This document shows positions 1-41,507 of a stretch of DNA of 41,507 bases, one piece after another. The translations under genes and the position numbers were made by a program. The stretch is from positions 7,855-49,361 of the forward strand of contig CAZGUR010000001.1 of NCBI GenBank assembly GCA_964529295.1. The letters are read 5' to 3'. How positions within the stretch are numbered: the first letter of the stretch is position 1; every line of letters starts with the position of its first letter. The notes under the pieces were generated by a model. That model was given only the letters and a program-made list of their open reading frames with translations. It made no database searches and was not told the DNA's origin. The stretch comes from an uncultured Rikenellaceae bacterium (GTDB lineage Bacteria > Bacteroidota > Bacteroidia > Bacteroidales > VadinHA17).

Positions 1-1
1 C

Positions 2-100
2 AAAAAGCGAAAAAATCATAAAAAGGAGCCGGCAAAAAGCCTGAAGGAAAAAAGAGTTTCAAAAGCAGCAAAGCGCGATGAGAAAAGGACAAGAATATGA
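2..100 (+). CDS. Possible 3' end of an upstream gene (lysine/arginine-rich tail), truncated by the window edge
   Basis: Frame 2 is open from the window start to TGA at 98-100 (KKRKNHKKEPAKSLKEKRVSKAAKRDEKRTRI*). The stop overlaps the ATG of the next gene as ATGA (97-100), which suggests translational coupling. Only 33 codons are visible and the region is A-rich, so support is weak. Confidence 0.3.
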   Translation, partial: KKRKNHKKEPAKSLKEKRVSKAAKRDEKRTRI

Positions 101-2343
101 AACTGGCCTATATCGCAACTTATCCACCCCGTGAGTGTGGCATAGGTACATTTACAAACAACCTGTTCAAATCCATGCTAAGCGGGAAAGCAAAGCGGAA
201 TGAAAAGAATGAGGGCTTTGTGGTTGCGATTAATGATAATGAACTTGAGTACAAATACCCTGAAGAAGTTAAGGCGATTATCAGGCAGGATCACCAGGCA
301 GAATATCTGGAGGCGGTAAAATACATCAATTTGAGCGGTGCCGACCTTTGTATACTTCAGCATGAATTTGGTATTTTCGGGGGCCAGAGCGGAGTTTATA
401 TTCTTCCATTGTTGCACCGGCTTGAAATTCCGCTTGTTGTAACACTGCACACCATTCTTCAGGCACCATCATATAATGAAAAAGCAATTTTAAGGGAAAT
501 TTGCAAAATGGCGCATAAAGTTGTGGTAATGAGCAATAAAGCCATTGAGTTTTTGACCAATGTTTACGATGTGCCGGAAGAAAAAATTGCATTGATAGAA
601 CATGGTGTCCCGGATATTCATTTCGATCCTGAAAAATCAAAAAAAGAGTTTAAGCTTGAAAACAGGAAGGTGCTGCTGACTTTCGGTTTAATAGGGCGAA
701 GCAAGGGCATTGAAACGGTAATAAATGCATTGCCTGCAGTGGTTAAAAAATATCCTGAACTCCTCTATATTGTGCTGGGGAAGACCCATCCGAATGTGTT
801 GAGACACTCTGGTGAAGAATACCGAATTTCCCTTTTGCGCCTGGTAAAAAACCTTCAGCTTGAGAAAAATGTCCTGTTTCTGAATGAATTTATTGACGAA
901 CATAATTTATTTAAATATTTATATGCCTGCGATATTTATATCACACCCTATCTTAGCAAATCCCAGATAACCAGCGGAACATTGGCGTATGCAGTTGGAG
1001 TGGGAGCCGCTGTTCTTTCAACACCATATTGGCATGCTGCTGAACTGCTGGCAAAAGGAAGAGGAAGGCTGTTTAATTTTAATGATTCGGATGAACTTGC
1101 GAAAATATTAACCCGGCTCTTTGATAAACCGGAAGAACTGAAGGAACTAAAAATTAATGCCGGTGAATATGGTAAAAAAATGACCTGGCCAAAAACCGGG
1201 GAAAAATACCTTTCTCTGGCCAGTACAATACTTAAGGAAGAGCATCTTGAAGTTGATAAAAAAGAATCGGCATTCGATCTGCTCATTCTCCCGCCTTTTT
1301 TACTAACTCACATCAACAGGTTAACAGACGATACCGGCATTATTCAACACGCTAAATACGGTATTCCGAACCTGAAAGAGGGGTATTGCCTCGACGATAA
1401 TTCGCGGGCTTTGCTTATGGTGTTAATGGCTTACCGGCAAATGAAAGATAAACGGGCGCTTGAACTGTCACCTGTTTATCTGAGCTATATTCATTACCTC
1501 CAGAATCCGGATGGCACTTTTAGGAATTTTCTGAGTTTCAGCCGTAATTTCCTGGATGAGAAGGGGTCTGAAGATTCATTTGGACGGACAATCTGGGCCC
1601 TTGGTTATCTGCTGGGTAATGCACCAAATGATGCTTATTACCAGACAGGCAGACTTATATTCTTTAACGCAGTTCCAAATTTTGAAAAGTTAAGCTCCAT
1701 CAGGGGAATTGCCAACACCATGATTGGAATCAGTTATTATCTGAAAAGCAATCCTTCGGATGATTCAATGACTGAAATGTTAAGAAGGCTCGCTAATGTA
1801 TTGTTGAAGCACTACAATGACAACCAGACCAAAGGCTGGAATTGGTTTGAATCTTTGCTGGCGTATGACAATGGAATTCTTCCTTTGTCCCTCTTGCACT
1901 CGGCCGGAATATTAAATGATGATATAATAAAGCAAACGGCCATTGATTCCATGGATTTTCTGACAGAGCACACACTGAAGGATAATTATCTATCGGTAAT
2001 AGGCAATGAGAAATGGTATAAAAAGGAAGGCGAACGCTCTGTTTTTGCCCAGCAGCCCATCGATGCCATGGCAATGGTGTTAATGTATCACCAGGCATTT
2101 CATTTAACAGAGAACAAAGAGTACCTGAATAAATTATACACTTCATTTTTATGGTTTTTGGGTGAAAACGATTTGCGTATGAGCCTTTACGATTTTGAGA
2201 CCAAAGGGTGCTGCGACGGTTTTGAAAGTTATGGTGTGAACCGTAACCAGGGTGCCGAAAGTTCACTTTCTTATCTGATCTCCCACTTAACCGTATTGCA
2301 GGCATACGAAGAGTTTCATAAATCAGATTTGATGATTGTATAA
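97..2343 (+). CDS. Family 4 (GT-B, group 1) glycosyltransferase fused to a roughly 350-aa C-terminal (alpha/alpha)6-barrel-like domain
   Basis: 748-aa ORF. The N-terminus 'MKLAYIATYPPRECGIGTFTNNL' and the region '...ITPYLSKSQITSGTLAYAVGVGAAVLSTPYWHAAELL' are typical of GT4 enzymes. The C-terminal half has periodic helical-repeat signatures (YCLDDNSRAL, GSEDSFGRTIWALGYL, LAYDNGILPLSLL, QQPIDAMAMV, NQGAESSLSYL) like alpha/alpha-toroid glycoside-hydrolase or terpenoid-cyclase folds. Confidence 0.8.
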   Translation: MKLAYIATYPPRECGIGTFTNNLFKSMLSGKAKRNEKNEGFVVAINDNELEYKYPEEVKAIIRQDHQAEYLEAVKYINLSGADLCILQHEFGIFGGQSGVYILPLLHRLEIPLVVTLHTILQAPSYNEKAILREICKMAHKVVVMSNKAIEFLTNVYDVPEEKIALIEHGVPDIHFDPEKSKKEFKLENRKVLLTFGLIGRSKGIETVINALPAVVKKYPELLYIVLGKTHPNVLRHSGEEYRISLLRLVKNLQLEKNVLFLNEFIDEHNLFKYLYACDIYITPYLSKSQITSGTLAYAVGVGAAVLSTPYWHAAELLAKGRGRLFNFNDSDELAKILTRLFDKPEELKELKINAGEYGKKMTWPKTGEKYLSLASTILKEEHLEVDKKESAFDLLILPPFLLTHINRLTDDTGIIQHAKYGIPNLKEGYCLDDNSRALLMVLMAYRQMKDKRALELSPVYLSYIHYLQNPDGTFRNFLSFSRNFLDEKGSEDSFGRTIWALGYLLGNAPNDAYYQTGRLIFFNAVPNFEKLSSIRGIANTMIGISYYLKSNPSDDSMTEMLRRLANVLLKHYNDNQTKGWNWFESLLAYDNGILPLSLLHSAGILNDDIIKQTAIDSMDFLTEHTLKDNYLSVIGNEKWYKKEGERSVFAQQPIDAMAMVLMYHQAFHLTENKEYLNKLYTSFLWFLGENDLRMSLYDFETKGCCDGFESYGVNRNQGAESSLSYLISHLTVLQAYEEFHKSDLMIV

Positions 2344-2391
2344 ATTACAGGTGAATTCAGTCAGCCCTTATAGCACGTGTCATTATAGCGC

Positions 2392-3873
2392 TTACAGATC
2401 CTGTTTCGGTTTTTTCAACTCATTCAAAAGTTCGCGCAGGTTAACAGTGGCATAAGTAGATGCATAGTCAGACATGGCATAGGGTATCACCAGTTCATCA
2501 TTATGAATCATAGACCCGCAGGAATATACAACGTTGGGCACATATCCTTCCCTCTCCGCGATATTGGGAGCCAGGAGGGGAGATCTTAACCTCCCTATTT
2601 CTTTCCCGGGATCCTGGAGGTCGAACAGTGAAGCTCCCAAAGCATATTCACGCATGGGGCCAACCCCATGTGTTATCACCAGCCAGCCCTCCGGTGTTTC
2701 AACAGGCGAACCTCCATTTCCGATTTGAATAAATTCCCACGGAAATTCAGGACTCTGCAGCAAGCTGGCTTCACGCCACAGGTTGATATTATCAGAATAG
2801 GAAATGTAATTATTGGAACCGTCCAGGCGACACAGCATGGCATATTTTCCATTAACTTTCCGGGGAAAAAGTGCCATGCCCTTGTTTTGGGCAATTTCGC
2901 CATGGAGGGGCAGTATGTTAAAATGATAAAAATTCCTGGTATCAAGCATCTTAGGCATTATGGCAGTGCCGTCGTAAGCAGTGTAGGTGGCATAATAAAT
3001 TATTTCACCATTATCTTCTGTGAATTTTACAAAGCGGGCATCTTCAATCCCGTTTTTCTCCTTAACCGAAACCGGGAATATTACTCTTTCGGAAATGTTG
3101 GTATCCAGCGAAAACTGAAGCTCGTAATGCGACGAGGCCAGCCAGATAATCTGATCGAAAAGAATTTCTTTATCGCCGGCCAGGTGAAGTGAACTCCTTG
3201 CATCTTCTATGCAATCCCTCAATTCACCGTAAGTAAATCTATCCTTTAACCTGTCGAGGATTAAACCCGAAGGTATCAGGGCATGGATATCCTTTATTTC
3301 ATCGAGCTTGTTTTTAAACGATGCCTTATCATAAACATGTTTTCTTATATGCTGTGCTTCCTCCAGCATATTGCCAACCGGTTCAATGGAAAGGTTGTTG
3401 TTTATATCCAATACGCCGGTACGAAAAACTATTGACGAAATATGACCTTCTCCGGTTGCCCTGAAACTGAGAATTACCCTTTTCTCTCCCGGGCCTGTCT
3501 CCGACTGATCAGGGTGTTCCACAACAGACGGATTGAAAAAAGCAGCCGATTCAATGGAATACTCCATGGTGAAATAGGATCCTATAAGTGTCTCTTGCGA
3601 AATGCTAAGCGATCCAGGATCAACATCCAGCAGCTTTAAAAGATGGGATATCCTGTTGAAATGATTTTTGAAAATTGTGGAAATATTTCTGTGCCTGAGG
3701 GAAAAATCCCTCAGAACGGGGCTTAATGCCTGCGATACCGATTGCTCAGACATCTTCAGTACGGAACGTATCGTATTAAGCGCTCTTTCCTCACCTGTAT
3801 AAAGAAAGCGGGCAATTACCCTTGATGAATCAGGAAGGAATTTAATATTCTTCCTGTTAACTGCAACCTGCAT
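2392..3873 (-). CDS. GH130-like (DUF377 / 'PH1107-related glycosidase') beta-propeller protein with a roughly 170-aa N-terminal extension
   Basis: 493-aa ORF. C-terminal motifs 'GGSPVETPEGWLVITHGVGPMREYALGASLFDLQDP' and 'EGYVPNVVYSCG' match the GH130 glycosidase / beta-mannoside phosphorylase fold as I recall it. It is convergent with the GT4 gene, with 48 bp between the stops. Confidence 0.65.
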   Translation of the reverse strand: MQVAVNRKNIKFLPDSSRVIARFLYTGEERALNTIRSVLKMSEQSVSQALSPVLRDFSLRHRNISTIFKNHFNRISHLLKLLDVDPGSLSISQETLIGSYFTMEYSIESAAFFNPSVVEHPDQSETGPGEKRVILSFRATGEGHISSIVFRTGVLDINNNLSIEPVGNMLEEAQHIRKHVYDKASFKNKLDEIKDIHALIPSGLILDRLKDRFTYGELRDCIEDARSSLHLAGDKEILFDQIIWLASSHYELQFSLDTNISERVIFPVSVKEKNGIEDARFVKFTEDNGEIIYYATYTAYDGTAIMPKMLDTRNFYHFNILPLHGEIAQNKGMALFPRKVNGKYAMLCRLDGSNNYISYSDNINLWREASLLQSPEFPWEFIQIGNGGSPVETPEGWLVITHGVGPMREYALGASLFDLQDPGKEIGRLRSPLLAPNIAEREGYVPNVVYSCGSMIHNDELVIPYAMSDYASTYATVNLRELLNELKKPKQDL

Positions 3874-4048
3874 TGTTTATTTCTATTTTGGTTAAAGATA
3901 CTGTATATAGCGGATTAATTGCAAGTATTGCTTACAATCGTTGGATCTACACCCTTATCCGCGATTCCGTACAGATACACCCGACAGTAGCCGAACTCAT
4001 TCCTACAATGCTGGAATCATTAAAAGCGGAATAAACCCTGTTTCGCGT

Positions 4049-4081
4049 ATTGCCAATAAAAAAAGGATTGATCATAATGAC
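4049..4081 (-). terminator. Rho-independent terminator downstream of the DUF4382 gene
   Basis: On the minus strand the 9-bp stem aaaggattg / caatccttt (4073-4081 pairs with 4053-4061) has an 11-nt loop and runs directly into a U-tract (plus-strand A-run 4049-4055, its first three positions forming the base of the stem). It lies about 50 bp past the stop of 4134..5024. Confidence 0.65.
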
Positions 4082-4133
4082 CAATCCTTTCTTGTGGATT
4101 GCCCGGTACGGGCGTTTGGATGAAATTATCCTG

Positions 4134-5024
4134 TTACAACCCGGAGATGTCTATAGGAATATTTGTTGTCTTCTTGCTTTCAACAACCACGTCTTCCACT
4201 TTCCCCAGTACCTCACCAAATTCACCGTCAACTGATGTTGTAACCACCAGGTCGTATGTAGTGGGTGCAAGGTATACAAGATGGTAGCTGCCTTCATCGT
4301 CTGCTATACCACTTGTTACTGCATTGGGAAAACGGGGTATGGTGTCATTTGCAGGTTCGTCTGCCTCAGAGGCCTCATATGTGTCATCTTCATATGCAAA
4401 AACCACTATATCAGTACCCTCGGGTATGTTTGTTATACCACCGCTTATTTGGCCTGCCTGGTTGTCAACCATTAGCCTGATAGTTGGTTTGAGGATATAA
4501 TTACCCACTCCTGTTTTAATAACTGATTTCCTTGCGTCAAAATCGGCTGTTATATCCACTGTTCCGTTTGCGGGCACTGTGAATGCGCCTACAGCCTTCC
4601 ATCCTGACTGGTGTCCGCTGGGCACAAAAAGCTGCTCGGTGCTTCCATCGGCAAACTCAATATAGCAGCCCGGGTTATTATGAGCTGCACCTCCCATAAC
4701 GGGGGCATCAAGCATAAACCTGAGCTGTGTATAGGTGCCTGCTTCCATTTCAAAGCTGCCAAGGAGTTCAGATACACCGTTGGTAAGCTCGAGCAAATTA
4801 AATTCTTTGGGTCCGTCAAAACCTTCAAATGTATACCATTCATCGTCACTCATATGATACTGTATTTCTGTAATGTTCAGCCATACACCGGTAACATCGG
4901 CATCGTCAATTGGTGCATCAGTAATAGAAAGGTTAAGGGTGCCTGTATTACCGTCTTTCTCACATCCTGTAAAAAGGAATAATGCAAAAAATGGTAAGAA
5001 TAATAAGCTTCTTAATTTTTTCAT
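4134..5024 (-). CDS. DUF4382 domain-containing lipoprotein
   Basis: 296 aa. Signal peptide plus lipobox 'LFLFTGC'. 'LNLSITDAPID...VWLNITEIQY', 'FNLLELTNG', 'EAGTYTQLRFML', 'LFVPSGHQSGWK' and 'DFDARKSV...GNYILKPTIRL' fit the DUF4382 pattern. Confidence 0.75.
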   Translation of the reverse strand: MKKLRSLLFLPFFALFLFTGCEKDGNTGTLNLSITDAPIDDADVTGVWLNITEIQYHMSDDEWYTFEGFDGPKEFNLLELTNGVSELLGSFEMEAGTYTQLRFMLDAPVMGGAAHNNPGCYIEFADGSTEQLFVPSGHQSGWKAVGAFTVPANGTVDITADFDARKSVIKTGVGNYILKPTIRLMVDNQAGQISGGITNIPEGTDIVVFAYEDDTYEASEADEPANDTIPRFPNAVTSGIADDEGSYHLVYLAPTTYDLVVTTSVDGEFGEVLGKVEDVVVESKKTTNIPIDISGL

Positions 5025-5104
5025 GGCAATAAAATTTTTATTGGTTTTCGTAATTTGTAATCTACTCCCAAGACGATGGAAAGCAATGAAGGGTTGGAAT
5101 AAGG

Positions 5105-6346
5105 CTATTTCCTCAGTAAATATTTAAGGGATAATGTAATATTAACAGAGGCATTATGTGTGACATTGAGATAATCAGGTATGCTTTCATTGCCGGCATA
5201 TATATTATTCAGACCGTACCAGGCCCTGAAGCCTGTGCCCAGTCCCAGGCTGCCTGCAATCGGGAACACATATTCATACCCTGCCTGGAGTCCGTAATCC
5301 AGCGTGGTATAATCACCGGTAATATAGATTGTTTCCGAACCGGTATCCTGTGATGCATTATGCAGGTAGGCTATGTATGGTCCCATATTAACAGCATGTT
5401 CACCCTCCAAAAAACTGCCGGAGTATATGAAATATCTCAGTGACAGGCCCAGCCGGGTATAGTTAAACTGCATATCGCTGTTTAGGTAGTTGCCATTTAT
5501 ATACTCATTATATTCCTGTTTATTCTGTGCCAGTATATTCAGGTCCATTTGCAGGTCTATATGCTCTGCAAGGCTTGTTCCTCCGTATATGCCAAAACTG
5601 GATCCGAAAGAAGGATTTGTTGACACCAGGCTGGTGCTTTTTAACCCGCTTATTGTTTTCTGGTTAACCAGCCAGGTGTTAGCCAGCTGACCGGTGCCTC
5701 CTATATAGAATTTTTTAAAGGCTTTCTTTATTTTTTCCATACCCTGTCCTGTGCCACCGTCCCGCTCATAAATAATTTCCGTGTTTATACTGCCCGGAAT
5801 GTTAATCGGGGGAATGCCGGCAGCTTCTTTAAGGTCTGTTGCAGCCATATAATAAGGTACTGTTTTATCCCTTGCATACTGCCTCTCATCAGCCACTACA
5901 GTTATCATTCTCTTCCCCTGATCCGGACTGTCTTCTTTTGTTTGCTGCTGTGTGCCGGAAGTCTGTCCGTCTGCGTGCTGGTCTTTGCCCTGTGCTTTCG
6001 CGGTCTGTTCATCAGGCACCTGTTCGTCCATTACATCCACCTGTGTGCTTTTCTTTTGTCCGCCAGGACCTTCATCATGCCGGACTTCGGCAAGGGTGCT
6101 GTTATTTCCGGGTTGTTCCTGCGTTAAAAACCGGCGATATACACCGGCCAGAACCAGTACAAGAACACCGGCTGCAGCTGCTGCCCTTAATCCTCTTACC
6201 AGCCTTGCCCTCCTGTCAAGATTCCTGCTTATCTCCTCCCATGAGTCGTCTATATCAAGATTATCATGTATATTTTCCCATACTGATTCGGGAGGAAACA
6301 GATCATTTGACTCAACTTTCTTTTTATACCATTTTAAAAAGTTCAT
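5105..6346 (-). CDS. Anti-sigma-like protein: short cytoplasmic N-domain, one TM helix, low-complexity linker and a C-terminal outer-membrane beta-barrel-like domain
   Basis: 413 aa, starting 3 bp after the ECF sigma gene. N-terminus 'MNFLKWYKKKVESNDLFPPESVWENIHDNL'. Hydrophobic helix 'LRAAAAAGVLVLVLAGVY'. Q/D/E/K/T-rich linker of about 100 aa. The C-terminal ~240 aa show alternating beta-strand patterns ending '...VNITLSLKYLLRK', resembling the PF13568-type OMP beta-barrel family. Confidence 0.7.
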   Translation of the reverse strand: MNFLKWYKKKVESNDLFPPESVWENIHDNLDIDDSWEEISRNLDRRARLVRGLRAAAAAGVLVLVLAGVYRRFLTQEQPGNNSTLAEVRHDEGPGGQKKSTQVDVMDEQVPDEQTAKAQGKDQHADGQTSGTQQQTKEDSPDQGKRMITVVADERQYARDKTVPYYMAATDLKEAAGIPPINIPGSINTEIIYERDGGTGQGMEKIKKAFKKFYIGGTGQLANTWLVNQKTISGLKSTSLVSTNPSFGSSFGIYGGTSLAEHIDLQMDLNILAQNKQEYNEYINGNYLNSDMQFNYTRLGLSLRYFIYSGSFLEGEHAVNMGPYIAYLHNASQDTGSETIYITGDYTTLDYGLQAGYEYVFPIAGSLGLGTGFRAWYGLNNIYAGNESIPDYLNVTHNASVNITLSLKYLLRK

Positions 6347-6349
6347 TTT

Positions 6350-6895
6350 TCAGGCACTGTATTTATTTACCATCGACATCAGCATCTTCCTGGCACGGCT
6401 GAACTGCGATTTTGATGTCCCTTCTTTAATATTCAGTTTTTTAGCTATCTCATTGTGCGAATATCCTTCAAGGGCGAAGAGGTTAAAGATCAAACGTGCT
6501 CCCTCTGGCAGCCTTGCCACCAAATCCAGTATATCCCTGGCTTTCATCTCTTCAAGCACCCCCGGCTTAAAATCCTCAACCGGTTCATCGTAGCTGTCAT
6601 TAATATAACTGTGTTCCCTCTGGCGTTTCCTCAGACTGTCAATTGCCGTATTTGACACAATTCTTCTTATCCAGCCCTCCAGTGATCCTTCCATATTAAA
6701 GTCCCTTATTTTTCTGAAAATTTTGATAAAGGAATCCTGGAGTATATCCTGGGCCATATCCCGGTCACCGGAATAGCTCATACATATACCGTACATCTTA
6801 GTGGCGTACTTCCTGTAAAGGATCTCCTGGTATTGCCTTTTATTGTTTCTGCAGCCTTCCAGGATTTCCTTCTCACTGTATAAGTCGACCTGCAT
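6350..6895 (-). CDS. ECF-type RNA polymerase sigma-70 family factor
   Basis: 181 aa. Region 2 is 'DRDMAQDILQDSFIKIFRKIRDF...EGWIRRIVSNTAIDSLRKR'. The region 4 HTH is 'LPEGARLIFNLFALEGYSHNEIAKKLNIKEGTSKSQFSRARKML'. Confidence 0.9.
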   Translation of the reverse strand: MQVDLYSEKEILEGCRNNKRQYQEILYRKYATKMYGICMSYSGDRDMAQDILQDSFIKIFRKIRDFNMEGSLEGWIRRIVSNTAIDSLRKRQREHSYINDSYDEPVEDFKPGVLEEMKARDILDLVARLPEGARLIFNLFALEGYSHNEIAKKLNIKEGTSKSQFSRARKMLMSMVNKYSA

Positions 6896-6899
6896 TTAT

Positions 6900-7613
6900 C
6901 TATTCAAAAACCACTCTCAATGACCTGTCAAGGCGTGATGCCAGTAAAGTAAAAAGATCTGTGTTATTTTTATCGTTTATAAAAATAATTTCTTCACTAT
7001 CATCATCATCATCGTCTGCATTGCCAATCTCTGCCTTCATAAGCTGGCCCAGGTTGAGCAGGCGGAACATTGATGGTGTATCAAATACTATCCTGGCCTT
7101 GGCCGGCATATCTTTTCTTAAAATCACCTGCCTGTTGCCTTCCGTGTTTTCAGCTTTCACATTTAACTGCTCGCGGAAGGAATATTCAAACTGTACCGGA
7201 ATTTCTTTAAGCGGACCCTGCTGATACCGGCCCTTAAGCATAATGGCGGGACTGTCATCATTGCCTGCGTCAACCATCAGTTCTATTATGTTGTAGATAC
7301 CCTGTGGGATGTCGAAGCTCACATGCCGTCCGTCCTCTCCCTTATGCATTTCTGCCTGCAGCGGATCATCGAAATTACGGGTAAAAAAGTAGCTTTCTCC
7401 CTGTTCCCGTACACCGCTGAATTCAAAGCCATTGATTGTCATATAGGCTTCATCGATGGTAAAGTGTGATCCGGATTTTAAGTTCTCCGACAGATCGTAT
7501 AGCTCCATATCAAAGCCCAGATCCACCTTAACTGGTACCTTCAGTTCATCTTCTTCACATGAGCTGAATATAAAAAGTACCGTGAGCCCGGACAACAGGA
7601 ATAAATTTTTCAT
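6900..7613 (-). CDS. Uncharacterised lipoprotein with a poly-Asp tract
   Basis: 237 aa. Signal plus lipobox 'VLFIFSSC'. Acidic run 'GNADDDDDDSEE'. Its stop lies 4 bp upstream of the ECF sigma gene start. I recognise no family. Confidence 0.7.
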   Translation of the reverse strand: MKNLFLLSGLTVLFIFSSCEEDELKVPVKVDLGFDMELYDLSENLKSGSHFTIDEAYMTINGFEFSGVREQGESYFFTRNFDDPLQAEMHKGEDGRHVSFDIPQGIYNIIELMVDAGNDDSPAIMLKGRYQQGPLKEIPVQFEYSFREQLNVKAENTEGNRQVILRKDMPAKARIVFDTPSMFRLLNLGQLMKAEIGNADDDDDDSEEIIFINDKNNTDLFTLLASRLDRSLRVVFE

Positions 7614-7669
7614 TATTTTTTTATTTTTTCCTCTATTTGTCAGACGATACGGGACGGAAAAAGGTTGTA

Positions 7670-9040
7670 TTATTCAATAATAATATTCCTTACATCCCTT
7701 GACACCTCTATTACCGGTCGCCGTTCTATATCCAGGAAATCAGCAAGAGGGTCGGGCATGCGGCGGTAGTTAAGCACTGCTGTCAGCCTGTACTCGCCTG
7801 CAGGGATATTATCCGGAACAGTGAATGAATAATTTTCCATTCTCTCCTCCAGGGGCTCAAGGCGGTTATGTATCTCCTCTACCGTAAGCCACTGTGCATA
7901 GGTAAATTCTCCTTCGGAATCAAGGAAGGCGCTGTGATAGAGCCTGTCGCCCTCGGTCAGACCGTCCCTGGCTATGGGTTCGGATAATGTGCTGTGAGAC
8001 GGATATGCAACCATGGCGTTGCTGGTACGGAAATATTTATCATTGGGGTCGTTGCTGTTAACAGGCACCGGTATATGCAATATTTCTTCACCGTCAAGGC
8101 TGTTCAGGCTGACATGCAGCCATACATCGCGCTCTTCCACTGAACCGGTGGGGAAGTTATGGCCTGTGGCCAGCGCTTTAACCATCAGGGAGAAATCCAC
8201 TTTCTCCCCTTTTGAGACGGGGTCAAATTCCTGCCTGAAGTAAACGCCTGCGGCACCTTCAACAAATTCCTTAAAGCCTCCGCCCCACCAGTGGTCTGTA
8301 TTGTGAGGTCGTATCATGCCCATTTTTGCCGGTTTGCCCTGCATGGGCTGCATGTGGCACGACTGGCAGGGTATTCCCCTTTCGGGATACACGCTTTCGG
8401 CATATTCATGTTCGGTGGCCTTAACCCATACATCATAGGGGTTTAGCTCATTATGGCATGTAGCGCATATCTGTTCGGCCTCATATATCTCCGACATCTG
8501 TGTATCGTGGTGGGGCGACCAGGGAAAGGGCAGGTCGGCCCGCTTGGGATCCACTTCGGCCGTGGCGTGTGATATATAATCGTGGTTAAAGGGCGGATCG
8601 TTCTTAAAGCGGTCAAGTGTATGGCAGAAATCACAGAAGATGCCCCTGTCGGCCCTTGTCTTTGTATATTCACCCGGATTCCAGTGATTATCGGGTTCAG
8701 CGGTACGCGGTGGTATCATATCACCCGAGAGGTACGCAGACGGTGAATGGCATCCTATGCATCCCTCATGAGCATCGGCCAGTTTTTCATCCAGCCCGAG
8801 AGAGGGCAGTACAAGCTCATAGTACTGGGCCTGGAAAAAGTCGCCCGAAAAGCCTTTTGAATGCTGTGAAACGCTCCACCTCTCGAACCTGTCCCAGTGA
8901 CAGCCGGAGCATTCCATGGGATCCTCGAAATAGTAATATTGCTTGTTCTGGTTCTCCTTATCATTAAGTATCACCATGCCTGTCAGCATTATGGCTGTTG
9001 TTGCTGCAAGAACCGGAAATATAATTTTTTTAGTCTTCAT
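7670..9040 (-). CDS. Pentaheme c-type cytochrome with a non-heme C-terminal domain
   Basis: 456 aa with an N-terminal hydrophobic signal or anchor. Five CXXCH motifs (CSGCH, CIGCH, CDFCH, CATCH, CQSCH) sit in the first ~240 aa. The remaining ~200 aa are beta-rich and contain 'ATGHNFPTGSVEERDVWLHV'. There is no CXXCK motif. Confidence 0.85.
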   Translation of the reverse strand: MKTKKIIFPVLAATTAIMLTGMVILNDKENQNKQYYYFEDPMECSGCHWDRFERWSVSQHSKGFSGDFFQAQYYELVLPSLGLDEKLADAHEGCIGCHSPSAYLSGDMIPPRTAEPDNHWNPGEYTKTRADRGIFCDFCHTLDRFKNDPPFNHDYISHATAEVDPKRADLPFPWSPHHDTQMSEIYEAEQICATCHNELNPYDVWVKATEHEYAESVYPERGIPCQSCHMQPMQGKPAKMGMIRPHNTDHWWGGGFKEFVEGAAGVYFRQEFDPVSKGEKVDFSLMVKALATGHNFPTGSVEERDVWLHVSLNSLDGEEILHIPVPVNSNDPNDKYFRTSNAMVAYPSHSTLSEPIARDGLTEGDRLYHSAFLDSEGEFTYAQWLTVEEIHNRLEPLEERMENYSFTVPDNIPAGEYRLTAVLNYRRMPDPLADFLDIERRPVIEVSRDVRNIIIE

Positions 9041-9061
9041 ACGCTTATGATTAATATCCTG

Positions 9062-9841
9062 TTAAAAGAATTCCCATGAAAAGATGCTTTTTATTATAAT
9101 ATTGTCGGCCGGATCAGTTAATCCGAAGCCCACTCCTGCGTGCCACCTGAACTGTGAATATTTCCCGAAGAAAAAATCAAAGGAGGGGAAAATATAGTTT
9201 TTCTGATTGCCGAAACTGCTTATATCATACAGTTCTCCCATTTTTGAGTAATATTCAATCCTGGGCTGGAACCTGAGGCTTCTGATAAATGCGTAGGCTC
9301 CGTTAAGGGCAAACTCAAGTCCCTCTTCACTGTCGGGACCGCTTATCTTTTTCTCAAAGGTGGGATTGAGAATAAAGCGGTGCGAGCCATAATCCTTTTC
9401 CATGATCAGCTTGAACTCAAGCTCCTCGGCTAATCCGTAACCCTTCCTGGGCAGTTTGTATTCACCATACAGGGCAAGGTCAACAGGCAGCTGTCCTTTT
9501 TCAAAGAGCGAATAGTGAAACATTACGGCCTTTGTCCTTACCCGTTTCAGGTTTTCACCCCGCGGCTGCTCAAAGTCCATATAGAAGGCTACGGTCCATG
9601 TGGGACTGAGACCGTATTCAAACTCTATGGAATGGGCAAACAGGCCTTCGCGGCTGATATCATTACCGAAGAAGCTGTAATCATGGTCTGAAGAAGGGAT
9701 ATAGGAGGTCCAGTATACCAGCTCTTTCTCGCTGGGATCGAGTGTTGTATATCCGTATACCTGGTAGAACTGTGCACCGGCGGTACCTGCCATCATAATA
9801 AATAACGCGCAGAACAGAATAATTTTGGAATGATTTTTCAT
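9062..9841 (-). CDS. Small outer-membrane beta-barrel protein
   Basis: 259 aa. Signal peptide 'ALFIMMAGTAGAQ'. Alternating amphipathic strands and a C-terminal aromatic signature '...IFSWEFF' are typical of BAM substrates. The size suggests roughly 12-14 strands. It ends 21 bp upstream of the cytochrome gene start. Confidence 0.75.
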   Translation of the reverse strand: MKNHSKIILFCALFIMMAGTAGAQFYQVYGYTTLDPSEKELVYWTSYIPSSDHDYSFFGNDISREGLFAHSIEFEYGLSPTWTVAFYMDFEQPRGENLKRVRTKAVMFHYSLFEKGQLPVDLALYGEYKLPRKGYGLAEELEFKLIMEKDYGSHRFILNPTFEKKISGPDSEEGLEFALNGAYAFIRSLRFQPRIEYYSKMGELYDISSFGNQKNYIFPSFDFFFGKYSQFRWHAGVGFGLTDPADNIIIKSIFSWEFF

Positions 9842-9920
9842 CTTGTATTACTGCTTAAGGAAAATTTGCACCTCCAATGTAAGAAATTTTTTTGAGAGAT
9901 GAAGAGAAATATAACGGATG

Positions 9921-9980
9921 TCCTGAGATCTCCTGAGATATCCTGATATATCCTGAGATGTCCTGATATATCCGGACATT
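9921..9980. repeat. Six tandem copies of a 10-bp unit (TCCTGAKATN)
   Basis: Read directly: tcctgagatc tcctgagata tcctgatata tcctgagatg tcctgatata tccggacatt. The period is exactly 10 bp. The array lies 80-140 bp upstream of the OMP/cytochrome cluster start. Confidence 0.9.
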
Positions 9981-10087
9981 ATTGGAAAAGCCGGTGACAT
10001 TATTGTCAGATATATCTGCAGATAGCAGATCTTCTTCCTTGCATTTCCGCCTGTACAGATGATTTCATGGTTGCGTCGGGGCAGCAA

Positions 10088-10837
10088 TTATACAGTCAGC
10101 GAGAAGTAGTTCAAAATAATATCAATCACCTTGTCCACATTATTATTGAAAATACGTATTACCTCCTGCCAGGATACCGGCTCTTCCTCGTGGTGCCATG
10201 AGTCATAGTCGGTGCTCATGGCTATGGTGGCGTAGGGTATGCCCAGCTCGTTGGCCAGTATAGCTTCCGGTGCTATAGACATATTCACCAGGTCGGCTCC
10301 CCAGAGGCGGAACATTTTTGATTCGGCCCGTGTGGAGAACCTGGGCCCTTCAATGGTGATGATGGTGCCTTGTTTATGCAGAGGTATATTGTTGACTGAG
10401 GCCGCCCTGAACAGTCTCTGGCGCATATCATTATCAAATGGATCGGCCATGGGGGTGTGCTTCATATCGCCTGCCTCAAAGGCATCAAAAAAGCTAAGCT
10501 CCCGCCGGCGTGTAAAATCAATAAACTGGTCGGGGATTATTATATCCCCCCTTTTTATCTCTTCCCTCAGGCTGCCGCAGGCTGTGCTGGAGATAATAGC
10601 CGTGCATCCCTGGTCTTTCAGAGCCTGTATATTGGCCCTGTTATTCACCTGTGTGGGAGGTATGGTATGTAAGTGCCCGTGCCTTGAGAGCAGTATCACT
10701 TCCTTATCCTTAATAGTTCCTTTGAGCAGGGGGGATGAGGGAACGCCCCAGCGGGTGTTACAGCTTATCTCTTCCCTGCTTTTCAGGATATCAGGGTTTT
10801 CGAGTCCCGATCCACCTATGATAGCCGTCCTCTCCAT
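10088..10837 (-). CDS. mtnP: S-methyl-5'-thioadenosine phosphorylase
   Basis: 249 aa. 'AIIGGSGL' and 'SRHGHLHTIPPTQVNNRANIQALKDQGCTAIISSTACGSL' are typical of the MTAP / PNP family 2. Its start overlaps the stop of the upstream aldolase-like gene. Confidence 0.85.
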   Translation of the reverse strand: MERTAIIGGSGLENPDILKSREEISCNTRWGVPSSPLLKGTIKDKEVILLSRHGHLHTIPPTQVNNRANIQALKDQGCTAIISSTACGSLREEIKRGDIIIPDQFIDFTRRRELSFFDAFEAGDMKHTPMADPFDNDMRQRLFRAASVNNIPLHKQGTIITIEGPRFSTRAESKMFRLWGADLVNMSIAPEAILANELGIPYATIAMSTDYDSWHHEEEPVSWQEVIRIFNNNVDKVIDIILNYFSLTV

Positions 10838-11436
10838 CAGTCTTCCCCTATATATGACATCAGTATATTGATGGCCTCATCCATATCATTGCCGAAAGTG
10901 ATAATGCCGGATGGATCGCCGCCCATCACCAGTATCCTTTTCTCTATCACATTTGTTTCTTTAAAGAGCCTGAATATATCCAGTGCCAGTCCGGGTGTAC
11001 CATAATCAAACTCCTTCTTTGTTGTTGGCACCCTGTCGATCAGTTTCTCCCACAGCTCCATGCTGTGTACATGGATAATTGCATTGGTGCCCGGATCGGC
11101 GCGGTAGATGGCGCCGTGTGTGAGCGACTCGGAAGAGGCTTTGAGCGGACCGGTGCACCTGACGGCGTTATCTTCAAAGTTACAGCCTTCAACACGTACA
11201 TAATGACCGGGTTCCAGCACCGGTATCTCGCCGGTGGCTGAAGCTGTTATATAAAATTTATTGCTGTCGCCCAGGCGGCAGCTCATATTGCCAAAGCCCA
11301 CACCGTTTTCGTATGCACCTATAAGGTCCATATTGAATAGTACCTCCCTCCAGTAATTCAGAATATTAAAAGGCTCATCGCTTATAACGGGTCCCGACTG
11401 GGTCCAGTAGCAGTTGAATTTAATAACACCCTCCAT
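10837..11436 (-). CDS. Class II aldolase/adducin-fold protein (MtnB-type dehydratase or Ald2-type methylthioribulose-1-P aldolase)
   Basis: 199 aa. 'GNMSCRLGDSNKFYITASATG', 'PLKASSESLTHGAIY' and 'NAIIHVHS' are the class II aldolase core motifs. The gene sits between mtnA and mtnP with 3-bp and overlapping junctions. Confidence 0.8.
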   Translation of the reverse strand: MEGVIKFNCYWTQSGPVISDEPFNILNYWREVLFNMDLIGAYENGVGFGNMSCRLGDSNKFYITASATGEIPVLEPGHYVRVEGCNFEDNAVRCTGPLKASSESLTHGAIYRADPGTNAIIHVHSMELWEKLIDRVPTTKKEFDYGTPGLALDIFRLFKETNVIEKRILVMGGDPSGIITFGNDMDEAINILMSYIGED

Positions 11437-11439
11437 AGT

Positions 11440-12549
11440 TCAATCCGTTTTTTCTGAAAATAATTCACTTATTTCTTTTTCCTCTGCCCTGCATATGCCT
11501 TTTTCAGTTATTAAGGCAGTGATAAGCTCAGCAGGTGTTATATCAAAACCGAAGTTGACAGCCCTGCTGTTTTCAGGACATATCCTTACGCTTACTATAT
11601 TATTATTATACAGGCCCTCAGTGTATTTCACCTCCTTATTATCCCTCTCTTCAATGCTTATATCCTTAAGCCCGTCTTTTATGCTTCTGTCTATGGTGGA
11701 GGTGGGCAGTGCAACATAAAAGGGTATATTATTATGCTTTGCTGCCAGGGCCTTCAGGTAGGTGCCCGTCTTGTTGGCAACATCACCTCTTATGGTTGTG
11801 CGGTCGCTGCCTGTTATTACCATGTCCACCTCGCCCTTTTGCATTAGGTGTCCGCCTGCATTGTCGGTAATGATTGTGTAGGGCACCCCGTGGTTTTCCA
11901 GCTCCCATGCTGTAAGCCTTGCCCCCTGGTTGCGCGGACGTGTTTCATCAACCCATACATGTACCTTAATACCTTTATCATGTGCCAGGTATATGGGTGC
12001 CGTGGCTGTACCGTAATCAATGCATGCCAGCCAGCCTGCATTGCAGTGGGTCAGTATATTCACAGGCTCTCCCTTTTTCGCCTTGCTTATATCTTTTATG
12101 ATTTTCAGTCCTGCTTCTCCTATCTTCTTACAGCTTAGTTTTTCCTCACGGGCTATGGCATTGGCTGTTTTCAGGGAGGTGCTGACCAGCTTGTCGCGCC
12201 GGCAGTGCTGTGCAAGATTGTCTAACTGTTTTCTTACCGCCCACTCCGGGTTGACGGCGGTGGGACGGGCTTCCATAAGGTATCTGGCCGCATTGCGGAG
12301 ATGTTCGCGTGTTTTGGTATAGGCCGTAATCTCCAGGCAGGCCAGGTACATGCCGTAAGCTGCTGCGGCACCTATTAAAGGAGCGCCCCTGAGTGTCATG
12401 TTCCTGATGGCGCTGTGGACATCTTCAACTGTTTTCAGGGTTATTATTTCAAAGCTGAAAGGCAGTTTACTCTGATCTATGATATTTATAAACGTATCAT
12501 CTTCACTATCAAGCCAGATGGATTCATAATGTTTATCACCGATGCGCAT
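11440..12549 (-). CDS. mtnA: S-methyl-5-thioribose-1-phosphate isomerase
   Basis: 369 aa. 'IIDQSKLPF...TLKTVEDVHSAIRNMTLRGAPLIGAAAAYGMYLA', 'ARPTAVN', 'ILTHCNAGWLA' and 'VWVDETRPRNQGARLTAWEL' are hallmarks of the eIF-2B alpha/beta/delta-like MtnA family. Confidence 0.9.
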   Translation of the reverse strand: MRIGDKHYESIWLDSEDDTFINIIDQSKLPFSFEIITLKTVEDVHSAIRNMTLRGAPLIGAAAAYGMYLACLEITAYTKTREHLRNAARYLMEARPTAVNPEWAVRKQLDNLAQHCRRDKLVSTSLKTANAIAREEKLSCKKIGEAGLKIIKDISKAKKGEPVNILTHCNAGWLACIDYGTATAPIYLAHDKGIKVHVWVDETRPRNQGARLTAWELENHGVPYTIITDNAGGHLMQKGEVDMVITGSDRTTIRGDVANKTGTYLKALAAKHNNIPFYVALPTSTIDRSIKDGLKDISIEERDNKEVKYTEGLYNNNIVSVRICPENSRAVNFGFDITPAELITALITEKGICRAEEKEISELFSEKTD

Positions 12550-12830
12550 TCCTCGCTTTTATTTCATTGTCATTGAATTCTCAAAATTAATAAAAAAAAA
12601 GGGATTTGCCCGGCAAAGTATTTTGATTAGTGTAATCGCTGTCCGGACTGTTTTTACCTGCCATATCATAATGATAAAGGCTGTATAAAGCTTTAAGATT
12701 ATTATCTGTAATGAGTGAAAAGATTTTGGTTATTAGAACATTCGACCATTAAATTCCAAAAAACAGACCTGTATATTTCAAATGAAAAATAATATCAATA
12801 TCTTGCACTGATAACACAAGTAATATACAA

Positions 12831-13412
12831 ATGATTGATAAAGATAAATATAGGGAAAGCATTGTGCTTGCCTCAAGTGAAATATTCAGTCGCTTCGGCT
12901 ACAAGAAAACGACCATGGACGAGATAGCCAGGGCCTTGAACAAGGGGAAAAGTTCAATATATTATTATTTTAAGAGCAAGGAGGAGATATTTGAAGCGGT
13001 AATAGATCACGAGGCGCAAGTGCTTAAGGATGAGCTTTCAGCAGTAATAAAAAGGAGTGATGACCCGGAGAGGATATTACGGGCTTATGTGAAGGTAAGA
13101 ATGAGTTCGTTCGAAAAACTGTCAAATTATTACAATGCCATTTTTAACAGGGACCTTGATCATTTTGATTTTATTGAGAAGCAGCGTGAGAAGTATGACC
13201 TTATGGAGATAGCGTTTATCCGTTATATTCTTTGGAGAGGGGTACGTTCGGGTCATTTTAACCTTAAGAACACAGGACTGGCCTCGCTGGCGGTGCAGAC
13301 AGCGCTGAAAGGACTTGAGTTGCCGCTTTTCTGGCAAAAAAGGAATTATATACTGGAAAACCGTCTTGATGCCATTATAGATATTTTGTTTTATGGCATT
13401 GTAAGGAAATAA
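12831..13412 (+). CDS. TetR/AcrR family transcriptional regulator
   Basis: 193 aa. N-terminal HTH 'FSRFGYKKTTMDEIARALNKGKSSIYYYFKSKEEIF'. Divergent from the mtn operon. Confidence 0.85.
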   Translation: MIDKDKYRESIVLASSEIFSRFGYKKTTMDEIARALNKGKSSIYYYFKSKEEIFEAVIDHEAQVLKDELSAVIKRSDDPERILRAYVKVRMSSFEKLSNYYNAIFNRDLDHFDFIEKQREKYDLMEIAFIRYILWRGVRSGHFNLKNTGLASLAVQTALKGLELPLFWQKRNYILENRLDAIIDILFYGIVRK

Positions 13413-13460
13413 GTGAATCTTCTACCTGTCTTTCGGTTTTTTTGCCGCAGACCGGGAAAC

Positions 13461-14261
13461 CTACCCTGCCTTCAGCTTTTTTCGCTGCAGACTGAAAAAC
13501 AGGATAACCACACCTATAGCGATAAAGGGCAGGCTGAGCCACTGTCCCATATTTAGCATCATCCCCGACTCAAAGGCTACCTGGTCCTCCTTTATATATT
13601 CAATGAAAAACCTGAAGACAAAAACAAGGATAAGGAAAAGGCTGAAGGGCAGTCCCCTGATAAACTCACCTTTTTTCCTCCAGTAAATCCTGTACAGTAT
13701 AATAAAGGTGATAAGATAAGCAAGGGCTTCATATATCTGTGTGGGATGCTTGGGCACAGTTTCCCCGTTACGCAGAAAAACAAATCCCCATGGCAGTGTA
13801 GTTTCAATACCGTATATCTCCGAGTTCATCAGGTTGCCCAGCCGTATCATGGCCCCGGCCAGGGCCGCAACAATAACAATGCGGTCGAGAATCCACATAT
13901 AAGGCTTTTTCTCTTTCCTTACAAAAAGCCAGAGGGCCAGCAGTAATCCAACGGCTGCACCATGACTCGCAAGGCCACCGTGCCACACCTTCAGTATCTC
14001 TAAGGGATTGCTTAAATAATATCCCGGCTCATAAAAAAGACAGTGTCCCAGTCGTGCACCCACTATCGTTCCTATGGCTGCATATATTGTAAGACGGTCC
14101 AGCAGCTCTTCTTTCAGGCCTTCATTTTTGAACATCTTTTTAAAGATAAAATACCCGAAAAGAAATCCCGAGGCAAACAGAACACCGTACCAGCGGGGTG
14201 CAAAACTGCCAATCCTGAATACTTCGGGATTAACATCCCATGTTATTATAGCCAGTTCCAT
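13461..14261 (-). CDS. lgt: Prolipoprotein diacylglyceryl transferase
   Basis: 266 aa polytopic membrane protein. 'RWYGVLFASGFLFGY', 'VWHGGLASHGAAVGLLL', 'LGNLMNSEIYG' and 'HPTQIYEAL' are conserved Lgt motifs. Confidence 0.9.
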   Translation of the reverse strand: MELAIITWDVNPEVFRIGSFAPRWYGVLFASGFLFGYFIFKKMFKNEGLKEELLDRLTIYAAIGTIVGARLGHCLFYEPGYYLSNPLEILKVWHGGLASHGAAVGLLLALWLFVRKEKKPYMWILDRIVIVAALAGAMIRLGNLMNSEIYGIETTLPWGFVFLRNGETVPKHPTQIYEALAYLITFIILYRIYWRKKGEFIRGLPFSLFLILVFVFRFFIEYIKEDQVAFESGMMLNMGQWLSLPFIAIGVVILFFSLQRKKLKAG

Positions 14262-14458
14262 GCTTAGTATTGTTTGATACAGAAGCCAAAATTATAAAAA
14301 TTGTTTTAGCATCTGCATAAAATCATGATCTATGTATGATTTTTGTCCTGACAGCCGGAATGGAAAACTCAGGGCTTATGCATATTTTTACCTGGATAAG
14401 CGGAATGAAAAGTAAAAAATTTCATGTAGGTTTGTAATCCTTTATTGTATTTGTACTT

Positions 14459-16567
14459 ATGATATCAGCACGCCATATAAGCAGCATCCTGATTCTTCCT
14501 GCCCTGCTCCTTGCCTCATGTGCAAAAGTTAGCTCGCCGGGCGGAGGACCGGCGGACGAGAATCCACCGGTGGTTATGAAGACCATACCTGACAATGGCT
14601 CCACAGGCTTCAACAGCAGGTCTTTTGAAGTGGTATTCAACGAATATTTTGTGCTGGATAATGTCAGTAGTGAACTGGTGGTGTCGCCACCCCTCAGCAA
14701 GAAACCTGAGATACTGACCCGTGGCATGTCACTGATTGTGAAATTCGATGATGAGGAAACCCTTCATGAGAATGTTACCTACACATTTAATTTCAGGGGA
14801 GCGATAAAGGACCTCAATGAAGGCAACCCGCTGGATAATTATAAATATGTATTCTCAACAGGTGATGTTTTGGACACACTGTCATTAACAGGTTATATAT
14901 ATGATGCTTTTAACCTTGAGGCCGGTGAAGATATACTTGTGATGATGTATTCCGAAAAGGCTGACAGCATGCCGCTGACAACCATGCCCCTGTATATAAC
15001 AAAAGCATCGGAAGACGGTAAATACAGGATAGACAATATTGCAGGCGGTGAATATATGTTGTATGGGCTGAGAGATGAGAATAATACCATGACATATGAT
15101 CTGCAAACGGAAGATTTTGCTTTTGCCGATTCGGCTGTTATCGTTTCTCCTGAAGATAATTATATACCATCCAGGCCCGACACCCTTGCCCTTGCCGCTG
15201 CCGCTGACAGTCTGGTTGCCGACACCCTTGCCGCTGACACCCTAACTGCTGCCGCTGACACCCTTGCCCTTGCCGCTGCCGCTGACAGTCTGGTTGCCGA
15301 CACCCTGACCGCTGCCGCCGACACTCTTGCCGCTGACAGTCTGACCTCTGCCGCCGACACCCTTGCCGCTGACAGTCTGACCCCTGCCGCTGACACTCTT
15401 TTTCCAGGCGCTGTGACTGATACAATCGGGTCGCGGGCAGAAGCTGACATGCTGATACAGGGTGGTAAGGCAGATAGGGTGACTGCTTTTGCAAAGGACG
15501 ATTCATTGAAGTATGAGCATATACCAGGGGAGGAAGCTAATCTGTATTATTTCCGCTCTCTTAACAAGAACCAGTACCTTACGGGCACTTCCCGCACACA
15601 GCCTTACCTGCTGCAGTTTACATTCTCTTTGCCCGTGGATACCTCATCATTTAATATCGCTTTTGCTGATACTGACGATGAGATTGATTATATCAGGGAA
15701 GTGTCGGCCAGTCAGGATACATTTAAAATATGGCTGATGGACAGCAGCTTCTTTTCGCAGGACCTGGTAACTGTTTACCTGCGTCACCCCCGGACCGATT
15801 CGCTCGGACAGCTGCAGATGGTAAGTGATACAGTGAGGCTCCGGTATGCAGCCGTGGCTGCCGGACGGGCGGCGCAGCAGAGGGAGCAGGCGGGTTTGCC
15901 TGTGGCCACAAACCTGTCTCAGCGGACCGGACTGATACCTGGTCAGCTACCTTTCTTCAGCTTTAGTACACCGGTGGAGGATCCGGATACATCACTTATT
16001 CAGCTGTATGTGATGGATGACACAGTTAAAATACGGCAGGATTATGAACTGCGGCGCGACAGCCTCAATATGAAAAGAATTATTATGAACACAGAGCTGC
16101 TGCCTGACAGCTCATATGTTCTGGTAGCTGACAGCGGGGCATTTAAAGATATATATGGCCATCCCAATGACTCGGCAGCCTATTCATTTACCGTGCGAAA
16201 ACCGGATGATTTTGGCAAGCTGATGGTTAACCTTACAGGCTATGAGGGAAATATCATACTTCAGCTTCTTGATAACGATGAAAAAGTTATCAGGGAAAGA
16301 ATAATAAGATTGCCCGATGATAAGACGGTGGAATTTCCATACCTTTCGGATAAAACACATCTGCTGAAGGCTATTATGGATATTAATGGCGACGGGGAAT
16401 GGACAACAGGCGATTATGATCTTAAGAGACAGCCTGAGCCCGTCAGCTATTATCCAAAAAAGATAGAGGTAAAGGCCGGGTGGGAGCTGATAGAGGACTG
16501 GGAGATAAGCGGACTGCGACGGAAAGATGAATCCATCAGCAGCACCAGGGGCGGCAAGAAGAAATAA
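14459..16567 (+). CDS. Large lipoprotein with an N-terminal Ig-like (SbsA/Big_5-type) domain and an internal Ala/Asp/Thr/Leu tandem-repeat tract
   Basis: 702 aa. Lipobox 'LLLASC'. 'DENPPVVMKTIPDNGSTGFNSRSFEVVFNEYF' resembles Ig-like surface-protein domains. A repeat tract lies at aa ~241-314. Confidence 0.7.
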   Translation: MISARHISSILILPALLLASCAKVSSPGGGPADENPPVVMKTIPDNGSTGFNSRSFEVVFNEYFVLDNVSSELVVSPPLSKKPEILTRGMSLIVKFDDEETLHENVTYTFNFRGAIKDLNEGNPLDNYKYVFSTGDVLDTLSLTGYIYDAFNLEAGEDILVMMYSEKADSMPLTTMPLYITKASEDGKYRIDNIAGGEYMLYGLRDENNTMTYDLQTEDFAFADSAVIVSPEDNYIPSRPDTLALAAAADSLVADTLAADTLTAAADTLALAAAADSLVADTLTAAADTLAADSLTSAADTLAADSLTPAADTLFPGAVTDTIGSRAEADMLIQGGKADRVTAFAKDDSLKYEHIPGEEANLYYFRSLNKNQYLTGTSRTQPYLLQFTFSLPVDTSSFNIAFADTDDEIDYIREVSASQDTFKIWLMDSSFFSQDLVTVYLRHPRTDSLGQLQMVSDTVRLRYAAVAAGRAAQQREQAGLPVATNLSQRTGLIPGQLPFFSFSTPVEDPDTSLIQLYVMDDTVKIRQDYELRRDSLNMKRIIMNTELLPDSSYVLVADSGAFKDIYGHPNDSAAYSFTVRKPDDFGKLMVNLTGYEGNIILQLLDNDEKVIRERIIRLPDDKTVEFPYLSDKTHLLKAIMDINGDGEWTTGDYDLKRQPEPVSYYPKKIEVKAGWELIEDWEISGLRRKDESISSTRGGKKK
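15179..15400 (+). repeat. Nested coding tandem repeat: a 78-bp unit duplicated, built from ~15-bp GCYGACASYCTKRCC-like subunits
   Basis: The 50-mer 'gacacccttgcccttgccgctgccgctgacagtctggttgccgacaccct' occurs at 15179 and again at 15257. It encodes DTLALAAAADSLVADTL... followed by ADTLAADSLT variants. The repeat also creates spurious antisense ORFs at 15138..15506 and 15160..15450. Confidence 0.9.
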
Positions 16568-16583
16568 TAAAATTCTTAGAGAT

Positions 16584-17549
16584 ATGAGCAAGGATGTAGT
16601 TGCAGGTATCGATATCGGCGGCACGAACACTGCCTTCGGACTGGTGACAGTGGATGGAGAGATACTGTCCGGCGGAAGGATAAATACTGATACCGATCCG
16701 CAGCCTGATAGTTTTATCAGGAAGCTCAGCAGCGAGATAAATAAGCATGTGGATAAAGCTGGTGGTATCACACTTAAAGGTATAGGTATAGGCGCCCCCA
16801 ATGGCAATTATCATAAGGGTACCATTGAGATGGCTCCCAACCTGGCATGGAAAGGCATTGTCCCTTTTGCCGGTATGATGGAGAAGGAGATAAAAAGGCC
16901 CGTTGTGCTTACCAATGATGCCACGGCAGCGGCAGTGGGCGAGATGATGTTTGGCGGTGCAAAGGGGATGAAGGAGTTTATTATTCTGACACTCGGTACA
17001 GGTCTGGGCAGCGGCTTTGTTACCGGCGGGGAGATAGTTTACGGCACTACAGGCTTTGCCGGAGAATACGGTCATGTCATTATGATACCCGGGGGAAGGG
17101 AATGCGGATGTGGCAGGAAAGGGTGTCTCGAGACCTATGTGTCGGCCACAGGAATAGTGCGTACGACTAAAATATTCCTTGAAGAAAGAAAACAGGACAG
17201 CATGCTGCGTGAGATCAATCCGGCCCTTATCGATTCCAGGCTGATAGCTGAAGCTGCAGGCAAAGGGGATAAACTGGCACTCGATGTATTTGATTATACA
17301 GCCGGGATACTGGCGTTGGCAATAGCCAATGCAGTGGTGGTCACCAGCCCTGAGGCAATATTCCTTTTTGGCGGACTGGCCAAAGCAGGTAAGCTGCTGA
17401 CGGATCCCCTGGATAAATATGTTGAGAAGCTGGTGTTGCCTGTGTTCAGGAACACCTTCCGCATATTACCCTCGGCCATACCCGAAACCAATGGAGCAGT
17501 GCTGGGCGCCGCCGCCCTGGCATGGAAAGAGCTGTGCCGCCGCCCTTGA
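16584..17549 (+). CDS. ROK family sugar kinase (glucokinase-like), copy 1
   Basis: 'GIDIGGTNTAFGLV' ATP-binding motif, 'LTNDATAAAVGE', 'LGTGLGSG', and the ROK zinc motif 'GHV...CGCGRKGCLETYVSA'. I prefer the ATG at 16584 (MSKDVVAGIDIGG) over the ORF-track start at 16527, which overlaps the upstream gene. Confidence 0.85.
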   Translation: MSKDVVAGIDIGGTNTAFGLVTVDGEILSGGRINTDTDPQPDSFIRKLSSEINKHVDKAGGITLKGIGIGAPNGNYHKGTIEMAPNLAWKGIVPFAGMMEKEIKRPVVLTNDATAAAVGEMMFGGAKGMKEFIILTLGTGLGSGFVTGGEIVYGTTGFAGEYGHVIMIPGGRECGCGRKGCLETYVSATGIVRTTKIFLEERKQDSMLREINPALIDSRLIAEAAGKGDKLALDVFDYTAGILALAIANAVVVTSPEAIFLFGGLAKAGKLLTDPLDKYVEKLVLPVFRNTFRILPSAIPETNGAVLGAAALAWKELCRRP

Positions 17550-17712
17550 ACGGAAAGAGCGGTTCTGGCCTTCTTCCCTGGCATGGAAAGAGCTATATAA
17601 AAAATAATTATATTTGTTACTTTTAACCGTCCGCTTAAAAATCGGCAATTTTTTATTCCGGACACCAAATGATTGTATATAATTAACCGGTTCTGAAATA
17701 CCATCCTTAATA

Positions 17713-18684
17713 ATGATAAAAAGACAAGTAGCTGCCGGCATTGATATAGGTGGGACCAATACCGTTTTCGGTCTGGTCGGCAGGGAAGGAGAAATATTAT
17801 CACAGGGCCTTATCAGGACGGGTGATTATGAGGAGATAGAAATATTTGTTGCCACCCTGTATAAAAAAATTAATGATGCTCTGGGGAAAGCAGGTGATGC
17901 AACAGAACTGGTGGGTTATGGCATAGGTGCACCCATGGGTAATATTAATAAGGGCACAATGGAACATCCGTCCAACCTGCCATGGAAAGGCATACTGCCC
18001 CTTGCACGGCTTTTTGCAGAGCATACCACTCTGCCAGTTACCGTAACCAATGATGCCAATGCCGCTGCCATGGGTGAGATGATCTACGGGGGGGCTAAAG
18101 GCATGAAGAACTTTGTTGTTGTTACACTGGGTTCCGGACTGGGCTCCGGCTTTGTTACAGACGGCAGGCTGGTTTACGGTGACAGCGGCTTTGCAGGGGA
18201 ACTGGGACATACAGCCGTAAGACAGGGTGCATCAAACCGTATGTGCGGCTGCGGGCGTAAGGGATGCCTGGAGACATATGTGTCGGCCCCGGGCATCAGG
18301 CGAACGGTGCTGAAGATAATGGCAGACAGTCTGCTGGACAGTCCCCTCAGGGATATGAGCTTTAAGGAACTAAGTTCAAAAAAAATCCACGAGGCAGCAT
18401 TAAAGGGCGACACTATAGCACTGCAGGCCTTTGAGTACACAGGAAAGATACTGGGATGTAAGCTTGCAGACGTGGTGGCTCTTATCGATCCCGGTGCTAT
18501 ATTCCTTTTCGGCGGACTGGCAGAGGCAGGGGATCTTATATTCGAACCTGCACGTAAATATATGGAGGAAAATATGCTGAGCATTTACAGGGGAAGGGTT
18601 AAGCTGCTGCCCTCAAAGCTGAGCACCCATAATGCCGCCCTGCTGGGGGCCGGCTCACTGGTATGGTCAAACAAGGAAATATAA
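17713..18684 (+). CDS. ROK family sugar kinase, copy 2 (tandem paralog)
   Basis: 323 aa with the same motif set (GIDIGGTNTVFGLV, VTNDANAAAMGE, LGSGLGSG, GHT...CGCGRKGCLETYVSA). By eye it is roughly half identical to copy 1. Confidence 0.85.
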   Translation: MIKRQVAAGIDIGGTNTVFGLVGREGEILSQGLIRTGDYEEIEIFVATLYKKINDALGKAGDATELVGYGIGAPMGNINKGTMEHPSNLPWKGILPLARLFAEHTTLPVTVTNDANAAAMGEMIYGGAKGMKNFVVVTLGSGLGSGFVTDGRLVYGDSGFAGELGHTAVRQGASNRMCGCGRKGCLETYVSAPGIRRTVLKIMADSLLDSPLRDMSFKELSSKKIHEAALKGDTIALQAFEYTGKILGCKLADVVALIDPGAIFLFGGLAEAGDLIFEPARKYMEENMLSIYRGRVKLLPSKLSTHNAALLGAGSLVWSNKEI

Positions 18685-18703
18685 TAACTAAAAAAACCGG
18701 GAT

Positions 18704-19090
18704 ATGACTAATTTTCCTGAACTGCTTAACTATATACTGGGTATATTCTTTATAATAATTGTTTTCTCCCTGGGCTACGCCTACCTTAAACCACACAGGA
18801 TACATAAGCAGTACCCCATGTCAACACTGTTGCTTAAGGTAAGCTACCTTTCCTACCTGCTTGCCATGCTTATCGTTATTTACCTGTCAAGCCTGGTAAA
18901 GGGAGGCCTTTCAGAAGTGTTTCTCGATGTGGAGTTCTTCGCCTTCCTGTTGATTCTCTTCGTGCCCACAATCGGGGTTTTTGCACGCAAGGTGGGACAT
19001 TTTAAAAAGCAACGGGAAAACTATTATTATTTTTTTACAGCCGTTAATATACTCAGCATTATTGCCCTGGTAATAATGTATATTATATAA
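18704..19090 (+). CDS. Small integral membrane protein, unknown function
   Basis: 128 aa with about four hydrophobic helices. It starts 19 bp after ROK copy 2. I recognise no family. Confidence 0.55.
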   Translation: MTNFPELLNYILGIFFIIIVFSLGYAYLKPHRIHKQYPMSTLLLKVSYLSYLLAMLIVIYLSSLVKGGLSEVFLDVEFFAFLLILFVPTIGVFARKVGHFKKQRENYYYFFTAVNILSIIALVIMYII

Positions 19091-19186
19091 ATCTCTCCGG
19101 CCTTTTCTGGTATCCCCACAGATACGGCATACTTCTTTTGGGTTTTAATCCGGGCAGACCGGATCCCGACCTCATAACAGGGTGAC

Positions 19187-19215
19187 GCCTGTCGTCGATT
19201 ACAGGCCCTGTTTTT
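19187..19215 (+). terminator. Candidate intrinsic terminator after the small membrane protein gene
   Basis: Stem gcctgt (19187-19192) / acaggc (19201-19206) with an 8-nt loop. A TTTTT run at 19211-19215 follows after 4 nt. The stem is short and the U-tract is offset. Confidence 0.4.
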
Positions 19216-19333
19216 AAAGCACCAGGGGGCCAGAAAAATATATCCCCGCACAGATGCGCAACAGAATGAGGAAAGCCCTCATATTTAAGAATTTTTCCTA
19301 CATTTACATCTTAACACATAAAAATACCGGCAT

Positions 19334-21004
19334 ATGATAAAGGAAAGATTTGTTGGATACGTGGAAGACAGCATAAGGAAAAACTGGGACATAGAAGCTC
19401 TCTCAAATTACGAGGGAAGTGCATATAGCTATAAGGATATAGCAGTAAGCATGATCAAGCTGCAATTATTGTTTGAGAAAGCAGGCATACGGGAAGGCGA
19501 CAAGGTCTGCCTGATAGGTAAAAACTCAGCCAACTGGTGCACCGTGTACCTGGCAGCTGTAACATACGGGGCTGTGATCGTCCCTGTGCTGCCCGACTTC
19601 AAGCCTGAGGACCTGATGAATATTATCAATCATTCGGACTCCAAATTTATGGTGGCTGACAAAAACATAATGGAAAAGCTTGATTATGGTGATATGCCGG
19701 CTGTCAGCACTGTTCTTTCCACCGAGAGCTTTGAATACCTTGAGGGTCGCGATGAGGAAGTGAAAAAGATGACCGGTGATATAGATAAGGTGTTTGATGC
19801 CAGATACCCCGCGATCAAGCCGGATATGATAAAGTTTTCGGATATAGATAATGAAGAGCTGGCTGTTATAAGCTATACATCCGGAACAACAGGCTTCTCA
19901 AAGGGAGTGATGGTGCCGCACCGCAGCCTGGCAGCAAATATAAGATATGCACAGAATAATATGCCGCTGGAGCCGGGCGATAAAATAGTCAGTTTCCTGC
20001 CCCTGGCACATACCTACGGCTGCGCTTTTGAATTTCTTTTTCCCTTTACCTACGGATGCCATATAACCATACTTACCAAAACACCCTCGCCGCAGATCAT
20101 ACTGCAGGCCTTCAAAGAGATAAAGCCAAGGCTTATATTATCGGTACCGCTGGTTGTGGAAAAAATATATAAAAAGAAGCTGCAGCCGGTATTGAGCAAG
20201 CCCCATATGAAGCTGCTGCTTACGACACCGGGTATCAAAAAGATAATATTATCCAAAATGAAGCAGAAGCTGTACGATTCATTCGGAGGCAACTTCCACG
20301 AGATGGTCATAGGAGGCGCCGCTTTGAATGCCGATGTTGAGAAATTCTTTATAAAGATAGGTTTTCCCTTTACCGTGGGTTATGGCATGACCGAATGCGG
20401 TCCGCTGATAAGCTATGCCTCGTGGGACACCACAAAGCCTGGTGCCTCGGGTCGCCCGGTGGACACCCTGGAGGTGACAATTGATTCATCCGATCCACAG
20501 AAGGAGGTGGGTGAGATAATACTCAGGGGCGATAATGTGATGCTGGGTTATTATAAGAATGAGAAAGCCACAAATGAGGTTATAGATAAGGACGGGTGGA
20601 TGCATACCGGCGACCTGGGTATAATGGACAAGGATAAGAATATATATATCAGGGGACGCAGCAAGAGTATGCTGCTGGGTCCGTCCGGAAAGAATATCTA
20701 CCCCGAGGAGATAGAATCACTGATAAGCACCCAGCCCCTGATATCGGAAGCAGTGATTATCAGCACCGATGATAATAAGCTGGTGGCCCTTGTACACCCC
20801 GATTTTGAAGCAATGAAAAAGGAAGGTGTGGAAAAAGAGCAGCTGGCGGAGATATACGAGAACACACGCAGGGAGGTAAATAACAGGCTGCCCAACTATA
20901 TGGCTGTTTCCCGGTTTAAGATACGCGATGAGGAATTTGATAAGACACCCAAGAAAAGCATAAAACGATTTCTGTATAATAAAGCCGAACTGACGGATGA
21001 GTGA
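19334..21004 (+). CDS. AMP-forming long-chain acyl-CoA ligase (ANL superfamily)
   Basis: 556 aa. AMP-binding motif 'ISYTSGTTGFSKGVMVPH', plus 'GYGMTECGP', 'WMHTGDLG' and 'IRGRSKSM'. Confidence 0.85.
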   Translation: MIKERFVGYVEDSIRKNWDIEALSNYEGSAYSYKDIAVSMIKLQLLFEKAGIREGDKVCLIGKNSANWCTVYLAAVTYGAVIVPVLPDFKPEDLMNIINHSDSKFMVADKNIMEKLDYGDMPAVSTVLSTESFEYLEGRDEEVKKMTGDIDKVFDARYPAIKPDMIKFSDIDNEELAVISYTSGTTGFSKGVMVPHRSLAANIRYAQNNMPLEPGDKIVSFLPLAHTYGCAFEFLFPFTYGCHITILTKTPSPQIILQAFKEIKPRLILSVPLVVEKIYKKKLQPVLSKPHMKLLLTTPGIKKIILSKMKQKLYDSFGGNFHEMVIGGAALNADVEKFFIKIGFPFTVGYGMTECGPLISYASWDTTKPGASGRPVDTLEVTIDSSDPQKEVGEIILRGDNVMLGYYKNEKATNEVIDKDGWMHTGDLGIMDKDKNIYIRGRSKSMLLGPSGKNIYPEEIESLISTQPLISEAVIISTDDNKLVALVHPDFEAMKKEGVEKEQLAEIYENTRREVNNRLPNYMAVSRFKIRDEEFDKTPKKSIKRFLYNKAELTDE

Positions 21005-21686
21005 TCGCTACAGGTACCTTATCATCGTAGCCGGTGGCAAAGGTCAGAGGATGGGTGCCGCTGTGCCCAAGCAGTTTCTGCTGCTGGCGGGCCGGCCCAT
21101 GATATTCCATACCATTGACCGCTTCCTGGAATATGATTCTGACATGGAGCTGATAATAGTGCTGCCGCAGGACAGCGTGGACCACTGGTCTCAGTTATGT
21201 GATAAATACGGTTTCGGACATGATCATAATATCATAGCGGGCGGACAGGAAAGATTTGACTCGGTGAAGAACGGGCTGTCGCTTATCAGGCAGGAATCGC
21301 TGGTGGCCGTGCATGATGCCGTAAGGCCCAGGGTCAGCATAGAAACAATAGACCGGTGCTTCACTATGGCTGAAAAGAAAGGCAATGCAGTGCCCTTTGT
21401 CAGGCCGGCAGAGTCGGTGCGCCGGATTGGTAACGGAGGGGATAACAGCTATATACCCCGCCATTCCGTTGCGCTGATACAGACACCACAGGTCTTTCGC
21501 TCGGACATACTGCTTGCAGCATATGCCCGTGTATATGACCCTTTATTTACCGATGATGCCTCGGTGGTTGAGGCGGCGGGTCATAAGATTAACCTGGTGG
21601 AAGGCAACAGGGATAATATAAAGATAACAAGCGCAGAGGACCTGGAGATAACAAATGCCATACTGAGCATTAAATACGACAGATAG
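20997..21686 (+). CDS. ispD: 2-C-methyl-D-erythritol 4-phosphate cytidylyltransferase
   Basis: 229 aa. 'IIVAGGKGQRMG...PKQFL', 'VHDAVRP', 'IQTPQVF' and 'TDDASVVE' are IspD motifs. It overlaps the preceding gene by 8 bp. Confidence 0.9.
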   Translation: MSDRYRYLIIVAGGKGQRMGAAVPKQFLLLAGRPMIFHTIDRFLEYDSDMELIIVLPQDSVDHWSQLCDKYGFGHDHNIIAGGQERFDSVKNGLSLIRQESLVAVHDAVRPRVSIETIDRCFTMAEKKGNAVPFVRPAESVRRIGNGGDNSYIPRHSVALIQTPQVFRSDILLAAYARVYDPLFTDDASVVEAAGHKINLVEGNRDNIKITSAEDLEITNAILSIKYDR

Positions 21687-21711
21687 ATTGTTTAATAAAA
21701 AGAAGGTAATA

Positions 21712-22467
21712 ATGAGACGATACATACTTCCGCTTATCCTTGCACTCTTTGTTTTGCTAAACTCATGTGCCGAAGTTATGACAGCCCTCGAAACTGTGGC
21801 TAGCGGAACCCCGCTTACTGAAGCCGAGGTGGTGGAGGGACTGAAAGAGGCTCTTAAGACAGGGGCCAGGAACTCGGCCCGTGAGCTGGCCGCGCAGAAC
21901 GGTTATTACAGCAATGAACTGGTGAAGATATACCTGCCCGAAGAAGCAGCCGTGATAGTGGATAATATATCCAGGATACCTGCCGGTGAGCAGCTGATCG
22001 ATGATCTTATACTGAGTATAAACAGGGCCGCTGAAGATGCTGCCAGGGAGGCTGCACCAATCTTTGCCGGTGCCATAACGCAGATGACGGTGCGCGATGC
22101 CTTTGGTATACTGAAAGGTGAAGATGATGCCGCCACTCAGTACCTTATAGGAACAACTTCTGACCAGCTTTTTGATCTCTACAACCCGCGCATACAGGCT
22201 TCCGTAGAGAAAGACCTGGTAGGTTATATATCAACACAGGATTTATGGGATGGGCTTACAGAGCAGTGGAATCAGTTTGCTGGTTCAATAGCCGGCAGGC
22301 TGGCCGGTGTGCAGAAGGTGGAGACCGACCTGGGCGCTTACCTCACCCGCAGGGCCCTTGATGGCATGTTCCTTAAGGTGGCACAGGAAGAGCTTAAGAT
22401 AAGGGAGGATGTAAATGCCAGGGTCAGCCCCATACTCAAAAAAGTGTTCGGCAGCCTTGATAATTAA
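21712..22467 (+). CDS. DUF4197-like lipoprotein
   Basis: Lipobox 'LLNSC'. 'EAEVVEGLKEALKTGARNSA' and the helical repeat content resemble DUF4197. The ATG at 21712 is preferred over the TTG at 21688 in the ORF track. Confidence 0.6.
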   Translation: MRRYILPLILALFVLLNSCAEVMTALETVASGTPLTEAEVVEGLKEALKTGARNSARELAAQNGYYSNELVKIYLPEEAAVIVDNISRIPAGEQLIDDLILSINRAAEDAAREAAPIFAGAITQMTVRDAFGILKGEDDAATQYLIGTTSDQLFDLYNPRIQASVEKDLVGYISTQDLWDGLTEQWNQFAGSIAGRLAGVQKVETDLGAYLTRRALDGMFLKVAQEELKIREDVNARVSPILKKVFGSLDN

Positions 22468-22470
22468 CCC

Positions 22471-23487
22471 TTACTTGTCGCTGACACTGGATCCCCTGAT
22501 AACCAGCTCGGTAGGGATAACCCTGCTCTGGTAAGGCCTGTTGCGGTCTTTTATCCTGTCCAGCATAAGCCTGGCAGCCTCCCTGCCCATATCATAACCA
22601 TGCTGGTCAATTGAGCTGAGTCCGGGATCAGTAAGCCTGGCTATCTGCCCGTTGGTAAAACCAACAAGAGCAACATCTTCGGGCACCCTGAACCCCAGCC
22701 TTTTAAGTATTTTCATTGTCTGCGCCGCAGTGAAATCATTGACACAGAAGAAAGCATCGGGCCTGGGACTCCTCTTCATAAGGCTGGGAACTATCCATTC
22801 GGCCTCCTCCGCCTGGTCACATTTCACAATGTTCTCCTCCGCAACATTGCACTGAAACTCATTAAGAGCCCTGATATAACCGTTGATCCTCTCCTGGGCA
22901 ATGAGCAGGTTGGGTGGCCCCGACAGGTGCACTATCCTCTTCCGGCCTTCCAGTATAAGGTGCTTGACGGCCATATAAGCACCCTCGGCATCGTCAACAA
23001 CAACACTGTCGCTTTCTATCTCCCTGCATTTCCTGTCAAAGAAAACAATGGGAATATTCTTTTCTTTCAGCTGGTGAAAATGCTCCATATTACGTGTCAG
23101 CTTCGACATTGAGATAAGTATACCGTCAACACGGCTGTTAATAAGGGTCTGTATACTCTTTACCTCCTTCTCATATTCTTCGTTCGACTGGCATATCATC
23201 ACATTATAAGCATACTCGTTGGCATAATCCTCTATGCCGCTTATCACCGATGAAAAGAAATAATGTATTATCTCGGGCACTATGATACCCACAGTGTTGC
23301 TGCTGCCTCCCTTAAGGCTCAGGGCAATGGGATTGGGACGGTAATTCCATTTCTCCGCCAGGCTGTTCACCAGCTTCTTGGTTTCAGGACTGATATCAGG
23401 ATGATCTTTCAGGGCCCTGGATACGGTTGAAGGAGCTATCTGCAGCTCCCTTGCAATATCTTTTATGGTAACATTTTCCTTATTCAT
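22471..23487 (-). CDS. LacI family transcriptional regulator of the adjacent alpha-glucan utilisation locus
   Basis: HTH 'VTIKDIARELQIAPSTVSRALKDHPDISPETKKLV' followed by a periplasmic-binding-protein-like sugar sensor domain. I prefer the start at 'MNKENVTIKD' (23487) over 23526. Divergent from susC. Confidence 0.9.
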   Translation of the reverse strand: MNKENVTIKDIARELQIAPSTVSRALKDHPDISPETKKLVNSLAEKWNYRPNPIALSLKGGSSNTVGIIVPEIIHYFFSSVISGIEDYANEYAYNVMICQSNEEYEKEVKSIQTLINSRVDGILISMSKLTRNMEHFHQLKEKNIPIVFFDRKCREIESDSVVVDDAEGAYMAVKHLILEGRKRIVHLSGPPNLLIAQERINGYIRALNEFQCNVAEENIVKCDQAEEAEWIVPSLMKRSPRPDAFFCVNDFTAAQTMKILKRLGFRVPEDVALVGFTNGQIARLTDPGLSSIDQHGYDMGREAARLMLDRIKDRNRPYQSRVIPTELVIRGSSVSDK

Positions 23488-23572
23488 AACCAGTTTAAAT
23501 AAGTGCCCTTCTGTAAAAGTAATCAAAAAATAATAATTACGTAATAATGATTTAACGGCCTTTAGCGCTAAT

Positions 23573-23598
23573 TACAATCGTTTGCGGAAACGATTGCA
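23573..23598. promoter_or_regulatory. Candidate tandem LacI-type operators forming a 9-bp perfect inverted repeat
   Basis: caatcgttt (23575-23583) and aaacgattg (23588-23596) are exact reverse complements separated by gcgg. The 14-mers 23573-23586 and 23585-23598 each fit TGnAAnCGnTTnCA with 1-2 mismatches. The site lies in the lacI/susC divergent intergenic region. Confidence 0.5.
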
Positions 23599-23788
23599 GT
23601 AAAATACTGAAAAAGAATTGGATAGCAAGGATAATCTTCCGAAATTTACTGTATAAAACCTTTAGCTGTAATCATTGTTGTAAAGTGCAGGGGGGGAATC
23701 AGATGAGTCAATCGTATCATTTTACTGCCCTGAGTTTTTAAATATATACTATCTCAGAAATGTGTAACCCATTAATAAACAAAAATCT

Positions 23789-26700
23789 ATGAACAGATTA
23801 TTGATACGGCGCTTAATGATATTGATCGCCGGTGTAATGATGAGCAGTGCCCTTTTCGGACAAACAATCACTGTTTCCGGAACGGTTACTGATGCATTGG
23901 ATGGAATTACCTTGCCCGGAGTTAATGTTCTTGTTAAGGGAACAACTATGGGTACGTCCACCAATGCCGACGGTGAATACAGTATTACCACCACACCTGA
24001 TGCAATACTGGTATTCTCTTATATTGGTTATTTAGACCAGGAGATTCCAGTTGATAACCGCACTACCATAAATGTTGATCTGGAAGTCGATGTAATGGAA
24101 ATTGCTGAAGTTGTAACTATTGGTTATGGTACAGTTAAAAAGGAGGATGTAACAGGATCGGTATCAACGCTCAGCTCCAAAGATTTCAATCGCGGATCAA
24201 TTACATCAGCACAGGAACTGCTGGTGGGTAAGACAGCAGGTGTTGTCGTAACAACCTCGGGCGGAGCCCCGGGAAGCGGATCGACAATACGTATACGGGG
24301 AGGATCATCCCTGAATGCTTCCAATGACCCGCTGATAATTATTGATGGTGTTCCCATTGATAACAGTAATGTGTCGGGGAGCCCTAACCTGCTTGACTTT
24401 GTCAATCCCAATGATATTGAAACATTCACTGTTTTGAAGGATGCATCCTCAACAGCCATTTATGGTTCACGGGCATCGAATGGTGTGATTATTATCGAGA
24501 CAAAAAAGGCAAGTGAAGGAGCACCTCTTACAGTGAGATATGATGGCCGGACTTCGCTGGCCACAGCCATAAGATACACTGATGTTTTTTCAGGCGATGA
24601 AATAAGGCAGATAGCCTATGATAAAATTGACCTGTATGGTGCTGACACTTTTCAGAAGCTGGGATCGGAGAATACAAACTGGCAGGACAAAATATTCCGC
24701 ACAGCCGTTTCCCATGATCATAACCTCAGCCTCACAGGTGCATACAAGTTCCTGCCATACCGCTTCTCTGCAGGCTATACCGATCAGATGGGTATACTGA
24801 AAAACACTGATATGCAGAGGATAACCGGTGCACTAAGCCTCGACCCCATATTTTTTGACGGCTCTCTGAAGGTAAACCTTAAGCTCAAGGGTATGAGCAC
24901 TAAAAACAACTTCGGTGATGCAGGGGCTATAGGATCGGCGGTTAATATGGATCCTACCCAGCCGGTAATTGATCCAACACCGGCAACCGGATATTACTAC
25001 CAGTGGGGCAGCTATGGTGCCAATCTGGGTACCCCTAATCCCGTTGAGCAGGCCATGGAAATAGACAACCAGTCACAGGTCAACAGGATAATGGGTAATA
25101 TTATACTCAACTATTCTTTGCCCTTTATGCCTGAGCTGGAAGCCAATCTTAACCTGGCAACAGATTATTCACAGGGCGAAGGGCATAATAACCGTCCCGT
25201 AACATCGCCTTCAGTGCTGACGAGCCCTCTCTGGGGACGTCTGAGTGATTATTCATCCACCAACCAGAACAGCTTGCTCGATTTCTATCTGAATTATAAT
25301 AAGAGCCTGGAAGTGGTGGAGAGCAATGTGGATGTTACAGCCGGTTATTCATGGCAGCATTTCCAGAGGGAGGGAGATAACTACACCAGGGGAGTGGTTG
25401 ATGATGACCACCCTTACCAGGTTACTGATAGCAGTGCCTATATTACAGAGAACTACCTGGTCTCTTTTTTCGGCAGGGCAAACTATTCATTCAGGAATCG
25501 TTATTTGCTTACTGCAACAGTTCGTTTTGACGGCTCGTCACGTTTTGCCAGTGATAACCAGTGGGGGGTATTCCCGTCGGCCGCTTTTGCCTGGAGGATA
25601 AATGAGGAAAATTTCATGAGTGCTATCACTGCAATTTCCGAGCTTAAGCTCCGTCTGGGATGGGGTAAAACAGGTCAGCAGGATATAGGTAATGATTATC
25701 CGGCACAGGCAACATACATCCTATCATCACCAGGCTCTTACTATCCCATAGGTGGTGAGTATATGCCCACACTGAGACCCAATGCCTATGACCCGGACAT
25801 TAAATGGGAAGAAACCACAACCTATAACGCCGGTATTGATTTTGGACTTTATAATAACAGGGTTTCAGGTGCTGTAGATGTTTACCACAGGGTGACAAAC
25901 GACCTGCTGAACACAGTTGTTATACCAAGTGGAAGCAACTTCTCCAATACCCTGCTTACCAACGTGGGAAGTCTTGAAAACCAGGGTCTGGAGGTATCTT
26001 TGAATGCAGTGCCTCTGTCAAAGCAGGACTTTTCCCTGAGTGTGGGACTGAACTTTACCTATAACGTTAATACAATCACCAAACTTCTTATAACAGAGGA
26101 TCCTGATTATATAGGTATCCTGTACGGAGATGCCTTTACCGGTCAGAAGCAGGTAACAAGAGTGGGTCATCCTGCTTATTCATTCTTCCTTAACAAGCAG
26201 ATATATGATTCTGACGGCAATCCTGTAGAAGGATTATATGAAGATATCTCGGGCGAAGGCGGGGTGGTTAATGGTGATAATGATGATAAATACATCTACC
26301 ACAACCCCGTGCCTGATTACCTGCTGGGATTAACACTGAGGCTCAACTATAAGAATATTGATGCACTTGCTACCATGCGTGGAAGCATAGGTAACTATGT
26401 ATACAACCAGGTTGCGGCAGGTTCATCCTATGACCAGATGTACCAGATAGGTTACTGGAAAAACTTCCCTACCTACCTGAGAGAGACAGGCTTTGTTAAG
26501 AGGCAGTTTACAAGTGACTATTTCGTTGAGAATGCCTCTTATTTCAAACTGGATAACCTGAGCGTGGGATATACCATGGAAAATCTTTTCAATATGCTTA
26601 ACGCAAGATTAAGCATAACAGCTCAGAATCTGGTTACCATAACAGAGTACAGTGGTATCGATCCCGAAGTGCCGGGGGGTATAATGGGGTCTTGTGTAAA

Positions 26701-28258
26701 AGACCTTGACGTCGTACCACAGGATCCGGACCAGATACTGGCCGGCAATATTAATGACAAGCCTGAATACACAAAGCAGGTTCTTGGTAAGATATATGCC
26801 AGTTTCATTATAGCGGGTCAGGGACCTAACGGAGGACCGGATATCGAATCTTCTGATGCTAATTTTTTTACCACCATGCGTGCATTGTGGAACCTGCAGC
26901 AGCTGCCTACCGATGAGGCTATCTGTGCCTGGGGTGATGTTGGTATAGCCGAACTCAACACCCAGACATGGAGTCCATCCAATCCCTTCCTTACAGCTCT
27001 TTTCCAGCGCCTGAGCTTAAGTATTACCTACGCCAACGATTTTATCAGGCTTACAAATGATAATCCTGATGCCGATGTACAGCGTTATAATGCTGAAGCC
27101 CGCTTCCTCAGAGCCCTTGCATATTATTATGCAATTGATATGTTCGGTAAATTTCCTTTTACCACTGATGAAGACGGCGTAGGAAAATTCTTTCCTGAGA
27201 TACAGACCAGGGAATATATATTTAATTATATAGAGTCTGAGCTGATAGATATAAGCGATGAACTGGGCGAGCCGGGTTATGGATACCCGCAGGCCGATCA
27301 GGGTGCTGCATGGATGCTGCTGGCAAGACTTTATCTGAATGCTGAAGTTTATACCGGCACAACACGCTGGGGCGAGGTTAAGACCTATTGCGACAGCGTG
27401 ATAAACAGCGGTGCCTATTCGCTTGCCACTGACTACAGGCAAAACTTCAGTGCAGATAACGACTATTACAGTAATCCCGAAATGATCTTTGCCTGGGAAC
27501 AGGACGGGGTCAATACACAGGGTTATGTGGGAACAACATTTATTATTGAGTCAAGCAGTGATGCCGAATATATCAGGGCCGAAGATTATCACGGGCTTAC
27601 CGAGAATACCAACTGGAACGGTAACAGGGCAAGGATAGATTTCCTTGATGTGATGATTGACACCCTTGCTGCTTACGGCGGATCGCCAATTGATCCCACC
27701 GACCTTGAATTTGATGCTTCCCCTGATAACAGGGTCTTCCTCAAACAGAAGAAGACGCTTAATATACCAAGTGCATCATCAAGCGGTGATTATGGAGTGG
27801 GGGTATATAAGTTTACCGCAAGAAACCATGACGGCACATTGCCCGCTAATTATAATCCCGCCTTCGCCTGTACCGATTATCCTGTCTTCAGGCTGGCCGA
27901 TGCCTATATGATGAGAGCTGAAGCTTTCCATAAGCTGGGTGATGATGAGTCGGCCAAAGAGGATATCAACAAGATACTGGAACGGGCCTATGGCAATACC
28001 AGCGCCAATATATCAGCCGCAGAGGTAAGCGATGAGTTGATCCTTAATGAAAGGGCACGTGAGTTTTATTATGAAGGATTGCGCCGTACTGACCTGATAC
28101 GCTTCGATCAGTTCACTGACGGAACCTATACATGGCAGTGGAAAGGCGGTGTTTACGAAGGTACGCAGACAAGCAGCCATCTTAATATCTATCCCATACC
28201 TGCTGATGAGGTTTCTGCCAATCCGAATTATAATGGACAAAACAATCCGGGTTATTAA
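23789..28258 (+). CDS. SusC/RagA-type TonB-dependent transporter fused in frame to a SusD/RagB-type glycan-binding protein (fusion, deletion pseudogene or assembly artefact)
   Basis: One 1489-codon ORF.
- aa 1 to ~961 are SusC-like: carboxypeptidase-regulatory-like domain 'ITVSGTVTDALDGITLPGVNVLVKGT', plug 'VVTIGYGTVKKEDVTGSVSTL', a long barrel, and the near-C-terminal 'TEYSGIDPEV'.
- aa ~966-1489 are SusD-like: 'MGSCVKDLDVVPQDPDQIL', 'AEARFLRALAYYYAIDMFGKFP', 'RAREFYYEGLRRTDLIRF', 'NIYPIPADE'.
- No stop codon, intergenic spacer or SusD signal peptide lies between the two parts. Confidence 0.8.
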   Translation: MNRLLIRRLMILIAGVMMSSALFGQTITVSGTVTDALDGITLPGVNVLVKGTTMGTSTNADGEYSITTTPDAILVFSYIGYLDQEIPVDNRTTINVDLEVDVMEIAEVVTIGYGTVKKEDVTGSVSTLSSKDFNRGSITSAQELLVGKTAGVVVTTSGGAPGSGSTIRIRGGSSLNASNDPLIIIDGVPIDNSNVSGSPNLLDFVNPNDIETFTVLKDASSTAIYGSRASNGVIIIETKKASEGAPLTVRYDGRTSLATAIRYTDVFSGDEIRQIAYDKIDLYGADTFQKLGSENTNWQDKIFRTAVSHDHNLSLTGAYKFLPYRFSAGYTDQMGILKNTDMQRITGALSLDPIFFDGSLKVNLKLKGMSTKNNFGDAGAIGSAVNMDPTQPVIDPTPATGYYYQWGSYGANLGTPNPVEQAMEIDNQSQVNRIMGNIILNYSLPFMPELEANLNLATDYSQGEGHNNRPVTSPSVLTSPLWGRLSDYSSTNQNSLLDFYLNYNKSLEVVESNVDVTAGYSWQHFQREGDNYTRGVVDDDHPYQVTDSSAYITENYLVSFFGRANYSFRNRYLLTATVRFDGSSRFASDNQWGVFPSAAFAWRINEENFMSAITAISELKLRLGWGKTGQQDIGNDYPAQATYILSSPGSYYPIGGEYMPTLRPNAYDPDIKWEETTTYNAGIDFGLYNNRVSGAVDVYHRVTNDLLNTVVIPSGSNFSNTLLTNVGSLENQGLEVSLNAVPLSKQDFSLSVGLNFTYNVNTITKLLITEDPDYIGILYGDAFTGQKQVTRVGHPAYSFFLNKQIYDSDGNPVEGLYEDISGEGGVVNGDNDDKYIYHNPVPDYLLGLTLRLNYKNIDALATMRGSIGNYVYNQVAAGSSYDQMYQIGYWKNFPTYLRETGFVKRQFTSDYFVENASYFKLDNLSVGYTMENLFNMLNARLSITAQNLVTITEYSGIDPEVPGGIMGSCVKDLDVVPQDPDQILAGNINDKPEYTKQVLGKIYASFIIAGQGPNGGPDIESSDANFFTTMRALWNLQQLPTDEAICAWGDVGIAELNTQTWSPSNPFLTALFQRLSLSITYANDFIRLTNDNPDADVQRYNAEARFLRALAYYYAIDMFGKFPFTTDEDGVGKFFPEIQTREYIFNYIESELIDISDELGEPGYGYPQADQGAAWMLLARLYLNAEVYTGTTRWGEVKTYCDSVINSGAYSLATDYRQNFSADNDYYSNPEMIFAWEQDGVNTQGYVGTTFIIESSSDAEYIRAEDYHGLTENTNWNGNRARIDFLDVMIDTLAAYGGSPIDPTDLEFDASPDNRVFLKQKKTLNIPSASSSGDYGVGVYKFTARNHDGTLPANYNPAFACTDYPVFRLADAYMMRAEAFHKLGDDESAKEDINKILERAYGNTSANISAAEVSDELILNERAREFYYEGLRRTDLIRFDQFTDGTYTWQWKGGVYEGTQTSSHLNIYPIPADEVSANPNYNGQNNPGY

Positions 28259-28278
28259 CCGCTAAAAAACAATTTATA

Positions 28279-29304
28279 ATGAAAAGAAAATTATATATAT
28301 TATTTGCAATCATAGGGTTGATAGCCTTCTTCACCTCATGTGAAAAAGACGGTGAAAGGATTGTCATGCTTGATAACCCTGTTGATCCTGCTCTTGTAAG
28401 CATGCCCGACCTTACCCTGGTCAGGTCAGAAGCTAATGATACACTGGAGTTTGTCGGCACACCCGTGGACCCGGGCTTCACCGCCTCTGCAAACTATTTT
28501 CTGCAGGCATGTCCCACGGGCACTGACTTTGAAGAAGTAAGCGAAGTATGGTCAGGTAATGATGTAACATCCATCAAACTTACGGTTGGTGAGCTGAATG
28601 GTCAGCTGAAAAAGGACTTTCCGGCGGACCAGGTTTCTACCATCGACTTCAGGATTAAGGCAGTGCTGGTTGTAGATGCCGGTACCGGCTCACCCGGTAC
28701 AAGCACCGATCCTTTTGAGTACTTCTCTGATCCCCTTACTGCCGATGTTACCATATACGGTCTGCCAAGGCTCGACCTGGTGAACTCGGGTAAAGAACAA
28801 AAGGTTGAATCCGCACTCGGCGATGGCGTTTATACAGGTATTGTAAAGCTTGATCCGGCCAGTCCCTTCACCCTTAACAATCCTGATACAGGTACCTCCT
28901 ATGGTGGATCAGGTGGTACACTTGATGTCGACGGACCGGCAATAGTGCCTCCCGCCGAAGGTTACCATGTAATGGATGTGAGCGTGACCGATCTGACTTA
29001 TTCCTTCGAAGCAAGGATGATAGGCCTGGTAGGCTCAGCAACACCTAACGGATGGGATTCACCCGATCAGAAAATGGACTATGACCAGGATTCCGGAACA
29101 TGGAATATAACAGTCGACCTGGTGGTCGGAGAGATCAAGTTCAGGCTTAATGACGGCTGGGCATGGAACCTGGGGGGAACAGAAGATGAGCTGTACCACG
29201 ATGGTCCCAATATCCAGATAAGCGAAGCCGGAAACTATACCATTATCCTTAATATAACAGACTTTGAGGGTGAAGAGGCTACATTCAGCATTGTTAAGAA
29301 TTAA
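28279..29304 (+). CDS. SusE-like outer-membrane starch-binding lipoprotein
   Basis: 341 aa. Lipobox 'AFFTSC'. SusE-type N-domain ('...TLEFVGTPVDPGFTASANYFLQA'). C-terminal starch-binding module 'GLVGSATPNGWDSPDQKM...GEIKFRLNDGWAWNLGG'. Confidence 0.8.
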   Translation: MKRKLYILFAIIGLIAFFTSCEKDGERIVMLDNPVDPALVSMPDLTLVRSEANDTLEFVGTPVDPGFTASANYFLQACPTGTDFEEVSEVWSGNDVTSIKLTVGELNGQLKKDFPADQVSTIDFRIKAVLVVDAGTGSPGTSTDPFEYFSDPLTADVTIYGLPRLDLVNSGKEQKVESALGDGVYTGIVKLDPASPFTLNNPDTGTSYGGSGGTLDVDGPAIVPPAEGYHVMDVSVTDLTYSFEARMIGLVGSATPNGWDSPDQKMDYDQDSGTWNITVDLVVGEIKFRLNDGWAWNLGGTEDELYHDGPNIQISEAGNYTIILNITDFEGEEATFSIVKN

Positions 29305-29318
29305 TACTAAATACAGAA

Positions 29319-30872
29319 GTGATGAAAAAGACAATTATATATAAATACGTAGCGGCACTTACTGTAATGGTGGCAGTACTTGTGGCCTGTACGGAGGAGA
29401 CGGCACAGGTAAGACTGGATCCTAAGCTGGCAACATCAGAGATTGAAGGTGTTAGCTCCGACCAGGCAACAGTGATAGGCTTCGTGATTGCCGAGGGTGC
29501 CGGTTTTACGGAAAGGGGTGTCTGCTATGATACCCTTAGCGAGCCAACTATTGATAATAATAAGGCCGTTTTCACAGACCGGTTGGAAGGTGCAACCTTT
29601 AAAGTAACCCTTACCGGGCTTGATTATGCAACTGACTATTATGCAAAAGCATATGCAACAGGCAAAGGGGGTACCATATACGGTGAGGAAGTGACTTTCA
29701 CAACCCGCCCTGTAGTGCCTGTCGTTACAACTGCTGAGATAACGGATATATCATATACCTCGGCAACAGGCGGAGGTGAAGTAACTGTATCGGGCGGTGC
29801 GGATGTGACAGCAAGGGGCCTGTGCTATTCCACGAGTGAGAATCCCACTGTCAGTGACCAGACAACAAGTGACGACGATGGTATGGGTGCCTTTACCAGT
29901 TCTCTGACTGGACTGGACGACGGCACAATGTATTATGTGCGCGCCTATGCAACAAACAGTGCAGGCACGGGATACGGACCCGAGCTTACATTTACCACCC
30001 TGGTACCGCTGGACCGTACCTGGAACCTGCCAGGCGACTATGTAGAGGCAAGTTATCCCGGATCAGGCATGACCAACTGGTCTCCCGACAATTCACCACA
30101 GGTGAAGAGCGGACTCTCAGCTCCCGATAACCTGGAAGGATATGTCTATATGGCCAACGCTTCCAACCAGTGGAAATTTGCAACAAAGCCTAACTGGGAT
30201 GGTCCCAACTACGGAGATGGAGGAGGTGGAACACTGAGCGAATCAGGTGGTAATATGGTATCGCCTGCGGGTTATTATTTAATACGGGCTGATGCCGCTG
30301 CAATGACCTTCAGTGCTGTTGATATGATCTGGGGTGTTGTGGGTAGTGCAACACCGGGTGACTGGAGTGCCGACACACCCCTTGAATACCAGCCTGAAAT
30401 AATGAAATGGACAGGAGGAGTACACTTCATTTCGGGTGAATTTAAGTTCAGGGCCAATGACAACTGGGATTATAACTACGGCAGCTCGGCCGGGAACGAT
30501 ACACTCAACGCAGGTGGTGATAACATCGCGGTAGCCGTTGAAGGTGATTATGCCATTACCCTCGACCTGAGCAAACCGCTGCAGTATACATACAGGGCCG
30601 ATATGTGGGGTATAATAGGATCTGCAACACCCGGCGAATGGAGCACAGATACCGATATGGCATGGGATCCCGTGGGCGGGGTGTTTACCGCTACCCTCGA
30701 CCTTGTAGCAGGTGAGATAAAGTTCAGGGCTAATGATGCCTGGGACTATAACCTTGGAGGTGATCCCGGAACACTTGAACCGGGAGGCTCAAATATTGCC
30801 GTTACAACGGCCGGCAACTATACAATAACTCTCGATCCATGGAATCTTGTTGCGACAGTGACCATGAATTAG
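29319..30872 (+). CDS. SusF-like outer-membrane lipoprotein with two Fn3-like repeats and three starch-binding modules
   Basis: 517 aa. Lipobox 'VLVAC'. Two tandem ~95-aa repeats ('GVCYDTLSEPT...YYAKAYATGKGGTIYGEEVTFTT' and 'GLCYSTSENPT...YYVRAYATNSAGTGYGPELTFTT'). Three modules follow, with 'WKFATKPNWDGPNYG', 'GVVGSATPGDWS...GEFKFRANDNWDYNYG' and 'GIIGSATPGEWS...GEIKFRANDAWDYNLGG'. Confidence 0.8.
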   Translation: MMKKTIIYKYVAALTVMVAVLVACTEETAQVRLDPKLATSEIEGVSSDQATVIGFVIAEGAGFTERGVCYDTLSEPTIDNNKAVFTDRLEGATFKVTLTGLDYATDYYAKAYATGKGGTIYGEEVTFTTRPVVPVVTTAEITDISYTSATGGGEVTVSGGADVTARGLCYSTSENPTVSDQTTSDDDGMGAFTSSLTGLDDGTMYYVRAYATNSAGTGYGPELTFTTLVPLDRTWNLPGDYVEASYPGSGMTNWSPDNSPQVKSGLSAPDNLEGYVYMANASNQWKFATKPNWDGPNYGDGGGGTLSESGGNMVSPAGYYLIRADAAAMTFSAVDMIWGVVGSATPGDWSADTPLEYQPEIMKWTGGVHFISGEFKFRANDNWDYNYGSSAGNDTLNAGGDNIAVAVEGDYAITLDLSKPLQYTYRADMWGIIGSATPGEWSTDTDMAWDPVGGVFTATLDLVAGEIKFRANDAWDYNLGGDPGTLEPGGSNIAVTTAGNYTITLDPWNLVATVTMN

Positions 30873-30913
30873 AAAAATTTGTATTGCAGATTTAGATTAT
30901 GGATAAGTGAAAG

Positions 30914-30941
30914 CCTCTCCTGTGAAATGGGAGAGGTTTTT
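30914..30941 (+). terminator. Rho-independent terminator after the susCD-E-F block
   Basis: Stem cctctcc (30914-30920) / ggagagg (30930-30936) with a 9-nt loop, followed directly by TTTTT (30937-30941). It lies 42 bp past the SusF-like stop. Confidence 0.7.
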
Positions 30942-31034
30942 CATACTTTTAGCGGTGGAGATGCTTAATGAAACAGGAATGACTGCTACCTGATATGAGA
31001 GTGAAGTTTTTATATAATTAAGATTTTTATACGG

Positions 31035-32870
31035 ATGATAAGAATAGTACTTTTTATGGCAGCGATTTTAACTACTATGCTGAGCACAGCCCAGATCGAC
31101 AGAGTGGAGCCACCTTTCTGGTGGACAGGGATGAAGAACCCCTCTCTCCAGCTTATGGTTCATGGTGAGGATATTGCCGACTGCAGGATCAATATTAATC
31201 ACCCCGGTGTCAGCCTTGTCTCGGTTGACCGCACTACAAACAACAACTACCTCTTTATTAACCTTGACATAGGCCCCGCCACTCAACCGGGCACAATCAA
31301 TATTGAATTCAGGAAAGGGGGTGATGTGGTATATACACATGATTATGAGCTGCTACGGAGACAGGGAGGTTCGGCTGAAAGGAAGGGTTTTGATAACTCC
31401 GATGTTATGTACCTGCTGATGCCCGACAGGTTTGCCAACGGTGATCCATCCAACGATGAGGTAGAAGGGATGAAGGAAGGACTGAATCGCCGCAAACGCT
31501 ATGGCAGGCATGGGGGCGATATAAAAGGAATAAGTGATCATATCGCTTATATCGCGGATATGGGTTTTACAGCTATCTGGCTTAACCCCGTGCTTGAGAA
31601 TGATATGGCAGAATGGTCATATCATGGCTATGCTGCAACTGATTTCTATAAGGTGGACAGGCGCTTCGGGACAAACAGCGAATATGTTGAAATGATTGAG
31701 GAAGCACAGGCCAAAGGCCTTAAGGTTATAATGGATATGATCTTTAATCACTGCGGTCTCAGCCACTGGTGGATGGATGACCTGCCTTCCGAAGACTGGC
31801 TCAGCTACCCTGAATATGTGCCTACCAATCACAGGCGTACGGTGAACCAGGATCCCTATGCCTCGGACTACGATAAGGAGAGGATGACCCGCGGATGGTT
31901 TGTTGAAGCCATGCCCGACCTGAACCAGGAGAATCCCTTTATGGCCGAATACCTTATACAGAACAGTATATGGTGGATCGAATATGCCGGCCTCTCTGGC
32001 ATACGAATGGACACCTACCCCTATCCTGATAAGCATATGATGGCCGAATGGAACAGAAGGGTGCTTAATGAATATCCTCACTTTAATATAGTTGGCGAGG
32101 AATGGAGCCTTAACCCGGCAATAGTGTCATACTGGCAGAAAGGACAGGATAACAGGGACGGCTACGATGGTGAACTGCCATCGCTGATGGACTTTCCGCT
32201 GCAAAACGCCGTCAGCGAAGCATTGAATGATGATGAGGGCTGGGAGGACGGACTGGTAAAAATATACGAGATGCTGGCTAACGACTTCCTCTACCCCGAT
32301 CCCTTTAACCTGGTGGTTATGCCGGATAATCATGATATGCCAAGGTTCTATATGCAGATGGATATGGACCGCGACCTTTACCGCAATGGCATCGTCTTCT
32401 TTCTCACCACAAGGGGTATACCGCAGATATATTACGGTAGCGAAATACTGATGACCCATAAGGAAGGAGATGACCATGGATATATACGCAAGGACTTCCC
32501 GGGAGGATGGCCGGGTGACAAGGTCAATGCCTTTACAGGTGAAGGCATGGGCCGCGAAGAGAGAAATATGCAGAACATGTTCAAACGATTGCTTAACTGG
32601 AGAAAAACGGCTGAAGTTATACACAGGGGTAAACTGAAACAATTTGCTCCCGAACATGGCACTTATGTCGTTTTCAGGTATAATAATGATGATATGGTGA
32701 TGGTTATACTCAACAAGAATTCTTCGGCTTATGAACTTGACCTGAAACGTTTCAGTGAGATGCTCGGGGATAAGAAGACTGCCCGTGAAGTGCTTGGCGG
32801 AAGGGAATATAAGCTTGAGGAAACAATCACCCTGTCACCGCGTAAACCATATATACTGGAGATAAAATAA
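31035..32870 (+). CDS. GH13 alpha-glucosidase family enzyme, SusA-like cyclomaltodextrinase/neopullulanase (predicted periplasmic)
   Basis: 611 aa with a signal peptide. The cyclomaltodextrinase N-domain signature 'VEPPFWWTGM' is present. GH13 regions are I 'DMIFNHCG', II 'GIRMDTYPY', III 'IVGEEW' and IV 'MPDNHDMPR'. Confidence 0.85.
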   Translation: MIRIVLFMAAILTTMLSTAQIDRVEPPFWWTGMKNPSLQLMVHGEDIADCRININHPGVSLVSVDRTTNNNYLFINLDIGPATQPGTINIEFRKGGDVVYTHDYELLRRQGGSAERKGFDNSDVMYLLMPDRFANGDPSNDEVEGMKEGLNRRKRYGRHGGDIKGISDHIAYIADMGFTAIWLNPVLENDMAEWSYHGYAATDFYKVDRRFGTNSEYVEMIEEAQAKGLKVIMDMIFNHCGLSHWWMDDLPSEDWLSYPEYVPTNHRRTVNQDPYASDYDKERMTRGWFVEAMPDLNQENPFMAEYLIQNSIWWIEYAGLSGIRMDTYPYPDKHMMAEWNRRVLNEYPHFNIVGEEWSLNPAIVSYWQKGQDNRDGYDGELPSLMDFPLQNAVSEALNDDEGWEDGLVKIYEMLANDFLYPDPFNLVVMPDNHDMPRFYMQMDMDRDLYRNGIVFFLTTRGIPQIYYGSEILMTHKEGDDHGYIRKDFPGGWPGDKVNAFTGEGMGREERNMQNMFKRLLNWRKTAEVIHRGKLKQFAPEHGTYVVFRYNNDDMVMVILNKNSSAYELDLKRFSEMLGDKKTAREVLGGREYKLEETITLSPRKPYILEIK

Positions 32871-32890
32871 GTGCCGATAATACTGCTTAG

Positions 32891-35674
32891 ATGAAAAAAA
32901 CTCTGCTGATATCATTTGTATTAATTATTTCTCTCCGCCTGCAGGCGCAGCTGATCGAGACAGATCCACCGATTGTAACGACGGGTCAGCCCATTACCGT
33001 ATACTTTAACAGCAATGAGGAAACAGGTGCACTTCAGAATTTTGAAGGCGACCTTTATGCACATACAGGCGCAATAATTGAAGGCAACAGTGCCTGGCAG
33101 AATGTTATAGGGAGCTGGGGCAACAATACAACACAGCCTCAACTTACCTACCTGGGCAACTACAGGTATCAACTGGATATAAGTCCGTCCATAGAGGAGT
33201 TTTACCCTGACATGACGGGCGATGAAAAGGTAATCAGGCTGGCTTTTGTGTTCCGCAACGCTTCCGCTGACCTGCAAACGGCCGACCTGTTCATTGATGT
33301 CTTTGAACCCGGTCTTAATGTCAATATAACAACACCGGGGGAAGAGGCAGTAATAAGGGACCTGAATGAAGACCTGCCCCTGGAAGCTTCTGCTACCGGC
33401 GCTGATTCACTTGTGCTCTTTATCGATGGGGAAAGGATAATGAAAAGCACTGATCCCGATTATCTTTCATACACCGTTCCGGCTGATACCTACGGGGGCA
33501 GGTGGATAAGGGTGGATGCCTGGGATTTGTCGGGGACCGTTGCTGACTCAGTGTATATGTATGTTATTGATGAACCGCTGACAGAAGAACTGCCCGCCGG
33601 CCTGATTGATGGCATAAACTATTTGAGCGATGATTCGCTTGCACTGGTTCTGACAGCGCCGGGAAAGGATAATGTTTTTGTACTGGGCGATTTCAATGAC
33701 TGGATCATGAGTGATGGGGGCTATATGAAAAAGACACCCGGCGGCGAAAAATTCTGGATAGGGATAGGGAGCCTTAACCCGGGACAGGAATACCGTTTCC
33801 AGTACCTTGTCGATGGCAATATAAGGATAGGCGATCCCTATTGCGAAAAGGTGCTCGATCCGTGGAACGACCAGTATATATCTGATGAAACGTATCCCGG
33901 ACTCATAGCTTATCCCGAAGGGAAAACGAATGGACTGGTGTCGGTGTTGCAGACAGCCGAGCCTGAGTACGAATGGACCGTTACTGACTTTCAAAGGCCG
34001 GCGAAGGAAGACCTGGTGATCTATGAACTGCTGATGCGCGACTTCCTGGATACACATCACTACCTTACCCTTATCGATACACTCGACTACCTGCAGAACC
34101 TGGGTGTCAATGCCATTGAACTGATGCCGGTGAACGAATTTGACGGGAACCTGAGCTGGGGATATAACCCGGCCTACTACCTGGCGCCCGACAAGTATTA
34201 CGGTACAAAAAATGACCTGAAGGCACTGATCGATTCATGCCACAGAAGGGGGATAGCCGTGATCCTTGATGTGGTGCTTAACCACTCAACGGGCTCATCC
34301 CCGATGGCACAGCTTTACTGGGATGATGCCGCCAATAATGTCACAGCCGATAACCCCTGGTACAATGTTAGCGCAACACATGAATTCAATGTGTTCCACG
34401 ATTTTAACCATGAGAGTGAATATACGCGAGAATTTTCGCGAAGGGTGATGCAGCACTGGATAGAGGAATATAAGGTGGATGGCTACCGCTTCGACCTGTC
34501 CAAGGGATTTACCCAGAATAATACCCTGGGTGATGTGGGGGCCTGGGGTGCCTACGATCCCACACGGGTGGATATATGGAAGTTATATGCCAACTATATA
34601 TGGTATCTGGATCCCTCTTTCTATGTCATCCTCGAACATTTTGCCGATAATACCGAGGAAAAAGAGCTGGCTGAGTACGGTATGATGCTATGGGGCAATA
34701 TGAATCACGGCTACTCGGAGCTGTCAATGGGCTATGATGCGGATATACAGGGTGTATCCTATCTTGAGAGGGGATGGAATGCCCCCCACCTGGTGTCTTA
34801 TATGGAGAGTCATGACGAGGAGAGATTACAGTATCTCAATAAGAACTTCGGCAGAACATCGGCAGCCTACAGTATACGGTACCTCAGTACGGGTCTCGAC
34901 AGGCTGGTGCTGGCAGCGTCATTTTTCTTTACCGTGCCCGGACCAAAAATGCTCTGGCAGTTCGGGGAACTGGGCTATGATTTTTCAATAGATTATAACG
35001 GCCGTACGGGGGACAAACCCATACGCTGGGATTATTTTGAGATCACTGAAAGGAGGCGCGTTTATGAGCTGTTTGCAGCCCTTATTAAGCTGAAAAAAGA
35101 AAATGAAGCCTTCTCTTCTTCTGATTTTGAGATTGTTGACGGGGGATTGCAAAAGCGAATAAAGATAAACCACGAATCAATGGATGTTATCGTTGTGGGT
35201 AATTTTGATGTTGAGCAGGGCTCTGTCAGCGGCGACTTCCACAATAGCGGCCGCTGGTACGAATTTTTCACGGGCGACTCCATTGATATTGATGATACCC
35301 AGGAAGTGCTGACACTCGGGCCCGGCGAATATCGTATATACACATCGCAGAGACTTGAGACACCCAGTCTGTCAGTGGGTATAGACGACATACCGGGAGG
35401 CGGTCGCGATGAGCTGCCTGTCACTGTCTGGCCCAACCCTGTGCGCCACAGGCTGCATATAGAGCGTTATGATATGGACAGGGGCAGGGCTATGGATATA
35501 CTGGTAATGGATACCTCGGGACGGCCACTGCTGTCAGAGAAAGGTCACACAGGTAACTATATAGACGTCACAGCGCTGCCACGCGGTATGTACCTTATAA
35601 ATATAAGCTCTGGTAACAGTTCAGGTGGCATCTCGCCCACCCGCTCATCCACCCGCCGGTTTATAAAGCTGTAA
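32891..35674 (+). CDS. Multidomain GH13 alpha-amylase/pullulanase-like enzyme with a T9SS C-terminal sorting domain
   Basis: 927 aa with a signal peptide. It has an E-set/CBM48-like module 'VFVLGDFNDW'. GH13 regions are I 'DVVLNHST', II 'GYRFDLSKG', III 'VILEHF' and IV 'YMESHDEER'. The C-terminal ~85 aa 'VTVWPNPVRHRLHIE...LPRGMYLINISSGNS...RRFIKL' are typical of the Por/T9SS CTD. Confidence 0.85.
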   Translation: MKKTLLISFVLIISLRLQAQLIETDPPIVTTGQPITVYFNSNEETGALQNFEGDLYAHTGAIIEGNSAWQNVIGSWGNNTTQPQLTYLGNYRYQLDISPSIEEFYPDMTGDEKVIRLAFVFRNASADLQTADLFIDVFEPGLNVNITTPGEEAVIRDLNEDLPLEASATGADSLVLFIDGERIMKSTDPDYLSYTVPADTYGGRWIRVDAWDLSGTVADSVYMYVIDEPLTEELPAGLIDGINYLSDDSLALVLTAPGKDNVFVLGDFNDWIMSDGGYMKKTPGGEKFWIGIGSLNPGQEYRFQYLVDGNIRIGDPYCEKVLDPWNDQYISDETYPGLIAYPEGKTNGLVSVLQTAEPEYEWTVTDFQRPAKEDLVIYELLMRDFLDTHHYLTLIDTLDYLQNLGVNAIELMPVNEFDGNLSWGYNPAYYLAPDKYYGTKNDLKALIDSCHRRGIAVILDVVLNHSTGSSPMAQLYWDDAANNVTADNPWYNVSATHEFNVFHDFNHESEYTREFSRRVMQHWIEEYKVDGYRFDLSKGFTQNNTLGDVGAWGAYDPTRVDIWKLYANYIWYLDPSFYVILEHFADNTEEKELAEYGMMLWGNMNHGYSELSMGYDADIQGVSYLERGWNAPHLVSYMESHDEERLQYLNKNFGRTSAAYSIRYLSTGLDRLVLAASFFFTVPGPKMLWQFGELGYDFSIDYNGRTGDKPIRWDYFEITERRRVYELFAALIKLKKENEAFSSSDFEIVDGGLQKRIKINHESMDVIVVGNFDVEQGSVSGDFHNSGRWYEFFTGDSIDIDDTQEVLTLGPGEYRIYTSQRLETPSLSVGIDDIPGGGRDELPVTVWPNPVRHRLHIERYDMDRGRAMDILVMDTSGRPLLSEKGHTGNYIDVTALPRGMYLINISSGNSSGGISPTRSSTRRFIKL

Positions 35675-35771
35675 GCACCGGCCCGGCAGCCCTGCCAACC
35701 TCTTAAACACAGGCTTATAAGGCTGTGGCACCATTCTCAACCCCAGACGGGTTTATATAGCTGTGAGCACC
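35658..35771 (+). repeat. Three direct copies of a ~22-bp motif (GGYTTATAWRGCTGTRRGCACC) spanning the convergent gene ends
   Basis: ggtttataaagctgtaagcacc (35658-35679), ggcttataaggctgtggcacc (35712-35732) and ggtttatatagctgtgagcacc (35750-35771). Copy 1 contains the stop of the plus-strand GH13 gene. Copy 3 contains the stop of the minus-strand GH13 gene. Confidence 0.6.
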
Positions 35772-37132
35772 AGGTAAGACCAGCCCTCGAGCAGCAGTGT
35801 ATTATTATTGCCTATGCTGATATTTTCGCCGCTGAAATAATCACTGTACTCATCACCTACATCTGTGTTTACAGAAAACTCGGCAGCCTCATCATCAAAA
35901 TTGATAACGACAATGACGATATTATCATCTTTCTCCCTTTTATAGCCGTACACATTGGCGTCGCCACTGATATTGAGGGCCCTGAATGAGCCGCCGCTGG
36001 TGCCGTTATGCAAAGCCTCGTTATCTTCTTTCAGGCTGTTAAGCGAGGTGTAGAAATCGCGCAGGTATGAATCGTGCCACTCAATAGGATCCCTGTCAAA
36101 AAATTCCAGCCTCTTGTTAAGACCGGCCTCCTGCCCGTTATAGATCAGCGGCACGCCGGGTATGGTGTACATAAAGACGGCAAAAGCCTCGTGTGCCCCA
36201 CCCATCCTTTCCTCTATGGTGCCGGCCCATGAATTCTCATCATGGTTGGTGATAAAACGCAGCCTGTAAGCATGTTCGGGGTAGCGCTCCTCATCCTGTG
36301 TTATCGCCCTGTGCAGCTCCTGTGCTGTTTCTTCGCCCTGTGCCACCCTGTTCATATGGTGATGCAGCTCCCATGAATAGTTTATATCGAAGCCGTTCTC
36401 AAAAAACTCCACCCTGTCCTCGTTCTCTGCCAGCATAAGCACCGGCTTCACCTTCTCCATAGCCAGCCTGGCCTCCAGCCAGAAGTCGGCGGGGGTGACA
36501 TGCGGGTGGTCCACCCTGTAGCCGTCAACATCCAGCTCCTTAACCCAGTAGAGCAGGGCTTCCTGCATATATTCCTGCAGCCCCTCATTGCTCCAGTCAA
36601 ACTGTATCACATCGGTCCAGTCATAGGGCGAGACAAAGCTGCCTGTCGAATCTTTTACATACCATTCGGGGTGCTCCTCCGCCAGGTGGTTATCCCACGA
36701 TGAGTGGTTGGGCACCCAGTCCATCATAACGTACATCCCTGCCTCGTGTATGCTGCTGACCAGCGACCTGAAATCATCCGTATCACCGAACTCGGGATTC
36801 ACATCCCTGAAGTCGCGTACCGAATAATATGATCCCAGCGGTCCCTTGCGATTAAGCTCACCTATGGGATGTATGGGCATAAACCATATCACGTCCACCC
36901 CCAGGTCCGCCAGCTCATCCACCCTCTCCTCCACGGCACTGAAGGTGCCCTCATCTGAGAACTGTCTCACATTAAGCTCGTACAATACAATATCATCACT
37001 CCATTCGGGCGCTGCGTAAGGTCGTCCCTCCTCTTTGGGCGTATCATTATCCACTCCACCGCATGCTGCCAGCAGCACTGCCAGCATTATGGCTATTATA
37101 ATCTGTGATAATCCTGCTCTTAGCTTTTTCAT
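35753..37132 (-). CDS. GH13 alpha-amylase family lipoprotein
   Basis: 459 aa. Lipobox 'LLAAC'. GH13 regions are I 'DWVPNHSS', II 'GYRVDHPHV', III 'MLAENE' and IV 'FITNHDENS'. Confidence 0.85.
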   Translation of the reverse strand: MKKLRAGLSQIIIAIMLAVLLAACGGVDNDTPKEEGRPYAAPEWSDDIVLYELNVRQFSDEGTFSAVEERVDELADLGVDVIWFMPIHPIGELNRKGPLGSYYSVRDFRDVNPEFGDTDDFRSLVSSIHEAGMYVMMDWVPNHSSWDNHLAEEHPEWYVKDSTGSFVSPYDWTDVIQFDWSNEGLQEYMQEALLYWVKELDVDGYRVDHPHVTPADFWLEARLAMEKVKPVLMLAENEDRVEFFENGFDINYSWELHHHMNRVAQGEETAQELHRAITQDEERYPEHAYRLRFITNHDENSWAGTIEERMGGAHEAFAVFMYTIPGVPLIYNGQEAGLNKRLEFFDRDPIEWHDSYLRDFYTSLNSLKEDNEALHNGTSGGSFRALNISGDANVYGYKREKDDNIVIVVINFDDEAAEFSVNTDVGDEYSDYFSGENISIGNNNTLLLEGWSYLVLTAI

Positions 37133-37227
37133 ATGTCTGTTATTTTATTTACTGTTTATCTGTGATCTGCGCCTTGCCCTTACAGTTATATTTATACTTA
37201 TACTAACAATTTCCCTTGCCATTCTGA

Positions 37228-39543
37228 TCAGTTCTTTAATCTGACACTTTCTTTTCCCCCGGCTCCGACTGTTTGTTCATGTCCATCTACATATAAGCTC
37301 AGCTCTTCATCCGACATATTCTCTATCACTGCCTGTCCTTTTTCTATGCTTATCCTCAGGAGCCTGTTCATAAATCGTATCATAAATGAATAGCTGTCCC
37401 ATCCGGCCGGTATAAGAGGCTTGATATACAGCTTCTGGCCCTTCACTTTCAATCCCGCAAAGCCCTCCACTATTGACAGCCATGTTCCTGCCATGCTGGT
37501 TATATGCAAACCTTCTTTCACCTCCTTGTTTATATCGTCCAGGTCCAGTCTGGCCGTCCTCAGGTACAGCTCACGGGCCTTGTCTATCTTTCCGGTACGG
37601 CTGGCCAGGATGGAATGAACGCTTGGTGATAGTGATGATTCATGCACTGTCCGCGGCTCATAGAAATCAAAATTCCTTTTTATTGTCTCCGTGTTATATT
37701 CCTCACTAAAAAAATACAGTCCCTGCAGCACATCGGCCTGCTTGATAAAGCATGACCTCAGTATGCGGTCCCATGACCAGTGCTGGTTTATGGGTCTCTG
37801 TGCCGGATCAATATCAGAGCTGCTCAGCTGCTGCTTGTCGAGATAACCGTCCTGTTGCAAAAATACGTTTTTTTCCTCATAAACAGGGAAATACATTTTA
37901 TCAATAATATCCTTCCAGTCCGCCGTCTCCGCCGTATAGTCAAAACCTGTCTTGTCAGCCAGCTTATCATATTTAGCCTTATCGCGGTCACGCAGCTCAC
38001 CGATACATTCAGTGGTGTACTTAAGCGTCCAGTGAGCCACCTTGTTGGTATACCAGTTATTATTGACATTGTTCTCATATTCGTTGGGACCGGTAACACC
38101 CAGTATAACATACTGCTGCCTGGGCTCCGAGAAGTTAACCCTCTGTTGCCAGAACCTTGACAGCGCTATCAGCACCTCCAGACCGTAGTCTGCCAGGTAG
38201 TCCCTGTCGCCTGTATGCTCTATATAGTTATATATGGCATAGGCTATGGCCCCGTTACGGTGTATCTCCTCGAAGGTTATCTCCCATTCATTATGGCATT
38301 CTTCGCCGTTAATGGTCACCATAGGGTAGAGCGCGGCGCCACCGCTGAAGCCCAGCTTGGCTGCGTTCTCTATAGCCTTGTCCAGATGCCTGTAGCGGTA
38401 CAGCAGCAGGTTCCTTGCCACCTGCCTGTCGGCCGTCAGCATATAGAAAGGAAAGGCAAAAGCCTCGGTGTCCCAGTACGTGGTGCCCCCGTATTTCTCC
38501 CCGGTGAAGCCCTTGGGTCCTATGTTAAGCCTTCTGTCATCGCCCGTATATGTCTGGTACAGCTGGAAGATATTAAACCTTATGCCTTGCTGTGCTGCCG
38601 GGTCTCCCTTTATTACTATATCACTGCCGTCCCATTTCTGCTGCCATGCCTTCTTATGCCTTTCGAAAAGCTTATGGTATCCTTTTGCTGATGCGCTGTG
38701 CACCCTGGCCACAGCCTTCTCACCTATACCTTCAACATCATTATTCTCGGAGCTCAGTATGGCGGCATACTTGTAGAGAGTGTATTCCTCGCCCTGCACG
38801 GCGTCAACCTCCAGGCTGTGACCGGCATATAACTCCCTGCTGTGCAGTCGCGTTACCGGACTAATCTTCTTACCCTCCCTGTGCAGCTCATAGTCAATGG
38901 CAAAGGCAAGGGTGAAGTGTGTCTTGCGCGTTGTGGTCACCAGCGCTGCGCTGTTGTTATTGGTTGAGCGGCTCTCCTCCTTCCAGAACATATCCCCGTA
39001 GTTGGCGTCCTCGTTAACCACCTTACCATCTATATAGGGGGTGAAGCGCAGCTTTGACCTGCTTCCTTCGGTCTTTACAGTATAGCTTATAGCCCCCAGC
39101 TCATGGTCGTTAAGGCTCAGAAAGCGGCTTACATTCACCCTAGCTATAATACCGTTTTTCATCCTTACCCTGAAGAAGCGTGAAAGGACGCCCTCCTTCA
39201 TGTTAAGCTCGCGGCGGAACGACAGTATCTCACAGCGGGCCAGGTCCAGCTCCTCACCGTCAATATTTACATCAATACCTATCCAGTTAGGCGAATTGAG
39301 CACCTTGGCAAAATATTCGGGGTAGCCGTTCTTCCACCAGCCCACCCTTGTCTTGTCGGGATAATATATACCGGCTATGTAGCTGCCGCGCAGACTGTCA
39401 CCGCTGTAGCTCTCCTCAAAATTGGCCCTCTGTCCCATATGGCCGTTGCCCAGTGAGAAGATGCTTTCCGAAGCCCGGTTCCTGTCAGCACTGAAACCGT
39501 CCTCAATAATCTTCCACTCGTCTGTTTTATAATAAGGATCCAT
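37228..39543 (-). CDS. GH65 glycoside phosphorylase (maltose phosphorylase-like)
   Basis: 771 aa. N-terminus 'FSLGNGHMGQRANFEE' and catalytic-region 'GEKYGGTTYWDTEAFAFPFY' are typical of GH65. The genomic context (MFS sugar transporter plus GH13) favours maltose as substrate. Confidence 0.88.
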   Translation of the reverse strand: MDPYYKTDEWKIIEDGFSADRNRASESIFSLGNGHMGQRANFEESYSGDSLRGSYIAGIYYPDKTRVGWWKNGYPEYFAKVLNSPNWIGIDVNIDGEELDLARCEILSFRRELNMKEGVLSRFFRVRMKNGIIARVNVSRFLSLNDHELGAISYTVKTEGSRSKLRFTPYIDGKVVNEDANYGDMFWKEESRSTNNNSAALVTTTRKTHFTLAFAIDYELHREGKKISPVTRLHSRELYAGHSLEVDAVQGEEYTLYKYAAILSSENNDVEGIGEKAVARVHSASAKGYHKLFERHKKAWQQKWDGSDIVIKGDPAAQQGIRFNIFQLYQTYTGDDRRLNIGPKGFTGEKYGGTTYWDTEAFAFPFYMLTADRQVARNLLLYRYRHLDKAIENAAKLGFSGGAALYPMVTINGEECHNEWEITFEEIHRNGAIAYAIYNYIEHTGDRDYLADYGLEVLIALSRFWQQRVNFSEPRQQYVILGVTGPNEYENNVNNNWYTNKVAHWTLKYTTECIGELRDRDKAKYDKLADKTGFDYTAETADWKDIIDKMYFPVYEEKNVFLQQDGYLDKQQLSSSDIDPAQRPINQHWSWDRILRSCFIKQADVLQGLYFFSEEYNTETIKRNFDFYEPRTVHESSLSPSVHSILASRTGKIDKARELYLRTARLDLDDINKEVKEGLHITSMAGTWLSIVEGFAGLKVKGQKLYIKPLIPAGWDSYSFMIRFMNRLLRISIEKGQAVIENMSDEELSLYVDGHEQTVGAGGKESVRLKN

Positions 39544-39601
39544 AAATTCTGTACCTTCCGTGAATTAATAAATATTTTCGTCGCTCAAGCATACCCCTTG
39601 C

Positions 39602-41113
39602 TTATTCAATGGTGTCCCTTACAAACAGTATGAGCACGGCGGCTATCACAAGCGCTATGCCGCCTATCAGCAGTGCATATACCGCCTCGCCCTTAAACAG
39701 TGTCTTTACCATAAACCCCAGTATGGTGGCCGCCAGTATCTGCGGTATAACAATGAAGAAGTTGAATATACCCATATAAACACCCATCTTGTTTGATGGC
39801 AGCGATCCCGTCAGTATGGCATAGGGCATGGCCAGTATGCTGGCCCATGCCAGTCCCACGCCCAGCATGGAGAATATCATATGCTGCGGGTTGCCAATTA
39901 TATAAATGGATGCCAGACCTATACCGCCTGCTATAAGCGCTATGGAATGTGTTATCTTACGGTTGAACACCCTTGCCAGGAAGGGCAGCAGCAGCAGCCC
40001 GAAGACGGCTGCGAAGAGGTTATACCAGCCGAACATGCCGCTGACAAGGTTGGCTCCTTCGTTATACAGTATTGATGTAGTGTCGGAGGTACCGTAAATA
40101 CGAGCTGTTACGGCTGCCGTGGTGTATATCCACATTGAGAAGAGCGCAAACCATGAGAAGAACTGCACCACGGCCAGCTGCCCCATGGTCAGCGGCATCC
40201 TGTACAGGTCTGTTATTATGCTTACCAGTCCCGACCGCTCCCTGCCGAGATGAACATACAGGGCGCTGATAAGCTGCAGTATGCCAAAGACAGCCAGTCC
40301 GCCCGCAAGTATATAAAGCTCTTTCTCCAGCCTGAAAAATATGATGGGCAGGGTGAGGAGGGCGCCCACGATGGTCCAAATAAGCCCCCTCTTTAAATAT
40401 TTCCCCGGCGGCTCCACCGAAAATGTTTCGGGCGGACGGTGCGGGTGGTCGCTGCGGTCAAACTCCGCCAGCTCTTCAGGTGAATATTCCTTCGTGGAGA
40501 ACACGGTGTATGCCACTGCGAGGAAAAATACTATCCCGCCCAGGTAGAATGAGTATTTCACTGTGTCAGGTATCTGTCCGGCCGGCGCCGTATTGGATAT
40601 ATTAAACCAGTTGGTCAGTATATAGGGAAGCCATGAGGCCACAAAGGCACCTATACCGATAAAGAAGCTCTGCATGGTGAAGCCCAGGGTACGCTGGCGG
40701 TCGGGCAGCATATCGCCCACAAAAGCCCTGAAGGGCTCCATGGATATGTTAATGGAGGCATCCATTATCCACAGCATGCCCACCGCTATCCACAGGGCCG
40801 GCGAGTTGGGCATCAGTATCAGAGCTATGGATGCCAGTATGGCACCAGTAAGGAAGTAGGGACGCCGCCGTCCCAACCGTCCCCATGTTTTATCGCTCAT
40901 ATGTCCCACTATGGGCTGCACTATGAGTCCGGTCACCGGGGCTGCTATCCATAATATGGGTATCCTGTCAATATCGGCTCCCAGGGTCTGGAATATCCGG
41001 CTCACATTGCCGTTCTGCAGTGCAAAGCCAAACTGTATACCCAGGAAGCCAAAGCTCATATTCCATATCTGCCAGAAACTGAGCCTGGGTTTCATCTTTA
41101 TGCTGTCACTCAT
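39602..41113 (-). CDS. MFS sugar:cation symporter (SLC45/GPH-like, probable maltose/maltodextrin importer)
   Basis: 503 aa with about 12 TM helices. 'SFWQIWNMSFGFLGIQFGFALQNGNVSRIF' and 'GHMSDKTWGRLGRRRPY' match the SLC45-type MFS family commonly found next to GH65/GH13 genes in Bacteroidota. Confidence 0.85.
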   Translation of the reverse strand: MSDSIKMKPRLSFWQIWNMSFGFLGIQFGFALQNGNVSRIFQTLGADIDRIPILWIAAPVTGLIVQPIVGHMSDKTWGRLGRRRPYFLTGAILASIALILMPNSPALWIAVGMLWIMDASINISMEPFRAFVGDMLPDRQRTLGFTMQSFFIGIGAFVASWLPYILTNWFNISNTAPAGQIPDTVKYSFYLGGIVFFLAVAYTVFSTKEYSPEELAEFDRSDHPHRPPETFSVEPPGKYLKRGLIWTIVGALLTLPIIFFRLEKELYILAGGLAVFGILQLISALYVHLGRERSGLVSIITDLYRMPLTMGQLAVVQFFSWFALFSMWIYTTAAVTARIYGTSDTTSILYNEGANLVSGMFGWYNLFAAVFGLLLLPFLARVFNRKITHSIALIAGGIGLASIYIIGNPQHMIFSMLGVGLAWASILAMPYAILTGSLPSNKMGVYMGIFNFFIVIPQILAATILGFMVKTLFKGEAVYALLIGGIALVIAAVLILFVRDTIE

Positions 41114-41240
41114 ACGATATATTTTTAATCCCTGTTACTGTTCGCGGGCAATATCAAAAATACATAAAAAAACAAAGCATATTTCATTTAAAATCAAGGC
41201 AATAACATATAATTTAGCATGGTCTTCCGGCTGCTTATGT

Positions 41241-41254
41241 TTCAAACGTTTCCG
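41241..41254. promoter_or_regulatory. Candidate LacI-type operator upstream of the MFS-GH65-GH13 operon
   Basis: ttcaaacgtttccg fits TGnAAnCGnTTnCA at all but two defined positions and contains the perfect palindrome aaacgttt. Its reverse complement cggaaacgtttg matches cggaaacgattg of the susC-proximal site in 11 of 12 positions. It lies about 130 bp upstream of the transporter start. Confidence 0.4.
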
Positions 41255-41366
41255 GTAAAGGGAAAAAAATGCAAAAGCAATAATATTTAGAACCATTCTA
41301 AATAATAATTCCTGTCTGTGATAGCTCTTATTTCCTTTCCTGTACATATTTCATTATATTGTCCTG

Positions 41367-41507
41367 TTCAAAAGCCTGTACGGGATGGATGGTTGGATAC
41401 TGAATCATTCTCTTTGTTCGTTGGCTTATGCCCTGATTGGTTCAAAAGCCTTTACGGGATGGATGGTTGGATACTGAATCATTCTCTTTGTTCGTTGGCT
41501 TATGCCC
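41367..41507. repeat. Non-coding tandem repeat: 67-bp unit x2 at a 74-bp period, truncated by the window end
   Basis: ttcaaaagcctGtacgggatggatggttggatactgaatcattctctttgttcgttggcttatgccc (41367-41433) recurs at 41441-41507 with one G-to-T mismatch. A 74-bp period is not a multiple of 3, and stops occur in the frames I translated. Confidence 0.9.

What the first reader, a model, noticed from the sequence alone, without database searches (positions are those of the whole stretch)
23789..28258. SusC and SusD encoded as one uninterrupted 1489-codon ORF
What the sequence shows:
- The ORF reads through from a complete-looking SusC/RagA transporter into a complete-looking mature SusD, with no stop, spacer or second signal peptide.
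- The SusC part ends at the conserved near-C-terminal 'YSGIDPEV' (nt 26648-26671).
- A G6 run (26674-26679) follows, and then the text switches to 'MGSC-VKDLDVVPQDPDQIL...'. That is exactly how a mature SusD lipoprotein begins (lipobox Cys, nt 26693-26695, then DLDxxP).

What is missing:
- Canonical SusC proteins carry roughly 30-45 more residues after 'DPE' (the final extracellular loop plus the terminal beta-strand ending in an aromatic).
- SusD normally has its own ~20-aa lipoprotein signal peptide.
- Both are absent, so about 150-200 bp that normally separate the genes are not present, and the junction is in frame.

Interpretation (inference):
- The break falls where strand 21 should emerge on the extracellular face, so a covalently tethered SusD lid is topologically conceivable. 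A 21-strand barrel lacking the BAM-recognised C-terminal strand would be unprecedented.
- More mundane explanations are a deletion pseudogene or an assembly or consensus error at the homopolymer.
Basis: partly seen in the sequence, partly recalled or inferred. Interest (0 to 1): 0.7.

Follow-up and report, generated by a model that had tools for sequence, protein, structure and literature searches.

The report
susC–susD fused by 118-bp deletion
A single 118-base deletion, seen in no relative, has welded two neighbouring starch-uptake genes (susC and susD) into one long reading frame that lacks parts both proteins need, so it is most likely a fresh knockout or an assembly error and not a new kind of transporter.

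Summary

Compared with the closest syntenic relatives (L001, 94% aa identity; L002, 85%), the window lacks exactly 118 bp. The gap is flanked by a 3-bp microhomology (ATA, 26681-26683). It removes:
- the last 19 codons of susC (DNNFYPRPRTFMFGISLTY, i.e. half of the last loop plus terminal barrel strand 22 with its aromatic end);
- the stop codon and the 10-bp spacer;
- the first 15 codons of the susD signal peptide.

The G6 run is native and has the correct length.

The fusion is a singleton:
- 76 of 76 orthologous loci have separate genes with the deleted tail strongly conserved.
- No fused protein appears among the best hits of two searches of 5.8 billion proteins.
- The one apparent fusion among 1.84 billion representatives (P0278) is a spliced gene-model artefact.
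- The junction sequence is absent from the genome and metagenome collections.

There is no secondary decay: dN/dS is about 0.10 and the window branch shows no acceleration. The event is therefore very recent, or an artefact.

Best reading: a recent loss-of-function deletion (about 0.6). Rivals: an assembly or library artefact (about 0.3) and a functional tethered SusCD (about 0.04). Only the reads can separate the first two. Interest is low.

The parts
23789..28258 (+). Fused susC-susD ORF, 1489 aa. The database's own gene call starts at the 10th codon (23816) and gives 1480 aa (P0246).
23789..26680 (+). SusC-derived part (aa 1-964): signal peptide, CarboxypepD_reg-like domain, plug, and barrel strands 1-21 with the first half of the last loop. 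It lacks ortholog residues 966-984, which are the rest of the loop and strand 22.
26674..26679 (+). G6 run. It is native, because an identical run is present in the intact ortholog L001. It is not the site of an error.
26681..26683 (+). Deletion junction. The ATA (Ile965) is the 3-bp microhomology present at both ends of the 118-bp segment that relatives carry (L001 8893-9010).
26684..28258 (+). SusD-derived part (aa 966-1489). It begins with MGS, the remnant of the lipobox. Cys969 (26693-26695) is the former +1 lipidated Cys, followed by VKDLD, a motif like the lipoprotein export signal. The first 15 residues of the signal peptide are missing.
22471..23526 (-). LacI-family regulator, divergently oriented upstream of the PUL. 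The ORF is listed from a TTG start, but the orthologs are 337-338 aa, so the true start is probably downstream.
28279..29304 (+). SusE-like outer-membrane lipoprotein. It is intact, at 341 aa as in the orthologs.
29319..30872 (+). SusF/SusE-like protein. It is intact, at 517 aa as in the orthologs.
31035..32870 (+). GH13 cyclomaltodextrinase/neopullulanase-type enzyme.
32891..35674 (+). GH13 alpha-amylase with a T9SS C-terminal sorting domain. It probably acts as the surface or secreted amylase of the PUL.
35753..41113 (-). Three genes on the minus strand: a GH13 enzyme (35753-37132), a GH65 maltose-phosphorylase-type enzyme (37228-39543) and an MFS sugar transporter (39602-41113). Together they form the cytoplasmic and inner-membrane arm of the maltodextrin pathway.

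Best explanation
An ordinary starch/maltodextrin-type susC-susD pair has suffered one recent 118-bp deletion, flanked by a 3-bp microhomology.

What was lost: the deletion spans the 3' end of susC, its stop codon, the 10-bp spacer and the 5' end of susD. In relatives susD lies in the +1 frame relative to susC, and 118 = 3n+1, so the two genes now read as one ORF.

Expected fate of the product (inferred):
- It would be exported by the SusC signal peptide.
- It lacks barrel strand 22 and the C-terminal beta-signal (G-x-x-hydrophobic-x-aromatic end) that BamA pairs with, so the barrel should neither be assembled nor close.
- The SusD moiety has lost its own signal peptide. Its Cys is now internal (aa 969) and cannot be lipidated or recognised as the +1 Cys of a surface lipoprotein.

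The allele is therefore most likely a double knockout of glycan import in an otherwise intact PUL, a pseudogene in the making.

Shown: the deletion, its exact content, its uniqueness, the conservation of what was lost and the absence of later decay. Inferred: loss of function, and that the deletion exists in the organism and not only in the assembly.
For: The deletion and its content:
- Exact 118-bp gap relative to L001 and L002, with ATA at both ends.
- Lost peptides are DNNFYPRPRTFMFGISLTY* and MKKKVIILGIIISAT.
- The 118 bp occur nowhere else in the window.

What the lost SusC tail is:
- The ortholog tail aligns to the C-terminus of solved SusC 8aa4_A, residues 12-997 of 999.
- The AF2 model of the intact ortholog puts strand 21 at 937-955, the loop at 956-974 and strand 22 at 975-983. 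The model matches SusC structures.
- 9 of the 19 lost SusC residues are invariant and 3 nearly invariant in 48 orthologs.
- A PSSM of the last 11 residues scores native tails at +25.5 to +43.4 bits. The best score near the junction is -10.8 bits.

Uniqueness:
- 76 of 76 orthologous loci keep the tail, a stop codon, a spacer and a SusD signal peptide of their own. None is fused.
- No fused relative appears.
- The junction has 0 hits.

Quality of the surrounding sequence:
- The neighbouring genes have ortholog lengths.
- Every other indel against L001 over 14 kb is intergenic or a multiple of 3, apart from a 4-nt indel at the 3' end of the ROK gene (18682), so the assembly is not noisy.

Recency:
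- dN/dS is 0.11 for susC and 0.10 for susD, like the neighbours.
- The window branch shows no excess of changes: 18 vs 26 in susC and 6 vs 9 in susD.

Biogenesis:
- BamA templates on the C-terminal strand of its substrates, and SusC is a 22-strand OMP (PMC12611786).
- The lipoprotein export signal works only at a fixed distance from the +1 Cys of a lipoprotein, and a non-lipidated variant is not surface-exposed (PMC5080379).
Against: - No reads and no independent assembly of this organism could be examined. Window proteins are not indexed outside the window's own record. A real deletion therefore cannot be told apart from an assembly or library artefact.
- The perfectly intact 4.4-kb ORF, under apparent purifying selection, is also what a functional fusion or an artefact would show.
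- Loss of function is inferred from general OMP and lipoprotein biogenesis. It was not tested.
Confidence: 0.6

Rival explanations
1. Assembly or library artefact. The organism has normal, separate susC and susD genes. The 118-bp gap arose during sequencing or assembly, for example from a chimeric or jumped amplification product, a local misassembly, or selection of a minority deletion haplotype during bubble resolution in a metagenome assembly.
For: - The fusion is seen in only one record.
- The ORF shows no decay at all, as expected if the true genes are intact.
- The closest relatives are all metagenome-assembled genomes, so the source is probably one too. This last point is an inference.
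Against: - The gap is flanked by only 3 bp of identity, and L001 has no flanking direct repeat of 10 nt or more. K-mer collapse therefore does not explain it.
- The G6 run has the same length as in the intact relative.
- No other frame-breaking indel occurs in about 14 kb of comparison, so the consensus is not noisy.
- The segment has no unusual hairpin potential (z = -0.24).
Confidence: 0.3
2. Functional single-chain SusCD. The fused protein is made and inserted, with SusD covalently tethered to the last extracellular loop of a 21-strand or otherwise closed barrel, and it works as a lidded transporter.
For: - The fusion is in frame and both moieties are otherwise complete and under purifying selection.
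- The break is in an extracellular loop, so SusD would be on the correct side of the membrane if the barrel formed.
Against: - No relative shares the fusion.
- The only look-alike, P0278, is a gene-model artefact.
- The deleted strand and beta-signal are strongly conserved, and no substitute motif exists.
- An in-frame outcome is expected for 1 in 3 random deletions.
- The purifying-selection signal predates the event and says nothing about the fused state.
- No natural SusC-SusD fusion is reported in the searchable literature.
Confidence: 0.04

Closest known systems
Canonical SusC/SusD (RagA/RagB) pairs of Bacteroidota polysaccharide utilization loci. Solved examples are the B. thetaiotaomicron dextran and levan utilisome SusC (8AA4, 8AA0, 6ZAZ family) and BT2261-2264 (5FQ6-8).
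   Same: - Domain order is the same: CarboxypepD_reg-like domain, plug, barrel, then a SusD TPR-like fold.
- The locus has a starch-type PUL context: LacI regulator, SusE/F-like proteins, GH13 enzymes, GH65 and MFS.
- It is 94% identical to an intact ortholog pair in L001.
- The model of the intact ortholog (P0001) matches these SusC structures.
   Different: The two genes are joined. SusC lacks the last 19 residues (strand 22 and the beta-signal). SusD lacks the first 15 residues of its lipoprotein signal peptide.
Deletion-generated fusion pseudogenes (chimeric ORFs formed by loss of an intergenic region)
   Same: - A single microhomology-flanked deletion spans a stop codon and a start codon.
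- The event is a singleton and is not conserved.
- It removes essential terminal elements of both partners.
   Different: No secondary lesions have accumulated yet. It is either very young or not real in the organism.
Spurious SusC-SusD 'fusion' proteins in databases, such as P0278 (1583 aa, GCA_016746295.1)
   Same: The protein looks the same at the sequence level: the SusC barrel runs into SusD just before the lipobox Cys, and the terminal strand is missing.
   Different: In P0278 the DNA is intact, and a 91-nt 'intron' was spliced out by the gene model. In the window the DNA itself lacks the segment.
Inverse autotransporters (intimin/invasin type). This comparison rests on my own knowledge and serves only as an analogue for the tethered-passenger idea.
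   Same: An N-terminal outer-membrane barrel is followed in the same chain by a surface-exposed C-terminal domain.
   Different: In those proteins the barrel is complete and the chain passes back through the pore. Here the barrel is one strand short and has no terminal beta-signal. No homology is implied.

Membership tests
SusC/RagA TonB-dependent transporter (TIGR04056) | Whole-protein score above the curated cut-off, plus the SusC/RagA signature motif (TIGR04057) | tested here: met
   TIGR04056 scores 772.7 bits against a cut-off of 368.25. TIGR04057 scores 62.2 against 46.2.
SusC/RagA TonB-dependent transporter (TIGR04056) | N-terminal extension, plug and beta-barrel domains in that order | tested here: met
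   PF13715 at aa 29-109, PF07715 at aa 117-233 and PF00593 at aa 400-948.
SusC/RagA TonB-dependent transporter (TIGR04056) | Complete 22-strand barrel ending in the C-terminal strand with a terminal aromatic residue (beta-signal) | tested here: not met
   - The profile match stops at position 961 of 981.
- Ortholog residues 966-984 are deleted, which includes strand 22 at 975-983.
- No substitute motif exists.
SusD/RagB surface lipoprotein (PF07980 / PF14322) | SusD_RagB domain above the Pfam gathering score | tested here: met
   PF07980 scores 95.2 bits against a cut-off of 23.1. PF14322 scores 25.5, just under its cut-off of 27.
SusD/RagB surface lipoprotein (PF07980 / PF14322) | Own N-terminal lipoprotein signal peptide, with the lipobox Cys becoming residue +1 | tested here: not met
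   Fifteen of the 19 residues that precede the Cys are deleted. The Cys is internal residue 969 and follows hydrophilic SusC loop sequence. In contrast, 79 of 79 orthologs have the signal peptide.
SusD proper (NF033071, the starch-binding SusD of B. thetaiotaomicron) | Score above the curated cut-off | tested here: not met
   373.4 bits against a cut-off of 725. It belongs to the SusD family and sits in a starch-type PUL, but it is not the NCBIfam 'SusD' exception-level match.
Evolved (conserved) gene fusion | The same fused architecture recurs in orthologs from other genomes | tested here: not met
   - 0 of 76 orthologous loci are fused.
- 0 of the 120 best hits is fused in each.
- 1 of the 150 best representatives spans the junction, and it is an artefact.
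- The junction sequence has 0 hits.
Pseudogene by deletion | A lesion relative to intact orthologs that removes essential parts | tested here: met
   118-bp gap. The lost residues are invariant or nearly invariant.
Pseudogene by deletion | Signs of relaxed selection or further decay | tested here: not met
   dN/dS is about 0.10, there are no further frameshifts or stops, and the window branch is not accelerated. This is consistent only with a very recent event.
Pseudogene by deletion | The lesion is present in the organism's DNA (supported by reads) | not testable with these tools
   No reads and no independent assembly of this organism are available.

The most novel reading that the evidence does not exclude
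The fused ORF encodes a working single-chain SusCD transporter. SusD would be covalently hinged to the last extracellular loop of a SusC barrel that assembles without its canonical 22nd strand and C-terminal beta-signal. That would be a freshly born architecture caught at its origin.
Probability: 0.03. Interest if true: 0.85.

Novelty: new member of a known kind. Interest (0 to 1): 0.15.

Why it matters
Biologically, if the deletion is real, it is a natural double knockout of glycan import in an otherwise intact starch PUL of an uncultured Bacteroidales lineage. That is a small example of ongoing gene loss, not a new mechanism.

Practically, it shows how one such chimeric ORF contaminates resources. 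The 90%-identity protein cluster that holds this ORF merges bona fide SusC and SusD proteins into a single cluster. A second 'fusion' in the databases proved to be a spliced gene-model artefact. Anyone mining databases for SusC-SusD fusions should check the DNA first.

Tried and rejected
- Homopolymer error at the G6 run: rejected, because the intact relative has the same G6.
- Frameshift read-through: rejected, because the other two frames are closed and hold no SusC tail. The tail is absent from the whole window.
- Rearrangement or inversion: rejected, because the 118 bp are not found elsewhere in the window.
- Conserved fusion family: rejected after two protein-database searches, one exhaustive HMMER search, 80 metagenome loci and three junction-pattern scans.
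- P0278 as an independent natural fusion: rejected, because its DNA has the normal stop, spacer and signal peptide. It also has no fused relatives.
- Hairpin-mediated deletion: a perfect 9-nt inverted repeat lies inside both ends of the lost segment. However, the segment folds no better than shuffled sequence (z = -0.24), so this is not supported.
- Recombination tract or chimeric join at the junction: identity to L001 is 0.95-0.98 in the windows around the junction and 0.93-0.97 across susD, with no discontinuity there.
- AlphaFold model of the fused protein: not run. The chain (1489 aa) exceeds the 1200-aa limit. For a truncated construct, MAFFT forces the ortholog tails onto SusD-derived residues (A3), which would bias the model towards a false surrogate strand. 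The tool also returns no coordinates from which to judge lid geometry.
- Independent assemblies of the same organism: five exact-protein look-ups returned nothing.
- Literature: no paper in the searchable library contains phrases for a SusC-SusD fusion.
Full report
**Observation.**
The window carries one uninterrupted ORF at 23789..28258 on the + strand, with an ATG start and 1489 codons. YSGIDPEV lies at 26648-26671, a G6 run at 26674-26679 and the Cys codon at 26693-26695. The other two forward frames are closed around the junction and hold no SusC tail.

Pfam finds a CarboxypepD_reg-like domain, a plug and a TonB-dependent barrel, followed by SusD-like_3 and SusD_RagB. NCBIfam TIGR04056 (SusC/RagA) matches aa 27-964, which is profile positions 1-961 of 981, at 772.7 bits. 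The SusD model NF033071 starts at aa 966, at profile position 19. The SusC part therefore stops about 20 positions short of its end, and the SusD part starts at about the lipobox.

**What is missing, exactly.**
The 120 best relatives among 5.8 billion proteins are all standalone SusC proteins of 937-1023 aa. The closest is P0001, at 94% identity and 984 aa. It lies on L001, a Bacteroidales MAG contig (GCA_046497595.1), in the same gene order as the window:
- LacI regulator (minus strand)
- susC, 984 aa
- 10-bp spacer
- susD, 540 aa
- SusE-like, 341 aa
- a 517-aa protein
- an amylase

L002 (85% identity) has the same layout.

The DNA alignment shows that the window lacks exactly 118 bp that both relatives carry. 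The gap lies between ...CCGGGGGGT and ATAATGGGGTC, and the triplet ATA is present at both ends. The lost sequence encodes:
- the last 19 residues of SusC (DNNFYPRPRTFMFGISLTY) and the stop codon;
- the 10-bp spacer;
- the first 15 residues of SusD (MKKKVIILGIIISAT).

In L001 susD lies in the +1 frame relative to susC, and 118 = 3n+1, so the deletion puts the two genes in frame. The arithmetic closes: 984 + 540 - 35 = 1489. The 118 bp are not found anywhere else in the window, so this is a deletion and not a rearrangement. The G6 run is identical in the intact L001, so it is not an error site.

**What the lost pieces are.**
The intact ortholog aligns to solved SusC 8aa4_A through residue 997 of 999. 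An AlphaFold2 model of the ortholog has mean pLDDT 61.5 and pTM 0.60, with the last 20 residues at pLDDT 69-81. Its best structural matches are SusC chains. The model places strand 21 at 937-955, the last loop at 956-974 and strand 22 at 975-983. The deletion covers ortholog residues 966-984, so it removes half of the final extracellular loop and the whole terminal strand, including the G-x-x-L-x-Y end.

Among 48 orthologs, 9 of the 19 lost residues are invariant and 3 nearly invariant. On the SusD side only (I)MGS remains in front of the Cys. That Cys is now internal residue 969 and is preceded by hydrophilic SusC loop sequence.

**Is the fusion found anywhere else?**
No.
- *Orthologous loci.* I fetched 80 loci (L003-L082) from metagenomes; 78 of them, together with L001 and L002, were surveyed. 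All 76 with enough upstream sequence show three things. SusC ends in DPE-x4-5-DNNFYPRPRTFM-G----[YF]* (one locus ends in Leu). A spacer follows, mostly 10-21 nt. SusD then has a Met-initiated signal peptide of about 20 aa ending in ...SC or ...AC. None is fused.
- *Junction-spanning protein query.* A 307-aa query across the junction found no protein covering more than 54% of it.
- *Junction DNA.* The junction has 0 matches in the genome and metagenome collections, whether searched as exact DNA or as any DNA encoding DPEVPGGIMGSCVKD.
- *Exhaustive HMMER search.* A junction-centred 924-aa query against 1.84 billion cluster representatives returned one protein among the best 150 that crosses the junction: P0278, 1583 aa. 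Its sequence looks much like the window's case. However, its gene spans 4843 nt where 4752 are needed. The DNA of L083 shows a normal SusC end (...GMDYMGYPKSRTFLFGINVSI*), a spacer and a complete SusD signal peptide (MNKLLKLVCGLSVVSLWVGC). P0278 is a spliced gene-model artefact, and it has no fused relatives.
- *Window's own record.* A 1480-aa member (P0246) of the 90% cluster of P0001 is identical to the window ORF from its 10th codon. Its accession is masked, so it is the window's own record, an NCBI contig of 49,361 bp.
- *Independent assemblies.* Exact-product look-ups of five window proteins returned nothing. No independent assembly of this organism is available.
- *Literature.* The searchable literature holds no report of a SusC-SusD fusion.

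**Age and quality.**
The window and L001 differ by about 8-15% at the nucleotide level. Across about 14 kb of shared sequence every other indel is intergenic or a multiple of three, apart from a 4-nt indel at the 3' end of the ROK gene (18682). The 118-bp gap is the only disruptive coding lesion, so the consensus is not error-ridden.

dN/dS is 0.11 for the susC part and 0.10 for the susD part, within the range of the neighbouring genes (0.06-0.21). With L002 as outgroup, the window branch carries no excess of amino-acid changes: 18 vs 26 in susC and 6 vs 9 in susD. The event has therefore left no trace of relaxed selection. It is either very recent or not present in the organism at all.

The mechanism shows nothing special. 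There are only 3 bp of microhomology and no flanking direct repeat. The segment has no unusual hairpin potential (z = -0.24).

**How it most likely works, or fails.**
The following rests on established outer-membrane biogenesis.
- The fused product keeps the SusC signal peptide, so it should reach the periplasm. It has no terminal strand or beta-signal.
- Nothing downstream can substitute. A PSSM of the last 11 residues scores native tails at +25.5 to +43.4 bits, against a best of -10.8 bits within 140 residues of the junction.
- SusD-type proteins reach the surface as lipoproteins. The export signal (optimal form C-X-K-(D/E)2-X) works only at a fixed distance from the +1 Cys, and a non-lipidated variant is not exposed (PMC5080379).
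- Here CVKDLD is retained, but the Cys is internal. Lipidation cannot occur because there is no preceding signal peptide. This last point is an inference.

The most likely outcome is loss of both SusC and SusD function. The rest of the PUL stays intact: SusE/F-like proteins, three GH13 enzymes, GH65, MFS and the LacI regulator. An in-frame outcome is expected for one random deletion in three, so it carries no weight.

**Verdict.**
- The homopolymer-error idea is wrong.
- The tethered-lid idea is not supported. The fusion is a singleton and lacks elements that are strongly conserved in every relative.

Confidence that this is a one-off, deletion-derived chimera and not an evolved fusion is about 0.95. 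Within that, a real recent deletion (about 0.6) and an assembly or library artefact (about 0.3) cannot be separated without the reads. Interest is low. The main practical lesson is that such chimeric ORFs, and spliced gene models like P0278, create false SusC-SusD 'fusions' and merge unrelated families in protein clusterings.

Noticed in passing
window 23816-28255 (P0246) and its 90%-identity protein cluster: The fused ORF acts as a bridge in the protein clustering. One 90% cluster contains both genuine SusC proteins (975-984 aa) and genuine SusD proteins (540-543 aa). The chimera propagates into a database artefact.
   Followed up: partly
L083 5001-9843 (GCA_016746295.1, JAEAOA010001427.1): P0278 is a 1583-aa 'SusC-SusD fusion' in the representative library. 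It comes from a gene model that splices out 91 nt containing the susC stop codon, the spacer and the susD start. The DNA encodes two normal genes. The contig looks bacterial (Bacteroidota-type PUL genes), yet the gene model is spliced in the eukaryotic style.
   Followed up: yes
window 23789-29304 compared with L001: Synonymous divergence from L001 is clearly lower in susC, susD and susE-like (dS 0.29, 0.19, 0.23) than in the flanking genes (0.40-0.55). Nucleotide identity reaches 0.93-0.97 across susD. Possible causes are codon-usage constraint in very highly expressed genes, or a more recent exchange of the PUL core between the two lineages.
   Followed up: no
window 16527-17549 and 17713-18684: Two tandem ROK-family glucokinase-like genes lie just upstream of the PUL region. 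The first starts 41 nt inside the end of the 702-aa Big_5-domain ORF (14459-16567).
   Followed up: no
window 32891-35674: A 927-aa GH13 alpha-amylase carries a T9SS C-terminal sorting domain (Por_Secre_tail). The PUL's extracellular amylase therefore appears to be exported by the type IX system and is not a SusG-like lipoprotein.
   Followed up: no
window 10088-12549 (minus strand): A methionine-salvage-like trio: a PNP/MTAP-type phosphorylase (10088-10837), a class II aldolase-like protein (10837-11436) and an IF-2B-family methylthioribose-1-phosphate isomerase-like protein (11440-12549).
   Followed up: no
window 5105-9841 (minus strand): An ECF sigma factor (6350-6895) is flanked by ORFs with no Pfam match (5105-6346, 6900-7613, 9062-9841). 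A 456-aa ORF (7670-9040) has only sub-threshold multihaem cytochrome hits.
   Followed up: no
window 13461-14261 (minus strand): This is Lgt, the prolipoprotein diacylglyceryl transferase. It is the enzyme that would normally lipidate the SusD Cys that the deletion has stranded inside the fused chain.
   Followed up: no
whole window: No tRNA genes and no Rfam family reach the gathering threshold in the 41.5 kb.
   Followed up: yes
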